64,000 bases of DNA, taken from IMG/VR virus record IMGVR_UViG_3300027586_000007, positions 1-64,000 of that record; one strand, given 5' to 3'. The stretch is from a virus. Lineage: Duplodnaviria; Caudoviricetes. Below, one piece after another: positions 1 through 64,000 of this stretch; positions within the stretch are counted from its first letter, which is position 1; each line of letters opens with the position of its first letter. Position numbers and translations under genes: made by a program. The notes beneath the pieces are model-generated. The model saw only the letters and a program-made list of their open reading frames with translations, ran no database searches and was not told where the DNA came from.

Positions 1-1
1 A

Positions 2-652
2 AATATTGCAACTGCTAAATCAGCGGCAGAAGCCACAGCATCAGCTGACGCAACATCAAAGGCCAACGCCGCTCAAGCAGCAGCAGAAGCCACAGCATCA
101 GCTGACGCAACATCTAAGGTAGCAGCAGAAGCCACTCTTAGAGTATCAGGTGACGCAGCATCAGTAGCGACAGCAGCAGCTGACGCTACAACTAAAGCTA
201 ACGCCGCTCAAGCAGCCGCTGCAACAGACGCTACAACTAAGGCTAACGCCGCTCAAGCAGCAGCGGAAGCAACTGCAGCAGCAGCCAATGCAGCACAGCA
301 AGCAGGAACAACAGCATTTACAGCGTTAAACGTAAATGATCAAGCCAAGCAGTTTGCGGCTTCATCTTCTGGAACAGCATCAGTTGCTGGAACAGCTTAT
401 GAGTGGGCAAAGGCAGACTATCGCTCAGCTAAGGTTCTTGTTAAGATTGATAACGCAACACATAACGAAGTTTCAGAAGTTTTAATAACACTAGATGCAT
501 CAGATAACGTAGCAATTACAGAATATGCAATTGTCGGAACTAATGGATCAAGAGGAACTATTACAGCAGATGTATCAGGTTCAAATGTAAGAATAAGAGT
601 AACTCCAGTAGATAACTCAACAGTTAAAGTATCTGGAACACTTCTTAAATAA
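2..652 (+). CDS. 5'-truncated virion/tail-fibre-like protein (Ala-rich DATTKANAAQAAA repeats + C-terminal beta domain)
   Basis: Frame 2 is open from the window start to TAA 650-652. It reads NIATAKSAAEATASADATSKANAAQAAA... and ends ...VRIRVTPVDNSTVKVSGTLLK. Not in the ORF track because it lacks a start. Confidence 0.8.
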   Translation, partial: NIATAKSAAEATASADATSKANAAQAAAEATASADATSKVAAEATLRVSGDAASVATAAADATTKANAAQAAAATDATTKANAAQAAAEATAAAANAAQQAGTTAFTALNVNDQAKQFAASSSGTASVAGTAYEWAKADYRSAKVLVKIDNATHNEVSEVLITLDASDNVAITEYAIVGTNGSRGTITADVSGSNVRIRVTPVDNSTVKVSGTLLK

Positions 653-662
653 TTAAATAAAA

Positions 663-689
663 GGTATGGGGTCCTTTCAAAACCCCACC
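663..689 (+). terminator. Stem-loop after first ORF, possible terminator
   Basis: GGT-A-TGGGGT...ACCCCA-CC inverted repeat just after the stop; no U-tract. Confidence 0.35.
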
Positions 690-718
690 AAAAACAATTA
701 GGGGATATGTGAACTTAA

Positions 719-1081
719 ATGGCAACAGTAAATAAGAACTTTAGAGTAAAGAACGGGTTAAATGTAGCAGGCACTGCGACGTTTGACTCTAGTATTGTAT
801 TAGGAACAGCCCCAATATCTTTTGATACAGCAACAAATAGGCTACAAGTCCAAATTGATGGAACTTGGCAGCCTATAGCTTTGTATTCAGAAATTCCAAA
901 TGAAGCAGAAATGCTTTCATTTATGGATGTCGGACTGGCTATTGATTACAATGGGCAGCCAACATATATAGTACAGGCAAATGGAGTCATAACATCAGGA
1001 ACAAGCAAGTATGTTTCTGGAGGAGATCCTTCAACCGCCGAGTTTGGAATGACGTTTGATTCAGGAGCATTAGTAGCATAA
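719..1081 (+). CDS. Hypothetical virion-associated protein
   Basis: 120-aa ORF with GGGGA RBS; N-terminal KNFRVKNGLNV resembles phage fibre N-termini. Confidence 0.6.
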   Translation: MATVNKNFRVKNGLNVAGTATFDSSIVLGTAPISFDTATNRLQVQIDGTWQPIALYSEIPNEAEMLSFMDVGLAIDYNGQPTYIVQANGVITSGTSKYVSGGDPSTAEFGMTFDSGALVA

Positions 1082-1103
1082 TGTTAAGTTATAAAGGTTT
1101 AAA

Positions 1104-1112
1104 TGCTATAAT
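1104..1112 (+). promoter_or_regulatory. Extended -10 promoter TGCTATAAT
   Basis: Perfect TGn-TATAAT upstream of the 1143 ORF; the same motif recurs across the window. Confidence 0.55.
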
Positions 1113-1142
1113 TTCAATATATCAATTTAAAGGGGTGGCATA

Positions 1143-3740
1143 ATGTCAACAGTAAGAATTCAAGTAAGAAGAGGTACAGCCTCTGAATGGACCGCAGCAA
1201 ATCCAATATTAGCTGCAGGTGAAATGGGTGTTGAAACAAACACTAATTTATTTAAGTTTGGTAATGGAACAGCTACATGGACAGCCCTAGCATATGCCAA
1301 CAACTCAGATGTAGCAATTGGTGAAATTTCCCAGGATGCTATAAACACAGCCTTAACAATGGGCGCAGGACTAACAAAGACTTATAACGATGGAGCAAAT
1401 ACAATTACTATAACTGTTGATACAGATGTAGTTGCAACTAAAACATTTGCTACTTCAGAAGCAACAACCAAGGCTAGCGCAGCACAAGCAGCCGCAATCG
1501 CAGCAGCAGCAACTGACGCTACAACCAAGGCTAGCGCAGCACAAGCAGCCGCAATCGCAGCAGCAGCAACAGATGCTACTACAAAATCAGCGGCAGCAAG
1601 AGACGCAGCAGAAGATTACACAGATGCTGCAGTAAATACAGTAAGCAATTCTCTTTCAGGATACCTAGAAACAGGAGATAGAGGAACTGCTGGTGGAGTT
1701 GCTTCATTAGATTCAAATACTAAAATTTTACAATCAGAACTTCCTTTGAACTCTCTTACAACTGATATTTCAACAACTGGCGACATATTTGCCAACGACA
1801 TTGTTGTCAGCGGTAACCTTGCGGTTAATGGAACAATGACAACTATTAATACAGAAAACTTTGAAGTTCAAGATACACTTCTTTTAATGGCAAAAGGCAA
1901 TCAGTCTGGAATGTTAGACTTAGGCTTTGTTGTTGGACATAATACTGGAGTATTTAATCACACAGGATTTGTCCGTGACGCTTCAGAAGATAAGTGGAAG
2001 TTGTTTAAGGGCGTTACAGCACAGCCTACAACTACAGTTAACTTTACACAAGGATCATTAGACGCCATAGCAGTTGGAAGACTAGAATCAACAGAATCTG
2101 TTCTTAATAATCCAACATTAACTGGAACAGTAGTTCTTCCAAGCTCATCAATTATAGGTGAAAACATTGCAGTAAATGCTGTAGCATCATCTAAAATTAC
2201 AGATGGAGCTATTACAGAAGCAAAGGTTGCAGCAAATGCAATAACAGAAGGCAAAATAGCAGCTAACTCAGTAACTAATGCTAAGATTGCAAACGGAGCA
2301 ATTACATCAGACAAAATTGCAGCAAACTCAATTGCTCAATCACATTTAGGTGATGACTCAGTTGGAACAAATGAAATTAGTGGACTTGCTGTTACAACAG
2401 CGAAAATAGCCACATCCGCAGTAACCGCAGATAAGATTGCAACAGATGCTGTTACAACAGAAAAGATAGCCACATCTGCAGTAACTGCAGACGAGATTGC
2501 AGGTCTAGCTGTTACTTCAGCAAAGATTGCAGTAGATGCTGTTACAACAGAAAAGATAGCAACATCTGCAGTAACTACAGACGAGATTGCAGTTCTAGCT
2601 GTTACTTCAGCAAAGATTGCTGACGGAGCAGTTCTTGCAGCAAAGATTGCCGATTTAGCAGTAAATGGTACAAAGATTGCAGATGGCGCAGTTGATACAG
2701 CAAAGATTGTAGACGGCGCAATTACATCAGCTAAAATTACAAATGAAACAATTGTAAACGCAGACATTAGCCCTACAGCAGCAATTGCTCAAAGTAAAAT
2801 TGATGGACTAGGAGAATCTTTAACAGCGCTGGCCCCAATTGCATCTCCAACATTTACAGGCACAGTAGTTCTACCAAATACAACATCAATTGGAAATCTT
2901 TCTGCAACAGAACTTGGATACCTAGACGGAATTACATCTTCTGTGCAGACACAAATTGGTACAGCAGCAACAGCACTTTCAAATCACGAATCAGACACAA
3001 CCAATATTCACGGAATCGCAGATACTTCAGTACTTGCAACTGCTACAACAGTAGCAACTGCTAAGTCAGAAGCAATTGCAGCAGCAGCAACTGACGCTAC
3101 AACTAAGGCCAACGCAGCTCAAGCAGCAGCAGAAGCCACAGCAGCAGCAGCACTTTCAGGTGCAATTTCAACAGAGGTTTCAGGTCGTAACTCTGCAATT
3201 GCAACTGCTAAGTCAGAAGCTATTGCAGATGCAACAGCTCAGGTAAATGCAGTAATTGCAGCAGCCCCAGCAGCACTTAATACACTAGATGAACTTGCAG
3301 CAGCACTTGGTGATGACGCCAACTTTGCAGGAACTATAACATCTAGCGTTGCATTAAAAGCACCAATCGCTAGCCCAACATTTACTGGAACAGTAACAGT
3401 TGCAGCAGCAGGAATTGCGTTCTCAGATGGAACACAGACACGAGCTGGAGTTCCCTCTATCACAGAGTTTACTGGGCTTGCAGCTGGCGATGTGCTTCCA
3501 TTAAATTCACAAGATAAATTTGTAGCTTTAACTGGAGCTCAGCAAGTTACTCTTCCTGCAACAGGATATTCAATGGGACAATCAATTGATTTCTGGCAAC
3601 AGACTGGAACTGGCGCATCATTTGCTTCAACAAACGGCGTTGTAGGAACTCCAGGATTAAAGTTCAGAACAACAAATTCAGTTGTAACAGCATTAAAAAT
3701 TTCAAGCGGATGGTTGGTCTTCGGAGACCTTTCAGCGTAA
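1143..3740 (+). CDS. Tail fibre-like protein with Mtd_N-type N-terminal domain and AVTxxKIA repeats
   Basis: N-terminus IQVRRGTASEWTAANPILAAGEMGVETNTNLFKFGNGTATWTALAY matches the major tropism determinant N-terminal motif; 10-aa repeats; APIASPTFTG fibre motifs. Confidence 0.75.
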   Translation: MSTVRIQVRRGTASEWTAANPILAAGEMGVETNTNLFKFGNGTATWTALAYANNSDVAIGEISQDAINTALTMGAGLTKTYNDGANTITITVDTDVVATKTFATSEATTKASAAQAAAIAAAATDATTKASAAQAAAIAAAATDATTKSAAARDAAEDYTDAAVNTVSNSLSGYLETGDRGTAGGVASLDSNTKILQSELPLNSLTTDISTTGDIFANDIVVSGNLAVNGTMTTINTENFEVQDTLLLMAKGNQSGMLDLGFVVGHNTGVFNHTGFVRDASEDKWKLFKGVTAQPTTTVNFTQGSLDAIAVGRLESTESVLNNPTLTGTVVLPSSSIIGENIAVNAVASSKITDGAITEAKVAANAITEGKIAANSVTNAKIANGAITSDKIAANSIAQSHLGDDSVGTNEISGLAVTTAKIATSAVTADKIATDAVTTEKIATSAVTADEIAGLAVTSAKIAVDAVTTEKIATSAVTTDEIAVLAVTSAKIADGAVLAAKIADLAVNGTKIADGAVDTAKIVDGAITSAKITNETIVNADISPTAAIAQSKIDGLGESLTALAPIASPTFTGTVVLPNTTSIGNLSATELGYLDGITSSVQTQIGTAATALSNHESDTTNIHGIADTSVLATATTVATAKSEAIAAAATDATTKANAAQAAAEATAAAALSGAISTEVSGRNSAIATAKSEAIADATAQVNAVIAAAPAALNTLDELAAALGDDANFAGTITSSVALKAPIASPTFTGTVTVAAAGIAFSDGTQTRAGVPSITEFTGLAAGDVLPLNSQDKFVALTGAQQVTLPATGYSMGQSIDFWQQTGTGASFASTNGVVGTPGLKFRTTNSVVTALKISSGWLVFGDLSA
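1464..1570 (+). repeat. 50-bp perfect direct repeat, 57-bp period (TTKASAAQAAAIAAAA)
   Basis: acaaccaaggctagcgcagcacaagcagccgcaatcgcagcagcagcaac at 1464-1513 and 1521-1570. Confidence 0.9.
2180..2740 (+). repeat. Coding 30-nt/10-aa degenerate repeat (A-V/I-T-x-x-K-I-A-x-x)
   Basis: About 18 imperfect units, e.g. AVTTAKIATS AVTADKIATD AVTTEKIATS. Confidence 0.8.
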
Positions 3741-3761
3741 TAGGATAAGGGAGATATATAA

Positions 3762-5138
3762 ATGTCAAAACAAGTAGGTAGAATGAGCCAGTCATCAAAT
3801 GACTTTTTAGCCCCTTATGCACCAACAATAGGAACAGCTACAAACGTTGGCACAAATCGCCCATATGGCAATGGTGCAGTTACAGTAACGTTTACACCTG
3901 AAGGGCCTTATGCCGCAACATCATTTACAGCATCTGGTTTTTGTAGCGTACACAATACTACTCACACAGCAACAGGATCATCTTCACCATTAACTATAAC
4001 TGGTTTTGGTGTAGGTGCAGTTACAACTATTACAGTAACAGCAACAAATGCAGAAGGAACATCAGCTCCATCTGCAGCATCTAATTCTGTGACAGTCACA
4101 ACAGTACCAGATGCGCCAAGTGCTGCATCTGCAACTGCAGGAGTTAATGCAAATACAGTCCAATGGACAGCTCCAAATAATGGTGGATCAGCAATAACAA
4201 ATTATTATGTAGCTGGAAACGATGGAACATCTGGTAATACAGCTTCTACATCAACATCTATTAATGATGCCGCCAATACTTCTCAGTATTATAACGTATA
4301 TGCAGACAATGCAAACGGAAGATCAGCTGCTTCTAATAACACTAATACCGTTACTACACAAGCACCGTTCTTCCCACCATTCTTCCCACCAGGGTTCTTT
4401 GCCCCACCGTTCTTCCCACCAAGCTTTTTCTCACCACCGTTCTTTCCACCAAGCTTCTTCTCACCACCGTTCTTTCCACCAAGCTTCTTCTCACCACCAT
4501 TCTTCCCACCAAGCTTCTTCTCACCACCATTCTTCCCACCAAGCTTCTTCTCACCACCGTTCTTCCCACCGTTCTTCCCACCGTTCTTCCCACCATTCTT
4601 CCCACCGTTCTTCCCACCATTCTTCCCACCGTTCTTCCCACCAGGGTTCTTTGCCCCACCAAGATTCGGTTGCATAAATGAAGACACTTTAATACTTACA
4701 TCTGAAGGCTATAAGATGGCTAAAGATATAAAAATTGGAGATATGCTAATAAGCTTGTCATTTGATAAATTGCCAAATGAAGGTGAGTACGACCCAGCAA
4801 CTTGGGAAGATACACATCTTGGTAACGCAAAAGTAATTGAGTCAAAGATATTCTCAATACAAGCTACATTGCAGAATGAAACATTTATGATTAACAATGA
4901 CGATACCGCAAGATTCTCTTTGCAAGAAGAAATTCTAGCACTCAGAGGAAATACTTATAAATTTGTTACCCCAGCGGGCATACAAATTGGAGATCAGATA
5001 GTTTACAGATCTGATGAAGAAATTAAGTATCTGGCAGTAGAGTCAGTCGATACAGTAGATGTAAGCTCTATAGTTTATAGATTCTTTACCGACCCAGACG
5101 TATTAGTCCTAGGACAATCGTTTATAATTAGAAACTAA
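3762..5138 (+). CDS. FN3-domain protein with PPFF/PPSFFS repeat and C-terminal Hint (intein/Hedgehog-like) domain
   Basis: Two FN3-like units (TVPDAPSAASAT...VQWTAPNNGGSAITNYYV), a ~100-aa Pro/Phe repeat, then G|CINEDTLILTSEGYKMAKDIKIGD...VYRFFTD...FIIRN-stop (Hint block A and terminal Asn). Confidence 0.8.
   Translation: MSKQVGRMSQSSNDFLAPYAPTIGTATNVGTNRPYGNGAVTVTFTPEGPYAATSFTASGFCSVHNTTHTATGSSSPLTITGFGVGAVTTITVTATNAEGTSAPSAASNSVTVTTVPDAPSAASATAGVNANTVQWTAPNNGGSAITNYYVAGNDGTSGNTASTSTSINDAANTSQYYNVYADNANGRSAASNNTNTVTTQAPFFPPFFPPGFFAPPFFPPSFFSPPFFPPSFFSPPFFPPSFFSPPFFPPSFFSPPFFPPSFFSPPFFPPFFPPFFPPFFPPFFPPFFPPFFPPGFFAPPRFGCINEDTLILTSEGYKMAKDIKIGDMLISLSFDKLPNEGEYDPATWEDTHLGNAKVIESKIFSIQATLQNETFMINNDDTARFSLQEEILALRGNTYKFVTPAGIQIGDQIVYRSDEEIKYLAVESVDTVDVSSIVYRFFTDPDVLVLGQSFIIRN
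4365..4667 (+). repeat. Tandem coding repeat: 5 x 30 bp (PPFFPPSFFS) + 7 x 12 bp (PPFF), flanked by PPGFFA units
   Basis: 30-bp units at 4404-4553 and 12-bp units at 4554-4637, counted from the sequence. Confidence 0.95.
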
Positions 5139-5159
5139 AAATAAGCGTATAATAAGAGA

Positions 5160-5186
5160 GGGAGCAGTCAATCTGCTCCCTTTCTT
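5160..5186 (+). terminator. Rho-independent terminator
   Basis: GGGAGCAG-TCAAT-CTGCTCCC followed by TTTCTT. Confidence 0.85.
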
Positions 5187-5187
5187 A

Positions 5188-5217
5188 TTGACAATATGAA
5201 TTTTTAAATGCTATAAT
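5188..5217 (+). promoter_or_regulatory. Consensus sigma70/sigmaA promoter, leaderless
   Basis: TTGACA-N18-TATAAT with TG extension; ATG 7 nt downstream at 5225. Confidence 0.85.
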
Positions 5218-5224
5218 AAATATT

Positions 5225-5938
5225 ATGGATAACATAAATGATAAATATAAATTTTCTTCAAAAGAAGAGCTTTTCCCAGGCGTTTGGGTATATAGAAACG
5301 CAATTAAAAAAGAATTAAATGTTATTGAAAGACTTAATGAAATAGGCGAGTCAGCAATTAAAGACAACGATTCCAGATTTCTTTGGACCTTTGGATTTGT
5401 TGGCTATAGCGAAAAAAGGCCAGACTACAGAGACTGTGAAGATATTAAGGTTGGCGACATACCAAATCCTAGAACAGAAACAGAAAAACTAGTTTCTAGT
5501 TTGTGGCAAGATCTAAAAAAATCTCAAAATCCAGCAGTAGAAGATTATTGTGCAAAGCATAATGTAAAAATGAATTACTGGGAAGTTATGAACTGTATTC
5601 GTTATGGAGAAGGACAGCATTTTCAAGAACACGCAGACCATGGATTTTCTTACAGTGCCACAGTTTCTCTTGTAGCATATGTTAATGATGAGTACGAAGG
5701 CGGAAATTTATATTTTCCAAAAATAGGTCTTGATATTAAACCACAAGCTGGAGACCTATACATTTTCCCATCAACATATTTGTTTTCTCATAGAGCTATG
5801 CCAGTAAAATCTGGAATGAAATTTTCAATTGTTACAATGTTAGACTATAACGATCATCAGCACAGACAAGAATTTATGGAGATGAGATCAAAGTGGGTAG
5901 AGGAAGACGCTAAGACTGGCAAAAACCCCTATGCATAA
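5225..5938 (+). CDS. 2OG-Fe(II) oxygenase, prolyl-4-hydroxylase-like
   Basis: HAD...YVNDEYEGGNLYFP...HRAMPVKSGMKF: HxD...H facial triad and basic 2OG-binding residue. Confidence 0.85.
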   Translation: MDNINDKYKFSSKEELFPGVWVYRNAIKKELNVIERLNEIGESAIKDNDSRFLWTFGFVGYSEKRPDYRDCEDIKVGDIPNPRTETEKLVSSLWQDLKKSQNPAVEDYCAKHNVKMNYWEVMNCIRYGEGQHFQEHADHGFSYSATVSLVAYVNDEYEGGNLYFPKIGLDIKPQAGDLYIFPSTYLFSHRAMPVKSGMKFSIVTMLDYNDHQHRQEFMEMRSKWVEEDAKTGKNPYA

Positions 5939-6641
5939 CATAAAGGCTTGGGAGATAAGAGATGGTTACGGAATAGTAGAACCGCTTTCTATAAAAAGAA
6001 AATGGATGGATAATACTTGGGAAGCTCACGCATACAAGTGTTTTCCAGTAGGACTAACTAATCAGCTTGGCTGGTCAATATCATTCCCAGAGGATATAAG
6101 CTTTATTTGGGACGGAGTAAGCGATGCTAGCCCAGATCATGTTAAAATTTTATCTGGAGAAAAATATGCATATGCAGGTAGAGCTAACGGGACTATAAGT
6201 TTTAACACTGGGCTTATGTTTAAAACAGAAGATAATTTAAGCATGCTTTCTATGCCAGTCCCAAATTTATTTTTTGATGGCGCTGTACCATTTACAACAT
6301 TAATCAGCACTTCTTTTTTTAGGGGAGAAATCCCAGTGGCCTGGATGATTACTAAGCCAAATGAAATTCTAACAATAGAGGCTGGAACCCCAATAATAGC
6401 CATTCTACCAATTGATCTAGCATCCCTTCAAGGCTCTGAGATAAATTTTGAGTCAATGTCTACTATGCCAGCCAGCCAGTTTGATTCAGACAAATACTCT
6501 GAGATAATTTATGATTTAAATAGATCTGGGGTATGGTCAAATTTTTACAGAGATGCCGTAGACCATTTAAAAAATGCTATAGGCAAGCATCAGGTAAAGG
6601 CATTAAGGCTAGTTGTAAATAAAGAAAATAAAGACAAATAA
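5931..6641 (+). CDS. Hypothetical protein, DUF6065-like
   Basis: AYKCFPVGLTNQLGWSISFPEDISFIWDG resembles my recollection of the DUF6065 N-terminal motif; not searched. Confidence 0.55.
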   Translation: MHNIKAWEIRDGYGIVEPLSIKRKWMDNTWEAHAYKCFPVGLTNQLGWSISFPEDISFIWDGVSDASPDHVKILSGEKYAYAGRANGTISFNTGLMFKTEDNLSMLSMPVPNLFFDGAVPFTTLISTSFFRGEIPVAWMITKPNEILTIEAGTPIIAILPIDLASLQGSEINFESMSTMPASQFDSDKYSEIIYDLNRSGVWSNFYRDAVDHLKNAIGKHQVKALRLVVNKENKDK

Positions 6642-6659
6642 AGATTATAAACCACAATA

Positions 6660-6668
6660 TGGTAAAAT
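6660..6668 (+). promoter_or_regulatory. Extended -10 TGGTAAAAT
   Basis: Intergenic, upstream of the 6693 ORF. Confidence 0.45.
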
Positions 6669-6692
6669 TAATTACCAGGGGAAGAAGATAAA

Positions 6693-7367
6693 ATGAAACC
6701 GCAAAACGAATGGCATGACAACAGACCAGTATCTATTACACCCTCTGGTTTTTTTGGCAACTCCATAGACAACATTGTTGAAATAAGAGACTTTCTTTCA
6801 TTAGAAGAAAGAAAAAGATTGATGGACTTTGCCTTATCTAATAAAATTTGGGATGTAACTGAAACTCACGTTGATGAAGACGGACTAGTCTTGTATGATC
6901 ACAAAATTTGGGAAGATAGAGTATGTACAATGAACTCATTGCGAGCTTCAGATCCCAGCATACTAGAACTTATTTATAGCATGATTGACAGACTAAAGAT
7001 TGAAGTAGATAAATTTTTTGATGTTGACGCAAAAGAAACTGGTCCAGCAATTGTTAAGTGGCCAATAGGTGCAAGACAAGAGCCTCACGCAGATAAAGAA
7101 TTTCATTCTGGTCCAGAAAAGGGAAGACCAAATGATTTCCCGTGGTACGATTTAGCTGGCCTTTTTTATTTTAACGATGATTATGAAGGTGGAGAACTTT
7201 ATTTCCCACAACACGGAATTGAATTTCAGCCAGTAGCAGGAGCAGCATATTTTTTCCCAGGAGACATGAATTATACTCACGGGGTAAGGCCAGTAAAATC
7301 TGGCAACCGATTTACATCTCCATTCTTTTGGACGATATCTAAACATACAGGAGACAGACAACCATGA
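6693..7367 (+). CDS. 2OG-Fe(II) oxygenase, P4H-like
   Basis: HADKE...YFNDDYEGGELYFP...HGVRPVKSGNRF. Confidence 0.87.
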   Translation: MKPQNEWHDNRPVSITPSGFFGNSIDNIVEIRDFLSLEERKRLMDFALSNKIWDVTETHVDEDGLVLYDHKIWEDRVCTMNSLRASDPSILELIYSMIDRLKIEVDKFFDVDAKETGPAIVKWPIGARQEPHADKEFHSGPEKGRPNDFPWYDLAGLFYFNDDYEGGELYFPQHGIEFQPVAGAAYFFPGDMNYTHGVRPVKSGNRFTSPFFWTISKHTGDRQP

Positions 7368-8179
7368 GTAACTTAAATTATATAGAGATTTATCCAAATG
7401 TAGAAGTTTACAGAGATGTTCTTACTGATCCACAAAAAATGTACGAAGTAATGAAAGAGTCTGAAAGAACTTCAGAGGGCAAGCATTTTTTAAAGACATG
7501 GGATCCATGGGCACACTTTGGCACTTATACACAAAAAAAGAATCCAATGGAGATATCTGATGATCAGCAGTCAGATGAAATGTTTATTAAAGAAAAGAAT
7601 TTTGTAGAAGAGGTTGAGGCTGCCTATCATGCAGTTTTAATGGACTACGTAGAAAGACATAACATTAGTTTGCCAGATGGCTGGAGATTTAGCGGATGCT
7701 CATACTCAAAGTATAATCCACAAATTAACACTTTAGATAACAAAATGACAATGCAGTATCATACAGATCATATAACATCTCAAAAAGATATGCCTGGAGA
7801 CAAATTTTTTATAACTTGTACAATGTATATAAATGATGACTACGATGGTGGTGACATTGAATTTTTTGTAGACGGTAAGCTTATTAATCATAAGCCAGTT
7901 TCTGGAGATATTTTAGTTTTCCCATCTACAGAGCCATATTATCACGGAGTTAAAACTATTGAAAATAACGAGAAGTTCTTTGTAAGAAACTTTGTTATGA
8001 CACCATTTGATGGAACAAAAGAATGGTTAAACAACCAAAAGACTTATGGGGCATATAAGTGGGCTCAGATGGAAGCGGAAAGAATTAAGCACGAAGACCC
8101 AAGAAACATGAGATATTTGGAAAATGGTGTACCAACATTTTACGATGATCTTGCTAATATAAAGGGAGAAAATAAATAA
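7364..8179 (+). CDS. 2OG-Fe(II) oxygenase, P4H-like
   Basis: HTDH...YINDDYDGGDIEF...HGVKTIENNEKF; ATGA overlap with the upstream gene. Confidence 0.85.
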   Translation: MSNLNYIEIYPNVEVYRDVLTDPQKMYEVMKESERTSEGKHFLKTWDPWAHFGTYTQKKNPMEISDDQQSDEMFIKEKNFVEEVEAAYHAVLMDYVERHNISLPDGWRFSGCSYSKYNPQINTLDNKMTMQYHTDHITSQKDMPGDKFFITCTMYINDDYDGGDIEFFVDGKLINHKPVSGDILVFPSTEPYYHGVKTIENNEKFFVRNFVMTPFDGTKEWLNNQKTYGAYKWAQMEAERIKHEDPRNMRYLENGVPTFYDDLANIKGENK

Positions 8180-8928
8180 TGGAAAGAGACATGGTTGTAA
8201 CAAGACATAAATCAGATATAGTTGTATATGACAATTTCTTGACTCCAGAAGAGTGCGCTGCAATTATTAAAGTCCTAGACATAAAAATGCAAAAAGAAGA
8301 ATTGAAGTGGATGCCTATTTCTTTCTATGAATCATATTCATCTGGTATGCCAGAAGTCAATGATCCAGATACAATTGCTTGCGGATTGCCAGGAGATTTT
8401 TTTCAAGTACTAAGACAAAGAGTAATTGACGCAACAGCCGATATGGCTGGTAAAAATCCTGAGCAAATGTCACAAATTAGTTGGCACTCTCAGAGATGGG
8501 CACCTGGCGCATTTGCAAATATGCATTCAGATAACACAGATAATGAAGGCAACTCTGGTGCATTTACAAGAAGCAGATACGCAACATTTATTTACTTAAA
8601 TGATGACTTTGAAGATGGAGTTTTAAATTTTAAGCATGGGCTAACGATTGTTCCAAAGACTGGAAGCATGGCCACATTTGCTGGAGGATTTGAAAACACT
8701 CACGAAGTTACAACAGTAAAGAAAGCAATTCGATATACACTCGGATCTTTTTGGGATGACAGAGAAGAATCAGATTACCCACAAGAGGTAAGAGATAAGT
8801 GGGCAGAAGAGCTTGCTGAAGTAAGAGCGTATCAAAAGGTAGAGGCTACCGAGTGGGAAGATATTCGTAACCAAGGACTAAGAATTACTGCATCTGGAGA
8901 AAAATATTCAGCCAAGGAAGTAGAATAA
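8179..8928 (+). CDS. 2OG-Fe(II) oxygenase, P4H-like
   Basis: HSDN...YLNDDFEDGVLNF...HEVTTVKKAIRY. Confidence 0.85.
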   Translation: MERDMVVTRHKSDIVVYDNFLTPEECAAIIKVLDIKMQKEELKWMPISFYESYSSGMPEVNDPDTIACGLPGDFFQVLRQRVIDATADMAGKNPEQMSQISWHSQRWAPGAFANMHSDNTDNEGNSGAFTRSRYATFIYLNDDFEDGVLNFKHGLTIVPKTGSMATFAGGFENTHEVTTVKKAIRYTLGSFWDDREESDYPQEVRDKWAEELAEVRAYQKVEATEWEDIRNQGLRITASGEKYSAKEVE

Positions 8929-9578
8929 TGCAAAACAATATTGAGTTTAAACAATTTATAATGTTTGACCTTCAGGTTCTTGGACCACAAATTTGGTACT
9001 GGGAAAATGCATTAAGTTTTCCAGAAGAGCTAAAAGTATTTATTGACAAAATTGATGAAGAGCCACAGTCTTATTCTAGAATATCTAAATGGGAAAATTG
9101 GACAGCAAGCGATGACAAAGAATTAATTTACGGAAAAACAAAAAATATTAATAAATCTAAGTTAAAAGAATCTACTGGATCAGATATGGTAGATAAAAAA
9201 ACTTTGTATATAGCAAATAGCTTTCTAATGGCATTTGAAATGTGTACCGATAGATACCTAGAAGGACACAAGCTGGATAAAAGTAAATATAATTTAAATT
9301 TAGATAACACCACTATTAAGGCTTGGAATGAAGGACAGTCTATGGGTCCACATTTTGACGGACAAGATGGTAATGCAGATCTAGCATTTTCTTTGGTAGC
9401 ATATATAAACGACGACTACGAAGGCGGAGAAATTAGCTTTCCAAATCACAATGTTACCGTTAAGCCAAAAGCTGGAAGCATGATAATGTTTCCTTCGCAG
9501 GAGCCATATATTCATGAAGTAAAGCCAATTATTTCTGGCACCAGATATATGAGCCCCGCACACGTATATATTAAGTAG
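8928..9578 (+). CDS. 2OG-Fe(II) oxygenase, P4H-like
   Basis: HFDG...YINDDYEGGEISFP...HEVKPIISGTRY. Confidence 0.87.
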   Translation: MQNNIEFKQFIMFDLQVLGPQIWYWENALSFPEELKVFIDKIDEEPQSYSRISKWENWTASDDKELIYGKTKNINKSKLKESTGSDMVDKKTLYIANSFLMAFEMCTDRYLEGHKLDKSKYNLNLDNTTIKAWNEGQSMGPHFDGQDGNADLAFSLVAYINDDYEGGEISFPNHNVTVKPKAGSMIMFPSQEPYIHEVKPIISGTRYMSPAHVYIK

Positions 9579-9583
9579 ATCGG

Positions 9584-9592
9584 TGGTATAAT
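9584..9592 (+). promoter_or_regulatory. Extended -10 TGGTATAAT, leaderless
   Basis: 6 nt before ATG 9599; no RBS. Confidence 0.7.
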
Positions 9593-9598
9593 AAAAAA

Positions 9599-10711
9599 AT
9601 GAGCACAGGAGTAAACGGCTGGAGATTTCCAGACTATACAGACACCCCAGACGTCCCTAGAGACCTTGGAAACCTTGGTGCTGACATTGCAACCTTCATT
9701 GCTGCTAATCCAGGCCCACAGGGCCCTTCAGGCACCTTAGCAATAGGTACAGTAACTACCGTTAGCGCAAGTACTCCAGCAGCAGTTACAAATGTTGGAA
9801 CCTCATCAGCAGCTATATTAAATCTAACTTTGCCTAGAGGAATTGATGGTATTATTGGCGGTCCAGGTCCTTCAAATGTATTGTCTATTGGAACTGTAGC
9901 ACAGGGCGGTACAGCATCAGCAACAATTACTGGAACCTCACCTACACAGACATTAAATTTAGTTTTGCCAGAAGGCCCACAAGGAATACAGGGTCCAGTT
10001 GGCCCGCAGGGTCCTACCACGCTTGCGGTTGGAACGACTACAACTGGTGCAGCTGGAACAAATGCTTCAGTTACAAACACTGGCACAAGTACAGCAGCAG
10101 TTTTTGCATTTACAATTCCAAGAGGAGCAACTGGTGCCACAGGTGCCACTGGACCACAAGGAATTCCTGGATCAAGCGCAACTATAGATCCAGTGCCAAC
10201 AACAATAAGTTTAAACATACCAACCTCAACTGGGTTTGGCGTAAACTCTAACTGGTATCCTTTGGCAAATAACCTTTATAGTTTAGGGCAGCCAACAGAT
10301 ACACCAAATGGAGTTACATCAAACAGATTTTGGAAAACAATATACTCTAACACTGGAACTATCAATACGTCAGATCAAAGATTAAAAACTGAAATTGCAC
10401 CATCTCAGCTAGGCCTTAATTTTATAAATGAATTAAATCCAGTAAGCTATAAGTTTATTGAAGGCGGCAAAGAAATAGTAGACGGAGATATTGTTTCAAT
10501 TCCTGGATCAAGAACCCACTATGGACTTATTGCACAAGAAGTAAAAACAGCTTTAGATGAGTCTGGAGTTGCAGATTTTGCAGGCTGGGTAAAAATGGAT
10601 ATGTTAGAAGAAGACTCTATGCAGGGACTTAGATACGACCAATTTATTGCTCCATTAATTAAAGCAGTACAAGAGCTTACAGCGAGAGTTAAAGCACTAG
10701 AAGAGATCTAA
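9599..10711 (+). CDS. Tail fibre with collagen-like Gly-X-Y segments and C-terminal peptidase S74 chaperone domain
   Basis: GPQGPSG, GPQGIQGPVGPQGP, GATGATGATGPQGIPG; SDQRLKTEI...HYGLIAQEV...LRYDQFIAPLIKAVQEL (S74 motif). Confidence 0.8.
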   Translation: MSTGVNGWRFPDYTDTPDVPRDLGNLGADIATFIAANPGPQGPSGTLAIGTVTTVSASTPAAVTNVGTSSAAILNLTLPRGIDGIIGGPGPSNVLSIGTVAQGGTASATITGTSPTQTLNLVLPEGPQGIQGPVGPQGPTTLAVGTTTTGAAGTNASVTNTGTSTAAVFAFTIPRGATGATGATGPQGIPGSSATIDPVPTTISLNIPTSTGFGVNSNWYPLANNLYSLGQPTDTPNGVTSNRFWKTIYSNTGTINTSDQRLKTEIAPSQLGLNFINELNPVSYKFIEGGKEIVDGDIVSIPGSRTHYGLIAQEVKTALDESGVADFAGWVKMDMLEEDSMQGLRYDQFIAPLIKAVQELTARVKALEEI

Positions 10712-10714
10712 GAC

Positions 10715-12520
10715 ATGTCATACAAATACACTGTCTTAAAAGATAATCCACTTTCTTTTTTCTTATTAGATGAAGTCCGTTCTGGAACTGCTGGAGTATA
10801 CAGCAACCTAACAACACAATATGCCACATATGCTGATTTAAGAGATAATGGCGTTTCGTATGCAGCAATAAGTGGACTTCCAATAAAAGACTATTCTGGT
10901 AATGGTATGGAAGGATATGCAATAAATGCTTCTGCAATGGAAGTCTTGCCTATAATTGGGGCGGGAGTCAGAGGAACAGAAATTAATAATGACATAGACT
11001 TATCACTAAAAGCCCCAGGCATTGCTACATACAAGAACCCAGACAGCCCATTCTCATTTGAAATATGGTTTAGTCCAGACGTATCAGATAGCCAAGAGTA
11101 TTTAATTCTTGGAGACGCAACAAATAAAATAGGCCTATTTTATAAAAATGAAAATGTAATATTTAAATGTACAGAGCAAGAAACAGTATGGTACAAAGTA
11201 AGTAAAAATCAAGTAATGCATATAGTCGGTATATTTTCTAAAGACAAGATGTCTTTGTATATAAACGGATTACTGGTTTCTGAAAAAATTATCACAACAG
11301 CATTTAAATTTACAAATGAATTAATTACTATTAATATTGGTCCAGCAAATACTGGAAAGAGATTTGTAGTAGATTCGGCAGCAATCTATAATTATGAAAT
11401 TGAAGACACAAAGATTTTATCTCACTATTTGGTTGGCTATAAAGAAACTAAATATTCACAGATTGTTTATTCTAAAAACGGAACTTTATTTTCACTAAAC
11501 TCTGTATCCCTAAAGCCATCAGTATCTTACAGATATCCTGGACTTAAATCTTTAGACACTATAGTTTCAGGAGATGCATACTATAATCCAACCTATAAAA
11601 GAATAGAATTTGCCCAGACAGAATTAGTAGAAGAAAAAACTTTTGTATTTGAAGAAAGACTTTATGTGCCAAACCCAGAGAACATTGTTTCTTCTAGAAT
11701 ATCTTACGGGCAAGATGTAGATAACATTTTAATAGAGGTTAAAGTTCCAGGACAAGCCTGGGCGCCATGCAAAAACAATTCTGTCTTGCCATACTATAAC
11801 AAAAATGAAAACTTGTCTGGTCCAATATTAGACATACGAATTACAATGACCACACTCGACTCCTCTTTTGACCTACCCTACTTTGATAAATTAGAAATTG
11901 ATTTATATTCAGATAAAGATTTTTATTCTGATAATGGCGGAGGCAAAGTTTATTCCGACTATGATTATTCACTTGGATATTACAACTATCCAGTAAGAAT
12001 GCAAAATAAATACAATGGCCTATCTATGACTTCAGGACATGGATTCTCTGTAGATCTTCCAATACAGCCAAGAACCATTGAAATGTTTTTTACTCCAAGA
12101 GAAGGAAAGAATGTTTTGTTCTCATCGACTGCGGCCTCTTTTAGCTGGACTAATGCAGGAGCAATAACAAAGAGCGGAATTAGCGCAATATACGTTAATG
12201 GAATAAACAGGACATCTTCTACCAATGTATCCGACTTCTTTTTAAGCGGGGTATCCCATCACGTACTAATAGTCTTAAGCGCAATTGCCACAGGGATTAA
12301 GATGAACCAAAACCAGAGCGGTTCTGAATATGGTGGATCTAATATCTACAGCAATTTAGCATTTTATGAAACCCCATTTACTGCTCTAGAAGCCTTAAAG
12401 AATTATAAGCTATATTGTTCAGAAAATTCATTTACCGTGCAAGACCCAGGCATAACTTTCTCAGAAAGTGCTACTGGCCGAGACAACACAGCCTACTTCA
12501 CAAGATCTTTTGACGTATAG
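10715..12520 (+). CDS. Virion protein with LamG/concanavalin-A-like domains
   Basis: FSFEIWF...MHIVGIF...LYINGLL...DSAAIYNYE motif; YKYTVLKDNPLSFFLLDE N-terminus. Confidence 0.65.
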   Translation: MSYKYTVLKDNPLSFFLLDEVRSGTAGVYSNLTTQYATYADLRDNGVSYAAISGLPIKDYSGNGMEGYAINASAMEVLPIIGAGVRGTEINNDIDLSLKAPGIATYKNPDSPFSFEIWFSPDVSDSQEYLILGDATNKIGLFYKNENVIFKCTEQETVWYKVSKNQVMHIVGIFSKDKMSLYINGLLVSEKIITTAFKFTNELITINIGPANTGKRFVVDSAAIYNYEIEDTKILSHYLVGYKETKYSQIVYSKNGTLFSLNSVSLKPSVSYRYPGLKSLDTIVSGDAYYNPTYKRIEFAQTELVEEKTFVFEERLYVPNPENIVSSRISYGQDVDNILIEVKVPGQAWAPCKNNSVLPYYNKNENLSGPILDIRITMTTLDSSFDLPYFDKLEIDLYSDKDFYSDNGGGKVYSDYDYSLGYYNYPVRMQNKYNGLSMTSGHGFSVDLPIQPRTIEMFFTPREGKNVLFSSTAASFSWTNAGAITKSGISAIYVNGINRTSSTNVSDFFLSGVSHHVLIVLSAIATGIKMNQNQSGSEYGGSNIYSNLAFYETPFTALEALKNYKLYCSENSFTVQDPGITFSESATGRDNTAYFTRSFDV

Positions 12521-12563
12521 CCTACAATATATTAAAAATATTGTCACAGACTGGTACAGAAGA

Positions 12564-12592
12564 TGGACTTTTGTTAGGAATAATGGTAAACT
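12564..12592 (+). promoter_or_regulatory. Promoter TGGACT-N17-TAAACT (TG-extended)
   Basis: Upstream of the head module; ATG 9 nt after the -10. Confidence 0.5.
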
Positions 12593-12601
12593 GGTTAACA
12601 T

Positions 12602-12940
12602 ATGGAAATCTTAAATCAAAAAAGTCAAATCATTGAAGAGACACGCCTAGGCATATACGTATGGGAAATGCCAGATGGCCGATGGATCGGTGATGATGAT
12701 GGCAATTTCCTTTCTATAACATCAACTAAAGGCAATAGATCAAAAATAGCTGCACTCGCAGATTCAGTTAGACACTATGGTATTTATGAGGGACAGCCGA
12801 AATTCCTTTCGGGTAGAAGAAAAATTGATGATGAAGAATTTGAACATCAGAACGAAAGACTTAAATGGGGACTTACTCCAGATACATTAGATATTGGAGA
12901 ATACAAAGATTCAATACTAAGAGGGGGAGCAGTAAAATGA
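12602..12940 (+). CDS. Conserved hypothetical protein upstream of portal
   Basis: 112 aa, GIYVWEMPDGRWIGDDDGNFLSI; ATGA overlap with portal. Confidence 0.7.
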   Translation: MEILNQKSQIIEETRLGIYVWEMPDGRWIGDDDGNFLSITSTKGNRSKIAALADSVRHYGIYEGQPKFLSGRRKIDDEEFEHQNERLKWGLTPDTLDIGEYKDSILRGGAVK

Positions 12941-14520
12941 CACAATTTTTAGAAGACGGACCAGAAGATACATACGAGGTATCTGTTAAAAATAGCTCAG
13001 ACCTATTCTCATTTAAGAAAGAGAAAGAACACGTAGACCCATTTGCTATTGGTATTGATGACCTTAAAAAAGTAAGAGGCCTAGGCACAAATTTTAAAAG
13101 AAAAGTAAATAGAGATTTTACAAAATCATTTACTGGTAAAGATGGATCAGGCACACAACAGAATCTATTGCAGTCAGCAGTTACTGGATATGCAATGTTC
13201 GACCTTGTTCAACCAGTATATAATCTAGAATACCTTTCTCAGATATATGAAGTTTCAACATACAACTATGCAGCCATTAATGCCAAGGTAGCAAATATTG
13301 TTGGTCTTGGATATTCCTTTATGGAAACAAGAAAGACAAACGATGCTATCGATGCAATAACAGATGACAAGCAATTAGATAGAGCACGTAGAAAGCTTAA
13401 TAAGTTAAAGCAGGATCTTCAAGATTGGCTAGATGCAACAAACCAAGAAGATACGTTTACTGAAACATTGATAAAGGTCTATACAGACCTAGAAGCAACT
13501 GGTAACGGCTACCTTGAAGTAGGTAGAACTACAGGCGGAGATATTGGATATATTGGGCATATCCCAGCAAAGACTATGCGTGTAAGAAGACTTAGAGATG
13601 GCTTTATGCAATTGCTTTATGGCAAGGCTGTATTCTTTAGAAACTTTGGAGATACAGAAACCGTTAATCCAATTGGTGATTCAGAAGATAGACCAAACGA
13701 AATAATTCATTTAAAGAAATATACCCCAATGAATAACTACTACGGCATTCCAGATATTGTAGCAGCCCAGATGTCACTTGCAGGAAACGAATTTGCTGGC
13801 AGATATAACCTAGATTATTTTGAAAATAAAGCGGTTCCAAGATATATCATCACAGTTAAGGGAGCAAAGCTTTCTCCAGAGTCAGAAAGAAAATTGCTTG
13901 AATTCTTCCAGGTTGGACTAAAAGGAAAGAACCACAGATCACTATATATCCCTCTACCAGCCGACACTCAAGACAATAAGGTTGAATTTAAAATGGAGCC
14001 AGTTGAAGCTGGTGCCCAAGAGTCCTCATTTAATATTTATAGACAATCAAATAGAGATGAAATTCTATTGGCACACAGAGTTCCAATTAATAAAATTGGT
14101 GTTCCAGAAGGTGTGTCCTTGGCAAATGCTAGAGACGCAGATAAAACATTTAAAGAGCAGGTTTGCCGACCAGCTCAAATGAGACTTGAAAAAAGAATTA
14201 ATTCAATAATTGAAGAAAAGACAGATGCATTAAAAATTAAATTTGAAGAGTTGACTTTAACTGACGAAGATACTCAGTCTCAAATAGACGAAAGATATTT
14301 AAGAATGCAGGTTATTACCCCTAATGAAGTTAGAATTAGAAAAGGAATGATTCCTGTTGATGGCGGAGATGAAATGGTTGAATTAAAGCCACAGCAAGCT
14401 GCTGACCAAAAAGCAACCGCTGGCAAAACTAGGGCAAGGGATTCAGAAAGATCTGCCGCATCTTCCGATAAGGTCGGAGAAGGCAGAAATGCAAAAGGTG
14501 ACGGAAAAAAGGTTGACTAA
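12937..14520 (+). CDS. Portal protein (HK97/PBSX-like)
   Basis: DLEATGNGYLEV...HIPAKTMRV...EIIHLKKYTPMNNYYGIPD...ILLAHRVP...ITPNEVR; start set at ATG 12937 after the GGGGGAG RBS. Confidence 0.88.
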   Translation: MTQFLEDGPEDTYEVSVKNSSDLFSFKKEKEHVDPFAIGIDDLKKVRGLGTNFKRKVNRDFTKSFTGKDGSGTQQNLLQSAVTGYAMFDLVQPVYNLEYLSQIYEVSTYNYAAINAKVANIVGLGYSFMETRKTNDAIDAITDDKQLDRARRKLNKLKQDLQDWLDATNQEDTFTETLIKVYTDLEATGNGYLEVGRTTGGDIGYIGHIPAKTMRVRRLRDGFMQLLYGKAVFFRNFGDTETVNPIGDSEDRPNEIIHLKKYTPMNNYYGIPDIVAAQMSLAGNEFAGRYNLDYFENKAVPRYIITVKGAKLSPESERKLLEFFQVGLKGKNHRSLYIPLPADTQDNKVEFKMEPVEAGAQESSFNIYRQSNRDEILLAHRVPINKIGVPEGVSLANARDADKTFKEQVCRPAQMRLEKRINSIIEEKTDALKIKFEELTLTDEDTQSQIDERYLRMQVITPNEVRIRKGMIPVDGGDEMVELKPQQAADQKATAGKTRARDSERSAASSDKVGEGRNAKGDGKKVD

Positions 14521-14537
14521 ACCTAATCAACTGCTAT

Positions 14538-14566
14538 TTGCATTATAGTAGATAAACCATTAAAAT
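14538..14566 (+). promoter_or_regulatory. Promoter TTGCAT-N17-TAAAAT, leaderless
   Basis: ATG 14574 is 7 nt downstream. Confidence 0.7.
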
Positions 14567-14573
14567 TAAGCAT

Positions 14574-15917
14574 ATGAACATTGAAAAAGCCCAATGGTCC
14601 ACAAACGGCCAAAACATTCATTTATCTGTCCCGTTCACAAAGGTGAATAGGGAGAACAGAACTGTTTCTGGATTCGCTACACTAGACAACGTAGATCAAA
14701 CAGGTGATGTCGTAACAGCAGAAGCAAGCATGAAGGCATTTGAAAGTTTTAGAGGCAATCTTAGAGAGATGCATCAGCCACTAGCTGTAGGCAAAGTAGT
14801 TTCTTTCAAACCAGAAACATACTATGATCAAAAGTCAAAAGAGTTTTATAACGGAGTGTATGTTACATCGTACATCTCAAAAGGCGCACAAGATACATGG
14901 GAAAAGGTTCTTGACGGAACACTTTCAGGTTTTTCAATCGGCGGAAAGATTAAAGAGTCAGACAACGAAATGAATAAGTCAACAGGAGAGACTGTAAGAT
15001 TTATTAAGGATTACGATCTAATAGAATTATCAATTGTTGATTCACCAGCAAATGAAATGTGTAACATCATATCAATTGAAAAGATGAACGGCCAACTTGT
15101 ATTCAAGGGAATGGCTGCAGATGTAGTTACAGAAAATATTTTTTATTGTGAAGAAAGCGACTCTGTTTTTATCTCAACAGACAAGACATACTCTTCTCCA
15201 GTTACTGGAAAAGAAGCTACGCTAATTGGATGGGTCGAAAGCTCAGACATAAACAAATCAAAAGAGATAGATAAGATTCTTGCTTCATTTAAGAAGTCAA
15301 GAGTTCCGTTGCCTGGAATACAAACAATAGCAAAACAGGTAAACGTACAAGGAGGTAATGAAGTGGAAAAACTAAACGCAATAGCTGAAGATTCAGTAGT
15401 AGAAATTACAGAAACAGCAATCGTTGAAGAGACCGTAGTGGCATCTAATGCACCTGCAGTCGAAGATGCACCAAACGCTGTTAACTCAGTGGAAGATGCA
15501 GACTCTGCTTCTGTAGATGTCTTTAAGTCAGTTGATGCTCCTCAAGCAGATGCTGCAGTTGAAGAACCTGATTTTGCAAAAATGTTAGTAGACCTAAAGG
15601 GATTCTTTGCAGATACTCTTAGCAAGGCTACAGAGGCAAATGCAGTACAGGTTTCAGAAATCAAAGAAACTGTAGAGACTTTTAGCAAGAGCGTAAATGC
15701 TCAAATTACAGAGTTAGCAGAAAAGCACAGTGCACTTAGTGCCGCTGTCACAGAAATAAAGGGCACCATTGATGGTGTTCAAAAGCGTGTAGATGCCGTA
15801 GAAGGCGATACAGCAATCAAGAAGTCCTCAGACCTTGGCGGGTCTGTTGCACCAGCAGTAAACAAATCAAAATGGAACGGTTCTTTCCTCGGTTCCGTAA
15901 ACGAAATATTTAACTAG
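14574..15917 (+). CDS. Prohead protease (HK97-type) fused to scaffold-like acidic/coiled-coil tail
   Basis: VSGFAT..VDQTGDVV...LREMH...GFSIGG...ELSIVDSPAN; lies between portal and capsid. Confidence 0.85.
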   Translation: MNIEKAQWSTNGQNIHLSVPFTKVNRENRTVSGFATLDNVDQTGDVVTAEASMKAFESFRGNLREMHQPLAVGKVVSFKPETYYDQKSKEFYNGVYVTSYISKGAQDTWEKVLDGTLSGFSIGGKIKESDNEMNKSTGETVRFIKDYDLIELSIVDSPANEMCNIISIEKMNGQLVFKGMAADVVTENIFYCEESDSVFISTDKTYSSPVTGKEATLIGWVESSDINKSKEIDKILASFKKSRVPLPGIQTIAKQVNVQGGNEVEKLNAIAEDSVVEITETAIVEETVVASNAPAVEDAPNAVNSVEDADSASVDVFKSVDAPQADAAVEEPDFAKMLVDLKGFFADTLSKATEANAVQVSEIKETVETFSKSVNAQITELAEKHSALSAAVTEIKGTIDGVQKRVDAVEGDTAIKKSSDLGGSVAPAVNKSKWNGSFLGSVNEIFN

Positions 15918-15931
15918 GGTAGGTGAATTAT

Positions 15932-16981
15932 ATGAGCAATGAAACATTAGAAAAAGCAATCGCAGCAGGCACAACAGCCACAGCTGGTTTTGCATCAACA
16001 GCAGGTGGAGCAGGAGTACACACAGCGTCTGAAAACGGCAACGGTGGTCTTCTAAATCCAGAACAATCAGCTCGCTTCCTAGACTATATGTTCGATTCAA
16101 CCGTAATTGGAAAAGTCGCACGTACAGTTCGAATGAAGTCAGACACAACAGAGATTGATCGTATGTCAGTAGGAGAAAAGCTTGTTAAGCTTGCATCCGA
16201 AGGAGACAACACAGGTGTTAACTCAGCTGTAACTTTCTCAAAGATCTCTCTAACAACAAAGAAGCTTCGCATGGATTGGGAACTTTCAACTGAGTCTCTA
16301 GAAGACAATATTGAAGGTGCCGATCTTGAAGATCACATCGCACGTTTGATGGCAACACAAGCAGGAAATGACATCGAAGATGTTATTCTTAACGGTGACA
16401 CAGCCCTTTCAAGCGATGCACTATACAAGTCATTTGACGGTGTAGTTAAGAAGGCTAAGACCTCTGGTCGTGTAGTCGATGCAGCAGGTGCGGGAATTTC
16501 CCGTGCTGTATTTAACTCAGCGCTAAAGGCCCTTCCACGTAAGTACAAGCAACGTCGTACAGACCTTCGCTTCCTTTCAGGATCAAACTTGATCCAAGAT
16601 TACTTATACTCAAACTCACAGAACATCCAGAACGTTACTCCACAAGATATTGCCTCTGGCATTATCCGTGGTGATGTTCCTGTTCTAGGAGGTCCTGCAG
16701 GATATGTAGCTCCATACGCATTTGGTATTCCAATCGTTGAAGTTCCACTTCTTCCAGAGACACAGGCTGGTTCATACGCAAGCCCATCAGGATCACACGG
16801 AGATGTCCACTTGACATTCCCTAACAACGTGGTAATTGGTGTAAAGCGTGACGTAACAGTTTACCGCTTCTTCTGGCCACGTAAGGACTCAATCGAGTAC
16901 ACAATGTATACTCGTGTTGGTGTTCAAATCGAGCAAGCAGACGCTTGGGTAGTTGTAAAGAACGTTAAGGTTGCTTCCTAA
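15932..16981 (+). CDS. Major capsid protein (HK97 fold)
   Basis: GGLLNPEQSARFLDYM...KLRMDWELSTESLEDNIEG; position after protease, strong codon bias, followed by a terminator; ATG 15932 after AGGTG. Confidence 0.88.
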   Translation: MSNETLEKAIAAGTTATAGFASTAGGAGVHTASENGNGGLLNPEQSARFLDYMFDSTVIGKVARTVRMKSDTTEIDRMSVGEKLVKLASEGDNTGVNSAVTFSKISLTTKKLRMDWELSTESLEDNIEGADLEDHIARLMATQAGNDIEDVILNGDTALSSDALYKSFDGVVKKAKTSGRVVDAAGAGISRAVFNSALKALPRKYKQRRTDLRFLSGSNLIQDYLYSNSQNIQNVTPQDIASGIIRGDVPVLGGPAGYVAPYAFGIPIVEVPLLPETQAGSYASPSGSHGDVHLTFPNNVVIGVKRDVTVYRFFWPRKDSIEYTMYTRVGVQIEQADAWVVVKNVKVAS

Positions 16982-16998
16982 TTAGGAATTAATCTCAG

Positions 16999-17035
16999 GA
17001 AAGCCCCCAATTAATTTTGGGGGCTTTTCATTTTA
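16999..17035 (+). terminator. Rho-independent terminator after capsid
   Basis: AAAGCCCCCAA-TTAATT-TTGGGGGCTTT + TCATTTT. Confidence 0.9.
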
Positions 17036-17044
17036 ATTATACAA

Positions 17045-17053
17045 TGCTATAAT
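17045..17053 (+). promoter_or_regulatory. Extended -10 TGCTATAAT
   Basis: Directly after the terminator, upstream of the AAGGAG RBS of 17081. Confidence 0.65.
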
Positions 17054-17080
17054 GGTTTTACCTAGAAAAAGGAGTAATAA

Positions 17081-17476
17081 ATGTCTTTTGACACATTAAA
17101 GGTCGGAGAGCTAAAAGCAATTGCAGAAGATTTTGCAGTTGAAACAGAAGGACTTAAGAACAAGCAGGACATAATTGCAGCACTAGCAGAAGAAGGTGTC
17201 ACATACGAAGTGTATGCTAAGACACTAAAGGATCTAGAGGATGCAAAAGAGGAAATTGAAATCCTCCCAGTATTTGATCCAAAGGCAGAGCGTACAGAAG
17301 ATACTGTGCTAGTTAGAATGACAAGAGCAAACTTTAGGTATGACATCTTGGGACACACGTTCACACAGGAACACCCATTTGTAGCAATGCACAAAGATTC
17401 TGCTCAGGAAATTTTTGATATAGAGGAGGGGTTTCGTTTAGCCACACCAAAAGAAGTACAGGATTATTACGGCTAA
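17081..17476 (+). CDS. Protein with Rho-N/HeH-like helical domain
   Basis: LKVGELKAIAEDFAVETEGLKNKQDIIAAL. Confidence 0.55.
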   Translation: MSFDTLKVGELKAIAEDFAVETEGLKNKQDIIAALAEEGVTYEVYAKTLKDLEDAKEEIEILPVFDPKAERTEDTVLVRMTRANFRYDILGHTFTQEHPFVAMHKDSAQEIFDIEEGFRLATPKEVQDYYG

Positions 17477-17491
17477 GCTTAACCGCACAAC

Positions 17492-18472
17492 ATGGAAATT
17501 ATAGTAGGAACAAATGCTCCAGTAAAGCAAAGAGTTTTTTGGAAGGGCAGCATATCCAAAGCAGACTCATTGCCAACAGTTAAGTTCTATGACATAACTG
17601 AAGACCCAGCAGTTGCACCATCTATTAATCCAGCAACTCTTTTACACACGCAAACAGCAGAAGAAGTAGATACAGACTTTGGTGTATATAGCGTATACCC
17701 ACCATTGACTCTTACAAACAGACCTAGATCATTAAAGCTAGTATGGGAATATCGGGTTCAAGGGCAAGTAGTAACAAAAGAGCATAAGATTTTTGTTGTT
17801 ACCCCGTATGCAGATTTAACACAAGCAGCTGACGCACTTGGATTTGGGTTTGATCAATCTGACCCTAATTATAAAACATTTGCTGACCTAGTTGCCGCAG
17901 AAAGATATGCTAGAAAGTTAATTGAAAATTACACTGGACAGCAGTTCCATTTGTATGATGACGTAAATGTTGTTTATTCAACTGGAGCAGATATTCTTCC
18001 ACTGCCTCAAAAGATTAACCAGTTGCATGAGCTTTATTTAAATGACATGCTTTTGGTAGATACTATTAACAATGTTAATAATTTAAATATGCCAGTTTCA
18101 GTATCTGAAAGTGGATTTGGATTAAGAGTTGATAGATCAAACGCATTAGACAATGTAGTTTATTATGCTAACGGCATGATTCCTCCAAGCATTAATGATA
18201 GCGGAAGAGGCATATTTGTAAATGGCGGGACCTACAGGGTCGCTGGTAGATATGGCTGGCAAAATGTACCAGACGAAGTAGAGCTTGCATGCATTGAATT
18301 AATGAAAGACTTTTTCTCTAAAGATAAAGAATGGCGCAATAAGTATATAAAGAGCATCCAGACATTTGACTGGCAGTTCCAATATGATACATCAGCATTT
18401 AGCGGCACAGGCAATAACTATGCAGATCAGCTATTACTCCCATATGTCACAAACAAAATGGTAGTTATTTAA
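17492..18472 (+). CDS. Head-tail adaptor/connector
   Basis: AERYARKLIENYTGQQF...GRYGWQNVPDEVELACIELM (gp6/gp15-like C-terminal part); synteny. Confidence 0.65.
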   Translation: MEIIVGTNAPVKQRVFWKGSISKADSLPTVKFYDITEDPAVAPSINPATLLHTQTAEEVDTDFGVYSVYPPLTLTNRPRSLKLVWEYRVQGQVVTKEHKIFVVTPYADLTQAADALGFGFDQSDPNYKTFADLVAAERYARKLIENYTGQQFHLYDDVNVVYSTGADILPLPQKINQLHELYLNDMLLVDTINNVNNLNMPVSVSESGFGLRVDRSNALDNVVYYANGMIPPSINDSGRGIFVNGGTYRVAGRYGWQNVPDEVELACIELMKDFFSKDKEWRNKYIKSIQTFDWQFQYDTSAFSGTGNNYADQLLLPYVTNKMVVI

Positions 18473-18473
18473 G

Positions 18474-18902
18474 ATGAACAACCTAGTTGATTCTATTTTC
18501 AATATGAAGGTAGATGTATATCTGCAAGAAGATTACCAGGACCCAAACACTGGTGCTATCAAGAAGTCTTGGATATACCAGAAAACAATCCCGTGCTTTG
18601 CAAAAGGAATGATATCTAATTCATCCACTGCAAGAAGCGGAGATAACAGGGCCATATCAACTAAATATGAGAATACTCAAACTATAGAAATTAGAACACA
18701 GACGCCAATTACATACAGACAGAAGATAGCCAATATCAAAGATTCTTCTAACAATGTAATATGGTTTGAATTAAACTACCCAAATGATACTCCAACAGTA
18801 TTTGAGATAGTAAGCTCAACACCAATTACAGATCCGTTTGGAACACTTATGGCATATAACTCAATTGCCAAAAGGTCGGAGAACCAGATAATTGGAGACT
18901 AA
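18474..18902 (+). CDS. Head closure/stopper protein
   Basis: Size, beta-rich pattern and position after the adaptor. Confidence 0.55.
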   Translation: MNNLVDSIFNMKVDVYLQEDYQDPNTGAIKKSWIYQKTIPCFAKGMISNSSTARSGDNRAISTKYENTQTIEIRTQTPITYRQKIANIKDSSNNVIWFELNYPNDTPTVFEIVSSTPITDPFGTLMAYNSIAKRSENQIIGD

Positions 18903-19686
18903 CGGAGTAGCACTATTACAAGCAGCATCTGGCCTAGAAAGACTAATGGTTGGTTCATCTGCCGCTGGAGTTGTTAAAGATAGCAACGTAGCACAAATAT
19001 CTGCATTCTTATATTACCAAGCTAATGTTGCAGCAAAACTTACGTCAAATAAAGCATTTCAAAGACTTTTTAAAACTACCATATTTAATCAAATAGACAA
19101 AGACTTTGGATTATTTATAGACTCCCAAGCACGTACAAAGCCAAAATCATTGCACCATGTATACGAATGGAATAAGACTGGGCAGACTACTAGTAGATTA
19201 TTTAAGCTAAACAGAATGGATTCAATGGGACTTTCATTTAAAATAAACTATGATCTTAAGTTATCTAGATCTTCTGTGCCTACTAAAAATAGAAAACAAA
19301 AAAGTAGATATGTCTTTGCAAATAAGGCTGCGGTAATGGAAAAAGGAATGCCACTCACAATCAGGCCAAAATCAGCTGAAAGACTGGTATTTGAAATTGA
19401 TGGAGAAGTTGTATTTATGCCAAAAGGTAAATCAGTTACAGTAAGAAGCCCAGGCGGAAGATCTTCTACCAACCAGTTTGATCTTGCATACAGTAGATAT
19501 TTTAGCGGACCTATGGTTTCTCACTCCATAAAAGCTTCTGGGTTCCAAAACATATTTGGATCTAAGTTTGAAAAAGCAATGAGAGTCCCTTCTTCTATAT
19601 CCAAGGTGCGTTATTCTTTTAGTCCAGGTACAATTAGACTACAGGCGGACTCAGCATTAATTGAACAATTTGGAGGGGCAGCATAA
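18892..19686 (+). CDS. Neck/tail-completion protein (putative)
   Basis: TTG start, basic 264-aa ORF in the neck block. Confidence 0.45.
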   Translation: METNGVALLQAASGLERLMVGSSAAGVVKDSNVAQISAFLYYQANVAAKLTSNKAFQRLFKTTIFNQIDKDFGLFIDSQARTKPKSLHHVYEWNKTGQTTSRLFKLNRMDSMGLSFKINYDLKLSRSSVPTKNRKQKSRYVFANKAAVMEKGMPLTIRPKSAERLVFEIDGEVVFMPKGKSVTVRSPGGRSSTNQFDLAYSRYFSGPMVSHSIKASGFQNIFGSKFEKAMRVPSSISKVRYSFSPGTIRLQADSALIEQFGGAA

Positions 19687-20192
19687 TGACAAACTATAAT
19701 ATAGACGCAATGTATGAAATTAGAAAGCATTTATGGAGAGAACTTCAATTAAACAATATGCTAGATCCTAATTCATATTATAGCGATAATTTGGGCGAAG
19801 CAATAATTCCAATTATCCCAGTTCAGCAGGCTCCAGAAATGAGTCAATTTTTAAGCGGCAAGACCCACATTGTTTATGACAAGATAGGTAGCACATACGA
19901 AGAGAACTGGATGATATGTTGCGAAAAGATATCTTTTACAATCTACTCAATAGACCATGCTGAAATAAATGCCATTAGAAATATGATGATGGATGTATTT
20001 AGAAGAATGGACGATTCTGCTAGAGACCTAAATAACTCCAAATCTACAAATAAAATAATATTTCATAACACAATGATCGTAGATATGTCTCCCACAGAGC
20101 CATCTGAGGAGCTAGCAGGCTTTTTGGCGGCAGATATCATACTTGAGGTCAAATACTCTAGGACAGTTGGGGCAACGGGCAGATTCGATTAG
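19686..20192 (+). CDS. Tail terminator protein (putative)
   Basis: Acidic 168-aa ORF immediately before the tail tube. Confidence 0.5.
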   Translation: MTNYNIDAMYEIRKHLWRELQLNNMLDPNSYYSDNLGEAIIPIIPVQQAPEMSQFLSGKTHIVYDKIGSTYEENWMICCEKISFTIYSIDHAEINAIRNMMMDVFRRMDDSARDLNNSKSTNKIIFHNTMIVDMSPTEPSEELAGFLAADIILEVKYSRTVGATGRFD

Positions 20193-20193
20193 T

Positions 20194-20222
20194 TTGCCTT
20201 TTAGTTGATTGTAAGATAAAAT
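20194..20222 (+). promoter_or_regulatory. Promoter TTGCCT-N17-TAAAAT for tail tube gene
   Basis: Spacing fits; ~85-nt leader to the CAGGAGG RBS. Confidence 0.5.
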
Positions 20223-20311
20223 TATACCAAGAGGAAATGAGCCTAGCCAGCTTGATTTAAAGTTTTACAGTAAGTCAATATATATATATTTATTTAACAG
20301 GAGGTTTTAAA

Positions 20312-21010
20312 ATGGCATCAGCCAAAAATATTTTAGTAGGAGCTTCTCCACTATTCTTGTCAGCTTCTGATTCAACCACATCTGGATACGTAGCAGACAT
20401 GGAGCCAGGATCAGCAGGTGGCGTAGCATTCGTAACAAAGAACCAAGCAGCAACACCAGCAATTCCAGCAACAGTTTCATACACAGATACTCTAAATGCA
20501 AACGCAGCAGGAGCATCACCAAAGTGGAGAAACGTAGGATTTACAAACAATGGTCTACAAATTACTTACAACCCATCATACGGTTCAGTAACAGTAGATC
20601 AGCTTCTTGACTCAGCAAAGCTTTTCAAGGAGTCAATGGAAGTTATGATCGCAACAGAGCTTGCAGAAGGTACTCTTGAGAACGTTCTTGCAGTATTCGG
20701 TCAAGCAGGTACAGCAACAGTAACAGGAACTGCAGACGCAAAGAAGTCTACAATTGGTCTAGAAGCAGGAGCTCTTGGTGTTGCACCAACAGAGCGCCAG
20801 CTAGTAGCAGTTGGACAGGCTCCAACAGAAGACGCAACAAAAGCAGAGCGTGTATATTATGCACGTCGTGTTCTTTCTGTACAACAGTCACAATTCTCAC
20901 TTGCTCGTAACGCAGCAACAACATTCCCAGTAACTTTCCGTCTACTTCCAGTAGAAGCAAAGACTGGCTCTGAGTACGGTATTATCGTAGACCGTGTTCT
21001 AGTAGCATAA
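20312..21010 (+). CDS. Major tail (tube) protein
   Basis: WRNVGFTNNGLQITYNPSYGSVTVDQLLD...ATELAEGTLEN...FPVTFRLLP; capsid-like codon bias; terminator follows. Confidence 0.82.
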   Translation: MASAKNILVGASPLFLSASDSTTSGYVADMEPGSAGGVAFVTKNQAATPAIPATVSYTDTLNANAAGASPKWRNVGFTNNGLQITYNPSYGSVTVDQLLDSAKLFKESMEVMIATELAEGTLENVLAVFGQAGTATVTGTADAKKSTIGLEAGALGVAPTERQLVAVGQAPTEDATKAERVYYARRVLSVQQSQFSLARNAATTFPVTFRLLPVEAKTGSEYGIIVDRVLVA

Positions 21011-21029
21011 TTAATATACATTAATTAGT

Positions 21030-21059
21030 AAAACCCCCCTAAGAAATTAGGGGGGTTTT
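21030..21059 (+). terminator. Rho-independent terminator
   Basis: AAAACCCCCCTAA-GAAA-TTAGGGGGGTTTT. Confidence 0.9.
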
Positions 21060-21063
21060 GTCA

Positions 21064-21092
21064 TTGTATTGGTATTTCTGATATGATACAAT
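21064..21092 (+). promoter_or_regulatory. Promoter TTGTAT-N17-TACAAT (TG-extended)
   Basis: Upstream of the tail chaperone/tape measure operon. Confidence 0.65.
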
Positions 21093-21122
21093 AATTAAGA
21101 CGAGATCCTAGGAGGATTTAAA

Positions 21123-21455
21123 TTGGCAACAACAGTATATGATGTAGAAGAGATTCAACTACAAAATGGCGCAACCGTAAAGCTAAAGCCTTTAACAATT
21201 AAAGAGCTTAGAAAGTTTATGGCAGCCATTGCAAAGACAGCAGAAGTAACTACAGAAGATGAGACGCTAACCATCCTAATCGATGCTTGTGCAGTAGCAC
21301 TAGAGAAGCAGCTTCCAGATTTGGTAAAAGATAGAGACGCATTTGAGGACACTCTTGACGTTCCTACAATTAACCGCATCCTTGAAGTTTGTGGTGGCAT
21401 CAAGATGGATGATCCAAATTTGCTAGCAGCAGCGGTTCTAGCTGGTCAGAACTAG
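21123..21455 (+). CDS. Tail assembly chaperone (G-like)
   Basis: TTG start after AGGAGG; lies between tube and tape measure; slippery heptamer near the 3' end. Confidence 0.8.
   Translation: MATTVYDVEEIQLQNGATVKLKPLTIKELRKFMAAIAKTAEVTTEDETLTILIDACAVALEKQLPDLVKDRDAFEDTLDVPTINRILEVCGGIKMDDPNLLAAAVLAGQN
21416..21422 (+). promoter_or_regulatory. -1 programmed ribosomal frameshift site A AAT TTG
   Basis: X XXY YYZ heptamer in the correct frame (CCA AAT TTG); the -1 frame is open from 21413 to TAG 21781. Confidence 0.8.
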
Positions 21456-21781
21456 ATCTAGCTGCACTAGAAGGAGAAGTATTCTTAATAGGCAACTATA
21501 AGAACTACGAAGAATTGGAAGACAGTCTTTCAATGCCAGAGTTAATTCAAACCTTCTCAGCAATGCAAAAGACTGAATCAGAAAAAAGAAAGTTTCTGGC
21601 ATCCATACAAGGCATAGAGCTTGACGGTGGAGAACAAGAAGGAAGCAAGAGCTTTGAAGATGTAAAAAGAAATGCTCTTGGAATATCTGCAGATGCATCT
21701 GATGTTGTTTCATTACAAGGTCAGTTTGCTTCAGAAGCAGGGTTTGGTATCGGAGCGGGACTCGGATACAAAAAGGAGTAG
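21416..21781 (+). CDS. Tail assembly chaperone, frameshifted C-terminal part (GT-like)
   Basis: The -1 frame reads ...FASSSGSSWSELDLAALEGEVFLIGNYKNYEELEDSLSMPEL..., extending the track's 21515 ORF upstream. Confidence 0.75.
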   Translation, partial: KFASSSGSSWSELDLAALEGEVFLIGNYKNYEELEDSLSMPELIQTFSAMQKTESEKRKFLASIQGIELDGGEQEGSKSFEDVKRNALGISADASDVVSLQGQFASEAGFGIGAGLGYKKE

Positions 21782-21785
21782 GTAG

Positions 21786-24700
21786 TTGGCAGATCAAAAT
21801 ATAGTTACCAACATAACTGCGACGGCTAATTTTAGTAGCCTAACAGCGCAGTTACAAGCGGTGACCACCCAGCTTCTAAAACTTCAAGCTACAACAATTG
21901 GTTTAAATAAAAATTTAACTAGCCAAGTTGGAGTAATGAATCGTCAGTTTGACGAAACCATGCGCTCCACTGGCCAGTTTGCCAGACACTTTGTAACACT
22001 AACTTCAGACGTATCTAAGTTCGGACAGAACCTAGATAGCGGAAGAATGAAGCTAGGGCAATACTTTAGAACCTGGCAAGGACATACACAAAAAACTAGC
22101 TCATTAGTTAGAGACTTAGCTAAACAGCAAGTAATGCTTGAGAACGCAATCATACAGCCGTTAGGTAAAAACGCTCAAGGATTAATGCAATACAACGTAA
22201 TGGTTCAATCTGGACTAGACGCAACAAAAAATAAGTCTGCATTATTAAGACAAGAACTATCCATTATGAACAAGGTAATGATGGATGGGTCTAACCAGCT
22301 TATTAACTGGGGTAAGAATACACAGTGGGCTGGTAGACAACTTACTGTAGGACTTACAGTACCTCTAGCAGCATTTGGAATGGCTGCAGCAAAAGCATTT
22401 AGGCAAGCAGACGAAGAGCTTGTAAGACTTACAAAGGTTTATGGTGGATTAACAGCAACATCATCAGCAGACCTGTTAAAAGTTAGAAAAGATGTATCAG
22501 CTCTGTCTAGAGAATTAGCATCTGGGTTAGGTGCAAACTTTACAGAAACAATTGCCTTGGCCGCTGACATTGCTGCAACTGGTAAAGAGGGCGTAGATCT
22601 TCTAGACTCAACAAGACAAACAACTAGACTTGCAATTCTTGGTGAAGTTGATAGACAAGAGGCAATGAAAGCTACTCTATCAATTCAAACAGCATTTGGG
22701 CAAAGTACAGAAGAGCTTGCTCAATCCATTGACTTTCTTAACGCAGTTGAAAACCAAACTTCAACAAGCCTTGCAGATTTAGTAGAGGCTATCCCTAAAG
22801 CTGGCCCAGTTGTAAAAGCATTGGGTGGAGATGTTCAAGATCTTGCACTTTATTTAACAGCAATGCGTGAGGGTGGAATTAATGCTTCAGAAGGAGCTAA
22901 CGCACTAAAGTCGGCATTAGCGTCGATAATTAATCCAACCAAGGTTGCTAAAGAGCAGTTCATGGGAATGGGAATTGATTTAGCTGGAATTGTTAATAAA
23001 AATGCTGGCAACTTAACTGGAACAATCATGGCCCTTAAGGATTCTTTAGACTCACTACAACCATTGCAAAGAGCAAGAGCAATCGAGCAGCTATTTGGAA
23101 AGTTCCAGTTTGCAAGAATCAATGCGTTGTTTGAAAACCTTGGAAAAGAAGGAAGTCAGACTTTACAAGTATTAGACTTAATGAAAGCTAGTACACAAGA
23201 TTTAGCTAGTATATCTGAGCGAGAATTAAAAGCAATGACAGAGTCTGCTTCTGGTAAATACAGAAGAGCACTTGAAGCCGTAAAGGCAGACCTTGCAGTA
23301 ATTGGAGAGCAATTCTTAAAAGTAGGAACATTTGTATTAAATGCAATTGATGGAATTGTAAAGTTTATTGGAAATCTTCCTGGACCTATTAAAGCAGTAC
23401 TAGGATTTATTGGAAGTCTTACAGCAATTGCTGGACCTATTATTATGTTAACTGGTGTACTCGCCAACTTCTTTGGATATATAATAAAAGGAATATTTGC
23501 GTTAAAGAATATTGGCAAAGGCGGAACAGGATTTAAGCTATTAACACCAGAGTTAATGGCAGCATCAAATGCTGCAAAAACCGTAGAGCAATCATTTTAT
23601 AGTGACACAAAAGCAGCTGCTACATTTTCAGATGCAGTCTTAACTTTAGCAGCGTCATTTGATAAACTAAAATTAAGCGCCATGTCTTCTACTGTTGCAA
23701 CAAGCAATAGCATGTCTACTGTAGCAGGAAGCCCAGTTTTGCGTGGCGGAGGAAGAATTGTAGACAAAGACAACCCTCTTGTAGGTAGACCTTATTCAAG
23801 AGACATGTCTCACGTTATTCCAACTGGATCAAAAACTGCAGAACAAAGAGCAGGTGAAACAATATTCTCTACTGTTCCTGGTCCTAAGCCAGTAAACCTA
23901 AGACTTTCAAATTCACCACAAACATACATGAATGATGATCTTCCAAGAATTCCTGGAGTTACTTCAGTAAATGGAGTCTCTAATGGTATAGTAGCAGCAG
24001 AAGCAGCAAAATGGCATTCAATGACGGCAGCAATTGCTATGCAGTCAAAAGCAGAATTAGCATTACTTAAAACAGAAGTAGCTGCTACAGGAACAGTAAC
24101 TGCGTCATTAACAGATTCATACCAAGCATTACTTCCACAAATGACAAAGATAACTTCTTTGGCAGCAGACGAAACTGCTTTAATTGTTAAGCAGCTACAA
24201 GCTGGTAAGATTACAGTAGAAGCAGCAAGAGCTAAAATATTTGCATTAAATGCACAAGTAGAAGCAATGATGGTTCAAACAGCACAAGGTGTTGCAGCAG
24301 CTCAAGCAAGAACTATTAGTTTGACTACAGTGCCATTAACAACTCAGCCAGTTGTAAGCGCAGCTGGAAAATCAAACATGAAAGAGCTTTTCCATAAATC
24401 AGAAACATCTAAGTTAGTAGACTCAATAGCACGTGGTCTTGGAGTTAGAACTTCTGGAGCTGGTTATAGTATTCAAACAACAAAGCCTAGATTTAATGAA
24501 GGCGGTAAGGTTGAAAAGTTTAGTGCAAATAAAACACGGGTTACTGGACCAGCATCAATTGACTATGATGATAGAATGGGATCCGTACCGCTTGGTGGAT
24601 ATGTATTAAATCAGGAGGCGTCATTAGACCCAAGAAACGCAGCATTAGTCGCAGCAGCACCTTCAACACATAAAGATTCTGGAAGCAACATCACTGCCTT

Positions 24701-27700
24701 GCTTACTCCACAGGAGACAGTGTTTGGTCCAGGACTACAGAATAACCCAGAACTTTTTAGAGCAGTAGATGCTGCCAACAATGGCACACCACTGCAAGCA
24801 AACATGGCTGGCGGAAACATTACACTCTCTAGATCTAATTATGGTTTAGTACCACCGTCTGCTGCAATAATAAGAGGCTTGTTTACATCAAATAGAACAG
24901 CATATAGAAAACAGTTAGTTACACTAGCAGAAAAAAGAAATTTAGAAAGAGCAGCCGTAAGAGAAAGAGATGCACAGTATGTAGGCGGTTATGGATCCAG
25001 ATCTTGGTTAGCTAGAGGAGCAACAACAAGGTCCGTTCTTAACGACTATATAAAGTCTTTACCTGCTGGAGAAAGAAGAAGAGCTGCAAGCATACTAGAA
25101 GATTTTTCTGGCTCTATAAGAACTGGCAGAGGCGGAATGGACAAAGGATTTGCCAGAGACACCTTTACAATTGAGCCAGGGCATTTAGAGCGTGGTGGGG
25201 CACTTGATAAATTACTAGCAAAGAATAAACTGCCACCATTGGACCTTGAAAGAATTACACACGCTACGCATTTAACTAGAGCATCAGTGAGAGATGGTAG
25301 AAGATTTGTAAGTAAGTATACTGTTGATTATGATTCAAGATCTAATCTTCAGGCAAACCATGGAACCCTAATTGCAAAAAATTTCTTAGAAAGAAATATG
25401 TCTCGTACAGGTAAGTATGACACAATTATGCAACGTGCAGGCGTTCATAGATCAAAATGGTCAGATACCGAAAAAGAAATTGATGCAAAAATTGCTGCGT
25501 CATTAAAGGGCAAAGAGTCAAAGAAAATTGGAGATGAAAAGGGAGACATAACCTTTGATTCATTTATCCCATTTATAGATTCAAGCATTGTTGCTGCAGG
25601 AGGATCTGCGGCTAAGCTAAAGCTTCTAAAAAGAAATGTAGTAGAAAGAAAAAATGCTGGCGGAATGATTGGTGGTTCTGTTACAAAGGGCAAGCGCTCA
25701 TACGGGAGACCACTATTCCTTGGAATGCCTAGAAGAATTAAAGATGTTGAGCAACAAAGAAAAGCTAGACTTCATATGGAAGAAATTAATACTGGACTTA
25801 AAAACAGTAGGTTTGCTTCTATGGAGCCAACAGATTTTGGTAAATTAATAACACCTACATCTGGAAGAAGTTTCCCTGTACCAGGAATCGGTGGGGTATA
25901 TGAAAAGCCAGATGGAACAAGAGTATTCGTTAAACCAGTTATGGATGAAACTGCTGCATTAGCCGAACAACGTGCAACCATCATTGCAAGGCAAGCACAC
26001 GGACTTAATTCTCCACAACAATCAATTAGAACAATGATTGATCCAACTGATCCAACTGGCAAAAGAAAGCTTATTGTTTTAGAGTCTCCATACAATGAGG
26101 CATTTGCTAAGCAGTCAGCAGATTTTACAAAGAAAGATTATTTTAAGCAATTAGTAGCAGCTAACCTAAGAGGCGATAAAGATTTAGGTAGAGGTAATCT
26201 CTACGGAGGCACACTAGCAGATGTAGGAACCGCTGGTGTATTCAAGACGGCTTCTGGTAAGAGAGCTTACGAACCAGAGATGATATCAATGTCAGACCAA
26301 GCACGTATTAACTTGCTTGGAGTAAGGGGCGGAGCAAAGAGATTCTTTGCAGAATCAACATTAAACATACCAAAGGGGATGACACCAAAGCAATATCATG
26401 AAGCAATGATTGCTGAAATTGATACAGTTCTTCCAGCATTAAAGAAAACTATTTCACAATTTAATTTAAATGCAGAAGAGTCAGCTGTATATGCATCTAT
26501 GATTAGAAGACTTGAGCAGGGCAGGAATGTTAACTGGCAAGAATTTCATGGAATTCATTCTGCAGTAAAGCCAGCCAATGGTGTGGCATTAACTCCAGCA
26601 GCATTAAAGAAGCTAAAGGAAGAAGCAGAATTAAGAATAAGACAAAAAGGACATGCAATATCACTTGCAGACAATTCCTTTAAGACACCTTTAAATGGAT
26701 TTAATCATGGAGGAACAATTGGCAATGTCCTTAAGGGATTAGCTATGAGAAGGATTGGTGCAGGATTTGGACCAACTGGAGCACCTAAGCCTAGTGCATA
26801 TGAGTCTGCTCCATGGGGTGTTAACTCGTTATCTATTGAAATGGCAAACACATTGTTTGCAAGTTCTGGTTTAAGAAAACATACACAAAAGCTACTCTAT
26901 GATAAGTTTGCCGCTGCAATGGCAAGAGAAAAGCCTTATGGCTATGTTAAGGATGCACAAGGTTCACTAAAGAATGCTCTTGAGCCATCATCATTAGATT
27001 CAGTAATTAGACAAGCAGCTAGCGATTTAGTTGGCGATAGAAATCTATTAAGACAGCTATCTCCAATCGATAAAGATATTCTTAGAAACAAATATTTAAA
27101 TTGGGATTCAAGAAAAGATACACCAATGACTGCAGAGCTAAAGAAGAAAATCTTTAGCATCGATGGTAAAAGAGAAATGGGTGGACCAGTATCTCCAGGA
27201 CAAAATTATGTTGTCGGAGAAAAGGGCCCAGAAATATTTAGTCCTTCTCAAAGCGGAAAGATTATTCCTGGATACGAAATAGGCGGAGTTATTCGTTACG
27301 GAAAAGATTCATATGGTCGTAAGGGAAATCCTGCGGCTCGTGCAGCACAAGAAAGAGCTAAGGCAGAACGTGCAGCAGCATATGTTCCTGCCCCAGTAGA
27401 AGCACCTGAGCGTAAGCCTGGTCCATTGACTGGATCAAAAACAACAGTAGTTGGCAATGGCGGTGTTAGAACGAACCAATACGGGGTACAAGGTTCTTTG
27501 CCATATATGCCTGGACTCACATTAGGTCATGCAGCTTTAAATAGAACACAAGCAGCTCTACTATCTGCCGCAAAACAAATAGAGATGTCACTCTTTGCAT
27601 TTGGTACAAGCGTTAAAAAAGATGCTCTTATGACTGGAAGAGTCATAAAGTATTCTGGAGACCAACTTGTGGTTGGAGCAAGAATGTTGCCAGGACAAAT

Positions 27701-30572
27701 TAAATCAGCACTAACCCCATTGGTAACTGGTATAAAATACATAGGTTCACAGATTTCTACAACTGCTAAAGCAGTTGGTGCTCAAATAAAAGCAGCTGGT
27801 TCATATGTTAAGGGTTGGGCGGCTTCACCTCCACCTGTAGCACCAGGAGCTTATGGCGGAGCAACTCTAGGACAAAACTTTGCTGCAAACGCAAGGTATA
27901 CAACTTCTAACATGCTTCATCCAATTCAATATTTAAAGAATAAAGGAATGATAAACCCAGCAACATTCGGACAAGGAGCGGTTGGAAGCACAGTTGGAAT
28001 GATGGGTGGTATGGCAGTTGGCGGAATGGTTGGAGAAAAATTTGGCGGACAAAATGGTGCAATGATGGGCAGCATGGCTGGAATGATGGGCGGACAAGCA
28101 ATTGTAAAGGGCATTGGTGGCAAGATTGCATCAAGAGCCGCAGCTAGCGCAGCAACAGCAGGACTGGCTTCAGCAGGTTTTGGAGCAACCGCCGCAGCAG
28201 CCGCAGGATTAGTTGCGCCGCTTGCAGCAGTAACAGCAGCAGTTTATGTTGGATATAAAGCCTGGAAACATTATAAAGAAGGACAAACTCTTAACATATC
28301 TACATTTGGTCTTACTGCTGAAGCAGCTAAAAAAGCTAATCTAAGATTTACAGACTTTGGTTCAAAAATAAAAGATACTATTCAAGATTCAAAAGATATG
28401 GCTGCTGCAAATAAGCTTGTGTATGAAAGCATGAAGGATGGCGGAACACCGTTCCAGATGACGATTGCAGAATATAAAAAACTAAAGGTTGAAGTTAAGG
28501 AAACATTTAGTGAGCAGATTGATGCATTAGACCGTCAGCCATCCAATAAGGTGCCAGACGCAGTTCGCAGAATTAAAGAACAGCTCATAGCAGCTGGCAT
28601 GTCTGCTGAAGAAGCAACTAAAAAAGTTTATACAATGCTTCAGCTTTCAAATAAGAGCGACCAATCAATTACTGCAACAATGGGCAACGCAGACTTTAAA
28701 GCAATTACAGATCCTCAATCAGCCGCAGTATCTGCAGTTACAAGCTTTGGCAAAGACACAAAGGATCAAGGCAATAAGGAAAAAGCAGCCTCATTAAATA
28801 CAGCCTTGATGGCAACTGAGACTGGAATTAATGATTTAATTGCAAAGAGAGAAAGACTAGTAGCAAAAGATTTGACTGGAAAGACTAAGTCACTAAGTTT
28901 TGCAGAAGCTGAAAAAATAATGATTGACCAGATCAATAAATCAAAGGAAGCTGGGACAATGATTACCCAGGGAACAATTGATGAAATGGCAAAAACAAAT
29001 CCAGAAGTAAAGAAAATGATCAATGGCTCAGACACAGTTGTTAGCGTATGGCAAAAAATTAGATTGCAGGCAAAAGGATTTACTGGAGATCTTTCTCAAT
29101 TAAACGCTGCTCAAACACAATTAATTTCTGATTCATTTAATGCCATAGCAACATCTGTAGTTGCAACAAATTCAAGTAAAGACGGAATGTTGAGCAAGCA
29201 GTATTCTGCTCTTGGCAAACTAGAAGACAAGATTAAATCTTACACTAAGGCATTAAAGGGTCAAACAGTTTCTCAGCAGATATCTGATAGAGAAAAGATA
29301 TCTGCACTAAACAAGCAAATTGAAGCTAATAATAAACTTGCAGAAGCTAGAAAGAAAGCATTATCTGCTGCACAAGCAGACGCCGACCTTGGCAGACAGA
29401 TTGAAAAAACTAGACTTGAAATGCAAAATGCTTCAGCAACTGGAGACACTCAAAAAGCTCAAGAGCTAAGGCTTGATCTAGAATCATTAACAACGCAACA
29501 GCAAACAGAATCTCAAAGTAAAGCAATTGACAAAGCGAATGAAGCTGCAAATGCACCACTTAAGGCTGCCATTGAGGCAATGGGCAATAAGCAGCAAGGT
29601 CTTGCAGATAGCGCAGCACTTGCTGGTGAAAGCTTAGATAAGGTTCGTGGTAAATACGATGAGCAAAAAGCAGCAATAGACAAGGTCAATGATTCAATGA
29701 CTGCCCTTTATGGTAATGCAGCTGCAGCTGGTAAATCAGTAGAAGAATATGTTAAGACCAATAAAGAAGCAGCAGCTGGATTAGTTGCTGCAGTAGAAGC
29801 TGCCACTGGCGAAAAAATGCCAAGGTATACTGATTTTCAAAATTATGAAGGTGGAAAAGTAGTAACTAAAAAAGTTGCAGTTTCTCCACAGGCAAATGCA
29901 CTATCAATATTAGCAAAAGCAGGAACAGGTTCTGCAGTCAACGACGCACTTGCCAATAGCATTAAGGGCGGAGCAACCCTTAAAGATGTTGTAAATGCTG
30001 TAAAGGGTGTAGACGGAAAGCCAGCCCTAAGAAAAGATATTGCAGTTACAGGAAATTATTCAAATGCCATGGATGAAAATACATATAATGGAGTTAAGAC
30101 AAAGGTTTTAAATGCACAGGCTAGAAGATCAATTGCAAATCAACAGGACCTACAAATAGGAGAAACTTTTATTTGGAATGGTCAAAGATATGGCAAGAGC
30201 AAGACAGGTGGCAATATTGTTTTCATGGGTAAGGCTGCTGCTGGTGTAAAAAGTGGAGCTAGTGGAATGTACCTTGTTGGAGAAAAGGGACCAGAATTTG
30301 TTCACTTAAAAAACCGTGCCAACATTATGCCAAACGATGTTATGAATACATTAGCTGCTGCATCTCCAAGATACAACTTTAACAAAGCTCAATATAATTT
30401 AAAGGACGGAACTACTTCAGGTAATTCATATGTTGTAAATCAAAATATTTATGCGTCTGAAGGAATGGATGTCGAGGCATTGTCAAATATGATTGTTAAA
30501 AAGGCTGAAGTTGTTATTGGACAAAAGGCTAAAGTTAATGTTAAAATGGTTGGACAGGGGAAGAATATATAA
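21786..30572 (+). CDS. Tape measure protein, 2928 aa, with internal inserted domains
   Basis: TP901-like TMP core (FRQADEELVRLTKVYGG...DFLNAVENQTSTSLADLVEAIPKAGPVV...), Gly/Ala-rich hydrophobic segment, VVGEKGPE motifs; follows the chaperones. Confidence 0.92.
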   Translation: MADQNIVTNITATANFSSLTAQLQAVTTQLLKLQATTIGLNKNLTSQVGVMNRQFDETMRSTGQFARHFVTLTSDVSKFGQNLDSGRMKLGQYFRTWQGHTQKTSSLVRDLAKQQVMLENAIIQPLGKNAQGLMQYNVMVQSGLDATKNKSALLRQELSIMNKVMMDGSNQLINWGKNTQWAGRQLTVGLTVPLAAFGMAAAKAFRQADEELVRLTKVYGGLTATSSADLLKVRKDVSALSRELASGLGANFTETIALAADIAATGKEGVDLLDSTRQTTRLAILGEVDRQEAMKATLSIQTAFGQSTEELAQSIDFLNAVENQTSTSLADLVEAIPKAGPVVKALGGDVQDLALYLTAMREGGINASEGANALKSALASIINPTKVAKEQFMGMGIDLAGIVNKNAGNLTGTIMALKDSLDSLQPLQRARAIEQLFGKFQFARINALFENLGKEGSQTLQVLDLMKASTQDLASISERELKAMTESASGKYRRALEAVKADLAVIGEQFLKVGTFVLNAIDGIVKFIGNLPGPIKAVLGFIGSLTAIAGPIIMLTGVLANFFGYIIKGIFALKNIGKGGTGFKLLTPELMAASNAAKTVEQSFYSDTKAAATFSDAVLTLAASFDKLKLSAMSSTVATSNSMSTVAGSPVLRGGGRIVDKDNPLVGRPYSRDMSHVIPTGSKTAEQRAGETIFSTVPGPKPVNLRLSNSPQTYMNDDLPRIPGVTSVNGVSNGIVAAEAAKWHSMTAAIAMQSKAELALLKTEVAATGTVTASLTDSYQALLPQMTKITSLAADETALIVKQLQAGKITVEAARAKIFALNAQVEAMMVQTAQGVAAAQARTISLTTVPLTTQPVVSAAGKSNMKELFHKSETSKLVDSIARGLGVRTSGAGYSIQTTKPRFNEGGKVEKFSANKTRVTGPASIDYDDRMGSVPLGGYVLNQEASLDPRNAALVAAAPSTHKDSGSNITALLTPQETVFGPGLQNNPELFRAVDAANNGTPLQANMAGGNITLSRSNYGLVPPSAAIIRGLFTSNRTAYRKQLVTLAEKRNLERAAVRERDAQYVGGYGSRSWLARGATTRSVLNDYIKSLPAGERRRAASILEDFSGSIRTGRGGMDKGFARDTFTIEPGHLERGGALDKLLAKNKLPPLDLERITHATHLTRASVRDGRRFVSKYTVDYDSRSNLQANHGTLIAKNFLERNMSRTGKYDTIMQRAGVHRSKWSDTEKEIDAKIAASLKGKESKKIGDEKGDITFDSFIPFIDSSIVAAGGSAAKLKLLKRNVVERKNAGGMIGGSVTKGKRSYGRPLFLGMPRRIKDVEQQRKARLHMEEINTGLKNSRFASMEPTDFGKLITPTSGRSFPVPGIGGVYEKPDGTRVFVKPVMDETAALAEQRATIIARQAHGLNSPQQSIRTMIDPTDPTGKRKLIVLESPYNEAFAKQSADFTKKDYFKQLVAANLRGDKDLGRGNLYGGTLADVGTAGVFKTASGKRAYEPEMISMSDQARINLLGVRGGAKRFFAESTLNIPKGMTPKQYHEAMIAEIDTVLPALKKTISQFNLNAEESAVYASMIRRLEQGRNVNWQEFHGIHSAVKPANGVALTPAALKKLKEEAELRIRQKGHAISLADNSFKTPLNGFNHGGTIGNVLKGLAMRRIGAGFGPTGAPKPSAYESAPWGVNSLSIEMANTLFASSGLRKHTQKLLYDKFAAAMAREKPYGYVKDAQGSLKNALEPSSLDSVIRQAASDLVGDRNLLRQLSPIDKDILRNKYLNWDSRKDTPMTAELKKKIFSIDGKREMGGPVSPGQNYVVGEKGPEIFSPSQSGKIIPGYEIGGVIRYGKDSYGRKGNPAARAAQERAKAERAAAYVPAPVEAPERKPGPLTGSKTTVVGNGGVRTNQYGVQGSLPYMPGLTLGHAALNRTQAALLSAAKQIEMSLFAFGTSVKKDALMTGRVIKYSGDQLVVGARMLPGQIKSALTPLVTGIKYIGSQISTTAKAVGAQIKAAGSYVKGWAASPPPVAPGAYGGATLGQNFAANARYTTSNMLHPIQYLKNKGMINPATFGQGAVGSTVGMMGGMAVGGMVGEKFGGQNGAMMGSMAGMMGGQAIVKGIGGKIASRAAASAATAGLASAGFGATAAAAAGLVAPLAAVTAAVYVGYKAWKHYKEGQTLNISTFGLTAEAAKKANLRFTDFGSKIKDTIQDSKDMAAANKLVYESMKDGGTPFQMTIAEYKKLKVEVKETFSEQIDALDRQPSNKVPDAVRRIKEQLIAAGMSAEEATKKVYTMLQLSNKSDQSITATMGNADFKAITDPQSAAVSAVTSFGKDTKDQGNKEKAASLNTALMATETGINDLIAKRERLVAKDLTGKTKSLSFAEAEKIMIDQINKSKEAGTMITQGTIDEMAKTNPEVKKMINGSDTVVSVWQKIRLQAKGFTGDLSQLNAAQTQLISDSFNAIATSVVATNSSKDGMLSKQYSALGKLEDKIKSYTKALKGQTVSQQISDREKISALNKQIEANNKLAEARKKALSAAQADADLGRQIEKTRLEMQNASATGDTQKAQELRLDLESLTTQQQTESQSKAIDKANEAANAPLKAAIEAMGNKQQGLADSAALAGESLDKVRGKYDEQKAAIDKVNDSMTALYGNAAAAGKSVEEYVKTNKEAAAGLVAAVEAATGEKMPRYTDFQNYEGGKVVTKKVAVSPQANALSILAKAGTGSAVNDALANSIKGGATLKDVVNAVKGVDGKPALRKDIAVTGNYSNAMDENTYNGVKTKVLNAQARRSIANQQDLQIGETFIWNGQRYGKSKTGGNIVFMGKAAAGVKSGASGMYLVGEKGPEFVHLKNRANIMPNDVMNTLAAASPRYNFNKAQYNLKDGTTSGNSYVVNQNIYASEGMDVEALSNMIVKKAEVVIGQKAKVNVKMVGQGKNI

Positions 30573-31021
30573 TGGCAGCTTTAGTTTTACCAGTAGGCTC
30601 AGCACTGTTTATACAGGATGCCAATGGCGTATGGCAAAAATTAACTGAACATAATAGGTCACCAATATCCGTAGACGTTCAACGTTTTGAGCAGACCGCT
30701 AGAATGGCCAATGGAAGCCTTAGAAAGCTGTTTATAGCCGATAAGAAGAACATATCTACCTCCTGGAGCATGGTTCCTTCATACTCTACTATGACCGTTG
30801 ATGCGGGCTGGGGAGCGGAAGACATAAAGACATTCTATTTAAGCGCTAAAGGTCAAGGTACATTTAATGCCAGAATAGCTTATAACACAGCCAGAACCGA
30901 AGATTTCGTTGCAAGCTTTACTTCATGTTCATTTAATTTAATTAAAAGAAATGTAAAGGACAAAGTAGCGGATACAGCACAGGCATTTTGGGATGTAACT
31001 ATTGCACTGGAAGAAGTATAA
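30572..31021 (+). CDS. Distal tail/minor tail protein
   Basis: First gene after TMP; ARMANGSLRKLFIADKK...WSMVP. Confidence 0.6.
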   Translation: MAALVLPVGSALFIQDANGVWQKLTEHNRSPISVDVQRFEQTARMANGSLRKLFIADKKNISTSWSMVPSYSTMTVDAGWGAEDIKTFYLSAKGQGTFNARIAYNTARTEDFVASFTSCSFNLIKRNVKDKVADTAQAFWDVTIALEEV

Positions 31022-34000
31022 TGCAATCAGTAAGCCAAACAACTTTAGATAAACTTAATACATCTGCTTCATATTCAATGTCAGGCGGATGCTGGCTAGA
31101 ATATAATATGAACGATTTAATAGATAAAGCAGCAGTTACAGCCACACCAGCCGATACTGCAACTCAAACAGATCCAATTACTGGCAAGACATACCAGCCA
31201 TTTAAAAAATTATTCCCCCTAACAAGTATAATAGATCCAAGAAGACCTGGAGTAGCAGGCATTAATTATTTTATATTAAATCAAAATGTTACAAATAGCA
31301 TACCTAAATATAATGTTTCATCAGACCTTCCAGTAAGAACTTATTTTTCAAGCCCAAAGAATCAATATAAATTTTGGGTTTCACCCAAGGCTGGCGGAAC
31401 AACATTAAGCAATTTTAGTTTTAGCGTAGACTACCCAGTATCACAGACTGCTGTTGCAAATACGATACTTGTTAAATTTGAGACATCTTATTCTAAGCCG
31501 TCTACATGGTCTATTAAAATACAAGATCACGCTGGCACTGAAGCAACAATATCTACAAATGGAGTTGTTCCAGACAATGGGGTATTTCAACTTTATTATA
31601 ACGGAGGCACTTGGTCAAGTGCGTCTTCATGGTCTACTACAAAATTTACAACGCCGTCTGTTCCAGTTAATGTTAAAAAAATTATTGTAGCAGTAAATAC
31701 AATTAGCGTGGCCAACTCCTACCTTGGAGTTATAGAAGTGGGTGCAAGATATATTCAAGATGTATCAAATAGAATAGTTTCTTTTCAAGTTTCAAAAACT
31801 TCATCTGATGACTCATCTGGCATTGTCCCAGTTGGATCAGTGACATCAAATGCCTTATCAATTTCACTAGAAGGATATGATAAAAAGGGTATTGAGTATG
31901 ATAAGACAATGCCATTTAACAAAGACAACATCAATCTGTACAAGAACGTGAAGGTCTCCCCATTCAATAAAATAGGAGACGATGTTATTCCACAAGGAGT
32001 ATTCTACATAGACTCATTCACTTTGTCAGAATTTGGAGACATTGACATACAGGGATTAGATGGAGCAAAGTTTCTACAAGAAATCCTAGCGCCAGATATT
32101 GTAATTCAAAATGCTCCATCACAGGCAATCATAAGAAGGCTTCTAGATAGCGTAGGGTTTACTCAATATAATTTTAATACATACGGCAAGGGGAATGCGG
32201 ATAAGGTTGACTCCGCTACTATAGTCCCACTGTATTGGTTTACAGAAGATACAAAAACAGTATGGCAACACATACAAGAGTTGTGCAAAGACACACAAAT
32301 GATAGCAACATTTGATAATAATGATATGCTTCAGTTTTATCCTAGAGACTACTTATTTGATAAAACAAGAGCGTCTAGTTTTAAATTTAGAAGTGAAACT
32401 AAGGGAGTCAATATCCCAAACATTATATCCTTAAGTAAAGAAACAGTGCCATCTGTTAAAGCAGTAAAAGTAATATACACCCCAATCATTAGCACAAACT
32501 ATCAGGGTTCATCAGATAACCTTTATGTTTCTCCGCCAGCCGCAATCGGTGCAGCCGCACTACAAAATACACTTCTAGCAACAGCTCCAGCCGAAACAGA
32601 TGCTCCAAAAGGAGTCGTCTCACTTGCGCCAATCAGCGTGTACAGCAATTTAGCAGACACATCTTTTTACAATAAGTCTGGTTACTTTTTGATTAATAAT
32701 GAAATTATTGAATATGATGCTATTGAATTTCAATACGAACCACTATCTGCTCCTAATACAGTTATAAAAAAGTGGATAACTTCTGACTCAGACATTGCAA
32801 AGTTTCTTGGAGAAAGCAAAATCAATTCTTTTAATCCTACTTTAAGATACAGAATTAAAGAAAGAAACGCATTTAATGCAACTGGGAAGGGTGTGAGTGT
32901 CGGAGAAACACACAATGTAAATATTGATGACTTAAAGGGGGAGTGGCTAGGATCTAAGTTAAATTTATCTGCAAAAACAAACGCTGCAGACCCAGGAGTA
33001 TTTTCATTAAGACAAACTGATGGATCTGGAAAATCTGTATCTAGATCATTGCTTACAATCGTTGCTCCCACATCTTCCAAGGAATACTATTGCGCCACAA
33101 TATTACCAACTCCTAGCTTTACAACACAAACATATTTTTCAATAGGAACAGCCCTATTCTTTAAGCTTGCAAAAAACAGCAACGGCAGAACAACAGGAGA
33201 ACAATTTGTTTCTGCTGGATTGGGTATAGGTCTTTCTGAAAACCTATTAAACGGATATATTTTAAAGGTTGGAACTTCACAAAATGTTGCAAACAAAGGA
33301 TTAAAGTATAGAGATGTTCAATTAGTTAAAGTTGTAAATGGAGTAGAGACTCCTGTTTCTGATACTCAAACAACAGAAGATAATTCAATTACTGGTGTCT
33401 CTGGTGGAGAATTCTATAGAATAGACGTCAGAGTGTCTAAAGCCACTGCTGGTAAATTAATATTTAAGATTAAATTTAACAACTCAGTAATAACCGCAAC
33501 AGACTCTTCACCATTAACTTTAAATAATAGAATATCTTTAATTGGAATACAAGGAGAGTCCTCTTTTGATTATGTATATACAGCATCTTTAAAGAAAGAA
33601 GATTTTGCTGGCTCATACTCTTATGACAACTACGGCTCATACGTTGGATCTGCAACAGAACTTAAAAATGTATTTGGTGACTTTACTGCAATTGGAGAAG
33701 CATCAACCTTAGCTGGGCCATGGATAAAAGAATTTGGACCAGTGGCAAGAGAAATTAAAAAGATATCAACTAGGTATGCAACAAGACCAGGTTTTGTAAA
33801 ATATCCTCAAATTATATTAAACCCCAATGTAACCTTACTTGGGTATGACGCAAACTCATTTGGAATTGATGCTTATATATTAAATAACACTGGAGCGTTT
33901 GTCGACTTGGCAGACGGCGGTCAGAAGAGTTTTATTGTAGTAGGAGAAACAGTTGCCCCGTTAGATCCGTTTGAGTACTTAGACCCAGACTTATCTGCAA

Positions 34001-34302
34001 CTAAAAATGATGAGCAGGTAGCATTTGAATCCATGTGGATACAAAAAGAGTCTGAGGCAAAAGAGCTTTCCAAATGGATGAGAACTCAATGGTCCAAGCA
34101 ACAAACAGTTATTCAAATAGATGTTTTCCCAAACCCCATTATTGAAACAGGAGATGTGGTTGAAATATCTTATCCAAATAACATGTTGTATTCCACAGAA
34201 GACGCTGGAAAAACGGCTGGCAAATATATAGTTTTAGATATTGAGCAGGGATATAGCCAAACACCATCTACAAAGCTTACCTGTAGGTCGATTTATGTTT
34301 AA
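31021..34302 (+). CDS. Large minor tail/baseplate hub-like protein
   Basis: TAATG coupling at 31021; C-terminal PNPIIETGDVVEISYP...YIVLDIEQ OB-like hub ending. Confidence 0.6.
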   Translation: MQSVSQTTLDKLNTSASYSMSGGCWLEYNMNDLIDKAAVTATPADTATQTDPITGKTYQPFKKLFPLTSIIDPRRPGVAGINYFILNQNVTNSIPKYNVSSDLPVRTYFSSPKNQYKFWVSPKAGGTTLSNFSFSVDYPVSQTAVANTILVKFETSYSKPSTWSIKIQDHAGTEATISTNGVVPDNGVFQLYYNGGTWSSASSWSTTKFTTPSVPVNVKKIIVAVNTISVANSYLGVIEVGARYIQDVSNRIVSFQVSKTSSDDSSGIVPVGSVTSNALSISLEGYDKKGIEYDKTMPFNKDNINLYKNVKVSPFNKIGDDVIPQGVFYIDSFTLSEFGDIDIQGLDGAKFLQEILAPDIVIQNAPSQAIIRRLLDSVGFTQYNFNTYGKGNADKVDSATIVPLYWFTEDTKTVWQHIQELCKDTQMIATFDNNDMLQFYPRDYLFDKTRASSFKFRSETKGVNIPNIISLSKETVPSVKAVKVIYTPIISTNYQGSSDNLYVSPPAAIGAAALQNTLLATAPAETDAPKGVVSLAPISVYSNLADTSFYNKSGYFLINNEIIEYDAIEFQYEPLSAPNTVIKKWITSDSDIAKFLGESKINSFNPTLRYRIKERNAFNATGKGVSVGETHNVNIDDLKGEWLGSKLNLSAKTNAADPGVFSLRQTDGSGKSVSRSLLTIVAPTSSKEYYCATILPTPSFTTQTYFSIGTALFFKLAKNSNGRTTGEQFVSAGLGIGLSENLLNGYILKVGTSQNVANKGLKYRDVQLVKVVNGVETPVSDTQTTEDNSITGVSGGEFYRIDVRVSKATAGKLIFKIKFNNSVITATDSSPLTLNNRISLIGIQGESSFDYVYTASLKKEDFAGSYSYDNYGSYVGSATELKNVFGDFTAIGEASTLAGPWIKEFGPVAREIKKISTRYATRPGFVKYPQIILNPNVTLLGYDANSFGIDAYILNNTGAFVDLADGGQKSFIVVGETVAPLDPFEYLDPDLSATKNDEQVAFESMWIQKESEAKELSKWMRTQWSKQQTVIQIDVFPNPIIETGDVVEISYPNNMLYSTEDAGKTAGKYIVLDIEQGYSQTPSTKLTCRSIYV

Positions 34303-34307
34303 TGAAA

Positions 34308-34316
34308 TGGTAGAAT
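34308..34316 (+). promoter_or_regulatory. Extended -10 TGGTAGAAT, leaderless
   Basis: 6 nt before ATG 34323. Confidence 0.6.
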
Positions 34317-34322
34317 CTTAAT

Positions 34323-34730
34323 ATGGCTACAAAAAAACCAAGAATAGGAAAGTCACAGGTTGCTGGTGGAGTTAAGGTCCAGCTACCACTAGACTCACCC
34401 CTAATTGGAGTATTAAAAACAGATCAATATGATGTTGTAAATGTATACAGCAATAAGGTAGACAAGACATATGTTGCTTCTTCTCCAGCTGATGGTGAGG
34501 GTGATGAAGGTGATGATGATGATAATTATACGGAACCAATAGAAACATCTGATGCACCAAATTTAGAAGACATAGTTTTAATTGGAACCACTGGTAAAAG
34601 ATATTCTTCTGGACAAACAATAACTGACCCAGAGATATACTATGATGCAAATAACAATAGACTACTCAAGGTAACTTTTGAAGTTAAGAACAGTGTTGGA
34701 GAAATTGTAAAGGGAGTAGTAATAATATGA
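34323..34730 (+). CDS. Hypothetical tail-region protein
   Basis: 135 aa with an acidic linker. Confidence 0.6.
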   Translation: MATKKPRIGKSQVAGGVKVQLPLDSPLIGVLKTDQYDVVNVYSNKVDKTYVASSPADGEGDEGDDDDNYTEPIETSDAPNLEDIVLIGTTGKRYSSGQTITDPEIYYDANNNRLLKVTFEVKNSVGEIVKGVVII

Positions 34731-35614
34731 TAACGAAATTTGGAAAAAGATTTATAACATCCTACTTGGCAAGTGGACTTAACTTTAATCAAAAAGATAT
34801 TGCAATAGGAATAGGGTCACAAGCTCCCACATTAAATGACTCAGACATGCAGTTTGAATTTTATAGATCAGGAGTTTTTCTTGGAAGCTCCGACATACAA
34901 ACCAACACAGCAACTGGAGTAACAACGTATTCTGTTGTTTATAAAACTACACTGCCTACAGATGTTGAAGGAGTAATATCAGAGATTGGAATTTTCCCAA
35001 CTGGATTTTTACAAAATACAGACTATTCTTCTAAGTACATATCTTCTTTTGAAAACACAACAGACTGGAAAGATTCAAGCGGAGCACAGCCAATATCAGT
35101 ATCAACGCCAACTCCTAGGATAGGCTCTTCATATTTTTCTATTACTGCAGCAAGCAATCAATCAAAATCATATAGCCTGGATACCGTTTTTGATCTTGCT
35201 GGATATGGAGTTGAAGACAGTATTTCACTTGCTTTTTATCAATCAGATTTAAACTTAGATTATATTTATGTTAGATTTTACAGCTCACCAACTAGCTATA
35301 AAGAAATAAGATTTGCAGCAACAACATCTATAGGACATAAAATTTTATCACTTAAATTATCCAGCCTATTTAACTCTACATTTTCATCTGCTGGAGCAAC
35401 AGATTTCTCTAAAATTACTGTAATAGAGGTAGGCGCCAAAGCTAAGTCATCTGGCGCAACAAATGTTTTATTAGATGGATTAAGACTAAATGACGAAGAC
35501 AGATACAATAGCCAATATGGATTAATTAGTAGATCGGTTCTATCCACACCATTGGTAAAGACACTTGGTGTAGAGATGGACATTGAATATAAGATAGACC
35601 TAGGGTTCTTATAA
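34727..35614 (+). CDS. Baseplate/minor tail protein (putative)
   Basis: MITKFGKRFITSYLA...IAIGIG...EIGIF...LISRSVLSTPLVK...DIEYKI: fibre-attachment-like fold. Confidence 0.5.
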   Translation: MITKFGKRFITSYLASGLNFNQKDIAIGIGSQAPTLNDSDMQFEFYRSGVFLGSSDIQTNTATGVTTYSVVYKTTLPTDVEGVISEIGIFPTGFLQNTDYSSKYISSFENTTDWKDSSGAQPISVSTPTPRIGSSYFSITAASNQSKSYSLDTVFDLAGYGVEDSISLAFYQSDLNLDYIYVRFYSSPTSYKEIRFAATTSIGHKILSLKLSSLFNSTFSSAGATDFSKITVIEVGAKAKSSGATNVLLDGLRLNDEDRYNSQYGLISRSVLSTPLVKTLGVEMDIEYKIDLGFL

Positions 35615-38184
35615 TGTCTGATAGAGGTTACGGAGATAGATGGTGGCAACCAACTCCTGCTGATTTAGAAAAAACAAATGCCGATGCCGCTAAGGCAGCC
35701 AATACAAAAACTGCAGATGCTTTTACTGTTACAAAATCAGGTCTAAATGTTGTAATGAATGGCAAGTACCAATTCTCATTTGCGTACTTATACTCTGATC
35801 CAAATAATGCCTCAAACCTTATTCCTGGAACCAGGTCCCCCAACTTTATAGTTACGCTACAAACTCCCGATTTAACTCAGCCAGTAACAAATCTTGTTGT
35901 AACTCCAGGACTTCTTTCTTACACGGCTAAATGGGATCTAATTGATAAATTATTACCTGCAAATAAATGGTTGATAGATATACAAATATATGAAAGTTTA
36001 ACTGGAGCGTTTGCTGGAGAAGAATATTTAGTTTGGAATGGAAATGGAAGCTCTGCAACTATACTTGTTTCAAACACAGCAAATAGATGGATAAGAGTTG
36101 ACACAAGAGATCAAGATTTTAGAAAGAAAAGTGTAACATACGGACCATTTAAAGCAACAGATCCAATTGTCGTAGACACGGTTGGCCCAGACAATGTTAC
36201 TTCAGTTAATTCATCTGATAGCGGTATCGACACATCTGGGTATTTAGGATTTAACGCATATGCAAACATATCTTGGCCAGCAGTAACAGGCGGTGGCATA
36301 AGAGGATATAGAATTAGATTTAGTAATGACAACAACGCAACATATTCCTATGTTGATTCGCCAGGGACGGGAACAACATACAAGCTTGCGGGTCTTGCAA
36401 TTGGATCAACATATAAGATAGCAGTTGCAACTTATGATGAATATAATAATACATCGTCATCATATGTATCTGGAGCAGATGTTACAGTTAATGGTACTCC
36501 ATCTGTATCAAACTTTATTACAGGTGGGCCATTCCAATTTGGCGTAGGCGTAGGATCTGTATCAACAAACAAAGGATTATATTTTGACGCTAGTAACTAC
36601 TGGTATGTCAATGCTACAAATAGCGCAAGGCTTAAGGTTGGCGGAGCATCAAGCAACTATCTATTATGGGACGGCTCAACATTTGCAGTAGATGGAAACA
36701 TTACCGCAAGAGGTGGGCAGTTTAGCGGTAATATATATATGACTACAGCTGGAGCATCTATATATAATGGAACAATAGACGCTACAACTGGCAACTTGAC
36801 TGGTGATGGATTTGCGTTAAACTCAACAGGATTAAAAGTTGCTAACGGCGTTAACTCTGTAACAATTGCAGCAGCAACAGGAACTATAACAGCCAATGCT
36901 GGATCAATTGGTGGTTGGAACTTAAGCGGTACAACATTATCTAAAAACAATATTATCTTAGACAGCACAGGACAAATACAGGTAGGGTCCACTGCGGCCC
37001 AGAGCGTTTATTTAAAATCTTCTGGTGGCTTTCTTATGTGGGCTGGTAATAATACACCAGACGCAAATGCAAAATTTAGAGTCGCAGCAGATGGAACTTT
37101 GTATGCAACTGGTGCTGTATTTGCTGGATATGCTACTTCAGATTCTGTAAATGGCATACTGTCATCTGCAGCCGCAGATGCCACTACCAAGGCAAGTGCG
37201 GCGCAGACAGCAGCAATTAATGCAGCAGCAGGAGATGCAACAACAAAAGCTGAGGCTGCTAAAAACGCAGCAGTATTAGCTTCTGTACCACGGGGCGATT
37301 TTAACAAAGAAGCTATAATAGCTAAAATAAATAATAGTACTAATACAACAACTATCGAAGGCGGAATAATAAGAACAGGAACAATTTCTGCCGACGCTGT
37401 TGTTACAAACTTTATTTCTTCATTTGAAATTGCAGCCTCTAAGATTACAGTTGGTACACTTTCAGGTCACAGATTAACAGCTGGAGCACTTAACACAAGC
37501 TATTACTTGGATACAAAAGGAAATAAGGCTGGAATAGATTCTTTAGTTGTAAATGCAATTGGAATTGAGTCTAGCGCAACTGGTGGCGTTACAACACATT
37601 GGTACCCATATATGCCAGGATCTCCAAACATTGATTTGGGACTACCAAACTTTAGATGGAATGACGTAAGAAGTAGCGGTAGGGTTTATATGGGGCATGG
37701 CGGAAGCGATACTATAACAAACGTTACAGCGCAGCAGCCATATTCGGTATTCCTTAATACTGGAAGAATTTATGCAAACACACTTGGAACTGGATCGGGA
37801 ACTGGATTAGTGCAAGATTCACAAGGGTACATAAGAGTTGCTTCTTCTAGTTTAAGATACAAAGAAAACATTTCTGAAATAGAAAGCACTGGATACTTAG
37901 ATGCAATTAAACTATTAAAGCCAGTTAAATTTTCATATAAACTTCAAGAAACAGACATTGACGAAACCCCAGGATATGAAACAGTTAGACCAATAATAAC
38001 TGGTTTGATTGCTGAAGATGTAGAACAAATAGATAAATTAAAAGACTTTGTGAATTATAATGCTTTAGGGGAAACAGAAGGTTTAGCTTATGATAGAATG
38101 ACCACAGCCCTGACACTAGCTATTCAAGAATTAGCAGAGAAGCTTGATGTAACCAATACTAGACTTGACGCCCTTGAAGGATAA
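35614..38184 (+). CDS. Tail fibre/spike with FN3 domains and C-terminal S74 chaperone
   Basis: WPAVTGGGIRGYRIRFS...YKIAVATYDEYNN (FN3); SSLRYKENISEI...GLIAEDV...LAYDRMTTALTLAIQEL. Confidence 0.78.
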   Translation: MSDRGYGDRWWQPTPADLEKTNADAAKAANTKTADAFTVTKSGLNVVMNGKYQFSFAYLYSDPNNASNLIPGTRSPNFIVTLQTPDLTQPVTNLVVTPGLLSYTAKWDLIDKLLPANKWLIDIQIYESLTGAFAGEEYLVWNGNGSSATILVSNTANRWIRVDTRDQDFRKKSVTYGPFKATDPIVVDTVGPDNVTSVNSSDSGIDTSGYLGFNAYANISWPAVTGGGIRGYRIRFSNDNNATYSYVDSPGTGTTYKLAGLAIGSTYKIAVATYDEYNNTSSSYVSGADVTVNGTPSVSNFITGGPFQFGVGVGSVSTNKGLYFDASNYWYVNATNSARLKVGGASSNYLLWDGSTFAVDGNITARGGQFSGNIYMTTAGASIYNGTIDATTGNLTGDGFALNSTGLKVANGVNSVTIAAATGTITANAGSIGGWNLSGTTLSKNNIILDSTGQIQVGSTAAQSVYLKSSGGFLMWAGNNTPDANAKFRVAADGTLYATGAVFAGYATSDSVNGILSSAAADATTKASAAQTAAINAAAGDATTKAEAAKNAAVLASVPRGDFNKEAIIAKINNSTNTTTIEGGIIRTGTISADAVVTNFISSFEIAASKITVGTLSGHRLTAGALNTSYYLDTKGNKAGIDSLVVNAIGIESSATGGVTTHWYPYMPGSPNIDLGLPNFRWNDVRSSGRVYMGHGGSDTITNVTAQQPYSVFLNTGRIYANTLGTGSGTGLVQDSQGYIRVASSSLRYKENISEIESTGYLDAIKLLKPVKFSYKLQETDIDETPGYETVRPIITGLIAEDVEQIDKLKDFVNYNALGETEGLAYDRMTTALTLAIQELAEKLDVTNTRLDALEG

Positions 38185-38193
38185 TGGTATCCT
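38165..38193 (+). promoter_or_regulatory. Promoter TTGACG-N17-TATCCT (TG-extended)
   Basis: Overlaps the end of the fibre gene, upstream of 38218. Confidence 0.55.
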
Positions 38194-38217
38194 TATTATG
38201 AATAGAAAAGGAATATA

Positions 38218-38367
38218 ATGGATAATAAATTAGAACTAGTTGTAACAGCACTACAGCAACGTATTGGAGAAATTGTCTCACAATATGAGACGCATGTTGC
38301 AATACTTCGTGCAGAAATTACACAGCTTCAGCAACCACAAAATCCTGCGGAGCCAGAGGAGAAGTAG
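38218..38367 (+). CDS. Small coiled-coil protein, 49 aa (not in ORF track)
   Basis: MDNKLELVVTALQQRIGEIVSQYETHVAILRAEITQLQQPQNPAEPEEK; AAAAGGA RBS. Confidence 0.7.
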   Translation: MDNKLELVVTALQQRIGEIVSQYETHVAILRAEITQLQQPQNPAEPEEK

Positions 38368-38369
38368 CT

Positions 38370-38792
38370 ATGGCAGAACAATTACAACCAATGCCTGTAA
38401 ATCCAGGAGACCCAATAACATCAGAGTTATTGTCTAACATTGTGTCTAATATTAATATAATCAATAGTTTATCAAACAGCATTAACGACAGCAGCGCAGG
38501 CGATAACAAGGACCTTCCACAAGCAGTACAAATTCAATCTGGAAGAATAAAGATTGTGGCTAATAAAGATGGCAAGACTGTTACACCAGTAAAATTTAAA
38601 AAAGATTTTGAAGCCCAGCCAAATATTGTATGCTCCATATGGCAACCATCTGGAGAGGCAATATTAAAGAATAAATTTCAGCCAGTAGTAACTGCTGCAT
38701 CATCTACAGGGTTTTCAATACAAGCTCAAAATGTTGGTGCGTCTTCTGGCGGAACTTTTTACGTAAATTGGATTGCTTCTAGCACTACTTAA
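38370..38792 (+). CDS. Small fibre-tip/H-type-lectin-like protein
   Basis: QIQSGRI...VKFKKDFEAQPNIVCS...SSTGFSI...FYVNWIA resembles gp53/H-lectin C-terminal folds. Confidence 0.5.
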   Translation: MAEQLQPMPVNPGDPITSELLSNIVSNINIINSLSNSINDSSAGDNKDLPQAVQIQSGRIKIVANKDGKTVTPVKFKKDFEAQPNIVCSIWQPSGEAILKNKFQPVVTAASSTGFSIQAQNVGASSGGTFYVNWIASSTT

Positions 38793-38795
38793 GTA

Positions 38796-38823
38796 TTGAC
38801 AATCTGTAGCACTATGCTACAAT
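38796..38823 (+). promoter_or_regulatory. Promoter TTGACA-N16-TACAAT heading the replication operon
   Basis: TG-extended -10; followed by a perfect palindrome. Confidence 0.7.
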
Positions 38824-38835
38824 TTGATTTAGACT

Positions 38836-38861
38836 ATAGGCCATGAATATTCATGGCCTAT
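38836..38861. repeat. Perfect 26-bp palindrome
   Basis: ATAGGCCATGAAT|ATTCATGGCCTAT. Confidence 0.95.
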
Positions 38862-38877
38862 TAACATTAAGGTAAAT

Positions 38878-39678
38878 ATGACAAACGATTTAAAGTGGAT
38901 GCTCTCATCAGATCAGCAATTCCCGTATCAGGATGATAAAATGATTGAGCTATGGTTCAAAGTCATGAAGTGGTTTAAGCCAGATGTTGTAGACTACCTT
39001 GGTGATACAGACGACCAAGCATGCTATAGCAAGTATACAGAAGGTCGCTCAGCAGAGTTTTTAAATTATCACAAGAACGATAGCAAGGATTTAATTGTTC
39101 CTATGATGCGCCATGAAGCAAAGGGTGCAAGAGATTTTTATGCTAAGACAAGAGACATGCTTCCAGATGCACAACTGTTTTCTGCATTAGGTAACCACGA
39201 CATCAGAGTATTTAATTACGTTGACGCAAAGCTTCCAGACTATATCTCTGAGGTTACACCAGAGGCCCTATGGAGTCTTGACTCTTTAGGATATGAATAT
39301 ATTTATTACGATGAACTCCCTAAGCGACGCTTTGGAGACATACACGTTCACCATGGACTTTCAATTGCAGCAACAGGATCTGCAAGAAAAGATATGGAAG
39401 ACATGCAGGTATCTTTAATTCGTGGTCACTCACACAGAATTGCTTCTCATATGGTAACATACGAACTTAGAAACAATGGCGCTGGAGAAACTCTTCGTGG
39501 ATACGAGATTGGTCATATGTGTGACGAAAAGGGTCCAGGAATGAAGTATACACAACACCACGATTGGCAAAAGGGATTTGCTGTTGCACATATTGTTAAT
39601 GACTATCCTCACATTCAAATGATCCACGTGTCACCAGATTACTCTTGCGTGGTGGATGGAAAGTTTTTTCAAGTATGA
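38878..39678 (+). CDS. Calcineurin-like metallophosphoesterase
   Basis: SDQQ, YLGD, GNHD, HHG, GHSHR motifs. Confidence 0.82.
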   Translation: MTNDLKWMLSSDQQFPYQDDKMIELWFKVMKWFKPDVVDYLGDTDDQACYSKYTEGRSAEFLNYHKNDSKDLIVPMMRHEAKGARDFYAKTRDMLPDAQLFSALGNHDIRVFNYVDAKLPDYISEVTPEALWSLDSLGYEYIYYDELPKRRFGDIHVHHGLSIAATGSARKDMEDMQVSLIRGHSHRIASHMVTYELRNNGAGETLRGYEIGHMCDEKGPGMKYTQHHDWQKGFAVAHIVNDYPHIQMIHVSPDYSCVVDGKFFQV

Positions 39679-39863
39679 TCAAGTGTAATAAATGCGGAGG
39701 AAGAGTATTCGTTGATAGAGTATTCTCTCAAAAAATGCATATGGAACTATTTTGCATCATGTGCGGTAAACGCTGGATGATGAATAAGCATACAAATAGG
39801 ATGGGTAAATGGCTAGAGACACTAGAAGAAAATCACTCAAAGAAGTACGGTATTTCTTCTTAA
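39675..39863 (+). CDS. Zinc-ribbon protein
   Basis: MIKCNKCGG...FCIMCGKRW; ATGA overlap at 39675. Confidence 0.7.
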   Translation: MIKCNKCGGRVFVDRVFSQKMHMELFCIMCGKRWMMNKHTNRMGKWLETLEENHSKKYGISS

Positions 39864-40291
39864 ACGAAAAGATACACAAGACTCTTAGTCTATCTAGAGC
39901 CAAAGATCAGCTTATTGCTTGGTCTTATTTAGATAAGAAAAGAATGCTTTACCCATATTCAGAAGTAGATAAAAATATGGGTAGTGCTTATAGTATTGTT
40001 CAGGTTGCCTCAATGTTAAATAAGCATAGGGTTACAATACAAGACTACATTCTAGAAGGCAAAATAAAGTCTCCACAAAAGATTTATCCTATTGGCAGCG
40101 CCTCAGAAGATACTTGGTATAAGTATATGTTTAGCGACAAAGATATATTAGATCTACACCAATATATATTAGAGGCTGGTCATTCTAAAAATGTTCCATC
40201 TAAGGCAGAATTATTGGCTCTTCTCAAACACAGCTTTATATTGTATACTAAGACCGTAGACGGTTTCGTACCAGTATGGAAGGCAGAGTAA
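39809..40291 (+). CDS. Helix-turn-helix DNA-binding protein (MerR/excisionase-like)
   Basis: YSIVQVASMLNKHRVTIQDYILEGKI. Confidence 0.65.
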   Translation: MARDTRRKSLKEVRYFFLNEKIHKTLSLSRAKDQLIAWSYLDKKRMLYPYSEVDKNMGSAYSIVQVASMLNKHRVTIQDYILEGKIKSPQKIYPIGSASEDTWYKYMFSDKDILDLHQYILEAGHSKNVPSKAELLALLKHSFILYTKTVDGFVPVWKAE

Positions 40292-40422
40292 TGAGTTACA
40301 ACGCAATATATACACTTGAGACTGGCGCTTCTAAGAAGCGTAAGAGAGAAAAAGAAGTTGAGGAATGGAATTCAAAGAACGGCCCTGTCGTAGTAAAAAA
40401 GGTGGAAGATGGAAAAAAGTAG
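40291..40422 (+). CDS. Small basic hypothetical protein, 43 aa (not in track)
   Basis: TAATG coupling; MSYNAIYTLETGASKKRKREKEVEEWNSKNGPVVVKKVEDGKK. Confidence 0.5.
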   Translation: MSYNAIYTLETGASKKRKREKEVEEWNSKNGPVVVKKVEDGKK

Positions 40423-40522
40423 GGTAGTTAATTGTGATATTTGTAATCGGGATATAGAAGTTCGTTGGGGCATATTTGCCAGTGATACACTAACTAGACA
40501 TAAGAAGGCGGAACATAAATGA
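40409..40522 (+). CDS. C2H2 zinc-finger miniprotein, 37 aa (not in track)
   Basis: MEKSRVVNCDICNRDIEVRWGIFASDTLTRHKKAEHK; GGTGGA RBS; ATGA overlap with the next gene. Confidence 0.6.
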   Translation: MEKSRVVNCDICNRDIEVRWGIFASDTLTRHKKAEHK

Positions 40523-40725
40523 CAACGAGAGTAAAGGTCGATCTTTCTTTTACTAGAAATCTTGGTAACTATGAAAGCATTAGGATTAATGTTGGCGTAG
40601 AAGATGATGTTCGTTCGGGGGAGACAGTTGATTCTGCCACCGAAAGGGTATACGCATTTGTAGAAAGAAAGCTTGTTCAAAAGACAAGCGAAGTAGAGGA
40701 AGAGCTTAAGAGTGGCAAACAATAG
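40519..40725 (+). CDS. Conserved hypothetical phage protein
   Basis: RVKVDLSFTRNLGNYESIRINVGVED. Confidence 0.65.
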   Translation: MTTRVKVDLSFTRNLGNYESIRINVGVEDDVRSGETVDSATERVYAFVERKLVQKTSEVEEELKSGKQ

Positions 40726-41032
40726 AGAGCCATATATCCTTATGACAAATTACCAGAATCTTTACAAAGAGAAATATGGTAGACTTCCTACACTAAACAA
40801 GTTTAGAGAAAAGTGGGCTATGCAAGATGTAATCGATAGCGTAGGATTTCATAAGGCAAATGATCTATTAAACTATTATTTTAGTCTAGAAAAAACGGGT
40901 CACCCACTGCAATTCTTTTATTATAACTTTGACAAAATGGAAAATGCTAGAATAGAACTACAAAAGGATATTGAGACACGCCGACTACTGCGAGAGTCTA
41001 CTAAGAAGATGGTGGAAGAGGGCGGGCTATGA
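40712..41032 (+). CDS. Hypothetical protein preceding helicase
   Basis: GTG start, coupled to the helicase. Confidence 0.6.
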   Translation: MANNREPYILMTNYQNLYKEKYGRLPTLNKFREKWAMQDVIDSVGFHKANDLLNYYFSLEKTGHPLQFFYYNFDKMENARIELQKDIETRRLLRESTKKMVEEGGL

Positions 41033-42276
41033 ATACAGAAGCAACACTAATCTCTGCTATATGCAAGAATAAAGATATTAGCACCGTTATGGCAGAGAAT
41101 GTAGATGAACTATTTACTTCTCATGGAGATGTTTGGGATGGATTAAAGTCCTATTATAATAAGTTTAAGGCAATACCAGAAATTGGAATTCTACAAGAAA
41201 AGTTTAAAGACTTTGAGCCAGACTTAAGTGCAACAGCAGAGACTGCATATTATCTAGATAACCTTAAGAATGAGTTTTTGTCTAGCAGACTAAAGAGTAT
41301 TTTAATTCGTGGTGGATCCATGCTAAAAGAAGATGCAGCCTCTAGAGTAATTGGCGAACTTCAATCACAGCTTTCTAGTTTAAATAAATATACCAATAAT
41401 GTGCGTGACCTAGATATAACTGATGCAGATAATGCTATTAAGCATTTACAGGCTCTGAAGGTCCGTACAGCCGAGATGGGCGGTTCTCCAGGTATTAAGA
41501 CGGGGTTCCAGTCAATCGACCTTGCATACCCCACTGGAATGGCTCCAGGGCACCTTATAGTGGCCATTGGCTGGCCAGGACGTGGTAAGACATGGTTCAC
41601 CTCATACCTAGCCTGTAAGGCCTGGGAACAGGGTTTTAAGCCTATGATCGTTTCCCTTGAAATGACCCCAGAGAATATGCGTGACCGTATATATACAATG
41701 CTCGGCTCTGGTTTATTTAAAGCCAGTGACTTTGCAAAGGGAGATATTAATATTGATGATTTCCGTAGTTGGTCTAGTAAAAAGTTTGCGGATAAGAATA
41801 AGTTTATATTAGTTTCTAATGAGGGTTCTGGAAACGTAACTCCAAATGCTATCCAAGCTAAGATAGATCAGCATAAGCCAGACATTGTTATTCTTGATTA
41901 TCACCAGTTGTTTACTGACAATAATAATTCAAAGGCACCTACAGAACGTAATATGAATATTTCTCGTGAGTTTAAAAACTTAGCAGTGAGAAATAACATT
42001 CCTATTATTGATATTACTGCTGCTACTGCAGACGATATTACTGATCAAGATAATCCTCCAATGATGAGCCAGGTTGCTTGGTCAAAAGCAATTGAATATG
42101 ATGCAGATATGGCTATGGCTATTCATAAATACAAGGGCACAGATATGATTGAGATTGTATCTAGAAAGAATAGACACGGACACGACTTTGGAGTATTCCT
42201 AGATTGGGATATCAATAGGGGTGTCGTCAAAGAGATTTACGAAAACCCGTTTGCAGATGACTCACAAAAGAATTAA
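41029..42276 (+). CDS. dnaB: DnaB-like replicative helicase
   Basis: GWPGRGKT Walker A, VSLEM, VILDYHQL, IEYDAD, KNRHG. Confidence 0.9.
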   Translation: MNTEATLISAICKNKDISTVMAENVDELFTSHGDVWDGLKSYYNKFKAIPEIGILQEKFKDFEPDLSATAETAYYLDNLKNEFLSSRLKSILIRGGSMLKEDAASRVIGELQSQLSSLNKYTNNVRDLDITDADNAIKHLQALKVRTAEMGGSPGIKTGFQSIDLAYPTGMAPGHLIVAIGWPGRGKTWFTSYLACKAWEQGFKPMIVSLEMTPENMRDRIYTMLGSGLFKASDFAKGDINIDDFRSWSSKKFADKNKFILVSNEGSGNVTPNAIQAKIDQHKPDIVILDYHQLFTDNNNSKAPTERNMNISREFKNLAVRNNIPIIDITAATADDITDQDNPPMMSQVAWSKAIEYDADMAMAIHKYKGTDMIEIVSRKNRHGHDFGVFLDWDINRGVVKEIYENPFADDSQKN

Positions 42277-42559
42277 AAGGTTTCAAATTGAGGTACAGTT
42301 TTATGATAACTCACAACTCATAAGCCTAAGACCTCAATATGAAAATTTGCTAGTTCAAGATATGCGTGGCAAAGGATATGTAAGAGTATTAGATATAGAT
42401 CCAGCATTCTCAATAGAGTTTACTGGAGAAACATGGAGATTCTTAATGACTCTCCACGGGATATATGTGGGAAGGAAGAAGGCATGGCAATTCGAGGGTA
42501 CAACTCAAAACAAATTGATACCAAGGACTACGCCCCAAGCCACATTAAATCGGTTCTAG
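42257..42559 (+). CDS. Hypothetical protein
   Basis: ATG 42257; overlaps both neighbours. Confidence 0.5.
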   Translation: MTHKRIKRFQIEVQFYDNSQLISLRPQYENLLVQDMRGKGYVRVLDIDPAFSIEFTGETWRFLMTLHGIYVGRKKAWQFEGTTQNKLIPRTTPQATLNRF

Positions 42560-43479
42560 CTGAAATAGGACTTAATGTTGTTGGTGCTACAGGCAATGAC
42601 TTCCTATGCTACTGCCCGTTTCATTCCAATAGACATACCTCTAGCTTTAGCGTAAGCCAAACATCTGGTGCGTTCATTTGCTTTAACCCTGCTTGCGGAG
42701 AGACTGGCACCCTAATTGATTTAATTAAACGCACTATGCACAAAAATGATTTTCAGTCTTTAAGATTAATAGCAGCAAAAGAAACAGAAGCGCTAGACAA
42801 CTTCGATGAAATTATGGAAGACATGCTTGAAGAGAAGCCAGCTTTTGAAGAATTTTCTCAAGACATATTAGATAGGCTTCACTCCGACCTTGCTAGTAAT
42901 TCTAGTGCCAGATCATATCTTGAGTCTAGAGGAATTAACATAGAGTCAATGAAACATTTTGGACTTGGCTATTCGCCAGCAATGAATATGGTAGTTACTC
43001 CAGTGCATAGCCCAGACGGAATGCCAATTGGAATAGTCGGCAGATCTATTGAGGGAAAGACTTTTAAGAATAGCACTAGCCTTCCAAAAAGTAAAACTCT
43101 ATTTAACATTCATAGGGCAAAGAAAATTGGAGACCAAGTAATAGTTTGCGAATCAAACTTCGATGCAATAAGAATTCATCAGGCTGGTTTCCCCAACGTT
43201 GTTGCAACTCTAGGTGGATTTTTATCTAATGAACAACAATCTTTATTAAATAGACATTTTAATAAGATAATAATTATGACAGATGCGGATGAAGCTGGCA
43301 GAGAATTAGGTAAATCTATTTCTGGCAAGCTTAGGAATAAAGATATTTCTTGGGCCTCCTTTGGATATCGTGAGATATATCCAAATAAGGCTAAGGATGC
43401 GGGTGATTTGACTGAAGAAGAAATAAAAACATGCATAAAAAAATCAGTATCAGATATTGAATATCGCTCATGGATATGA
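42484..43479 (+). CDS. dnaG: DNA primase (CHC2 zinc finger + TOPRIM)
   Basis: CYCPFH...CFNPAC; VCESNFDAI...ATLGG...MTDADEAG. Confidence 0.9.
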   Translation: MAIRGYNSKQIDTKDYAPSHIKSVLAEIGLNVVGATGNDFLCYCPFHSNRHTSSFSVSQTSGAFICFNPACGETGTLIDLIKRTMHKNDFQSLRLIAAKETEALDNFDEIMEDMLEEKPAFEEFSQDILDRLHSDLASNSSARSYLESRGINIESMKHFGLGYSPAMNMVVTPVHSPDGMPIGIVGRSIEGKTFKNSTSLPKSKTLFNIHRAKKIGDQVIVCESNFDAIRIHQAGFPNVVATLGGFLSNEQQSLLNRHFNKIIIMTDADEAGRELGKSISGKLRNKDISWASFGYREIYPNKAKDAGDLTEEEIKTCIKKSVSDIEYRSWI

Positions 43480-43485
43480 TATACT
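43457..43485 (+). promoter_or_regulatory. Promoter TTGAAT-N17-TATACT for SSB
   Basis: TG-extended -10; a GATGG/CCATC hairpin follows. Confidence 0.6.
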
Positions 43486-43533
43486 AAAACAACAGATGGA
43501 TTTACACCATCAACTATATAAAAAGGAGATACA

Positions 43534-44211
43534 ATGGGTATCGTTAAAGGTCTAAAAGGATTAAATCAGGTTATGGACAAGCCTTCATACAGCGAAGGTG
43601 ACGGGACAAAGGCACGTTGGGCAAAGCTAGAAGATGCAGAGAGCGTAAAAGTTCGTTTCTTGCAAGAACTAGATCCTGACTCACCGATGTACAACGAAAA
43701 AAATGGTTTGGGTTTTATTGCCGTAGAGCATACTAACCCTAAAGACTACAAGCGCAAGGCACTATGTTCAATGGAAGACCAAGGCAAGTGCTATGGCTGC
43801 GAACAACACCGTAAGGATTATAAGGCGGGATGGAAAGGTCGTTCACGACTTTACATGAACGTATTAATTGATGATGGCAAAGAAGAGCCATACGTAGCAA
43901 TTCTTTCTCAAGGTTCAAGTGGTAAAACAATTACGCCAACTCTTATTGAGTACGCTGGCGAAATGGGTTCTATCACCAATCTAATGTGGCGTATTAAGCG
44001 CACTGGAACAAAGACAGATACAAGTTACACAATCATTCCTTTGGCTAAGGATGAAGCACCATTTGATTCTTCAGCACTTGAATTGTATGATTTGGAAACA
44101 ACAGCAATTCGAGACTTGCCTTACACAGAGCAAGAAGGATTCTTTAATGGAGAAGGTGGAAGCCAAGAAGCTCCTGCAGCTTCAGACTCAGACAGCAATT
44201 TAGTCTGGTAA
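43534..44211 (+). CDS. Single-stranded DNA-binding protein (gp32-like, Zn-binding)
   Basis: H/C Zn ligands (EH...C...CYGC), WRIKRTGTKTDTSY OB motif, acidic C-terminal tail ending LVW. Confidence 0.75.
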   Translation: MGIVKGLKGLNQVMDKPSYSEGDGTKARWAKLEDAESVKVRFLQELDPDSPMYNEKNGLGFIAVEHTNPKDYKRKALCSMEDQGKCYGCEQHRKDYKAGWKGRSRLYMNVLIDDGKEEPYVAILSQGSSGKTITPTLIEYAGEMGSITNLMWRIKRTGTKTDTSYTIIPLAKDEAPFDSSALELYDLETTAIRDLPYTEQEGFFNGEGGSQEAPAASDSDSNLVW

Positions 44212-44222
44212 CTATTTACAGC

Positions 44223-44257
44223 CAGGGGCAGTCTATTGACTGCCCCTGCTTTATTTA
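44223..44257 (+). terminator. Rho-independent terminator overlapping a promoter
   Basis: CAGGGGCAGTC-TATT-GACTGCCCCTG + CTTTATTT. Confidence 0.88.
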
Positions 44258-44264
44258 GTAGAAT
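44236..44264 (+). promoter_or_regulatory. Promoter TTGACT-N17-TAGAAT, leaderless
   Basis: -35 lies inside the terminator hairpin; ATG 44271 is 6 nt after the -10. Confidence 0.7.
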
Positions 44265-44270
44265 AACATT

Positions 44271-44477
44271 ATGCTTACATATGAAATCCCAGATCCGTTT
44301 GAGACATTTGTTGCTAATAAATATAAAGACTATAAAGGAATGCTATACGACTTCTTTGCAAAAGAATGGCATTTAAAAACTGCATGTTGCGGAGAAGAAC
44401 TTTATGCACCAAACAAAAAGACTATGACTAAGATAAGACTTTATCATACAAGAAATGAATGCATGGGCGGGTATTAA
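44271..44477 (+). CDS. Small hypothetical protein (Cys/His)
   Basis: 68 aa; TAATG coupling to dnaE. Confidence 0.65.
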   Translation: MLTYEIPDPFETFVANKYKDYKGMLYDFFAKEWHLKTACCGEELYAPNKKTMTKIRLYHTRNECMGGY

Positions 44478-47400
44478 TGAGTTTTACGCACCTACACGTT
44501 CACTCCTATTATTCATTAATGGATGGACTAAATTCACCTAAAGAATTATGCCAAGCAGCACTAGATGCTGGGCAAACTGCGATTGCAATTACAGACCATG
44601 GTACTCTCTCTTCACACAGAGATATGCAAATTGCCGCAAAGGAAACTGGCATTAAGCCAATTCTTGGTGTTGAGGCGTACATTTCTCCAACAGATAGGTT
44701 TGACAGATCCTCTAAAACAGACAAGTCTATTCAAGCCTATAACCATATTATTTTGCTAGCGAAAAATAAAAAGGGGTTGGAGAATATAAATATTCTACAA
44801 GAGCTAGCATGGAACGAAGGCTTTTATCATAAGCCTAGAATTGACAGAGAGGTTTTAAATGATTATAGCGAAGGTATTATCGTTCTCAGCGGATGTCTTA
44901 ATGGACTCATTAGTAAGGCTATCGATAAAGGTAACATGGAAGAGGCTGAACTTCTTCTCAAAGGCTTTAAGAAAACTTTCGGACAAGATTTTTACGTGGA
45001 AGTGCAATCACATAACCCTGTGGAGATCAACTCCGCCCTTCTAGAATTAGCAGATAAGCTTGGAATTAAAGCGGTGGCAACAGGTGATGCTCACTTTGCT
45101 AAAGAAGAAGATAGAATATTAGAAGAAGCACTTCTTATTTTATCGACATCTCCTAAAATTGATAAGGATTCAGACTTTGAAATGTCTCGCAATATAAAAG
45201 ACATGATGGAAAGATTTAACTACCTTTATCCAGATCGTAGAATTTCATTTCAAGATTACAATTTATTTATTCAGTCTAGAGAAGAAATTGAAGCAGACTT
45301 TAACACTGCTGGTATTACTCGTACAGACATATATGAGAATACCATGGAGATTGAAAACAAGATTGAGGAATATGATTTCCACCAAGGACTAGACCTCCTG
45401 CCAGTTCCAAAAACAGATGCAGATGATAAGCTTCGTGAGATGGCATATGCTGGATTAAACAAACTTGGATTTTCAGATAACAAAGTTTATGCTGATAGAG
45501 TTGAAGAAGAGCTTTCAGTCATCGCATCTAAAAGCTTTGCGTCTTACTTTTTGGTAATTGCAGACATGATTGATTGGGCTAAGACAAACGATATTCGTGT
45601 TGGGCCAGGACGTGGCTCTGCAGCAGGCTCACTCGTATGCTATTCCTTGGGCATAACAGATGTTGATCCAATTAAATATAATCTTCTATTTTTTAGATTT
45701 ATTAATCCAGAGCGTAATGACTTTCCAGATATTGATACAGACTTTGAAGATCGACGTCGTAAAGAGGTAAAAGAGTATTTAAAGAAAAAGTTTAAGCACG
45801 TAGCATCTATTTCTACCTATACTTATTTTAAAGATAAGGGTGTCATTCGTGATGCAGCAAGAATTTTTATGGTTCCTCTTCAAGAAGTTAATCGTGCAAT
45901 GAAATCAATTGACACTTTTGAAGATTTTATTTCTTCTCCTAACACTAAAGAGTTTAGAGCAAAATACCCAGAGGTGGTATGGCTTGCAGATAGACTACGT
46001 GGAAGAATTAGATCGGTTGGAGTTCACGCTGCAGGAGTTGTTGTGGCAAAAGATGACCTGCGAAAGTTTGCTCCAGTTGAATCAAGAGAAGACGCACAAG
46101 ATAAAGTATCAGGAAGAATTCCTGTCGTTGCATACGATATGGATACGGTTGCAGATATAGGTCTTATTAAACTAGATGCACTAGGGCTTAAGACCTTATC
46201 TGTGATTTCTGACACACTAAAATCAATTAAGTCTAGAACCAACAAAGATATTATATTGTCTGATATGGCACTTGATGATCCAGAAGTCTATAAAATGCTT
46301 AGCGAAGGATTTACTAAGGGAGTCTTCCAAGCTGAAGCAACTCCATATACCAACCTGCTAATTAAAATGGGAACAGATAAGTTTGAAGATTTAGTTGCAT
46401 CTAACGCACTCGTAAGACCAGGAGCTATGAATACAGTAGGTGCTGCATACATTAAGCGCAAGCACGGCAATGAGGCTGTAGATTATATGCACACAATCAT
46501 GAAGCCCTTTACCGAGAATACTTATGGTGTTATCATATATCAAGAGCAAGTTATGCAGGCATGCGTACACTTGGGCGGTATGACTTGGGCAGAGGCTGAT
46601 AAGGTCCGCAAGATTATTGGAAAGAAAAAAGATGCAAAAGAGTTTGACCAGTTCAAAGATAGGTTTGTTACTGGGGCTTCAGAACACATTACTAAGAAAA
46701 AAGCAGAGGCGCTTTGGCACGATTTTGAAGCGCATGCTGGTTATTCTTTTAACCGCTCCCATGCTGTTGCTTACTCTATGCTTAGTTATTATACTGCTTG
46801 GCTTAAGTTTTATTATCCACTTGAATTCATGTTTTCAATTCTTAAAAACGAAAACGATAAAGATGCTAGGACTGAATACTTAATCGAAGCTAAGCGTCTA
46901 GGACTCAAGGTTCTGCTTCCCCACATTAATGAATCTGATCTTGATTTCTCACTTCAAGAAAATGCAATCCGTTTTGGATTATCTGAAGTTAAGTTTATAT
47001 CTGATAATATTGCAAATAAGATTATTGATAGTAGACCGTACACCAACTACGATCACTTTATTTCTATTGCTTCCGCTAAAGGAAGCGGTATGAATAGTAG
47101 GGCAATCAGTTCACTCAATGCAATTGGTGCAGCGGCATTTAAAGATAATCCTAGAAGCGGTAATGAAAAAGATAATTATTATGAGTATCTTGGTATACCT
47201 ACATTTAACTTAGAAGGGATTCCACCAAGGGTTAAAGCTCAGGCTAGACCAATTGAAGAGTTTGATGACCTAGGTTCGTTTGTTATGTTTGGAATGGTAA
47301 AAGGAATTAAACGTGGTTCTGGCTGGGCAAGAGTAGAGATAGTAGACGAGACTGGTTCAATAGGACTATTTCATAATGAGCAGACACAAATTGAAGTAGG

Positions 47401-47746
47401 CCAAATGTATTTCATCCTTGTCGGAGATAATAGAATTGCAAGATATATAAAGGTGTCTGATATAGATCCATCATCAAATGATATGTTTGTTGACTACCTA
47501 TACCGCAAAGAATATGATTTAGAAGAAGATGAGTATATCGTTGTAAACTTTACCCCATATGTAACAAAAGCAGGCAAAACTATGAGCCACATAGTGTTGT
47601 CAAATAGAAATAAAGAGTTGACAAGAGCAATTGCTTTTCCAACTATGTATAAGATGACCCTTGCAAAAATGCGTGAGGGAATGAAGTGTAGGGTTGTTCT
47701 ATCAAAATTAGACGATGGAACTATGAATGTAAAGGAAATCAAATGA
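44477..47746 (+). CDS. dnaE: DNA polymerase III alpha subunit (DnaE-type, C family)
   Basis: PHP HLHVHSYYSLMDG/AITDHG, GPGRGSAAGSLV, PDIDTD, LIKLDALGL, GYSFNRSH; no intein seen. Confidence 0.95.
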   Translation: MSFTHLHVHSYYSLMDGLNSPKELCQAALDAGQTAIAITDHGTLSSHRDMQIAAKETGIKPILGVEAYISPTDRFDRSSKTDKSIQAYNHIILLAKNKKGLENINILQELAWNEGFYHKPRIDREVLNDYSEGIIVLSGCLNGLISKAIDKGNMEEAELLLKGFKKTFGQDFYVEVQSHNPVEINSALLELADKLGIKAVATGDAHFAKEEDRILEEALLILSTSPKIDKDSDFEMSRNIKDMMERFNYLYPDRRISFQDYNLFIQSREEIEADFNTAGITRTDIYENTMEIENKIEEYDFHQGLDLLPVPKTDADDKLREMAYAGLNKLGFSDNKVYADRVEEELSVIASKSFASYFLVIADMIDWAKTNDIRVGPGRGSAAGSLVCYSLGITDVDPIKYNLLFFRFINPERNDFPDIDTDFEDRRRKEVKEYLKKKFKHVASISTYTYFKDKGVIRDAARIFMVPLQEVNRAMKSIDTFEDFISSPNTKEFRAKYPEVVWLADRLRGRIRSVGVHAAGVVVAKDDLRKFAPVESREDAQDKVSGRIPVVAYDMDTVADIGLIKLDALGLKTLSVISDTLKSIKSRTNKDIILSDMALDDPEVYKMLSEGFTKGVFQAEATPYTNLLIKMGTDKFEDLVASNALVRPGAMNTVGAAYIKRKHGNEAVDYMHTIMKPFTENTYGVIIYQEQVMQACVHLGGMTWAEADKVRKIIGKKKDAKEFDQFKDRFVTGASEHITKKKAEALWHDFEAHAGYSFNRSHAVAYSMLSYYTAWLKFYYPLEFMFSILKNENDKDARTEYLIEAKRLGLKVLLPHINESDLDFSLQENAIRFGLSEVKFISDNIANKIIDSRPYTNYDHFISIASAKGSGMNSRAISSLNAIGAAAFKDNPRSGNEKDNYYEYLGIPTFNLEGIPPRVKAQARPIEEFDDLGSFVMFGMVKGIKRGSGWARVEIVDETGSIGLFHNEQTQIEVGQMYFILVGDNRIARYIKVSDIDPSSNDMFVDYLYRKEYDLEEDEYIVVNFTPYVTKAGKTMSHIVLSNRNKELTRAIAFPTMYKMTLAKMREGMKCRVVLSKLDDGTMNVKEIK

Positions 47747-47940
47747 GTGATGCAAAAATAGAAGATGTTTATGCACAGCTAAATATTGCTAAGATACTTG
47801 TTGCCGCAATTGAAAGTCTTGGAGAAATTTCTCTACCAGTTCAAAACTTTTTAAAGGCAGCCAATGAAGACAAAGAATTACAAGTAGATTATAATGAAGC
47901 TGATCAAACATTTACATTTAAGCTTAAGCAAAAAGATTAA
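47743..47940 (+). CDS. Hypothetical protein (paralog of 48006)
   Basis: 65 aa; ATGA overlap. Confidence 0.65.
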   Translation: MSDAKIEDVYAQLNIAKILVAAIESLGEISLPVQNFLKAANEDKELQVDYNEADQTFTFKLKQKD

Positions 47941-47971
47941 TTAAAATGGGCTTCACAGCCCCCAATTTAAA

Positions 47972-47980
47972 TGGTATACT
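47972..47980 (+). promoter_or_regulatory. Extended -10 TGGTATACT
   Basis: Intergenic, after an imperfect hairpin at 47941-47970. Confidence 0.5.
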
Positions 47981-48005
47981 ACTATAGAGAAGAAAGAAGA
48001 ATAAA

Positions 48006-48383
48006 ATGGCAGATCATGATATTGTGTATGAGGGCGGATATAAGATTTCACCAGAAGACGCTTTAATAAACGAAAAAATTGCTGATCAATTAGCTGGAAC
48101 AAATACTTTAGTGGCTATACTAGAGCACTATGGGAAATTGACCGTACCAAGAAAAAATTTAATGGAGTTAATAGAAGTAGATCAGGTATGGCCAAATGAT
48201 TTTATTTATAATCACGGCTCAGCGATGGCAGTAACATACAATCCAAACACTGACGAAATGGGTTTTGAGTTAAGATATTTAATGGATGGAGACATACCTG
48301 CAGACATCGTGTCTTGGTGCTGCACAAGAAATCAAACTAAGGTGGGATTTATCGATCATGATAGTCCTATATACAAACACTAA
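48006..48383 (+). CDS. Hypothetical protein (paralog of 47743)
   Basis: Shares QL..xxLVA..E..G...P and V.YN...F.L patterns. Confidence 0.6.
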   Translation: MADHDIVYEGGYKISPEDALINEKIADQLAGTNTLVAILEHYGKLTVPRKNLMELIEVDQVWPNDFIYNHGSAMAVTYNPNTDEMGFELRYLMDGDIPADIVSWCCTRNQTKVGFIDHDSPIYKH

Positions 48384-49384
48384 TGATATCAATAGACACT
48401 ATTTTATCTAAGCTTGATCCTAAAACACGTGCTAGAGTTCAGTCTGCACAAAATGTTCAGGTGTCAAAACAGCTAACTCCCAGCATAGGATTAAATGTTG
48501 CGCTAAAAGGCGGACTAGGTTACGGAAGACAAGTCCTAGTATGGGGCAATAAGTCTGCTGGTAAGTCTTCTTTTTGTTTGCAGATGATAGCACTAGCTCA
48601 GCAAGAAGGAAAAACATGTGCTTGGATTGATGCTGAATCTTCTTATGATCAGAGTTGGGCAGAACGGCTTGGAGTAGATTCATCTTCTCTTATTTATTCT
48701 CAGGCTAAAACAGTTAATGATATGGTTGATGTTGGAGTAAAGCTTATGGAAGCTGGAGTTGATGTTATTGTTGTTGATTCAATTTCTGCTTTGCTTCCTG
48801 GCATATATTTTGAAAAAGATGGAAATGAAATGAAGGATTTGCAAGATACTAAGCAAATCGGCGCAGAAGCAAAGGATATGACTCACGCAGTCAAAATGTT
48901 AAATTATGCAAACAAAAATACACTACTGGTTCTCATCTCACAGCAAAGAAATCAATTTGGATCTATGCATGCCTCCCACATTCCGACAGGAGGAATGGCA
49001 GTTAAGTTCTTCTCTTCCACAGTCATTAAACTATGGTCTTCGGAGGCTGAAGCTAATGCTATTAAAGCAGGCGTTGCGGTTGGTGACAAAATCATTGAAC
49101 AAAGAGTTGGCAGGCCAGTCAATTGGATTATTGATTACAACAAGCTCGGCCCCCCTAATCTTTCAGGACAATACGATTTCTACTACCAAGGAGATCATAT
49201 AGGAGTAGATAAAGTTGGCGAGTCGCTTGATGTTGCAGAGATGTATGGATTAATTGAAAAAGGTGGCGCTTGGTATACCATTAATGGAGAGCGTTTTCAA
49301 GGAAGAGCAAAAGCTGTTTCATATCTCAGAGATAACCCAGAAGTATCTGCATCTTTAATTGGTGAGATTAATGCCAGATCTTAA
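48383..49384 (+). CDS. recA: RecA/UvsX-like recombinase
   Basis: GNKSAGKS Walker A, WIDAE, VIVVDSISAL, TGGMAVKFFSS, KGGAWY. Confidence 0.9.
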   Translation: MISIDTILSKLDPKTRARVQSAQNVQVSKQLTPSIGLNVALKGGLGYGRQVLVWGNKSAGKSSFCLQMIALAQQEGKTCAWIDAESSYDQSWAERLGVDSSSLIYSQAKTVNDMVDVGVKLMEAGVDVIVVDSISALLPGIYFEKDGNEMKDLQDTKQIGAEAKDMTHAVKMLNYANKNTLLVLISQQRNQFGSMHASHIPTGGMAVKFFSSTVIKLWSSEAEANAIKAGVAVGDKIIEQRVGRPVNWIIDYNKLGPPNLSGQYDFYYQGDHIGVDKVGESLDVAEMYGLIEKGGAWYTINGERFQGRAKAVSYLRDNPEVSASLIGEINARS

Positions 49385-49562
49385 TGAATTTTTAAACAAG
49401 TCTACTGCTGAAGATGTATCCGTTGATGGAGAAATTATAGAGCAGATGCGCCCTTGTTCAAAGTGCGATTTGTATGTCGAATCTTATATTTTTAATAGCC
49501 AGACTATGGAGATGAGATGGACATGCAAAGACGGTCACGAGACAAGGTATAGTGTCGGGTAA
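49371..49562 (+). CDS. Small zinc-binding protein
   Basis: PCSKC...WTCKDGH; ATG 49371. Confidence 0.6.
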   Translation: MPDLNEFLNKSTAEDVSVDGEIIEQMRPCSKCDLYVESYIFNSQTMEMRWTCKDGHETRYSVG

Positions 49563-49876
49563 TGTCAGAAAGATCAGAAGTTAAAAGAGACGGAGCCAAA
49601 GCACAGAAAAACTCTGGGCGTGGGGACTATCAAAAGGGTGATGCCCAATGGAATAAATTTTTAGTAGACTACAAAGAAGCAGGATCATCGTTCACTTTAA
49701 ATAAAGACAACTGGGCAAAGATATGCACAGATACATTTAAGGTAAACAGAGATATGCATCCGCTGCTAAAAATAATAATTGGCAAAGATTCAAAGGTAAG
49801 GCTTGGTATAATAGAGTGGTCAGTGTTAGAAGAATTAATAGAATTTTGGGAGAAAAATTATGACTCAGTACAATAA
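49562..49876 (+). CDS. PD-(D/E)xK nuclease, Holliday-junction-resolvase-like
   Basis: MSERSE...NSGRG..QKGD...LVDYKE. Confidence 0.6.
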   Translation: MSERSEVKRDGAKAQKNSGRGDYQKGDAQWNKFLVDYKEAGSSFTLNKDNWAKICTDTFKVNRDMHPLLKIIIGKDSKVRLGIIEWSVLEELIEFWEKNYDSVQ

Positions 49877-50804
49877 AACAACAATAATGCCATTCGTAGT
49901 TTTGTATCGTGGTCTTTTTGATAATGCACCAGAAATACTGCAAATGCTAAAAGACTCAAATACATCAAGTATTCTTCAGGAATGGGAACCGTGGTATGAG
50001 CTAGGTCTAAGAACAAGGCTAGAGCCACACAGAGGAAACCCACTATCAGAAATTGAAAAGCATCAACTTAAATTACAAAAGTATATCTATACAAATTTAA
50101 TATCTGCCTATAAAGATTATGTAGAAGACTGGACTAAACCAGAAATTATTAAAAAGTATATCAATCCTAATAGATCTTTTTATGAAGATTGGAAATATGT
50201 ATTCGGAGAGTTTGTAACGGATTGGTCAGGATTTGATAATATACCTAACCAGTCAGATGAAGATTGCTGGATTAAGGGAGCAGTAGAAATATTAAAACAC
50301 GATCATACTGTTGGCAAAGGACTGGAACTTGCAATTGGATATCATCTAGATGCCTTTAACTCAAAGGATGCTGCTGGCCCAAAATCAATTATTACTGGAA
50401 CAGTGTATTTAAATGATGAATACGAAGGCGGAGAGATATCATTTTTAAATGAGTTTGACAGTAGTATTATTACATATAAGCCAAAACAAGGAGACCTTAT
50501 AGTATTCCCTTCAGCAAAACCATTTTTTCATGCTGCTCAAAAAGTTTATGGGGCAGATAAATATCTTATAAGAAACTTTTTATTGTGGCAACACTCAGGA
50601 TCAGATAGATACAAAGAGGGACAAAAAAAGTTTGGTAAAGAACAATGGGAGACAATGCAAGATCTTATTAGAGAAACTGAAGATCTTTTAGGGCTATACC
50701 AAAAAGATGTTTATCTGCCAGGTACTTCAGTTTATGATAGGCCACATGGAAACGGAATACCGTTTTTCCCTAAAACAGTAGAAGTTTGGGAAGATAATAA
50801 GTGA
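49860..50804 (+). CDS. 2OG-Fe(II) oxygenase, P4H-like
   Basis: HLDA...YLNDEYEGGEISF...HAAQKVYGADKYLIRNF. Confidence 0.82.
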   Translation: MTQYNKTTIMPFVVLYRGLFDNAPEILQMLKDSNTSSILQEWEPWYELGLRTRLEPHRGNPLSEIEKHQLKLQKYIYTNLISAYKDYVEDWTKPEIIKKYINPNRSFYEDWKYVFGEFVTDWSGFDNIPNQSDEDCWIKGAVEILKHDHTVGKGLELAIGYHLDAFNSKDAAGPKSIITGTVYLNDEYEGGEISFLNEFDSSIITYKPKQGDLIVFPSAKPFFHAAQKVYGADKYLIRNFLLWQHSGSDRYKEGQKKFGKEQWETMQDLIRETEDLLGLYQKDVYLPGTSVYDRPHGNGIPFFPKTVEVWEDNK

Positions 50805-50920
50805 TTGAAAACTATATAATCGTATCTTCTATCACCTTTTTAATTGGTTTGTCCTTGGGATACGGCCTCGGACTTTTTGTTGACAAGATAGATAAGAGGA
50901 TTAAAAATGGCAGAGGATAA
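50801..50920 (+). CDS. Small single-pass membrane protein, 39 aa (not in track)
   Basis: GTGA overlap; MIENYIIVSSITFLIGLSLGYGLGLFVDKIDKRIKNGRG. Confidence 0.55.
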   Translation: MIENYIIVSSITFLIGLSLGYGLGLFVDKIDKRIKNGRG

Positions 50921-51245
50921 AAATACTTTAGAGCTTATTAGCGATATTACAGAGTTCAATGACCTGCATGAGTTTATGCAAGACGAGCATTTAGATAAAG
51001 CTCTTTCTATAGTAGTTAAGCTACTCATGAACCCAGATGTGCCTTCTGCAAAAGCACCTTATCTTATTATGGAACTACAGGCAATGTCAACTAAATTTGC
51101 AGTTCTTGCTTCTGTATACTCTACGATTGCTAAAGATAAGGCTGGTACAGCCAATAACAATAAGAAAAATATTTACTATTCAGTAAAAGAGTCCATAGAC
51201 AAACTTGTAGATGCACTTAAGTATGTAGTTAGATATAACTCATGA
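50907..51245 (+). CDS. Conserved hypothetical helical protein
   Basis: 112 aa; GAGGA RBS. Confidence 0.7.
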   Translation: MAEDKNTLELISDITEFNDLHEFMQDEHLDKALSIVVKLLMNPDVPSAKAPYLIMELQAMSTKFAVLASVYSTIAKDKAGTANNNKKNIYYSVKESIDKLVDALKYVVRYNS

Positions 51246-51394
51246 AGAAGATTTGGGCTTTGGCTGTATTAATAGCAACAGCAATTTTTTCAGGCTTAGC
51301 ATTATCTAGATTTTTAAAATGGGCTGGAAAGCAAGAGATTTTTGACTTTGACCTAAATGAGGACATTGATTATGAAGAATTGGATAAAATTTAG
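51242..51394 (+). CDS. Small membrane protein, 50 aa (not in track)
   Basis: MKKIWALAVLIATAIFSGLALSRFLKWAGKQEIFDFDLNEDIDYEELDKI; overlaps both neighbours. Confidence 0.6.
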   Translation: MKKIWALAVLIATAIFSGLALSRFLKWAGKQEIFDFDLNEDIDYEELDKI

Positions 51395-52182
51395 TGGCCA
51401 GAGATATTGTAAAAAATCTTAAGTTTAAAAAGCACACTGGTAATTTTTTTGATCCAGAAAAATTTGCTAAGCTGCTTGATGAATCCTACAGAAATACAAA
51501 GCGTCCAGATGGAGATACAACAAAAAAATCATTTAGCCCAAGCTCTCTAGGATACGGGCATGGCACCTGTCCGAGATATTGGTATATGGCATTTACTGGC
51601 GCAGTCTTCATTGATGATAACGATGCGGTTGCTGTAGCCAATATGGCTCAGGGAACGCAAGCACACGAAAGACTACAAAACCTTATTAAGACTATGCCTG
51701 AGTGGAGGGCGGAAGAAGAAGAAATTATTAATGAGTATCCACCTATCCGTGGCTTTATAGATTTAATTATGGAGTATGATGGTGAGACAGTTATTGGTGA
51801 AATTAAAACTGCAAAGCAAGAAGTATGGGATACTAGACAGGCTGAAATGAAGTCTTCTCCAAACCATATGCTACAGCTACTCACTTATATGAAATTAAAG
51901 AATGCCAAAGAAGGGTTCTTTTTATATGAAAATAAAAATACCCAAGAAGTATTAATTATTCCAATCTCTATGAACGAGAAGAATAAAGAAATTATTGAAA
52001 ATGCTTTTAAGTGGATGGAAGAAGTATGGGATAATTTTAATAATGGCGATCTACCTACAAGGCCACAAGATGCAACAAAATATAAACTGCCCTGCACTTA
52101 TTGTCCAGTTAAAAAAGAATGCTGGGCAAAAGGCTCTGATCCTGGCTCGGTAGACATTCCCTTGATGAAGGTTTTTAAATAG
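51394..52182 (+). CDS. Cas4/RecB-like exonuclease with 4-Cys cluster
   Basis: CPRYW...GTQAH...GFIDL...EIKT...QLLTY...CTYCPVKKEC. Confidence 0.82.
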   Translation: MARDIVKNLKFKKHTGNFFDPEKFAKLLDESYRNTKRPDGDTTKKSFSPSSLGYGHGTCPRYWYMAFTGAVFIDDNDAVAVANMAQGTQAHERLQNLIKTMPEWRAEEEEIINEYPPIRGFIDLIMEYDGETVIGEIKTAKQEVWDTRQAEMKSSPNHMLQLLTYMKLKNAKEGFFLYENKNTQEVLIIPISMNEKNKEIIENAFKWMEEVWDNFNNGDLPTRPQDATKYKLPCTYCPVKKECWAKGSDPGSVDIPLMKVFK

Positions 52183-52460
52183 TGATTTGTTTAAATAGTA
52201 AATGCGGAAAAGAATTTAATGCCAAAACGCATAATCAAAAATATTGTTCAGACGAGTGTTGTCGCCTTGCAACAAATAAAAGAATCATGGAAAAGTATTA
52301 CGAAAAGAAAGCAATTAAAAACGGTGCTCCAAGAAAATGCAAAACTTGTGCTAGTTTTTTAAGTAGATACAATTCAGAAGCAGTGTGTGCTAAATGCATA
52401 AAATCTAAACACATAAAGGATAAAAACGATTTGATGGGAATCCTAGATGACATTGGCTAG
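52182..52460 (+). CDS. Cys-rich zinc-binding protein
   Basis: CLNSKC...QKYCSDEC...CKTC...CAKC. Confidence 0.7.
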   Translation: MICLNSKCGKEFNAKTHNQKYCSDECCRLATNKRIMEKYYEKKAIKNGAPRKCKTCASFLSRYNSEAVCAKCIKSKHIKDKNDLMGILDDIG

Positions 52461-53013
52461 TTTAGTAAAAACAAAGGCTTCCAAGGTTTTAGGTATAGAC
52501 GCATCTACAAGCTCAATAGCTTTTTGCCTAATGGAAAATGATGTGCCATTAAAGTGGGGCAAAATTAATTTAGTTGGCAACGATATATATGAAAAAATTT
52601 ATAATGCTAAAGTTAATATGAGCGCAATGCTAGGCGAACTAAGTGCCGATTATATTGCAGTAGAAGGCGCCGTACTTGTCAGATCACCTGATGCTGTGAT
52701 AAAATTGTCTTATGTCTATGGAGTTGTTATTGCTGAGCTTATGTCTACTGGGGCTAAGGTTATTACTATTAGCCCATCCTCGTGGCAGGCGTACATTGGC
52801 AACAAAAATCCGACAAAGGATGAAAAGTCTGGAATAAGGCTGGCTAATCCAGGATACGCAGACTCCTGGTATAAAAATCAATTAAGAAATATGAGGAAGC
52901 AAAGAACTGCTGACTACTTTAATAGGAAGTACAATTTAAATGTGGTGGATTTTGACGTTGCAGATAGCTTTGGTATTGCACATTACGCTAACAAAGTATT
53001 AACACAACGATGA
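52447..53013 (+). CDS. ruvC: RuvC-like Holliday junction resolvase
   Basis: VLGIDASTSS...AVEG...DVADSFGIA. Confidence 0.78.
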   Translation: MTLASLVKTKASKVLGIDASTSSIAFCLMENDVPLKWGKINLVGNDIYEKIYNAKVNMSAMLGELSADYIAVEGAVLVRSPDAVIKLSYVYGVVIAELMSTGAKVITISPSSWQAYIGNKNPTKDEKSGIRLANPGYADSWYKNQLRNMRKQRTADYFNRKYNLNVVDFDVADSFGIAHYANKVLTQR

Positions 53014-53156
53014 AGCTATATCAAGACAAAGGCTGGCTTTATAATAGATATATTATTCAAAAAAAGACTATAGTTGAAATATCAAAAGAATGTAACGTAT
53101 CGGCTATGACCATACAGAGATATATAGAGAAATTTGGTATAAAGGTCAAGCGTTAA
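53010..53156 (+). CDS. Small HTH protein, 48 aa (not in track)
   Basis: MKLYQDKGWLYNRYIIQKKTIVEISKECNVSAMTIQRYIEKFGIKVKR. Confidence 0.7.
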   Translation: MKLYQDKGWLYNRYIIQKKTIVEISKECNVSAMTIQRYIEKFGIKVKR

Positions 53157-53185
53157 TTGACATTTTGGTTGACTAGAAGTATAAT
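53157..53185 (+). promoter_or_regulatory. Consensus promoter TTGACA-N17-TATAAT, leaderless
   Basis: ATG 53192 is 6 nt downstream. Confidence 0.85.
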
Positions 53186-53191
53186 AATTTA

Positions 53192-53722
53192 ATGACAGAA
53201 ATAGAGCCATCCATCCACTTTGACAAGATGAATAAAGTTGTTTCGGAGTTATTAAAGGGCAATTCGGCTACCCAGATTGCTACAATAACTGGCATGGCTA
53301 GAAAAGATGTCTTAGAGTATATTGATGAGTGGAAGGCTGTGGTCCATAACGATACTAATGTTAGAGACCGTGCAAGAGAAGCTCTTATGGGGGCTGATCA
53401 ACACTACGACATACTAATTAAAGAAGCTTGGAAAACCGTAGAAGACGCAGACACACAGGGCCAACTTAACGTAAAATCTGGAACCTTAAAACTAATTGCA
53501 GATATTGAGGGCAAAAGAATTGCAATGTTGCAGGCAGTAGGTGTTTTAGAGAACAACGAGATGGCCTCACAAATATTAGAAAATGAAAAAAAGCAAGAGA
53601 TGCTTGTTAGTATATTAAAAGAAGTTACCTCTAACTGCAACCACTGCAAGATAGAGGTTGCCAAAAGATTATCTCAGATCACTGGGATTGTAGAGCCTAT
53701 CATTATTTCTCAAGAGGCTTAA
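53192..53722 (+). CDS. Putative terminase small subunit (HTH + coiled coil)
   Basis: N-terminal HTH; directly precedes terL. Confidence 0.55.
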   Translation: MTEIEPSIHFDKMNKVVSELLKGNSATQIATITGMARKDVLEYIDEWKAVVHNDTNVRDRAREALMGADQHYDILIKEAWKTVEDADTQGQLNVKSGTLKLIADIEGKRIAMLQAVGVLENNEMASQILENEKKQEMLVSILKEVTSNCNHCKIEVAKRLSQITGIVEPIIISQEA

Positions 53723-55525
53723 ATGTCATTAGACTTTTCAGAATTTATAGAAATCCTTGACGGAGAAGAGTTTGAGGAAAAGCCAGTAGACCTACAGACT
53801 TTTGTAACTAGCCCCGACTATCTTGGCCTGCCTCCGCTTTCAGAAAATCAGTATACTCTTATAGAAAGAAGCTCCCAGATATATAAGGAGTCTACTTTAA
53901 TAAAGCTGTATGGCGAAGAGCTTGGCAAAAAACTATTTAAGCAAACCTGTGTTGAAGTTATTGCACAGTTAGGAAAAGGATCTGGCAAAGACTACTCGTC
54001 AACAATTGCAGTTGCATATATAGTACATTTACTATTATGTCTAAAAGACCCAGCGGCCTATTATGGTAAGCCACCCAGAGATGCAATTGATATTTTAAAT
54101 ATTGCAATAAACTCACAACAAGCAAACAATGTTTTCTTTAAGGGATTCAAGATGAGAATTGAAGTTTCCCCATGGTTTGCTGGGAAATATACCGACAAGG
54201 CATCAGAAATTAAATTTGATAAATCAATTACAGTTCATTCAGGCCACTCAGAAAGAGAAGCTTGGGAAGGGTACAACGTTCTAGTAGTGATACTTGACGA
54301 GATATCAGGCTTTGCAACAGAAAATACTAGCGGTCACGATCAAGCAAAAACAGCAGACGCCATATACGATATGTATAGAGCTTCGGTTGACTCTCGTTTT
54401 CCAGATGTAGGTAAAGTTATTTTACTATCTTTCCCACGCTTCAAAAATGACCCTATACAAAAATTTTATGAATCAGTAATAGCGGAAAAAGAAACAATTA
54501 TTAGAACAGAAATATTGAAGCTGGATCAAGATTTGCCAGACGGCACAGAAGGCAATGAGTTTGAGGTGGCATGGGAAGAAGATCATATAGTTTCTTATGT
54601 TTATCCCAGAGTGTTTGCACTTAAGAGACCAACATGGGAAGTAAATCCAACAAAAAAAATAACAGATTTTACTGTTGCTTTTCATAAGAATGCGCCAGAT
54701 GCACTTGGTAGATTTGCTTGTATGCCATCAGATGCTGTAGATGCATTTTTTAAGTCTAGAGAAAAAATTGAGAAGGCTTTTAACCAAGCTAGCTTAGCCG
54801 TAGATAAATTTGGAAGACTTGAAGATTGGTTTAAGCCAGATCTAGAAAAAGATTATTTTATACATGTAGACTTAGCCCAGAAGCACGACCATTGTGCAGT
54901 AGCTATGGGACATGTTAATAAGTGGGTAGAGGTAAAAGTTACAGATACCTACTCCCAGCCAGCCCCTATTGTAGAAATTGATGCAGTTAGATTTTGGACA
55001 CCAACCCCAGATAAATCTGTTGATTTTACTGAAGTAAAAGACTACATCCTTGCACTAAGAACTAGAGGGTTTAACATTAAGATGTGTACTTTTGACAGAT
55101 GGAACTCTCACGATATGATGCAACAACTAAAACAATATGGCATCAATACAGAGATTCTGTCTGTCGCTAAAAAACATTATGACGATATGGCTATGGTAAT
55201 TTTAGAAGAAAGACTATCTGGTCCACACATACCCTTGCTTATAGATGAGTTGCTTCAGTTGAGAATTATGAGAGACAAGGTTGATCACCCAAGAAAAGGT
55301 TCAAAGGATTTAGCAGATGCTGTATGCGGAGCAGTATATAATTCAATTAGTAGAACCAGAATGCGTAGAGACGAAGAAATAAAAATTCATGACTATGAAT
55401 CTATGAGCTATGACAATGATTTTGGAGTCAGCGATGGCGAAGTAGAAAATGTATACAATATGATTAGGGCGCCAAGAATGCCTGAGAGCTTAGCAAGATC
55501 AATAGAAAATATGGAGATAATATGA
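53723..55525 (+). CDS. terL: Terminase large subunit
   Basis: GKGSGKD Walker A, VILDEISGF Walker B, LLSFPR, HVDLA...DH nuclease, KDLADAV. Confidence 0.9.
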   Translation: MSLDFSEFIEILDGEEFEEKPVDLQTFVTSPDYLGLPPLSENQYTLIERSSQIYKESTLIKLYGEELGKKLFKQTCVEVIAQLGKGSGKDYSSTIAVAYIVHLLLCLKDPAAYYGKPPRDAIDILNIAINSQQANNVFFKGFKMRIEVSPWFAGKYTDKASEIKFDKSITVHSGHSEREAWEGYNVLVVILDEISGFATENTSGHDQAKTADAIYDMYRASVDSRFPDVGKVILLSFPRFKNDPIQKFYESVIAEKETIIRTEILKLDQDLPDGTEGNEFEVAWEEDHIVSYVYPRVFALKRPTWEVNPTKKITDFTVAFHKNAPDALGRFACMPSDAVDAFFKSREKIEKAFNQASLAVDKFGRLEDWFKPDLEKDYFIHVDLAQKHDHCAVAMGHVNKWVEVKVTDTYSQPAPIVEIDAVRFWTPTPDKSVDFTEVKDYILALRTRGFNIKMCTFDRWNSHDMMQQLKQYGINTEILSVAKKHYDDMAMVILEERLSGPHIPLLIDELLQLRIMRDKVDHPRKGSKDLADAVCGAVYNSISRTRMRRDEEIKIHDYESMSYDNDFGVSDGEVENVYNMIRAPRMPESLARSIENMEII

Positions 55526-55758
55526 GCGAGTACCAAGAGAGAGCAAAAGAATGTAAGTGTTGCACAAAACACGTACCCCTTCCAACAACACTAAAAAGAT
55601 ATAATAAGATTACTTTATGTCCAACAACATACTATAATGTTATTGAATATAAAAGAATATGGGAGTCGTACGGATCTAGGCCAGCAGGTAATGTTAGAAA
55701 ACATTTTTCAGAATACGTACAGCAAATAGTAGAGTCTACTATTGACACATCTGAATAA
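55522..55758 (+). CDS. Hypothetical Cys-containing protein
   Basis: AKECKCCTKHVPLPT...LCPT; ATGA overlap. Confidence 0.6.
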   Translation: MSEYQERAKECKCCTKHVPLPTTLKRYNKITLCPTTYYNVIEYKRIWESYGSRPAGNVRKHFSEYVQQIVESTIDTSE

Positions 55759-55769
55759 TATAGTACAAT
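55742..55769 (+). promoter_or_regulatory. Promoter TTGACA-N16-TACAAT for tRNA
   Basis: tRNA begins 9 nt downstream. Confidence 0.65.
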
Positions 55770-55778
55770 TAAGCTAAA

Positions 55779-55852
55779 GTGCCAATAGCTTAGTTGGTTA
55801 AAGCCCCGAACTCATAATTCGGTAATCGTAGGTTCAAGTCCTACTTGGCACA
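55779..55852 (+). tRNA. tRNA with CAT anticodon (Ile2-lysidine type or elongator Met)
   Basis: Acceptor GTGCCAA/TTGGCAC, D-arm GCTT/AAGC, anticodon arm CCGAA-CTCATAA-TTCGG, T-arm GTAGG-TTCAAGT-CCTAC; no encoded CCA. Confidence 0.9.
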
Positions 55853-55871
55853 CATGAAACGGGAGGAAAAA

Positions 55872-56471
55872 ATGAACGACAATTATTTCTTAGACTTAGG
55901 TCTAAACAAGATAGGCCTTAACATATATGTATATAAAAACTTTTTATCCATAGATGAGATTGAAAGCTTGACAGTTCTATTTGATGAGGTAAAGCAAAAC
56001 TCATTATTTGATCCAGGTTTGGTCGGCACACCTTTTGAAAATAAGGTCTCTGTCCCACTCAAAGAGATGGAGCCAGTTTTGGATAAGGCAAAATCTTTGT
56101 TCGGGTCTACATTTTCACTTCATCCAAACACGTCGGTAAATGTTATGCGTGAAGGTGATGAATGGGGACAGCACTCAGACAATCATGATTTTATTGAAAA
56201 AAGAAATTTAAGTTTATTGTTAAAAGACGGAGAGCCATACGAAGTAGTTCAAGACACCAAATACGGTATAGTAGTTTATTTTAATGAAGTAGAAGAGGGT
56301 GGAGAGCTTTATTATTCTAATCAGGATATAACTTATTCTCCAAGCCCAGGGGACTTAATTGTTCACAGTGCAGAAGAAGATTGTATGCATGGGGTAAATA
56401 CAATTATCCGTGGACACAGGTATTCCTATTCAAATTTCCTTTCTACTGATCTTAAAATACCATCTAATTAA
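55872..56471 (+). CDS. 2OG-Fe(II) oxygenase, P4H-like
   Basis: HSDN...YFNEVEEGGELYY...HGVNTIIRGHRY; start set at ATG 55872 after GGAGG (the track start lies inside the tRNA). Confidence 0.82.
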   Translation: MNDNYFLDLGLNKIGLNIYVYKNFLSIDEIESLTVLFDEVKQNSLFDPGLVGTPFENKVSVPLKEMEPVLDKAKSLFGSTFSLHPNTSVNVMREGDEWGQHSDNHDFIEKRNLSLLLKDGEPYEVVQDTKYGIVVYFNEVEEGGELYYSNQDITYSPSPGDLIVHSAEEDCMHGVNTIIRGHRYSYSNFLSTDLKIPSN

Positions 56472-56475
56472 TAAA

Positions 56476-56548
56476 GCCTTCGTAGCTCAGGGGATAGAGC
56501 AACTGCCTTCTAAGCAGTAGGTCGCAGGTTCAATTCCTGCCGACGGCA
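56476..56548 (+). tRNA. tRNA-Arg (TCT)
   Basis: GCCTTCG/CGACGGC acceptor (one T-C mismatch), ACTGC-CTTCTAA-GCAGT anticodon arm, GCAGG-TTCAATT-CCTGC T-arm. Confidence 0.9.
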
Positions 56549-56573
56549 CAGCATGTTTTTTTAATGCTATAAA

Positions 56574-56582
56574 TGCTATAAT
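56574..56582 (+). promoter_or_regulatory. Extended -10 TGCTATAAT
   Basis: Upstream of the endolysin RBS AAGGAG. Confidence 0.6.
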
Positions 56583-56614
56583 GATAAAAATAGATATACT
56601 AAAAGGAGAATAAA

Positions 56615-57208
56615 ATGGCAGCAGTACAGGGATCAGCAGCAAGACTAGTAGAGGTAGCGCTAGCAGAAGTTGGAACTATTGAAGGACCAAAAGATAATGA
56701 AACAAAGTATGGTAAGTTTACAAAGTCAAACTTTCAACCATGGTGTGGATCATTTGTTATGTGGTGTGCAGATCAAGCAGGAGTAAAAGTTCCTAATACA
56801 GTATATACACCAGCAGGAGCACAAGCATTTATTAAGGCAGGAACATGGCAGATGGCGGAAGTAGCAACACCAGAAGTCGGAGATATTGCTTATTTTGATT
56901 TCCCATCAGACGGAGTAGACAGAATTTCTCACGTAGGAATTGTTGTTGGTGTTAATACAGATGGCACAGTAGATGTTGTAGAAGGAAATACATCTTCAGA
57001 TAAGAAAGGCGATCAGAGAAATGGCGGAGAATGCTGTCTTAAGAATCGTGCATACAAGAAGAAGAATGGATCAAAGCTTCGTAGAAGCCAGATTGTAGGC
57101 ATTGTAGGATTTGGACGACCAAAATTTGGACAAGCAGTTAAGCCGAAGGTAGACAAGCCAGTGGTTAAGAAGGCTGCAGCAAAGCCAACAACAGTAAAAA
57201 AGAAGTAA
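56615..57208 (+). CDS. CHAP-domain endolysin/amidase
   Basis: QPWCGSFVMWC...SHVGIV...VEGNT; Lys/Pro-rich tail. Confidence 0.85.
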   Translation: MAAVQGSAARLVEVALAEVGTIEGPKDNETKYGKFTKSNFQPWCGSFVMWCADQAGVKVPNTVYTPAGAQAFIKAGTWQMAEVATPEVGDIAYFDFPSDGVDRISHVGIVVGVNTDGTVDVVEGNTSSDKKGDQRNGGECCLKNRAYKKKNGSKLRRSQIVGIVGFGRPKFGQAVKPKVDKPVVKKAAAKPTTVKKK

Positions 57209-57212
57209 TAAA

Positions 57213-58256
57213 ATTAAAAAGAATACTTCTGTCAACGGGCTATGCTTTGATGATATCTTGCTTTTGCCCAATGACTCTTCACCGTTGCTAAGTAGATCCC
57301 ATATAGATCTAACTACCAAAATAGGTAATCCCAACAACCCAGAGGCAATTATAGAGTTTGAATCTCCAATAATTTCTGCTCCGATGGAATCAATTTCTTC
57401 AAGAGAAATGTTTTCTATTTTGGTAACTTCTGGGTGTATAGTGACAACGGTTAGAACTGACTCAATAGATTCAAAAATTCAAAAGTCTTTAGAAGTTAAT
57501 CCAAAAAGAGTTGCTGTTACCATAAAAGTAAAAGATGTTTATAATGATGAGGCCATTAATAAAATTATAAAAAGTAATATAAAAATAATATTACTGGATG
57601 TAGCTAATGGCCACTTAAAGTTAGTTGCTGATGCAATATCTCATCTAAGAGAAATTGTTCCTAGATCAATGCATATTATGTGCGGGAACGTATCTTCATA
57701 TGGGGCATACAAAATGCTTATGGATGCTGGATGTGATTCAGTTAGAGTTGGAATTGGAGGAGGTGCAGCATGCACTACTCGAATAATGACTGGCTTTGGA
57801 GCACCAACACTTTCTTCTATAATGAACATTTATGAAATGGTAAAAGATGACGAAGTTAACGGTATAATTGCAGACGGTGGCATTAAGACATCTGGAGACA
57901 TTGTAAAGGCTTTAGGAGCTGGAGCAAGCGCCGTAATGCTTGGGTATATGTTGGCAGGTCACGACGAATGTACTTCAGAAAACGGAGAGTATTCATTAAT
58001 AGGACTTGGATCGAAAGAGTTTGCTGCAAGAGAAGAAGGAATATCTAATGTTAAAAACCCTATATTTAATTTTGAAGGAGTTGCTGGAAAGATAGAGTCT
58101 AGGGGACCAGCATTTGAAGGACTATGGAATATACTAAACAATACCAAAAGTGCATTTACTTATTCTGGCGCAGGTAATATTAAAGAACTTCAAAATAATT
58201 TGCAGTATATAGAAGTCTCGCCACAATCTATAAAAGAATCGGGAAGTAGGATATAA
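57213..58256 (+). CDS. IMPDH/GMP-reductase family oxidoreductase (probable non-canonical ATT start)
   Basis: RVGIGGGAACTTR catalytic Cys loop, IIADGGIK, GAGASAVMLG; the conserved N-terminal GLCFDDILLLP lies upstream of the first TTG (57258). Confidence 0.85.
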   Translation: MKKNTSVNGLCFDDILLLPNDSSPLLSRSHIDLTTKIGNPNNPEAIIEFESPIISAPMESISSREMFSILVTSGCIVTTVRTDSIDSKIQKSLEVNPKRVAVTIKVKDVYNDEAINKIIKSNIKIILLDVANGHLKLVADAISHLREIVPRSMHIMCGNVSSYGAYKMLMDAGCDSVRVGIGGGAACTTRIMTGFGAPTLSSIMNIYEMVKDDEVNGIIADGGIKTSGDIVKALGAGASAVMLGYMLAGHDECTSENGEYSLIGLGSKEFAAREEGISNVKNPIFNFEGVAGKIESRGPAFEGLWNILNNTKSAFTYSGAGNIKELQNNLQYIEVSPQSIKESGSRI

Positions 58257-58663
58257 TGTTTGAATACTATGTTAAAAAAGTAAATAAGGTAGTTGATGGA
58301 GACACTATAGATGTTGAAATTGACCTAGGCTTTGATATATCTTTTAGTTCTAGAGTAAGGCTTGCTGGGATAGATACCCCAGAAAGCAGAACAACAGATA
58401 AAGCGGAGAAGGCCCTAGGCCTTGAAGCCAAGGCTTACGTAAAAAACCAGATTGATTCTGCAAAAACAGTTGTGATCAAAACTGAAAAGATGGACAGTTC
58501 TGAAAAGTATGGAAGAATTTTAGGATGGGTATTTTTAGATAACTCATCTGTGTCATTAAATCAAAAGATGATTGATGACGGATATGCTTGGGGATACCTT
58601 GGCGATACAAAAGTAAAGGATTTTGAAGCACTTGCTAAAGCAAGATCAAAGTCTAAAAAATAA
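58256..58663 (+). CDS. Thermonuclease (SNase-like)
   Basis: VVDGDTI...RVRLAGIDTPE...EKYGRIL. Confidence 0.88.
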   Translation: MFEYYVKKVNKVVDGDTIDVEIDLGFDISFSSRVRLAGIDTPESRTTDKAEKALGLEAKAYVKNQIDSAKTVVIKTEKMDSSEKYGRILGWVFLDNSSVSLNQKMIDDGYAWGYLGDTKVKDFEALAKARSKSKK

Positions 58664-58664
58664 C

Positions 58665-58694
58665 TTGCAGTTTTAGTCACCTAAATGCTATAAT
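58665..58694 (+). promoter_or_regulatory. Promoter TTGCAG-N18-TATAAT for hsp20
   Basis: TG-extended -10. Confidence 0.7.
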
Positions 58695-58696
58695 GT

Positions 58697-58753
58697 ATTA
58701 GTACCTGCCAAATGGGGGTACTAATTTAACTCGCTTAAAAGGAGCATAAAATG
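58697..58753 (+). promoter_or_regulatory. ROSE-like RNA thermometer candidate in hsp20 5' UTR
   Basis: Hairpin ATTAGTACC...GGTACTAAT, then CTCGCTTAAAAGGAG in which U(C)GCU pairs with the SD leaving a bulged G. Confidence 0.55.
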
Positions 58754-59167
58754 GTAACACAATTTGCAATGGATCTTTTCAAGGATCCATTTTTTATTGG
58801 TTTCAACCGAGAGTTGGAACGATTTAACAGTCTAAGTAAGGTAAACAATACAGCTTTTCCGCCGTATGACTTATTGAAGTTAGATGAGGATAACTATCAA
58901 CTGTCTTTGGCAGTTGCTGGATTCACAAGAGATGATCTAACTGTATCTATTGAAGATGGAAGTCTTTGGATTACAGGTGAAATCAAAGAGGTAATTGACG
59001 CAGAGGTTGTTCATAAAGGAATAGCTGCACGTAAGTTTACAAGAATCTTTGAGCTTAGTGAATACATGGAAGTATCCAATGTCGAGCTAAAAGATGGAAT
59101 GCTACACATTAATGTAGTAAGAAACATCCCAAAGGAAAAGCAACCAAAAGTCCTAAAAATTAAATAA
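58751..59167 (+). CDS. Small heat shock protein (Hsp20/IbpA-like)
   Basis: FPPYDLLK...LAVAGF...HKGIAARKFTRIFEL...LKDGMLHI. Confidence 0.92.
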   Translation: MVTQFAMDLFKDPFFIGFNRELERFNSLSKVNNTAFPPYDLLKLDEDNYQLSLAVAGFTRDDLTVSIEDGSLWITGEIKEVIDAEVVHKGIAARKFTRIFELSEYMEVSNVELKDGMLHINVVRNIPKEKQPKVLKIK

Positions 59168-59259
59168 CATTCTGTACGTCGGTGGACATCGGGATATGTA
59201 GGAAGCGTACAGTATGCACCTGAGCATGTGTTTAAAAGGCTCACTAACTAAGGAGAATT

Positions 59260-60027
59260 ATGATTATTCAGATTATGGGGCTACCAGGCTCGGGCAAGAC
59301 AGAGCTTGCAAAAGCATTAAAAGAACGCATTAACGCTATACATCTTAACGCCGATGAAGTAAGAGCAACAGTTAACTCAGACCTTGCGTTTACCATAGAG
59401 GACAGAATAGAGCACTCAAGACGAATGGGAGAAATGGCAAGATTAATTTCTAATCAGGGTGTTGCCCCAGTTGTAGTTGATTTTGTTTGTCCTACAAAAA
59501 GCACAAGAGATGCTTTTGGCAAACCAGACATTTTAATTTTTATGGATACAATTCAAGAAGGTAGATTTGAAGATACCAATAAAATGTTTGATCCACCAAA
59601 GGAAACAGAGTCAGATATGGTTTTTACAGATCACCTCTTTAATGCAAATCAAAAAGCTGAATTAATAGCTAAACATTTTCATTTACACGATTGGTCAGCA
59701 CCAACCACACTAATGCTTGGAAGATATCAGCCATGGCATGAAGGGCACCATGCTCTTTATCAAGAGGCTGGCAAAAGAACAAACCAAGTTCTTCTTGGAG
59801 TCAGAAATACATATAACACAGATGATAAGAATCCGCTTAAGTTTGATGAAGTAAAAGAATATATTGCAAAAGATGAATTTATGGCTGGCGCCTTGGTTTT
59901 GAGACTACCTAATATTACTAACATAGTTTATGGCAGAGATGTAGGATATAAGATTGAGCAAGTCTCGTTAGGAGCAGAAATTGAAGCTATCAGTGCTACG
60001 CAAAAACGTGAAGAAATGGGTCTCTAA
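59260..60027 (+). CDS. APS-kinase-like P-loop kinase fused to HxGH nucleotidyltransferase
   Basis: GLPGSGKT, LNADEVR, FTIEDRIEHSRR, VVDFVCP; then LGRYQPWHEGH. Confidence 0.8.
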   Translation: MIIQIMGLPGSGKTELAKALKERINAIHLNADEVRATVNSDLAFTIEDRIEHSRRMGEMARLISNQGVAPVVVDFVCPTKSTRDAFGKPDILIFMDTIQEGRFEDTNKMFDPPKETESDMVFTDHLFNANQKAELIAKHFHLHDWSAPTTLMLGRYQPWHEGHHALYQEAGKRTNQVLLGVRNTYNTDDKNPLKFDEVKEYIAKDEFMAGALVLRLPNITNIVYGRDVGYKIEQVSLGAEIEAISATQKREEMGL

Positions 60028-60076
60028 AATTTGGGACTTTGTAACAAAAGATAATAATATTGAGTGGCCATCATGA
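60008..60076 (+). CDS. Possible 22-aa peptide (not in track)
   Basis: GTG start; VKKWVSKIWDFVTKDNNIEWPS; fills the gap and ends in an ATGA overlap. Confidence 0.3.
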   Translation: MKKWVSKIWDFVTKDNNIEWPS

Positions 60077-60276
60077 ATGTAAGTAAACAAAGATCAGCAT
60101 TAAAGGCTGTTACTTGGCGTATCATTGGCACAGCAGATACCTTTGTTATATCTTGGGTTATAACTAAAGAGCCTGTTACAGCAGGAGCAATAGCAAGCTT
60201 TGAGGTATTTACAAAAACTATACTTTATTATTTTCATGAACGTGGGTGGAATAAAGTTAAGTGGGGTAGAAAGTAA
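60073..60276 (+). CDS. DUF2061-like small membrane protein
   Basis: RSALKAVTWRIIGTADTF...TKTILYYFHERGW. Confidence 0.75.
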   Translation: MNVSKQRSALKAVTWRIIGTADTFVISWVITKEPVTAGAIASFEVFTKTILYYFHERGWNKVKWGRK

Positions 60277-60461
60277 TGCCAATATATGAATACAAATGCT
60301 CGTATGACGATGCACATCCGATAATGTCAATAAACAGATCTATTACAGATGCAGATCCAGGATATGCCTGTGTTGAATGTGAGTCCAGCATGACGAGACA
60401 TTTCACGCCGTTTGGAATTCAATTTAAGGGCAATGGGTTTTATAAAACCGATAATAGGTAA
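60276..60461 (+). CDS. FmdB-like zinc-ribbon protein
   Basis: MPIYEYKC...CVEC...FKGNGFYKTD. Confidence 0.8.
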   Translation: MPIYEYKCSYDDAHPIMSINRSITDADPGYACVECESSMTRHFTPFGIQFKGNGFYKTDNR

Positions 60462-61049
60462 TTAAAATAGTTTGTTGTTTATTGCAAAGCACGGCACAGT
60501 GTATTTGTCGTCATTAAATATTTGAGTAACTTCATGCTCATATTCTTCTGAGCCAGGGTGACAAAGCAAAGAATTCTGTTTTGGTTTCATTCTTATATTT
60601 TTATTAGGGTAGCAAACCTCACCGCCGTCGTAACTATCATTAATATAATAGTTTAAACCTAAAAATATTGCAGTGGTGTTAGAGTCTACGCCACCAGATT
60701 CATTAATAAATCCATAATCATCAGAATGTCTTCCGAATGATAGTTCGCTGTTGTTGTCAGATTCATTATATTTTTTAAATTTGGTGATAGACATTCTTTT
60801 ACCAATGCTATGAATGTCGTTGTTACAAAGGTCTTCTAATTTAAAGGTAAGTTCTTCCCAGGCTAAACGATACGATTCTTTTAATTCCAGGCCGTACATA
60901 TTAAAGGCCCCTCTATTTAAAAAGAAATCTTCCTTATATTCAAATTTATTATCATATTCCTTACACATATCTAAAAAAGAATTAAATGAGGCGTCAGATA
61001 GAAAATTGTCTATATAAAATATTTGATCGTCTAGATATATTTTTTCCAT
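60462..61049 (-). CDS. 2OG-Fe(II) oxygenase, P4H-like (only convincing minus-strand gene)
   Basis: HSDD...YINDSYDGGEVCYP...HEVTQIFNDDKY. Confidence 0.82.
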   Translation of the reverse strand: MEKIYLDDQIFYIDNFLSDASFNSFLDMCKEYDNKFEYKEDFFLNRGAFNMYGLELKESYRLAWEELTFKLEDLCNNDIHSIGKRMSITKFKKYNESDNNSELSFGRHSDDYGFINESGGVDSNTTAIFLGLNYYINDSYDGGEVCYPNKNIRMKPKQNSLLCHPGSEEYEHEVTQIFNDDKYTVPCFAINNKLF

Positions 61050-61055
61050 ATACCT

Positions 61056-61073
61056 ATTGTATCATGCTATAAT
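61056..61073. promoter_or_regulatory. Back-to-back divergent extended -10 promoters, both leaderless
   Basis: Plus TGCTATAAT 61065-73 (6 nt to ATG 61080); minus TGATACAAT 61064-56 (6 nt to ATG 61049). Confidence 0.75.
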
Positions 61074-61079
61074 AGAGGT

Positions 61080-61727
61080 ATGTCAAATGAAAAAAAGGTA
61101 TTAATAGTTGGTGGGACTTCCTGCATAGCAAAAGAAATAATAGAGGCCCTAGAGTCTAATCAATATAAGATAAATTTAATGACCTTTAGACAGCAATGGA
61201 AAATTTATGGTGATTATACTTGGGCTTATTGTGATCTTGAAGAAGTAGATAGCGTAAATAATCTAATAGATTTAATAAAAAAAGATAAATATTCAAAGAT
61301 GATTTTTTTACCAGGCAATTCTTTAGGTCCAGTAGTTGGTGAGCATTCCTATGAACAACTTGAGGCATTTTATAATGCGTTTGTTTTTAGGTATAATTTT
61401 TTAATTAAAGAAGCCTCTAAGTGTTTAACAGAAGACGGACAAATTATTTCTATATCTTCTATAGCTGCTAATATAGCAATTAATGACGCACACTATTCTG
61501 CAGTAAAGGCTGGCGTTCAGGCATTTGTAAAATCCCTATCGCTTAAGCTAAGGCCAAACCAATCTGCTTTTTCAATATCTCCAGGGTTAATATATAACTC
61601 TACTACATTTAATAAACAAAAATATATTGGTGACATATCTGAGTTAGCAACTAAAGATCAGATAGCTAAAATCATAGCTAACGCTGACAAAAGTTATAAT
61701 GGTAAAGTCATAGAGATTGGTTACTAG
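61080..61727 (+). CDS. Short-chain dehydrogenase/reductase
   Basis: VLIVGGTSCIAK (degenerate Rossmann), ISISSIAA, YSAVK, ISPG. Confidence 0.82.
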   Translation: MSNEKKVLIVGGTSCIAKEIIEALESNQYKINLMTFRQQWKIYGDYTWAYCDLEEVDSVNNLIDLIKKDKYSKMIFLPGNSLGPVVGEHSYEQLEAFYNAFVFRYNFLIKEASKCLTEDGQIISISSIAANIAINDAHYSAVKAGVQAFVKSLSLKLRPNQSAFSISPGLIYNSTTFNKQKYIGDISELATKDQIAKIIANADKSYNGKVIEIGY

Positions 61728-61742
61728 TTTAAACTAACATTC

Positions 61743-61751
61743 TGCTATAAT
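61743..61751 (+). promoter_or_regulatory. Extended -10 TGCTATAAT
   Basis: Upstream of 61794; a leader hairpin follows. Confidence 0.6.
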
Positions 61752-61793
61752 TACTAAGTAAGCAAAAATATTGCATTACTTAGGAGATCCTAA

Positions 61794-63914
61794 TTGACTA
61801 GAAAGTTAAGAATATTTACAGCCTTCCTGCTCTCAGTAGGTTGGCTTTTTGCTGGTCCCTCCCAAGCTAATGCTGCAGACACACTAATAAACGGATCCTT
61901 CTCGTCAACTGGTGGTGGATGGTCTGGGGCAAATATCACTGGCTCAGCAAACAATAATGCCTCCTGCGACAATGGTGGCCCAAGTATGGGCGCTTGGGAT
62001 GACGATGCACTTGTTATGTCGTATGTTAACACGCCAGTTACTCAAGTAGTAACAATATCTCAACCATCTGCAGTTGTTTTTACAGTAAATGCTCGGAATA
62101 GATCAGATGTTCCTGGAGCCCAGTCTACAATAAGGATTCAAGATTCTAATCAAAATATTTCAACGGCAGGAAACTACTCAGTTGATGGTGTCAGTAAAAC
62201 ACTTACCGTTACTACCACCTCTGCAAATGAAAATGTAACAATAACAATAAGCGGAACAGACGGATTAGGCTGGGCTGGATGCTACGGAACTATATTTACT
62301 AATGCCTCTTTATCTGTGACACCAACAGTTGTTAAAACTATTGGAGCCCCAAGAAATTTAACCATATCTAGCAATGAAACATCAACCGTACTGTCCTGGC
62401 AAGCACCAGATACTGGTAACACACAGCCAGAAAGATATGCTATAAGTTTTAATTGCTCTGGGTGTAATGGCTGGGGAATTGCAACTGGAAATGTTGGCGG
62501 ACCAAATTCTTTAAACACAACAATTACAATTGATCACTCTTTGTTAGACGGCCTTCGCCCTGCAGGAACCGTATGGTCATTCCATATTAGATCAGATAAC
62601 GACACGTTTGCTCTTTACTCTGCAAACTCAAATGTTGTTACTGGGTCTACATATGTAGCACCAACACCCACACCAACGCCTACACCAACCCCAACACCAA
62701 CGCCTACACCAACTCCTACACCAGAGCCTTCACCTACACCAACCCCAACACCAACGCCTACACCAACTCCTACACCAACGCCAGAGCCTAGCCCTACACC
62801 CGCACCTACTCCTGTGCCAACACAAACGGCAGCACCAGAGCCAGTCACAGTAGTTCCTACTGGGCCAACTGCTGAAGAGATTGCAGCGCAAGTAGCAGCA
62901 CAGTTATCTGCACAACAAGCGGAAGCAGCAAGAATACAAGCAGAAGCAGCAGCATTAATTGCACAACAGGCAGCAGCAGCACAGGCAGAAGCAAATAGGC
63001 TTGCAGAATTAGCTGCAGCAAATGCAGAGGCAAATAGAATAGCAGCAGAACTTGCGGCTAAAGTTGCAGCAGAAGCAGCAGCAATGGCAGAAGAAGCGGC
63101 AAGAATACAGGCAGAAATAAATGCAAATGCCGAAGCTGCTCGTATAGCAGCAGAACTTGCAGCATTAGAGGCAGAAATTAAAGCAGCAGCACAGGCAGAA
63201 GCAGACCGTATTGCAGAGGAAGCAGCAGAGGCACAAGCAGAAGCAAATGCTAAAGCAGAAGCTGATAGAATTGAAGCAGAACAAAAGGCTATGGAACAAG
63301 AAATAGCAAACGCTAAAGCAGAAAAGGAAGCGGCAATAGCAGAAGAAAAGGCGGAAATTGCAGAAGAGTTAGCGGCAATTAAAGAAGAAGAAGAAAAAGT
63401 TGTTGAAGAGATAAAGAAAGCCGTAGAGTCTGGAAAAGAATTAACTGAAGAGCAAAAGGATGTTGTAGTGGCAGCATTAATAGAAACATTGGCACCAGGA
63501 GAATCAATTTCAGTAGCACAAGTTGTAGCGGCTGGAGTTGAGCTTAAAGATTTGCCACCAGATACTCCAATTGAAGTTAGAACATCAGAGTCTGGCGAAG
63601 TCTTAATTATTACTGCTGAGGTGGCAGCAAATATTGAATTAGTTACAGATCCAGGAGCATTGGTGGAGGCAATATTTACAGATCCACAGGCAGCACTTGC
63701 TGCTATTGGAAGTATAGGCGCTGACATGACTGATGAAGAAAGAAAAGAAGCAACTGAGATGGTTGTAGCAACAGTTGTAGCAACAGGTGCAGCATTAAAT
63801 GCTGTAGGTGCCGCTACAGGAACCACTGGAGGGTCCACAGGACATAGTTCTGGAGGATCAGGTGGCGGAGGAGCCGTAGGCGATTCCAAGGGAATAAGGA
63901 GAAGAAGACCATGA
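61794..63914 (+). CDS. Exported/membrane protein: signal peptide, beta-sandwich + FN3, (PT)n linker, Ala/Glu coiled coil, hydrophobic C-terminal segment
   Basis: [28 protein letters not shown]; GAPRNL..LSWQAP FN3; PTPTPT...; EAARIQAE repeats; [18 protein letters not shown]. Confidence 0.75.
62661..62823 (+). repeat. Coding (Pro-Thr)n repeat
   Basis: cca aca / cct aca / cca acg units encoding PTPTPT...PEPSPT. Confidence 0.9.
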
Positions 63915-64000
63915 TAAAGAAAATAATCAAAGATATGATAGATCAACTTTGGACACTTCTAGGTATGTTTATTGCCTGGGTAGTCCTTGATGGTTCTGCA
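63911..64000 (+). CDS. 3'-truncated small membrane protein
   Basis: ATGA overlap; [30 protein letters not shown]... Confidence 0.6.

Follow-up and report, generated by a model that had tools for sequence, protein, structure and literature searches.

A Pro/Phe tract protein and an adjacent array of prolyl-hydroxylase-like oxygenases as a candidate protein-tailoring system of uncultured lake phages

The window analysed here, a 64 kb stretch of an 81.5 kb viral contig (76% complete), encodes a protein with a long Pro/Phe tract (P0001), followed by an array of five distinct 2OG-Fe(II) oxygenases and a DUF6065 protein. The best-supported reading of this island is that the array hydroxylates prolines of the tract. 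It is a candidate that we consider about equally apt to be right or wrong, and it derives from genomic association in one broad phage group: the tract is the likeliest substrate because tract and enzymes go together in all the related phage fragments that were examined. What has been observed comprises the gene content, the folds, the intact active sites and the strict co-occurrence in genomes. The features concerned are as follows.

1143..3740, + strand: tail-fibre gene (865 aa) directly 5' of P0001, giving a fibre-module context (PHROG, Pfam)
3762-5138, + strand: P0001 (458 aa), with two FN3 units, Pro/Phe tract and degenerate Hint domain
3762..4361, + strand: N-terminal part of P0001, residues 1-200, two FN3-type units (Pfam fn3, PDB FN3 matches)
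4365..4655, + strand: Pro/Phe tract of 97 residues in PPFF, PPSFFS and PPGFFA units (translation and regex scan)
4671..5138, + strand: degenerate Hint (bacterial intein-like) domain, Cys304 to IIRN-stop (34-homologue profile)
5159..5181, + strand: 9-bp GC-rich hairpin, then the T-rich run TTTCTTATT; terminator- or attenuator-like
5188..5217, + strand: 12/12 sigma-70-type promoter (TTGACA, 18 nt, TATAAT with extended TG)
5225..5938, + strand: P0002, 2OG-Fe(II) oxygenase (H136, D138, H189, K199; PF13640, E 1e-13; Bacillus anthracis P4H, E 7e-6)
5931..6641, + strand: P0003, DUF6065 protein with a predicted dUTPase fold (PF19541, E 2e-28; AF2 model)
6693..7367, + strand: P0004, 2OG-Fe(II) oxygenase (H132, D134, H196, R206; PF13640; AF2 model)
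7364..8179, + strand: P0005, 2OG-Fe(II) oxygenase (H133, D135, H194, K204; PF13640, E 7e-8)
8179..8928, + strand: P0006, 2OG-Fe(II) oxygenase (H116, D118, H175, R185; PF13640, E 1e-7)
8928..9578, + strand: P0007, 2OG-Fe(II) oxygenase (H142, D144, H196, R206; PF13640, E 1e-11)
9599..10711, + strand: P0008, fibre protein (short collagen-like stretches; self-cleaving Peptidase_S74 chaperone at the C-terminus)

The fibre gene upstream of P0001 matches PHROG tail-fibre families (E 2e-35) and carries Pfam Mtd_N at residues 6-43. Within P0001, residues 118-196 match Pfam fn3 with an E-value of 7e-4 (20.2 bits, below the curated cut-off of 25), and residues 68-188 match the FN3 domains of titin and fibronectin (E 9e-15, phmmer against PDB). 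The tract spans approximately residues 202-298 and contains no residues other than P, F, S, G and A; a regex scan detects no second tract of this type elsewhere in the 64 kb window. Phe is encoded by TTC in 88% of cases within the tract versus 19% in the remaining genome, while the wobble positions of the tract are variable (CCA/CCG). Both the wobble variation and the TTC bias therefore point to selection acting on the protein. The initial annotation had described P0001 as two FN3 units, a Pro/Phe/Ser tract of about 100 aa and a terminal Hint domain, all of which are present.

The array consists of one oxygenase, the DUF6065 gene, and four further oxygenases, so that the DUF6065-like gene is second (5931-6641) and not last, as had been annotated. 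All five P4H-like oxygenases of the annotation are recovered: P0002, P0004, P0005, P0006 and P0007 score 32-52 bits against PF13640, above the cut-off of 27, and each retains the HxD motif, the distal His and the R/K at +10, the latter being the basic residue for the C5 carboxylate of 2OG. The paralogues match each other weakly (E about 1e-7 to 1e-19). The most conserved of them is P0004, whose residues H132, D134, H196 and R206 remain unchanged across 42 orthologues, and which is the only array oxygenase modelled (AF2, pLDDT 93). Its predicted double-stranded beta-helix fold has PBCV-1 vCPH as best Foldseek match (5c5t, E 5e-11), followed by P3H1, BaP4H, PHD2, CrP4H and C-P4H-II; the nearest solved structures are all peptidyl-prolyl hydroxylases. 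Wider fold matches (PF13640 members) include enzymes acting on EF-Tu and ribosomal proteins as well as PiuC, whose substrate is unknown. The sequence of P0007 matches a PKHD hydroxylase and the PBCV-1 P4H (E about 1e-3). The array enzymes are thus prolyl-hydroxylase-like by sequence and, as judged from the P0004 model, by fold. The P4H enzymes characterised to date act on X-Pro-Gly, Ser-Pro or PAPK-type sequences, as against Pro-Pro-Phe-Phe in the tract. The contig holds four additional PF13640 matches and a second DUF6065 outside the cluster, away from any tract.

P0003 is assigned to PF19541 with 99.7 bits (cut-off 26.6), and the invariant residues of the DUF6065 protein are His33, Cys37 and His220. 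Its AF2 model (pLDDT 92) matches the dUTPase/dCTP deaminase superfamily in Foldseek (E 3e-4); the top 23 VIA chains all belong to the dUTPase superfamily (Z 5.6-10.7), and the next match has Z of at most 4. The model therefore indicates a dUTPase-like fold for DUF6065. The family is linked to protein hydroxylases in two ways: in Sphingomonas-like bacteria DUF6065 is fused to a Cupin_8/JmjC hydroxylase, and of the phage DUF6065 genes, 133 of 153 and 63 of 78 abut or overlap an oxygenase gene on their upstream side. In the window, the DUF6065 gene overlaps that of P0002 by 8 nt.

The co-occurrence of tract genes with P4H-like clusters, which the initial annotation had put forward as a check, is borne out strongly. 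Loci were anchored on DUF6065, which leaves the test unbiased for the tract, and were counted as informative if at least 6 kb upstream were available. A Pro/aromatic tract gene lies upstream on the same strand in 31/31 loci of lineage 1 and in 35/35 loci of lineage 2, two deeply diverged lineages whose DUF6065 proteins are only about 28% identical. The tract is hence retained in 66 of 66 loci, despite changing carriers and spacing: the carrier may contain FN3 domains, a PASTA domain, or be a fibre of 700-960 aa, and the distance from tract to array ranges from 0.1 to 8 kb. It is the tract itself, rather than its carrier, that is conserved alongside the array. Anchored conversely on the tract, oxygenases are found at most 9 kb downstream in 47 of 48 and 17 of 19 loci. 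Five further apparent exceptions of the tract-anchored test were checked; three have an array elsewhere on the contig, and the remaining two are fragments that are 26-31% complete. A regex scan of 550 kb of control DNA yields no Pro/aromatic tract. All of these loci come from uncultured lake phages that form a single broad group, with Streptomyces BE-cluster phages as relatives. They do not count as independent cases, and shared descent can account for much of the co-occurrence.

We note that apparent exceptions among the DUF6065-anchored loci are hexapeptide PPxFFx variants or short ORFs.

Arrays of this kind are not new. Cyanophage Syn9 was described in 2010 to encode ten tandem dioxygenases and a dUTPase-fold protein with a conserved Cys (Iyer et al., PMC2938197); the combination of tandem phage dioxygenases with a dUTPase-fold protein is accordingly already known. 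The Syn9 array (gp41-gp54) resembles the present one, with its five distinct tandem oxygenases and P0003 with the invariant Cys37, and shares the position just after tail-fibre genes. It differs in having two Trp halogenases and a JmjC member, domains that are lacking in the genes at 5225-9578, and in the role proposed there, namely secondary-metabolite synthesis instead of modification of the phage's own proteins. No Pro/aromatic tract is found in the Syn9 neighbours gp32-gp40, gp43, gp44, gp46 and gp47, and arrays with a dUTPase-fold protein can therefore exist without a tract.

The Syn9 case suggests a different reading, in which array and dUTPase-fold protein form a general phage module that makes or tailors a peptide-derived small molecule, or that serves as an auxiliary metabolic cassette for the modification of proteins or metabolites of the host; the adjacency to the tract would then stem from co-inheritance of a variable fibre-proximal region. 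Besides the secondary-metabolite proposal for Syn9 (PMC2938197) and the weak match of gp43 of Syn9, where the proteins listed above have no tract, to the DUF6065 profile, this is consistent with the array having its own perfect promoter, with the additional oxygenase copies elsewhere in the genome, with the EF-Tu-modifying P4H and PiuC among the P0004 fold neighbours, and with the multiple 2OG oxygenases per genome that are common, and unexplained, in aquatic phages (PMC3037559). Neither a peptide synthetase nor a halogenase is present among the array genes, however; the accessory genes of relatives belong to polypeptide GlcNAc-transferase and sulfotransferase families, which suit protein tailoring, and the tract persists in every DUF6065-anchored locus of both lineages though carriers and spacing change. 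We regard a general module as rather unlikely.

A collagen-like fibre was annotated after the array, and P0008 indeed follows, with the short stretches GPQGPS, GIPG and GATGAT. The array might hydroxylate such other fibre proteins, in the manner of the Bacillus P4H on collagen-like proteins, with the tract not being the target. P0008 lies directly 3' of the array, the fold neighbours of P0004 include collagen P4H, P3H1 and Bacillus P4H, and collagen-like or tail-collar proteins have been proposed as substrates of co-encoded dioxygenases (Iyer et al., PMC2938197). But X-Pro-Gly sites are very few in P0008, and P0008 itself accompanies the array in only 14 of 21 loci of lineage 1 and 1 of 24 of lineage 2; when ORFs near the array with six or more GXY triplets are counted along with P0008 homologues, the numbers are 14-15 of 21 and 1-2 of 24, compared with 100% for the tract. 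As the main target P0008 is improbable, and it is a possible secondary substrate of the array. Finally, a role of the island in modifying nucleotides or DNA, with the dUTPase-fold protein handling the nucleotide and the oxygenases oxidising the base, would fit the match of the DUF6065 model to dUTPases and dCTP deaminases but is very improbable, as inspection by eye of a 48-sequence DUF6065 consensus reveals none of the dUTPase motifs I to V, helices take the place of motif V, the structures nearest in fold to the oxygenase are protein prolyl hydroxylases and not AlkB or TET/JBP, and the bacterial fusions of DUF6065 are to JmjC/Cupin_8.

The proposed hydroxylation of the tract by the array has its closest counterpart in the chlorovirus PBCV-1, whose prolyl 4-hydroxylase (A085R, vCPH) is likewise virus-encoded, of P4H type, and the closest structure to P0004. 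The PBCV-1 genome encodes proline-rich tandem repeats, the presumed substrates of its P4H. The systems differ in several respects: PBCV-1 has one enzyme, whereas five to eleven distinct paralogues and a dUTPase-fold partner are found here; its repeats are PAPK-type, whereas the PPFF-type repeats are hydrophobic and aromatic; and its host is an alga instead of a bacterium.

The initial annotation extended the reading to extensin-like glycosylation of hydroxyproline and to hydroxylation of Phe in the repeat. In the Skp1 and extensin pathways, a P4H-family enzyme makes Hyp, which then takes a sugar. The likeness to the Skp1 pathway (PhyA P4H and the GT60 enzyme Gnt1) and to plant extensins comprises a P4H-family enzyme and a PF11397 gene in the islands of few relatives. 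PF11397, which we take to be the GT60 family, is represented by a glycosyltransferase in the island of three to five relatives, including L159, L286 and L146, and some relatives have a sulfotransferase-family gene in the island. GT60 holds Gnt1, the Hyp-specific Skp1 GlcNAc transferase (PMC6939170). A search of the 81.5 kb contig, which is 76% complete, gives no match to GT60/PF11397, and the control genomes have no match either. Since this Hyp-type GlcNAc transferase family is limited to few relatives, extensin-like glycosylation is unsupported here. Further differences are the lack of Ser-Pro(n) motifs and the nature of the candidate substrate, a polymer instead of a single Pro. Hydroxylation of Phe finds no support.

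The Hint domain had been proposed to release or ligate the appendage. Taken by itself, the copy in the window gives no match to a Pfam Hint model; a profile built from 34 homologues matches the bacterial intein-like (BIL) domain 2lwy (E 1e-6) and several inteins, and 30 of the 34 family members match Pfam Intein_splicing. Cys304, the first Hint residue, is the sole invariant column among the 34 sequences. The block B TxxH motif is absent from the window's copy, which reads S-L-Q-E-E and has no His; across the homologues, Ser is nearly invariant in block B and His is kept in few. The domain ends in IIRN-stop, lacking the penultimate His as well as the +1 Cys/Ser/Thr needed for splicing, and in many relatives VVHN is followed by a last 3-4 residues, again with no nucleophile. 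A Hint domain is present in 47 of 137 unique tract proteins of lineage 1 (34%) and in 0 of 43 of lineage 2. Being optional among tract proteins, and lacking the block B and penultimate His residues in the window, it is therefore not integral to the system. As in BIL and Hedgehog-type Hint domains, the domain begins with an invariant Cys right after the cargo, and without a C-extein nucleophile cleavage is expected, not splicing. In contrast to these types, neither the block B His (here SLQEE) nor the penultimate one is found in the window's copy, and the domain is missing from two thirds of lineage-1 and all lineage-2 tract proteins. An analogy exists to the self-cleaving C-terminal chaperones of phage fibres (Peptidase_S74), one of which forms the end of the neighbouring P0008.

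Tract gene and array were annotated as separated by a terminator and a new promoter. Both elements are present, as the hairpin at 5159-5181 and the perfect promoter at 5188-5217, and in this window the separation of the two units counts against the reading. The 64 kb window has just one other 12/12 promoter site. In favour of the reading, a strong hairpin 3' of the tract gene recurs in most relatives (-22 to -32 kcal/mol); a promoter match of at least 10/12 is kept in only 6 of 34.

The island would then represent a phage-encoded protein-tailoring system. Proteins of the fibre module, among them P0001 with a presumed location in the virion, would carry a C-terminal, genetically encoded Pro/aromatic polymer, which in the window comprises about 24 units of PPFF type, carried by two FN3 units. 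The five distinct prolyl-hydroxylase-like enzymes would hydroxylate the prolines of this tail, substrate and chemistry being suggested by gene association and fold, and distinct paralogues may serve separate positions or regiochemistries. The DUF6065 protein is translationally coupled to the first oxygenase and may assist the oxygenases as their partner or adaptor. The hairpin 3' of the tract gene may hold enzyme transcripts below substrate transcripts. A Hint cap, in those proteins that have one, would cleave itself off via a thioester at Cys304, such that the mature protein would end in the tract, as all Hint-less relatives already do. In its full form the proposal is tentative and somewhat doubtful: position-specific hydroxylases would polyhydroxylate a hydrophobic (PP-aromatic-F)n fibre tail, giving a modified polymer at the tip of the fibre, in some lineages additional modifications would come from a GlcNAc transferase, a sulfotransferase, TauD-type oxygenases or peroxidase-like enzymes, and the optional Hint cap would provide thioester-driven release or ligation. 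If this is true, virions would undergo post-translational modification of a new class, and the orphan oxygenase arrays that aquatic phages carry would, with the tract, have a first assigned substrate.

The Pro/aromatic tract and the oxygenase array lie on an IMG/VR viral contig of 81.5 kb that is estimated to be 76% complete and whose first 64 kb form the window. The portal protein of this phage is 55% identical to portals of Streptomyces BE-cluster siphoviruses (Stanwilliamsviridae), and the gene order portal, protease, capsid is common to both. Every gene between 1143 and 12520 is located on the plus strand. The region and its surroundings consist of the following features:

1143-3740, plus strand: tail fibre of 865 aa with an Mtd_N (major tropism determinant N-terminal) start, by domain match
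3762-5138, plus strand: P0001, the protein carrying the tract
4365-4655, plus strand: the tract, 97 residues built of PPFF, PPSFFS and PPGFFA units, from translation
5159-5181: hairpin between P0001 and the array
5188-5217: perfect TTGACA-18-TATAAT promoter; the 64 kb contain just one other perfect site
5225-9578, plus strand: array of six genes (oxygenases P0002 and P0004 to P0007, and the DUF6065 protein P0003)
9599-10711, plus strand: fibre that has collagen-like stretches and ends in Peptidase_S74
10715-12520, plus strand: protein of 601 aa containing Laminin_G_3 (a ConA-like lectin domain), just ahead of the portal module
12865-14520: portal gene

The 601-aa protein occupies the same position as hypothetical gp44 of Streptomyces phage Birchlyn, which, unlike the phage described here, has no fibre or oxygenase block ahead of the portal module. 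In searches for cultured relatives, megablast of the region against 50,697 phage records gave no match, tblastn of P0001 matched phage NCTB alone, through Hint at 28%, and tblastn of P0003 again gave none. The region is found in DNA runs of at least eight lake or freshwater studies, and parts of the phage also occur in RNA libraries; the phage is widespread in lakes.

As translated, P0001 starts with two FN3-type units (Pfam fn3, E = 7e-4; titin FN3, E = 9e-15), continues with the 97-residue tract and finishes with a C-terminal domain extending from Cys304 to IIRN-stop. Together with the profile matches, the translation bears out the layout given in the initial annotation, namely two FN3 units, a Pro/Phe/Ser tract and a terminal Hint domain. 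The proline codons of the tract are CCA or CCG, and its wobble positions differ without changing the peptide; phenylalanine is encoded by TTC in 88% of cases, compared to 19% in the rest of the genome (81% TTT). Wobble variation and TTC bias therefore argue for selection on the peptide, and a DNA-level polypyrimidine run is ruled out by the CCA and CCG codons and by the constancy of the peptide. The TTC bias itself may reflect avoidance of long T runs or faster decoding. No precedent for PPFF repeats in phages was found in the literature searched. The 865-aa fibre of the window has no tract. In many relatives the FN3-tract gene is preceded, at a distance of several kb, by the gene of a second tract protein. 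This is a fibre (700-960 aa) with a Pro/Phe tract at its end, in some cases together with a Hint domain:

L108:1-2112, second tract fibre
L115:748-3129, second tract fibre
L228:891-3770, second tract fibre
L294:2132-4324, second tract fibre

The central result is the pairing of tract and array. A search with P0001 yielded 80 viral loci, in nearly all of which a gene combining FN3 and tract stands ahead of orthologues of all six array genes. One of the patterns used in this search was PPFFPPFF, and the test was therefore repeated with DUF6065 (PF19541) as the anchor. Among the loci of lineage 1, the window's own, that extend at least 6 kb upstream, a tract gene is found upstream and on the same strand in 31 of 31; loci that first seemed to have no tract carry a hexapeptide variant (PPGFFA, PPSFFG or PPLFFA). 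A search of the genome collection revealed a diverged second lineage, first seen in locus L176; the DUF6065 proteins of the two lineages share only about 28% identity. Without exception, the lineage-2 tract has the form (PP[F/Y/H]F)n; it is carried by a 128-aa PASTA-domain protein, by other short proteins, or by fibres of 700-725 aa. In the sample of 79 lineage-2 loci, 35 are informative, and the tract lies upstream in all 35, at 1.7 to 8 kb from DUF6065. The co-occurrence of tract genes with P4H-like clusters, proposed as a check in the initial annotation, thus holds in both lineages. With the tract as anchor, oxygenases are located within 9 kb in 47/48 and 17/19 loci. Of five further loci that seemed to lack the array, three have it elsewhere on their own contig and two are fragments, 26-31% complete. 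Over the whole test, apparent exceptions were traced to detector misses or to an array elsewhere on the contig, save L060 and L293. Control DNA (550 kb) contains zero tracts, and a collagen-like fibre is found near the array in only 14/21 and 1/24 loci. The loci are mutually related, and the counts are hence not independent. The most telling argument is a qualitative one, namely that the tract persists on differing carrier domains and at varying distances from the array. A 910-aa fibre of lineage 2 (L176:1106-3838) starts with Mtd_N, as does the 865-aa fibre of the window.

The five oxygenases of the array all score above the cut-off of PF13640, a 2OG-Fe(II) oxygenase family, and retain HxD and the distal His, with a basic residue at +10 from the latter, in agreement with the motif first read from the sequence. 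Genes of the array overlap or abut by 8, 4, 1 and 1 nt, with one gap of 51 nt. By sequence, the best solved relative of P0002 is a Bacillus anthracis P4H (E = 7e-6), and P0007 has its best solved matches in a PKHD hydroxylase and the PBCV-1 P4H. P0004 was modelled with AlphaFold from 42 orthologues (pLDDT 93); the solved structure nearest to this model is the PBCV-1 viral collagen prolyl hydroxylase (E = 5e-11), followed by P3H1, Bacillus P4H, PHD2, algal P4H, human C-P4H-II and PiuC. From these structural and sequence matches the array enzymes are thus predicted to be prolyl-hydroxylase-like in fold, in a family that also takes in members with other substrates. The remainder of the contig has four more PF13640 matches and a second DUF6065 copy, the latter truncated by the contig end; none of them adjoins a Pro/Phe tract:

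Window: 49860-50804, plus strand; 60462-61049, minus strand
Contig: 65585-65800; 72882-73124; 81098-81490

P0003 belongs to DUF6065 (E = 2e-28) and is the second gene of the array (5931-6641), not the last as initially annotated. Its model (48 orthologues, pLDDT 92) has a predicted dUTPase/dCTP-deaminase fold according to both Foldseek and an independent all-against-all aligner: members of this superfamily fill the top 23 places (Z up to 10.7), ahead of a next match at Z of 4 or less. By eye, dUTPase motifs are not recognisable in the 48-sequence consensus, and the residues invariant in the 48 orthologues include His33, Tyr35, Cys37 and His220. In Sphingomonas, Sphingosinicella and Allosphingosinicella, DUF6065 is fused at its C-terminal side to a Cupin_8/JmjC 2OG oxygenase, each making up half of the protein (570-660 aa; L200, L207, L178 and L219, from Sphingomonas-like genomes). 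In the phages, DUF6065 adjoins or overlaps a preceding oxygenase gene in 133/153 and 63/78 cases. Fusion and abutment therefore constitute two independent linkages of DUF6065 to 2OG oxygenases. Around the bacterial genes, no neighbour is conserved across 42 loci, and no phage-type oxygenase lies alongside. Nothing was found under the name DUF6065 in the literature searched. The protein type with its dUTPase fold was already described by Iyer et al. (PMC2938197), and gp43 of phage Syn9 weakly matches the DUF6065 profile made here. The Syn9 array is located behind tail-fibre genes, like that of the window; unlike the window's phage, Syn9 has no Pro/aromatic tract in the neighbouring proteins (gp32-gp40, gp43, gp44, gp46 and gp47).

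Taken alone, the C-terminal domain of P0001 gives no match to the Hint models of Pfam. When 34 homologues are combined in a profile, the matches are several inteins and, at E = 1e-6, a bacterial intein-like domain of solved structure; 30 of the 34 have an Intein_splicing match, and the first Cys is the sole invariant column. Judged by its sequence, with SLQEE as block B and Arg-Asn in place of the usual His-Asn end, the copy in the window ranks with the most degenerate ones. The tract is the C-terminal tail in all 43 unique lineage-2 proteins; among 137 lineage-1 tract proteins it is the tail in 67 and is followed by Hint in 47. A Cys marks the tract-Hint junction in 45 of 50 Hint-bearing proteins, and in many copies VVHN is followed by a last three or four residues that include no nucleophile. 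On the simplest reading, Hint would remove itself and leave a mature protein ending in the tract, as in the Hint-less relatives; Hint is therefore an accessory. Three tract proteins (L150:6774-8159, L153:2270-3583 and L161:6400-7713) end in a Hint-like domain that begins with a residue other than Cys (…SFWKSVGINTLLRTP…) and may be an inactivated cap.

Five further gene families accompany the system in relatives:

L159:8262-9269, L286:5129-6082, L146:19488-20456: PF11397 glycosyltransferase, E = 1e-15 to 2e-26, in or beside the island
About 26 loci, including L106:567-1271: Sulfotransfer_2-like, in or beside the island
About 32 loci: short-chain dehydrogenase
Most of the lineage-2 loci L176 and L336-L414: TauD-type dioxygenase, one to three per island
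Most of the lineage-2 loci L176 and L336-L414: glutathione-peroxidase-like

None of the five is found in the window. For PF11397 the entire 81.5-kb contig has no match, and the same search was also blank in all control genomes. In lineage 2, a TauD gene is present in 17 of 17 unique loci with His-containing tracts (PPHF units) versus 8 of 15 without His (Fisher p = 0.002, with kinship of loci ignored), which we keep as a lead only. We take PF11397 to be CAZy family GT60. The latter holds Gnt1, which adds GlcNAc onto hydroxyproline of Skp1 (PMC6939170). By gene content, the accessory genes fit a protein-tailoring island, in line with the earlier proposal of Iyer et al. that co-encoded fibre-like proteins are hydroxylated and then sulfated (PMC2938197). 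The extensin-like, glycosylated product initially suggested is hence supported in the few relatives with PF11397 genes and not for the window's contig.

As initially annotated, a terminator-like hairpin and a new promoter separate the tract gene from the array. Most relatives have a strong hairpin behind the tract gene; conservation of the sigma-70-type promoter is limited to close ones (10/12 or better in 6/34), and the promoter is thereby ruled out as a general feature of the system. Contigs from lake metatranscriptomes (three runs, separate studies) match P0001 exactly and end at 5124-5144. Those over the oxygenase genes are sparse, with the P0002-P0003 region almost bare. The ends weakly hint at a transcript end or attenuator behind the substrate gene, though such contigs cannot rank expression and may stem from DNA carry-over.

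Apart from the gene order of DUF6065, the initial observation is confirmed as a whole. Of its interpretation, the tract-enzyme pairing and the prolyl-hydroxylase-like fold speak for hydroxylation of the repeat; an extensin-like product finds no such support in the window, and Hint is no integral part of the system. The best explanation, to which we assign about even confidence, is that the phage uses its array of prolyl-hydroxylase-like enzymes to tailor the Pro/aromatic tails on fibre-module proteins that it encodes itself. The main rival, which we consider rather improbable, is an older reading, in which the arrays are metabolite-making or host-directed cassettes that adjoin the tract through descent. 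Several 2OG/Fe(II) oxygenase genes per aquatic phage have been noted since 2007-2010, with DNA repair, 2OG signalling and secondary metabolites as proposed roles (PMC3037559; PMC2938197).

A viral P4H and Pro-rich repeats were already known from PBCV-1. Phage dioxygenase arrays with a dUTPase-fold protein were likewise known from Syn9 (PMC2938197). The literature searched contains no Pro-Phe polymer, no strict pairing of polymer and array, no DUF6065-JmjC fusions and no optional Hint cap. The system offers a concrete candidate substrate for the oxygenases of aquatic phages, a genetically encoded Pro/aromatic polymer that accompanies the enzymes. If the proposed tailoring is confirmed, bacteriophages would hydroxylate their own virion proteins, DUF6065 and the bacterial JmjC fusions would gain a function, and poly(Pro-Pro-Phe-Phe) would be described as an unusual biopolymer.

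Follow-up and report, generated by a model that had tools for sequence, protein, structure and literature searches.

A terminal Hint-fold domain without conserved histidines in a phage tail-region protein, and its possible role as a self-removing cap

The FN3-Hint gene and its genomic setting

The gene described here lies in a 64,000-nucleotide stretch of viral DNA, the whole of which we refer to as the window, and it encodes a 458-aa protein with tandem FN3 domains, an aromatic/proline repeat tract, and a terminal Hint domain (Table 1). For the FN3 part, Pfam gave an fn3 match on residues 118 to 196 with an E value of 7e-4, which was below the cut-off. The full-length AlphaFold model of the L003 ortholog, a protein 94% identical overall to that of the window and 100% identical in the Hint domain, contains two beta-sandwich domains (pLDDT 90 to 95), and Foldseek matched this part to tandem FN3 pairs at E values from 1e-9 to 1e-7.

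Table 1. Coordinates of the features of the FN3-Hint gene and of its downstream flank, numbered from the first letter of the window.
Feature	Coordinates	Strand	Basis
FN3-FN3 / aromatic-proline repeat / terminal Hint gene, 458 aa	3762..5138	+	ORF list and translation
Tandem FN3 domains, ~residues 20-200	3819..4361	+	Pfam fn3, L003 model, Foldseek
PPFF / PPSFFS repeat tract, ~100 aa, last motif PPRFG; N-side flank of the Hint domain	4363..4670	+	
Hint-fold domain, 155 aa, Cys304 to Asn458	4671..5135	+	Profile, AlphaFold, Foldseek, VIA
Cys304, Hint residue 1, presumed nucleophile; predicted scissile bond Gly303|Cys304	4671..4673	+	Conservation
Block B, S386-L-Q-E389, replacing the usual TxxH	4917..4928	+	Family alignment
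Arg457-Asn458-TAA: Arg for the penultimate His, terminal Asn, stop at +1	5130..5138	+	
GC-rich hairpin with T-run, then consensus sigma-70-like promoter (TTGACA-18-TATAAT with TG)	5159..5217	+	

The repeat tract has periods of 12 and 30 (Tandem Repeats Finder), is predicted to be disordered (pLDDT <50 in the L003 model), and varies in length among near-identical phages, from ~100 aa in the window to ~88 aa in L004 and ~17 aa in L003. A similar aromatic/proline tract precedes Cys1 in most of 62 members of the wider Hint family described below. The reading frame passes from the tract into the Hint domain at ...PPRFG|CINEDTLILTSEG..., with the Cys304 codon at 4671-4673, and ends in ...SFIIRN, followed by TAA at 5136-5138 and then AAA TAA. 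These bounds agree with the preliminary description, in which the domain starts at G|C, ends at IIRN-stop, and has no C-extein.

Gene contexts were read from IMG/VR viral loci. More than 40 related phage loci share with the window a gene order of a 120-aa ORF, an 865-aa tail fibre, the FN3-Hint gene, an oxygenase cluster, an S74 fibre, and a portal, and more than 35 related phages carry canonical Hint forms, with His-Asn-(x)Lys endings, at the same locus. In canonical relatives the hairpin/promoter space (5159..5217) is the site of two extra genes (seen in L007 and L020). Further downstream in the window, the neighbouring fibre gene at 9599-10711 ends in an S74 domain. One relative, L057, has a syntenic FN3-PPFF gene without Hint, in which a Peptidase_S74 start motif follows directly after the last PPSF and the next small ORF matches PF13884 (E value 3.6e-9). 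This S74 domain is a single case. A stop codon and a change of frame interrupt it, and we searched for longer proteins with the L057 S74 piece at their end and found none. The Hint junction is thus filled by either of two unrelated self-cleaving C-terminal modules.

Fold and family of the terminal Hint domain

Searches with the sequence of the 155-aa domain itself were largely silent. Pfam returned no match even at E ≤ 1, including to PF14890 (Intein_splicing), PF07591 (PT-HINT), and PF13884. Neither Pfam nor PHROGs nor a PDB search with this single sequence gave a usable match; the signals were limited to a block A match of 28 residues to phrog_36001 and a terminase family. The ESM Atlas yielded no meaningful neighbour of the Hint domain (top score 0.76), and a word-index protein search found one near-identical protein and no others. 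Against GenBank phages, tblastn with the Hint domain alone found no match, and with the whole protein its sole match was a Phage NCTB tail protein with an annotated intein domain (28% identity). Because the domain itself has no Pfam match, we base the Hint assignment on the family profile and the fold.

Compared with solved structures, the family profile matched the Clostridium thermocellum BIL domain (2lwy) at an E value of 3e-9 and several inteins at 5e-8 to 1e-3, with Pho RadA at 5e-8. Among 65 relatives, Pfam identified PF14890 in 30, PF07591 and PF13403 in 7 each, and PF01079 in 3. The AlphaFold model of the window domain has a pLDDT of 95.9, and Foldseek related it with a probability of 1.0 to Hedgehog HhC, BILs, and inteins, with HhC as the best match (TM 0.71/0.75, E value 5e-6). 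In VIA, model residues 1-155 aligned with inteins, BIL, and HhC at Z scores of 15.7-16.2, within an overall span of 13-16.2, over ~130 residues and at an rmsd of ~2.1 Å. Residues 304-458 are thus a genuine Hint-fold domain. The preliminary description had proposed a Hint domain from the letters alone and had named profile and structure searches as the checks that could overturn it; both found the Hint fold.

The family that includes the window domain has at least 121 cluster representatives, in which the Hint domain lies at the C-terminus or within a few residues of it, almost always behind aromatic/proline repeats. Most members resemble A-type BILs, with Cys1, an (S/T)xx(H/Q/E) motif, His-Asn, and a tail containing Lys. 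A tail of 1-5 residues follows the His-Asn pair in canonical members, most often K or xK and rarely a C/S/T nucleophile, which excludes class-1 splicing for the whole family. N-terminal parts vary across the wider family (FN3, PASTA, PDZ) and the linker-plus-Hint module is constant, giving a fixed layout of variable binding domain, aromatic/proline repeat, terminal Hint, and then Lys. This layout is common among freshwater phages. Our search of the literature for phage tail proteins with BIL or Hint domains found no description of it; the papers on phiCbK, PaBG, jumbo phages, and actinophage inteins concern ordinary inteins. Terminal "Hint caps" on phage tail-region proteins form a large and so far undescribed family.

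The closest known domains are the A-type bacterial intein-like (BIL) domains. The C. thermocellum domain (2lwy), which is the family's best profile match, and Tetrahymena BUBL BIL2 (6y75/6tmm) have the same Hint fold as the window model (Z 15.8-15.9). Shared features include the Cys1 start, the absence of a +1 Cys/Ser/Thr, the His-Asn ending of canonical phage members, an occurrence in variable, non-essential proteins rather than conserved enzymes, and an expected chemistry of self-cleavage instead of splicing. The phage family differs in being strictly C-terminal, behind aromatic/proline repeats, and in the conserved Lys at +1/+2 of its canonical members.

Active-site residues, the histidine-less clade, and selection

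To check the motif assignments we used an alignment of 119 family domains together with profile alignments to solved inteins and BILs. Residue 1 is Cys in 74 of the 75 family domains that cover the position and is invariant in 22 syntenic orthologs. The block B Ser/Thr (S386 in the window) is invariant across the family, and the block B His position, filled by Glu389 in the window, is Q45/H40/E32 in the family. The block F Asp position is R440, within Y-R-F. The penultimate residue is R457 (family H82/Y17/R4), and the terminal N458 is the common state, Asn being found in 99 of 114 members covering the position. The alignment thus upholds the preliminary reading of block B as SLQEE instead of TxxH, of YRF in place of the block F Asp, and of Arg in place of the penultimate His. 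At the block F His position the window has V447, with Asp in 88% of canonical (His-Asn-ending) family members; this change was absent from the earlier list. Aromatic residues occupy the -1 position in 59% of Glu-type members. A link between an aromatic -1 residue and loss of the block B His was considered as an explanation for the window copy and rejected, the -1 residue there being Gly.

Class 1 mini-inteins (Mtu RecA, Ssp DnaB, Pho RadA) have the same fold, and the window domain aligns with them from residue 1 to last against intein residue 1 to the terminal Asn; its block A reads C-I-x-x-D-T and the terminal Asn is present. Unlike them, it is not inserted in a host protein. We found no C-extein, no +1 C/S/T nucleophile, no TxxH, and no His-Asn; with block B His, block F Asp/His, and penultimate His all missing, the domain is unable to splice. 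Canonical relatives at the same locus have the full A-type BIL set (Cys1, a C-terminal His-Asn, no +1 nucleophile, and a variable, non-conserved protein around them). In the window copy, Cys1 and the Asn are kept, whereas block B carries Glu, the penultimate His is Arg, and there is no C-flank. On these residues we file the window domain as a probable derived relative of the BIL-A-like family, not as a typical member.

The window domain falls within a histidine-less clade of 18 representatives (tree support 98/93), and within it in a subclade with L003, L004, and P0003 (100/99). Members of the clade have Glu in block B, Gly or Val at the block F His position, and Tyr or Arg as the penultimate residue, and in the window lineage no conserved His is left anywhere in the Hint domain. 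The clade keeps Cys1, Thr6, Asn75, and Ser83, and mostly the terminal Asn. Asn75, Ser83, and Glu86, the block B Glu, are each 100% conserved in the 18 representatives, and Cys1 is present in eight of the nine that cover the position, the exception being a truncated ORF. In the sister Tyr-Asn subclade, all 11 viral loci covering the N-end start with Cys. Clade members are mutually only ~30-40% identical, and the sub-branch is both old and conserved.

The C-terminal ends of the genes differ in a simple way. Canonical orthologs end in AAC CTA AAG ATG TAC TAA (N-L-K-M-Y-stop), whereas the window has AAC TAA AAA TAA and L004 has AAC TAG AAA TAA, so that a +1 stop codon (TAA in the former, TAG in the latter) removes the short Lys-containing tail. 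P0003, at 70% identity, shares the Arg-Asn-stop ending.

Between the window and L004, Hint dN/dS is 0.10 (dS 0.43), as compared with 0.09-0.23 for canonical ortholog pairs. Purifying selection on the window Hint is as strong as in its canonical relatives, and the domain is therefore not decaying. It is also the most conserved part of the protein in this pair, at 92% identity; residues 1-113 are 36% identical and the second FN3 domain 74%. The window variant of the first FN3 domain recurs in L024, whose Hint belongs to another clade, and part of the low FN3 identity is thus due to recombination.

Possible roles of the Hint domain

The reading we favour, and to which we give about an even chance, is that the window Hint is a C-terminal cap that removes itself in a single turnover, by cleavage at Gly303|Cys304. 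Because the His positions are replaced and the Lys tail is removed by the +1 stop, splicing and C-terminal Asn cyclisation are impossible or pointless in the window lineage. The retained N-terminal junction set (Cys1, Thr6, Asn75, Ser83, and Glu86) could still support one N-to-S acyl shift at the Gly303|Cys304 bond. Attack on the resulting thioester, chiefly by water or a small thiol, would release the Hint domain and leave FN3-FN3-(PPFF)n as the mature protein. Such a cap may help the sticky aromatic/proline tract to fold or to stay soluble and then be removed, much as S74 chaperones do in phage fibres. We favour such a cap because Cys1, Ser83, and the block B Glu are kept clade-wide, because the domain is under purifying selection, because canonical forms occupy the same locus, and because L057 has exchanged Hint for S74.

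Known chemistry offers partial precedents. A-type BIL domains self-cleave without a +1 nucleophile, as reported by Amitai (2003) and Dassa (2004) according to the summary in PMC7765530. In the N-S acyl shift, a missing block B His can be compensated for (Friedel et al. 2019, PMC6333167), although the steric compensation described there is not obviously applicable to the window copy, whose -1 residue is Gly. Hedgehog HhC (1at0/6tyy; Z 15.8) is a terminal Hint acting only at its N-terminal Cys junction, as predicted for the window domain; the window protein differs from it in lacking TxxH and a sterol- or adduct-recognition region after the Hint, and identity is ~15%. Peptidase_S74 chaperones of phage fibres and endosialidases (PF13884) are likewise C-terminal modules expected to remove themselves, with an unrelated fold and chemistry (Ser-Lys type cleavage by a trimeric helical domain). 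S74 domains act as trimers and Hint domains do not, so the analogy is one of role and not of homology.

The preliminary description had offered two alternatives, a covalent coupling of the FN3-PPFF fragment to a partner or a catalytically dead Hint; neither is the best supported, and a cap that needs no partner is preferred to either. The stronger of the two, though in our view rather less probable than a working cap, is a dead Hint fold retained for structure or docking. It would tether the variable FN3 part to the tail or to a partner protein, and Cys1 and the other conserved residues would have a structural function alone. Replacement of all three His positions and of the block F Asp position, together with Gly at -1, is what such a module might display, and Hint conservation above that of the rest of the protein would fit one too, being the pattern of a virion-proximal or partner-binding end. 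That pattern loses some of its force through the recombination seen in the FN3 part, and a low dN/dS fits any functional domain, catalytic or not. Against a dead site stands the retention of Cys1, Ser83, and the block B Glu across so divergent a clade, since a dead site should drift at block B, where the Glu is instead fixed. L057, moreover, dispenses with Hint and has a self-cleaving S74, which argues against an indispensable anchor.

Coupling, in which a specific nucleophile (for example an amine or hydroxyl on a virion protein, wall polymer, or lipid) attacks a Hedgehog-like thioester at Cys304, seems improbable to us. The N-junction nucleophile set is indeed retained, HhC is among the top structural matches, and a constant linker-plus-Hint behind varying N-terminal parts is what a common attachment device would look like, so a His-free site of Cys1, Ser83, and Glu might conceivably couple the FN3-(PPFF)n C-terminus to a virion or host-envelope nucleophile. 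Yet the chain stops at the last Hint residue, leaving no acceptor-recognition region, no candidate acceptor gene co-varies with the Hint domain, inteins and BILs are as similar to the model as HhC is (Z within 0.5), and in L057 the module at the end is an ordinary hydrolytic S74. What stands of the active model proposed earlier is a self-processing Hint, close to the cap we favour; a lipid, cell-wall, or virion acceptor is not indicated. Far less credible still is the view that the domain is non-functional, a canonical terminal Hint cut short by a nonsense mutation and now decaying. N-stop-K-stop beside N-L-K-M-Y-stop does look like a +1 stop in an ancestral xK tail, and several catalytic positions have changed, but the selection analysis (dN/dS 0.10 at dS 0.43) already contradicts decay, the Arg-Asn-stop ending is kept in the 70%-identical relative, the changed residues are common to and conserved across the 18-representative clade, and the domain is modelled at high confidence.

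The block B His is generally regarded as the most conserved, essential residue of the intein/Hint superfamily. Here, a natural clade has a fixed Glu in its place and replacements at the other two His positions, and yet has kept the nucleophile and is strongly constrained by purifying selection. An active clade would provide a ready-made test of a His-free N-S acyl shift in the Hint fold, and self-cleaving tags that differ in their response to pH or thiols might be drawn from it; inactivity would make it a clear example of a Hint fold recruited to a non-catalytic role. Were covalent coupling true, it would be a phage counterpart of Hedgehog cholesteroylation via different catalytic residues. 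The exchange of Hint for S74 at one junction suggests that removable caps may have a general role in the assembly of phage tail proteins.

Architecture and fold of the terminal domain

The 81.5-kb linear IMG/VR virus record that contains the window has an estimated completeness of 76%. The FN3-Hint gene adjoins a large tail fibre on one side and a series of 2OG-Fe(II) oxygenase-like genes on the other, beyond which lie a collagen-like fibre that terminates in Peptidase_S74, the portal, a protease and the major capsid protein. Because the latter is 56% identical to its counterparts in Streptomyces BE-cluster siphophages and the G+C content of the window DNA is just 32-44%, a low-GC actinobacterial host is plausible.

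The encoded protein starts with a short N-terminal peptide, followed by a pair of FN3 domains and a disordered tract of ~100 residues built of PPFF and PPSFFS units; its fourth and last part, after ...PPRFG, is a 155-residue domain running from Cys304 to Asn458, with TAA immediately next. The FN3 domains were examined in a full-length model of the ortholog from the related viral locus L003 (94% identical overall and 100% in the Hint domain), with pLDDT of 90-95 and Foldseek matches to tandem FN3 pairs at E values of 1e-9 to 1e-7. The length of the repeat tract shifts fast: it is ~100 aa in the window, ~88 aa in L004 and as little as ~17 aa in L003, whose Hint domain nonetheless differs from that of the window by only 1 nucleotide in 465.

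Coordinates of the features in the window and in related viral loci
Feature	Sequence	Position	Strand	Length	Detail
Tail fibre	window	1143-3740		865 aa	Mtd_N head; adjoins ORF 3762-5138
FN3-Hint gene	window	3762-5138	+	458 residues	
FN3-1 insert	window	3930-3970			S-G-F-C-S-V-H-N-T-T-H-T
PPFF/PPSFFS tract	window	4363-4670			
Space after Hint gene	window	5139-5224			additional gene pair absent
Hairpin and promoter	window	5159-5217			GC-rich hairpin, T-run, then perfect TTGACA-18-TATAAT (predicted), extended -10 TG
Oxygenase-like cluster	window	5225-9578			five 2OG-Fe(II) paralogues and a DUF6065 gene
Collagen-like fibre	window	9599-10711		370 aa	Gly-X-Y stretches; Peptidase_S74 self-cleaving chaperone end (E 9e-14)
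Hint gene region	L001 (Phage NCTB, LT598654)	4963-12222			three Hint-containing genes
Additional gene pair	L007	8453-9728			
Additional gene pair	L020	8439-9711			
Syntenic gene without Hint	L057 (IMGVR_UViG_3300032665_000284)	7935-9375			three FN3 domains and PPxFF tract

Library searches with the single 155-aa sequence failed to identify the C-terminal domain. Exhaustive phmmer comparison with 1.84 billion representatives yielded 121 relatives at E ≤ 1e-3 (46 at E ≤ 1e-10), almost all with the domain at the C-terminal end, in proteins of 150-1061 residues. A profile built from 65 relatives matched the C. thermocellum BIL domain (2lwy; E 3e-9), the Pho RadA intein (5e-8) and many more inteins, and 30 of the 65 individually matched Pfam Intein_splicing. 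The AlphaFold model, which used the family alignment, reached a pLDDT of 95.9 and a pTM of 0.87; Foldseek placed Hedgehog HhC at the top (6tyy/1at0; TM 0.71/0.75), followed by the C. thermocellum BIL domain, Tetrahymena BUBL BIL2 and mini-inteins. VIA-align gave Z scores of 13-16.2 over 83 chains, with ~130 residues aligned at ~2.1 Å, and its coverage extended from model residue 1 to 155, so that the domain boundaries are exactly those of a Hint module. The domain is a Hint domain, as the preliminary description had proposed, and the profile and structure searches bear this out.

The best-matching predicted viral structures (TM 0.91-0.95) came from uncultured Caudovirales and belonged to FN3, PASTA or 'Hint domain' proteins; matches also included three proteins of Phage NCTB. 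In the tail-fibre region of this jumbo phage, the three Hint-containing genes encode a 506-aa tail protein (Gly-run, Cys1, TEQH, C-I-H-N-A ending), a free-standing 153-aa 'intein domain protein' and a 1304-aa 'large intein domain protein'.

In 62 family members whose upstream sequence was long enough, aromatic residues made up 27% and Pro 26% of the 30 positions preceding Cys1, compared with 11% and 8% in the remainder of the same proteins. Repeat units there include FGFSP, FGFTP, YSFTP, PYFP and PPFF, and the N-terminal parts differ (FN3, PASTA, PDZ); the constant module is therefore an aromatic/proline repeat plus a terminal Hint domain. The oxygenase-like paralogues that follow the window gene, in a cluster syntenic in more than 40 related phages, could be modifiers of the Pro/Phe tract; the predicted promoter stands just upstream of the first of them.

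Catalytic positions and the histidine-less branch

We aligned 119 family domains with MAFFT and read the catalytic positions from this alignment and from profile alignments to solved inteins. The non-canonical residues reported in the preliminary description proved right in every detail (Glu389, Arg440, Arg457), as did its statement that there is no C-extein, the TAA directly following Asn458.

Catalytic positions of the Hint domain in the family and in the window copy
Position	Family	Window copy
1	Cys 74/75 covering position	Cys304
83 (block B Thr)	Ser 97 / Thr 22	Ser386
86 (block B His)	Gln 45 / His 40 / Glu 32	Glu389
137 (block F Asp)	variable	Arg440
144 (block F His position)	Asp in 88% of His-Asn-ending members	Val447
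154 (penultimate)	His 82 / Tyr 17 / Arg 4	Arg457
155 (terminal)	Asn 99	Asn458

Most family members carry 1-5 extra residues past the terminal Asn, typically K or xK..., and just 6 of ~113 have none; Cys, Ser or Thr is rare at +1. The family overall looks like A-type BIL domains, unlike inteins. One subfamily (P0004, P0006, P0018, P0022, P0028, P0029, P0033) has a longer conserved tail of 13-19 residues after His-Asn, x-K-x-x-F-Q-G-P-T-x-x-D, which suggests that its C-peptide, released or re-ligated, has a function of its own.

In the maximum-likelihood tree, the window copy, L003, L004 and the family protein P0003 formed one group (support 100/99). Its sister (98/93) comprises members ending Tyr-Asn, Asn-Asn or Tyr-Gly, followed by A-Y-P-type tails, and the canonical His-Asn forms fell apart from both as a distinct 22-row clade (97/96). 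Across 18 cluster representatives of the histidine-less branch, Glu86, Ser83 and Asn75 were each 100% conserved, position 144 was Gly in 83% and position 154 Tyr in 67%. Cys1 was present in 8 of the 9 representatives reaching the N-end, the exception being a truncated ORF, and in the Tyr-Asn subgroup each of the 11 viral loci extending to the N-end had Cys first. This pattern indicates that three His positions were altered together and then fixed, with the N-junction residues retained. At +1, the window has TAA and L004 has TAG, each followed by AAA TAA, whereas canonical orthologs read CTA AAG ATG TAC TAA; P0003 (70% identical) likewise ends Arg-Asn-stop. The tail was thus removed by a stop at +1, and this state persisted. 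In another phage lineage (L045, L047, L052), two terminal-Hint proteins lie ~7 kb apart, one of the histidine-less Tyr-Asn type and the other behind a 120-aa ORF and a large fibre.

Syntenic loci, selection and recombination

More than 40 IMG/VR loci had a common gene order of 120-aa ORF, large fibre, FN3-Hint gene, oxygenase cluster, S74 fibre, 601-aa protein and portal, with the FN3-FN3-(PPxFFx)n layout seen in the window. Their canonical Hint domains read CID(E/Q)DT..., RFSLE(Q/H), ...VVHN-xK-x(x). In most canonical loci, the Hint gene is separated from the first oxygenase by two additional genes, one Sulfotransfer_2-like (E 8e-5) and one for an Asp/Asn beta-hydroxylase (E 5e-11). Both are missing from the window, L003, L004 and L057, and in the first three a hairpin and a consensus promoter fill the space; it is possible that the pair is functionally tied to the canonical His-Asn-xK tail.

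Peptidase_S74 is a well-known self-cleaving C-terminal chaperone domain, unrelated to Hint. With an S74 end on its collagen-like fibre, the window phage has both kinds of terminal module. In L057, tblastn found no Hint remnant, and right after the last PPSF comes S-S-I-K-V-K-R-D-I, which matches the S74 start of the window fibre (S-D-Q-R-L-K-T-E-I). A TAG stop and a frame change interrupt the region, and the next ORF (95 aa) matches Peptidase_S74 across positions 15-51 of the 58-position profile (E 3.6e-9), scoring 37 bits where the cut-off is 22. An S74 domain thus appears at the exact junction held elsewhere by the Hint Cys, which is suggestive, not decisive, since it is a single locus with an interrupted frame, for which a pseudogene, sequencing error and two-piece arrangement are all conceivable.

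Between the window and L004, the Hint domain had dS 0.43, dN 0.044 and dN/dS 0.10 (canonical ortholog pairs, 0.09-0.23; Tyr-Asn subgroup, 0.31-0.39). It is therefore not decaying, and these data contradict its being a decaying remnant. By identity to L004, it is also the best-conserved part of the protein (92%; the second FN3 domain reaches 74% and residues 1-113 only 36%). This contrast stems partly from recombination, as the unusual FN3-1 insert of the window is also present in L024, which has a Hint domain of the canonical clade. L003 combines a Hint domain identical to the window's with the FN3-1 variant found in L020. Recombination has made the gene a mosaic, and exchange between variants perhaps ran through the repeat.

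Possible activity and relation to known Hint domains

Splicing is excluded by the lack of a C-extein, and Asn cyclisation in the window copy would release nothing. The C-junction is usually served by the block F His position and the penultimate His. It is the C-junction residues that changed in the window copy while those of the N-junction were conserved. We infer from this, at roughly even odds, that an N-to-S acyl shift at Gly303/Cys304 persists and that the Hint domain would then be lost through hydrolysis or thiolysis, so that the mature protein would consist of FN3-FN3-(PPFF)n. At the block B position, the invariant Glu may take over from His in hydrogen bonding to the scissile amide; alternatively, it may serve as a base that activates water. 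Friedel et al. (PMC6333167) showed that bulky -1 residues allow the block B His to be bypassed; in the window copy, however, the -1 residue is Gly.

The preliminary description had left two options. A dead Hint domain, retained as a docking or folding module, is still the main rival to self-cleavage, but we consider it the less probable of the two. Covalent coupling of the N-terminal fragment to a partner, by Hedgehog-like transfer to an acceptor, is compatible with the conserved N-junction residues; nothing specific supports such a transfer, and we regard it as unlikely.

Among known kinds, A-type BIL domains come closest (Amitai 2003; Dassa 2004; both as summarised in PMC7765530), and Hedgehog HhC and mini-inteins are also among the best structural matches. 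The window copy differs from inteins in having no C-extein, TxxH or His-Asn, and from Hedgehog Hint domains in having no adduct-recognition region. Our literature search brought up no description of phage tail-region proteins in which a terminal Hint domain follows aromatic/proline repeats. To the terminal Hint domains, this case contributes a histidine-less, tail-less branch.

Follow-up and report, generated by a model that had tools for sequence, protein, structure and literature searches.

The question raised by this locus is whether the tape measure protein (TMP) of a tailed phage can contain a kinase and, if so, on what such an enzyme would act. The window analysed, i.e., the whole stretch of 64,000 nucleotides (positions 1 to 64,000 of the IMG/VR record IMGVR_UViG_3300027586_000007), includes an open reading frame (ORF) of 2928 amino acids at 21786..30572, with a TTG start as listed; this ORF, its parts described below and the two small ORFs before it are on the + strand. 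The encoded protein is a TMP of the TP901 type: it matches TIGR01760 (E 1.9e-28, 99.5 bits for a cut-off of 28.8), PF10145 (PhageMin_Tail; E 2e-27, 96.8 bits for a cut-off of 33.2) and PHROG TMP families, and it combines a PhageMin_Tail core domain (Pfam match at 22512..23099, aa 243-438) with the hydrophobic stretches and the gene position of this type of protein. The gene is preceded by two small ORFs of 110 and 88 amino acids (21123..21781), which are putative tail assembly chaperones from their position, and its other neighbour is a PHROG minor tail protein gene (30988-34302). The phage comes from a lake, and both the phage and its host are uncultured. The latter probably belongs to the freshwater actinobacteria, and at least half of the sampled words of the phage DNA were found in runs of lake or freshwater metagenomes that belong to 10 studies or more.

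Two hydrophobic segments were detected in the TMP (Kyte-Doolittle, 19-residue window, score of at least 1.5). The first one (23388..23504, aa 535-573) resembles a membrane span and is also found in relatives, and the second one, a Gly/Met/Ala-rich stretch delimited by composition and hydropathy (27903..28256, aa ~2040-2157), exceeds the threshold at aa 2130-2157. The whole kinase cassette, recognised as a block of conservation between junction linkers, spans 25659..26699 (aa 1292-1638) and consists, in this order, of a GG...YG linker, the kinase domain, a C-terminal helix and a FNHGG junction. It is preceded by cassette A (24810..25658, aa 1009-1291), which also begins at a GG...YG linker, is present in only ~30 of 120 homologues, has no match in Pfam or in the language-model atlas and gave an AF2 model that is not confident (pLDDT 51.7, alignment of five sequences). 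Cassette C (26733..27290, aa 1650-1835), present in about two thirds of the homologues, follows and ends with a VGEKGPE unit and a GG...YG linker.

A kinase domain had been proposed at 25880-26570 from five motifs arranged as in kinases. All five are located in the frame of the TMP ORF and in the proposed order: GIGGVYEK (25884-25907), VFVKP (25923-25937), LAEQRAT (25959-25979), LRGDKDLGRGNL (26166-26201) and LADVGTAGVF (26214-26243). The region was correctly identified but its limits have to be moved outwards, the folded protein-kinase-like domain of the AF2 model (mb48d5cd88040) covering 25737..26588 (aa 1318-1601). It opens at ~nt 25737 with a helix and with strand beta-1, and it closes at ~nt 26588. 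In the secondary-structure map, the Gly-rich loop of beta-1/beta-2 occupies 25857..25895 (aa 1358-1370). Conservation and the model together locate the ATP-binding lysine of beta-3, Lys1383 of VFVKP (25932..25934), on strand 90-96 of the model and the alpha-C glutamate, Glu1394 (25965..25967), on helix 99-114. The catalytic loop R1462-G-D1464-K-D1466-L-x-x-x-N1471 (26169..26198) comes after helix 160-173, as in kinases, and is followed by the metal-binding DxG, D1479-V-G1481 (26220..26228). Another conserved loop, A1489-S1490-G-x-R1493 (26250..26264), lies 10-14 residues after the DxG, and its Ser1490 is a candidate phosphorylation site of an activation loop.

The conservation of these residues was determined in 247 copies of the domain, down to 27% identity, and in 48 homologues retained at 60% non-redundancy. 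K1383, N1471 and D1479 are each present in 247/247 copies, D1466 in 246, G1481 of the DxG in 244, D1464 in 241, E1394 in 239 (Gln in the eight others) and K/R1465 in 237. The non-redundant set retains K1383 and E1394 in 48/48 members and the catalytic Asp in 47/48; G1360 and G1370 of the Gly-rich loop are invariant in it. For the loop after the DxG, the counts among the 247 copies are 246 for A1489, 245 for S1490 (the other two having Thr) and 227 for R1493. Invariant columns are rare (8/293 in the 48 non-redundant homologues) and half of these eight are residues predicted earlier from one sequence, namely the Lys, the Glu, the Asn and the Asp that would bind metal, an overlap with a probability of ~1e-6 by chance (hypergeometric on those counts). 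Since the catalytic residues named in the original prediction are nearly invariant in the 247 copies, their pattern is more than a chance arrangement. With a dN/dS of 0.12-0.22, the kinase domain is, as estimated from its sequences, under purifying selection. The catalytic loop can be written D-L-[G/S/Q/K]-x-x-N (here D-L-G-R-G-N), with a variable residue at position +2, where classical kinases have Lys and both HipA and PI3K have His. The His of the DxHxxN signature is missing, as had been noticed, but it is not replaced by the Leu, which is conserved at position +1.

The AF2 model of the domain has a mean pLDDT of 79.9, with a core above 90 and blocks that are mostly at 81-98 between segment residues 31 and 310. 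The order of its secondary structures is that of the kinase topology and each motif is located on the expected element. The model predicts the two lobes of protein-kinase-like proteins, an N-lobe with a beta-sheet and helix alpha-C followed by a helical C-lobe; the beta-3 Lys is accompanied by the alpha-C Glu, and an Asp-x4-Asn loop precedes the Asp of the DxG. Foldseek searches agree with the kinase fold expected from the motifs, all matches listed in the PDB being kinases, although weak ones (every E above 1e-3). In BFVD, large phage virion-type proteins are matched with E values of 1.5e-5 to 2.6e-4, and phage proteins that bear a PI3K/PI4K annotation are matched more weakly than these. CotH and CtkA rank first among the structural matches, and PI4KII, LepB, HipA and PI3K come within 2-3 Z units. 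Language-model neighbours with a Pfam family belong to LepB_N, PI3_PI4_kinase and HipA_2 (score of 0.88, to be taken as a lead only). The kinase fold is here predicted, and having the fold of kinases is not in itself proof of their function.

The domain is a new sequence family of the atypical-kinase superfamily that is missed by current models, scans of Pfam, NCBIfam and PHROG with the kinase domain giving no match. This family is abundant, with 889 proteins in a collection of 5.8 billion, and was seen only inside giant metagenomic TMPs, those of uncultured freshwater phages. An exhaustive search of 1.84 billion representatives led to 168 clusters, and among the matches listed almost all are TMP-sized, the short ones covering the domain incompletely. 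When proteins of 125-844 amino acids were searched with a profile, no free-standing domain was detected, only fragments of TMPs on short contigs. No match was obtained by tblastn with the domain in 50,697 records of cultured phages, and no relative came out of 185,579 species genomes scanned with a pattern. In the PDB sequences, single-sequence and profile searches gave only spurious short matches to a proteasome activator and to WD40 proteins.

The designation 'HipA/PI3K-like' is appropriate at most at the level of the fold: by sequence, no HipA, PI3K/PI4K or CotH model matches and the signature His is absent. The HipA models (HipA_C and HipA_2) match neither the domain nor any of 33 aligned members at E of 10 or less, a listing in which the HMMER filters drop most matches above ~0.1, and the hhalign probability with E. 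coli HipA is 0.4%. PF00454 has no match to the domain or to the 33 aligned members; its single match (E 0.008, below the cut-off) corresponds to a different, adjacent cassette of one TMP (P0250). PF08757 (CotH) has no match in the whole virus record at E of 10 or less, the control genomes being matched. In the absence of any match to a family model, membership in the HipA, PI3K/PI4K or CotH families was rejected. The phage domain also differs from CtkA, the secreted kinase of Helicobacter pylori (PDB 3akj/3akk), and from the HipA/HipT toxin kinases by the lack of the DxHxxN His, and from HipA by the lack of an antitoxin partner and of the HipA N-terminal subdomain. A second type of kinase-like cassette, with canonical DxHxxN and DLG motifs, is present in other TMPs; its K, E, D, N and D are in register with those of the domain in a global hhalign alignment, with a probability of 10.8% only. 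A search for relatives of the second cassette of P0250 retrieved P0250 alone, and this cassette type is not recognised by Pfam in two other TMPs (P0157 and P0151).

The kinase module is an exchangeable accessory cassette and not a part of the ruler. Of the 56 complete TMPs closest to this one, the module is present in 21 and absent from 35, and there are close relatives without it whose flanking TMP regions are 77-86% identical. In two close relatives (L050 and L057), the kinase block is cleanly replaced and the alignment picks up at aa 1638-1639. The kinase is located here between the two hydrophobic segments. It has such a place in 197 of the 212 long TMPs, and a few divergent TMPs (P0164, P0255, P0256, P0257 and P0263) have no hydrophobic stretch after the kinase. 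Unlike the kinase, which is N-terminal to hydrophobic segment 2, the cassettes that act on the cell wall in two relatives (CHAP+LysM and OmpA in P0084 and P0096) are C-terminal to this segment.

With a probability of about 0.5, we favour the reading that residues ~1318-1601, as modelled, would form a complete two-lobed atypical kinase that is exchangeable, is expelled with the TMP and acts on a host target. Since the whole set of residues for phosphotransfer is kept, the domain is predicted to be an active ATP-dependent phosphotransferase, and since every catalytic residue is conserved in a kinase-like fold borne by a TMP, a kinase made beforehand may enter the cell together with the phage DNA. 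The optional character of the cassette among nearly identical TMPs provides indirect support for an injected effector of host takeover or anti-defence. The analysis shows the predicted fold, the conservation, the behaviour as a cassette and the position in the TMP; catalysis, delivery, topology and a benefit to the phage are inferred, along the following lines. A few TMP copies per virion would leave through the tail tip at infection, their hydrophobic stretches would insert into the cytoplasmic membrane, and the kinase loop would refold on the side of the membrane that contains ATP, where it could phosphorylate a host protein or lipid before any phage gene expression. Against this scheme, three folded domains of ~33 kDa are too big to be placed side by side in the ~4 nm lumen of the tail tube, so that one has to suppose that they are stored unfolded and fold again later, and ATP is only available in the cytoplasm.

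The kinase could instead be active in the producing cell and not in the newly infected one, its substrates during assembly being the TMP itself, the chaperones or further tail proteins. By analogy, such a role would be that of the best structural match, CotH (PDB 5jd9/5jda; PF08757), an atypical Ser/Thr kinase that patterns the spore coat of Bacillus by phosphorylating coat proteins (PMC7821199). The domain is sure to be folded in the producer cell, with ATP at hand, and the residue 1490 (Ser or Thr, invariant as such and in a position resembling an activation loop) could be phosphorylated in cis. Nevertheless, because close relatives with flanks 77-86% identical do without the cassette, tail assembly does not need it; moreover, no Ser-rich repeat substrate of the CotB/CotG kind was seen in the TMP, and nothing requires an assembly factor to be inside an ejected protein. 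We consider a function in assembly unlikely. As for CotH itself, it shares only 6-8% identity with the TMP domain, has 23 residues from Asp to Asp where the latter has 13, and is a free protein of spore-formers, whereas the phage domain is a cassette inside a TMP. A kinase acting at the entry site on a lipid or small molecule, e.g., phosphatidylinositol or another lipid of the actinobacterial envelope, and helping channel formation or a local change of the membrane, appears rather unlikely. In comparison with the lipid kinases PI4KII-alpha, MavQ, LepB and PI3K/Vps34 (PF00454, PF18640), the TMP domain lacks the His of the GDRHxxN signature and has neither helical nor C2 accessory domains.

Kinase folds are known to perform other chemistry, and the domain might transfer no phosphate at all, serving instead as a sensor or plug that binds nucleotides, as a pseudokinase scaffold or as an enzyme of AMPylation or glutamylation as in SelO and SidJ. 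The usual residue at position +2 of the catalytic loop is indeed missing and there is no link to active kinases at the sequence level. Yet the Lys, the catalytic Asp, the Asp of the DxG and both glycines of the Gly-rich loop are kept across 27-99% identity, whereas pseudokinases usually lack at least one of the Lys, the catalytic Asp and the DxG Asp, and we regard this explanation as quite improbable. Finally, the resemblance of the motifs could be fortuitous and the region an ordinary, non-enzymatic filler of the TMP, as might be supposed for a domain that escapes every family model. This is hardly credible given the confident globular model, the top structural matches that are all kinases, the presence of the named residues among the few invariant columns and the purifying selection.

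Our search of the literature found no kinase in a TMP or in a virion. Truncated kinases of the Ser/Thr/Tyr type have been predicted in polyvalent proteins of phages and plasmids, where they are defined by lacking the C-terminal subdomain altogether and are found in polyvalent proteins of the MuF type from elements of Verrucomicrobia, Chlamydia and Bacteroidetes, TMPs being never mentioned (Iyer, Burroughs, Anand, de Souza and Aravind, 2017; PMC5512222). Both cases share a kinase fold within a large phage protein that would enter the cell along with the DNA and for which a modification of host proteins has been proposed. The domain studied here was nonetheless rejected as a truncated kinase of this group, since its model has a full helical C-lobe (segment residues 213-303, 10-residue block means of 80-98); it also differs by its location in a TMP. 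The TMPs of mycobacteriophage TM4 and of T5 (Pb2) carry muralytic domains. These are likewise enzyme cassettes within an ejected TMP, modular and swappable, but they act on the cell wall and do not need ATP. The protein kinase gp0.7 of phage T7 is the product of an early gene and is absent from the virion, and the ADP-ribosyltransferase Alt of T4 is packed in the head and injected ready-made. Both modify host proteins at the start of infection and neither is part of a TMP.

In a broader form, the favoured reading is that widespread freshwater actinophages inject an active atypical kinase as a part of their TMP, with host proteins (e.g., those of Ser/Thr phospho-signalling or of a defence system) or membrane lipids being phosphorylated within seconds of adsorption, before phage transcription; we put this forward only tentatively, as possible but with less than even odds. 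Because the cassette is swappable, the TMP would have a polymorphic 'cargo bay' of effectors, with the kinase among them. The module is compact (~330 residues) and is directly testable by expression. TMPs are known to carry enzymes that degrade the cell wall; if the injected kinase is real, they would also deliver effectors acting in the cytoplasm, and the manipulation of the host would start ahead of all phage gene expression.

The tape measure protein (TMP) of this phage is a 2928-residue protein of the TP901 type (according to Pfam, TIGR01760 and PHROG), encoded on the plus strand at positions 21786-30572. It matches the Pfam PhageMin_Tail family at residues 243-438 (E = 2e-27) and TIGR01760 (E = 1.9e-28), and several PHROG tape-measure families cover approximately its first 860 residues. 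The gene is surrounded by a siphophage structural module of standard type, with the order portal, head protease, capsid, Ig-domain protein, two small ORFs, TMP and minor tail proteins, in which the Ig-domain protein (detected with PHROG) occupies the tail-tube position and the two small ORFs the chaperone position. The viral contig is linear (81.5 kb, estimated completeness 76%). Two tRNA genes, tRNA-Met(CAT) and tRNA-Arg(TCT) (55779-55853 and 56476-56549), lie shortly after the large terminase gene (53723-55525), which is separated from the portal gene by an unusual distance of about 40 kb.

Our best guess for the host is a freshwater actinobacterium, based on a WhiB-like gene, the capsid and the lake sources. 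The WhiB-like gene (locus L046, G000:C1:64942-65115; PF02467, E = 2e-12, a hit exceeding the family cut-off) lies some 1 kb past the end of the window; WhiB regulators are not known outside actinobacteria and their phages. The major capsid protein shares 56-60% identity with its counterparts in large Streptomyces phages. Runs labelled lake or freshwater metagenome, belonging to at least 10 studies, contain the exact phage DNA (at least half of the sampled words), and nine of the runs could have supplied the assembly. The G+C content is about 38%.

The five motifs on which the original prediction of a HipA/PI3K-like kinase was based are all present in the TMP frame, in the order announced, with K1383, E1394, D1464, D1466, N1471 and D1479 as key residues (TMP numbering). 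The span proposed for this domain (25880-26570) extends from the Gly-rich loop to near the domain end but leaves out a helix and strand beta-1 on the N-terminal side, which start around nucleotide 25737. The catalytic loop had been described as a DxHxxN motif with its His replaced by Leu; in the D-L-G-R-G-N sequence, the conserved Leu is in fact at position +1 and not at the His position. The +2 site, which is His in HipA and PI3K, is variable in this family (Gly, Ser, Gln or Lys).

An AlphaFold2 model was computed from an alignment of 33 sequences (the window, IMG/VR loci and seven distant TMPs, with identity to the window down to 24%). Its mean pLDDT is 79.9 and its pTM 0.74, with pLDDT values below 50 only at the two linker ends (segment residues 1-26 and 333-371). 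The predicted N-lobe comprises strands beta-1 to beta-3, the first two joined by the Gly-rich loop, followed by helix alpha-C and strands beta-4 and beta-5; then come a helix leading into the catalytic loop, a short hairpin, the DxG motif and a helical C-lobe. The order of these elements is that of kinases and every motif falls on the expected element. All the PDB matches listed by Foldseek are kinases, with E-values of only 2e-3 to 2e-2. In a second look at the best 1000 Foldseek chains, CotH (11.9), CtkA (11.1), PI4KII-alpha (9.9) and LepB (9.3) came out on top. Among predicted viral structures (BFVD), the best matches (E = 1.5e-5 to 2.6e-4) are large phage proteins of 829-1340 residues annotated as portal-, head-morphogenesis- or ADP-ribosyltransferase-containing, and weaker ones are phage proteins annotated as PI3K/PI4K. 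The model thus provides good support for a kinase fold; it does not support assignment to any one kinase subfamily, since the top families are only 2-3 Z units apart.

Pfam, NCBIfam and PHROGs contain no model that matches the kinase segment, and a tblastn search of 50,697 cultured-phage records was negative. Searches of PDB sequences, with the single sequence or the 33-sequence profile, returned only spurious short matches. The module is present in 889 proteins of a 5.8-billion-protein collection; those listed are TMP-sized, mostly 2600-4300 residues long. When 1.84 billion cluster representatives were searched exhaustively with HMMER, 168 clusters were recovered; among the matches listed, nearly all are long and TMP-sized, and the short ones cover only part of the domain. 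A profile search for a free-standing version among proteins of 125-844 residues retrieved only fragments on short contigs. The module is therefore a distinct sequence family, found here only within tape measure proteins. Because it fails the sequence models of HipA, PI3K/PI4K and CotH, it is most aptly described as a new family within the atypical protein-kinase-like superfamily. The kinase-fold reading is supported, with the family and one residue corrected.

The catalytic residues are strongly conserved. In a core-HMM alignment of 247 near-full-length copies from fetched proteins (27-99% identical to the window, median 59%), K1383, N1471 and D1479 are present in all copies, D1466 in 246, G1481 in 244, D1464 in 241 and E1394 in 239, the other eight having Gln. 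After reduction to 48 sequences non-redundant at 60% identity, invariance is limited to eight of 293 columns (two glycines of the Gly-rich loop, K1383, E1394, P1410, Q1455, N1471 and D1479), and D1466 is kept in 47 sequences. Four of the five residues originally picked from one sequence are among these eight columns (chance about 1e-6, hypergeometric), and a fortuitous resemblance to kinases, the last in weight of the alternatives, was rejected. The dN/dS ratio of the module against six relatives is 0.12-0.22, with dS near saturation. Over the 120 closest TMPs, module identity is about 68%, close to the value for the N-terminal core (about 71%) and clearly higher than that for the C-terminal coiled-coil part (about 49%). 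The predicted kinase fold, with its intact active site, is thus under purifying selection. Pseudokinases usually lack at least one of these catalytic residues, and it is mainly on their joint invariance that our reading of an active enzyme rests.

Another kinase-like cassette, distinct from the first and bearing canonical DxHxxN and DLG motifs, was detected in the TMP fragment P0250 (residues 151-367) and in the giant TMPs P0157 (3642-3852) and P0151 (736-933). The TMPs with this cassette also contain the module studied here. The P0250 cassette just touches Pfam PI3_PI4_kinase with an E-value of 0.008, below the family cut-off, and a search of proteins of comparable length turned up no additional relatives. 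Global hhalign between the two types gave a probability of only 10.8% (pairwise E = 0.0028), in a register that pairs Lys with Lys, Glu with Glu, D1466 with the Asp of DxH, N1471 with Asn and D1479 with the Asp of DLG; this sequence register is consistent with a kinase relation without proving it.

The kinase module is an optional cassette. An IMG/VR scan with the conserved N-terminal TMP region retrieved at least 585 relatives, the best 80 of which (all at least 70% identical) were examined. The TMP frame is closed within the fetched DNA in 56 cases, of which 21 have the module and 35 lack it (median TMP length 2790 versus 2302 residues). At locus L050, flanks 86% and 77% identical to the window TMP enclose about 130 unrelated residues in place of residues 1108-1638, and at locus L057 an unrelated insert of about 290 residues replaces residues 1033-1637; over these two loci, flank identity is 77-86%. 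The right junction of the replacement is an FNHGG linker and the left module edge a GG...YG linker. Related TMPs (P0084, P0096 and P0257, the latter from locus L038) carry CHAP+LysM, OmpA-like or Peptidase_M23 cassettes. Since close relatives do without it, the kinase cassette is dispensable for tail building and DNA delivery, and it looks like cargo.

Other blocks adjoin the kinase. Cassette A (24810-25658, residues 1009-1291), just upstream, occurs in about one quarter of close homologues and is well conserved among carriers, including a GHLE...HATHLTRA stretch; neither Pfam nor a language-model atlas has a match for it, and its AlphaFold2 model (five-sequence alignment) is not confident (pLDDT 51.7). 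Cassette C (26733-27290, residues 1650-1835) comes after the kinase in roughly two thirds of the homologues and ends with a VGEKGPE unit, a second copy of which lies near the TMP C-terminus (residue 2832). More distant TMPs have PGEAVIP...GNIPGF-type units, possible recombination junctions, on both sides of the kinase cassette.

Within this ejected protein, the kinase is located between two hydrophobic stretches, one at residues 535-573 and a Gly/Met/Ala-rich one ending at residue 2157, an arrangement found in 197 of 212 long TMPs. In the two relatives scanned, the kinase is N-terminal to stretch 2 and the wall-acting domains are C-terminal to it (CHAP at 2724-2804 and LysM at 2871-2919 in P0084; OmpA at 2795-2888 in P0096). 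If stretch 2 spans the membrane, the kinase would be opposite to the wall enzymes, i.e., on the cytoplasmic side with ATP, an inference from two proteins to which a few divergent TMPs are exceptions.

A virion holds about three TMP molecules, so each particle would contain few copies of the kinase. The domain would be kept unfolded or extended inside the tail lumen, which would be too narrow for three folded domains of about 33 kDa next to one another. At infection, it would exit the tail along with the TMP, refold at the cytoplasmic face and phosphorylate a host target. Such a role as a delivered effector is plausible. The strongest competing explanation, by analogy with CotH, is that the kinase works in the producer cell during assembly, against which the dispensability of the cassette speaks. 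Next in weight comes a lipid kinase whose target is the entry membrane; the predicted structural matches do not distinguish protein from lipid substrates. A pseudo-enzyme or non-phosphotransfer role ranks lower, and the invariant catalytic set argues against it. The domain probably works like an atypical protein-kinase-like enzyme.

Kinases have been predicted in the delivered 'polyvalent proteins' of phages (Iyer et al., 2017; PMC5512222), a study that nowhere mentions tape measures. Those kinases are defined by loss of the C-lobe and are found in MuF-type proteins from other bacterial lineages, whereas the present domain has a helical C-lobe in the model and resides in a TMP. Our literature searches for a kinase in a TMP found no report. 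The finding is known in kind, as an enzyme cassette carried by an ejected phage protein, and its interest lies in an activity that a small construct makes directly accessible to assay.
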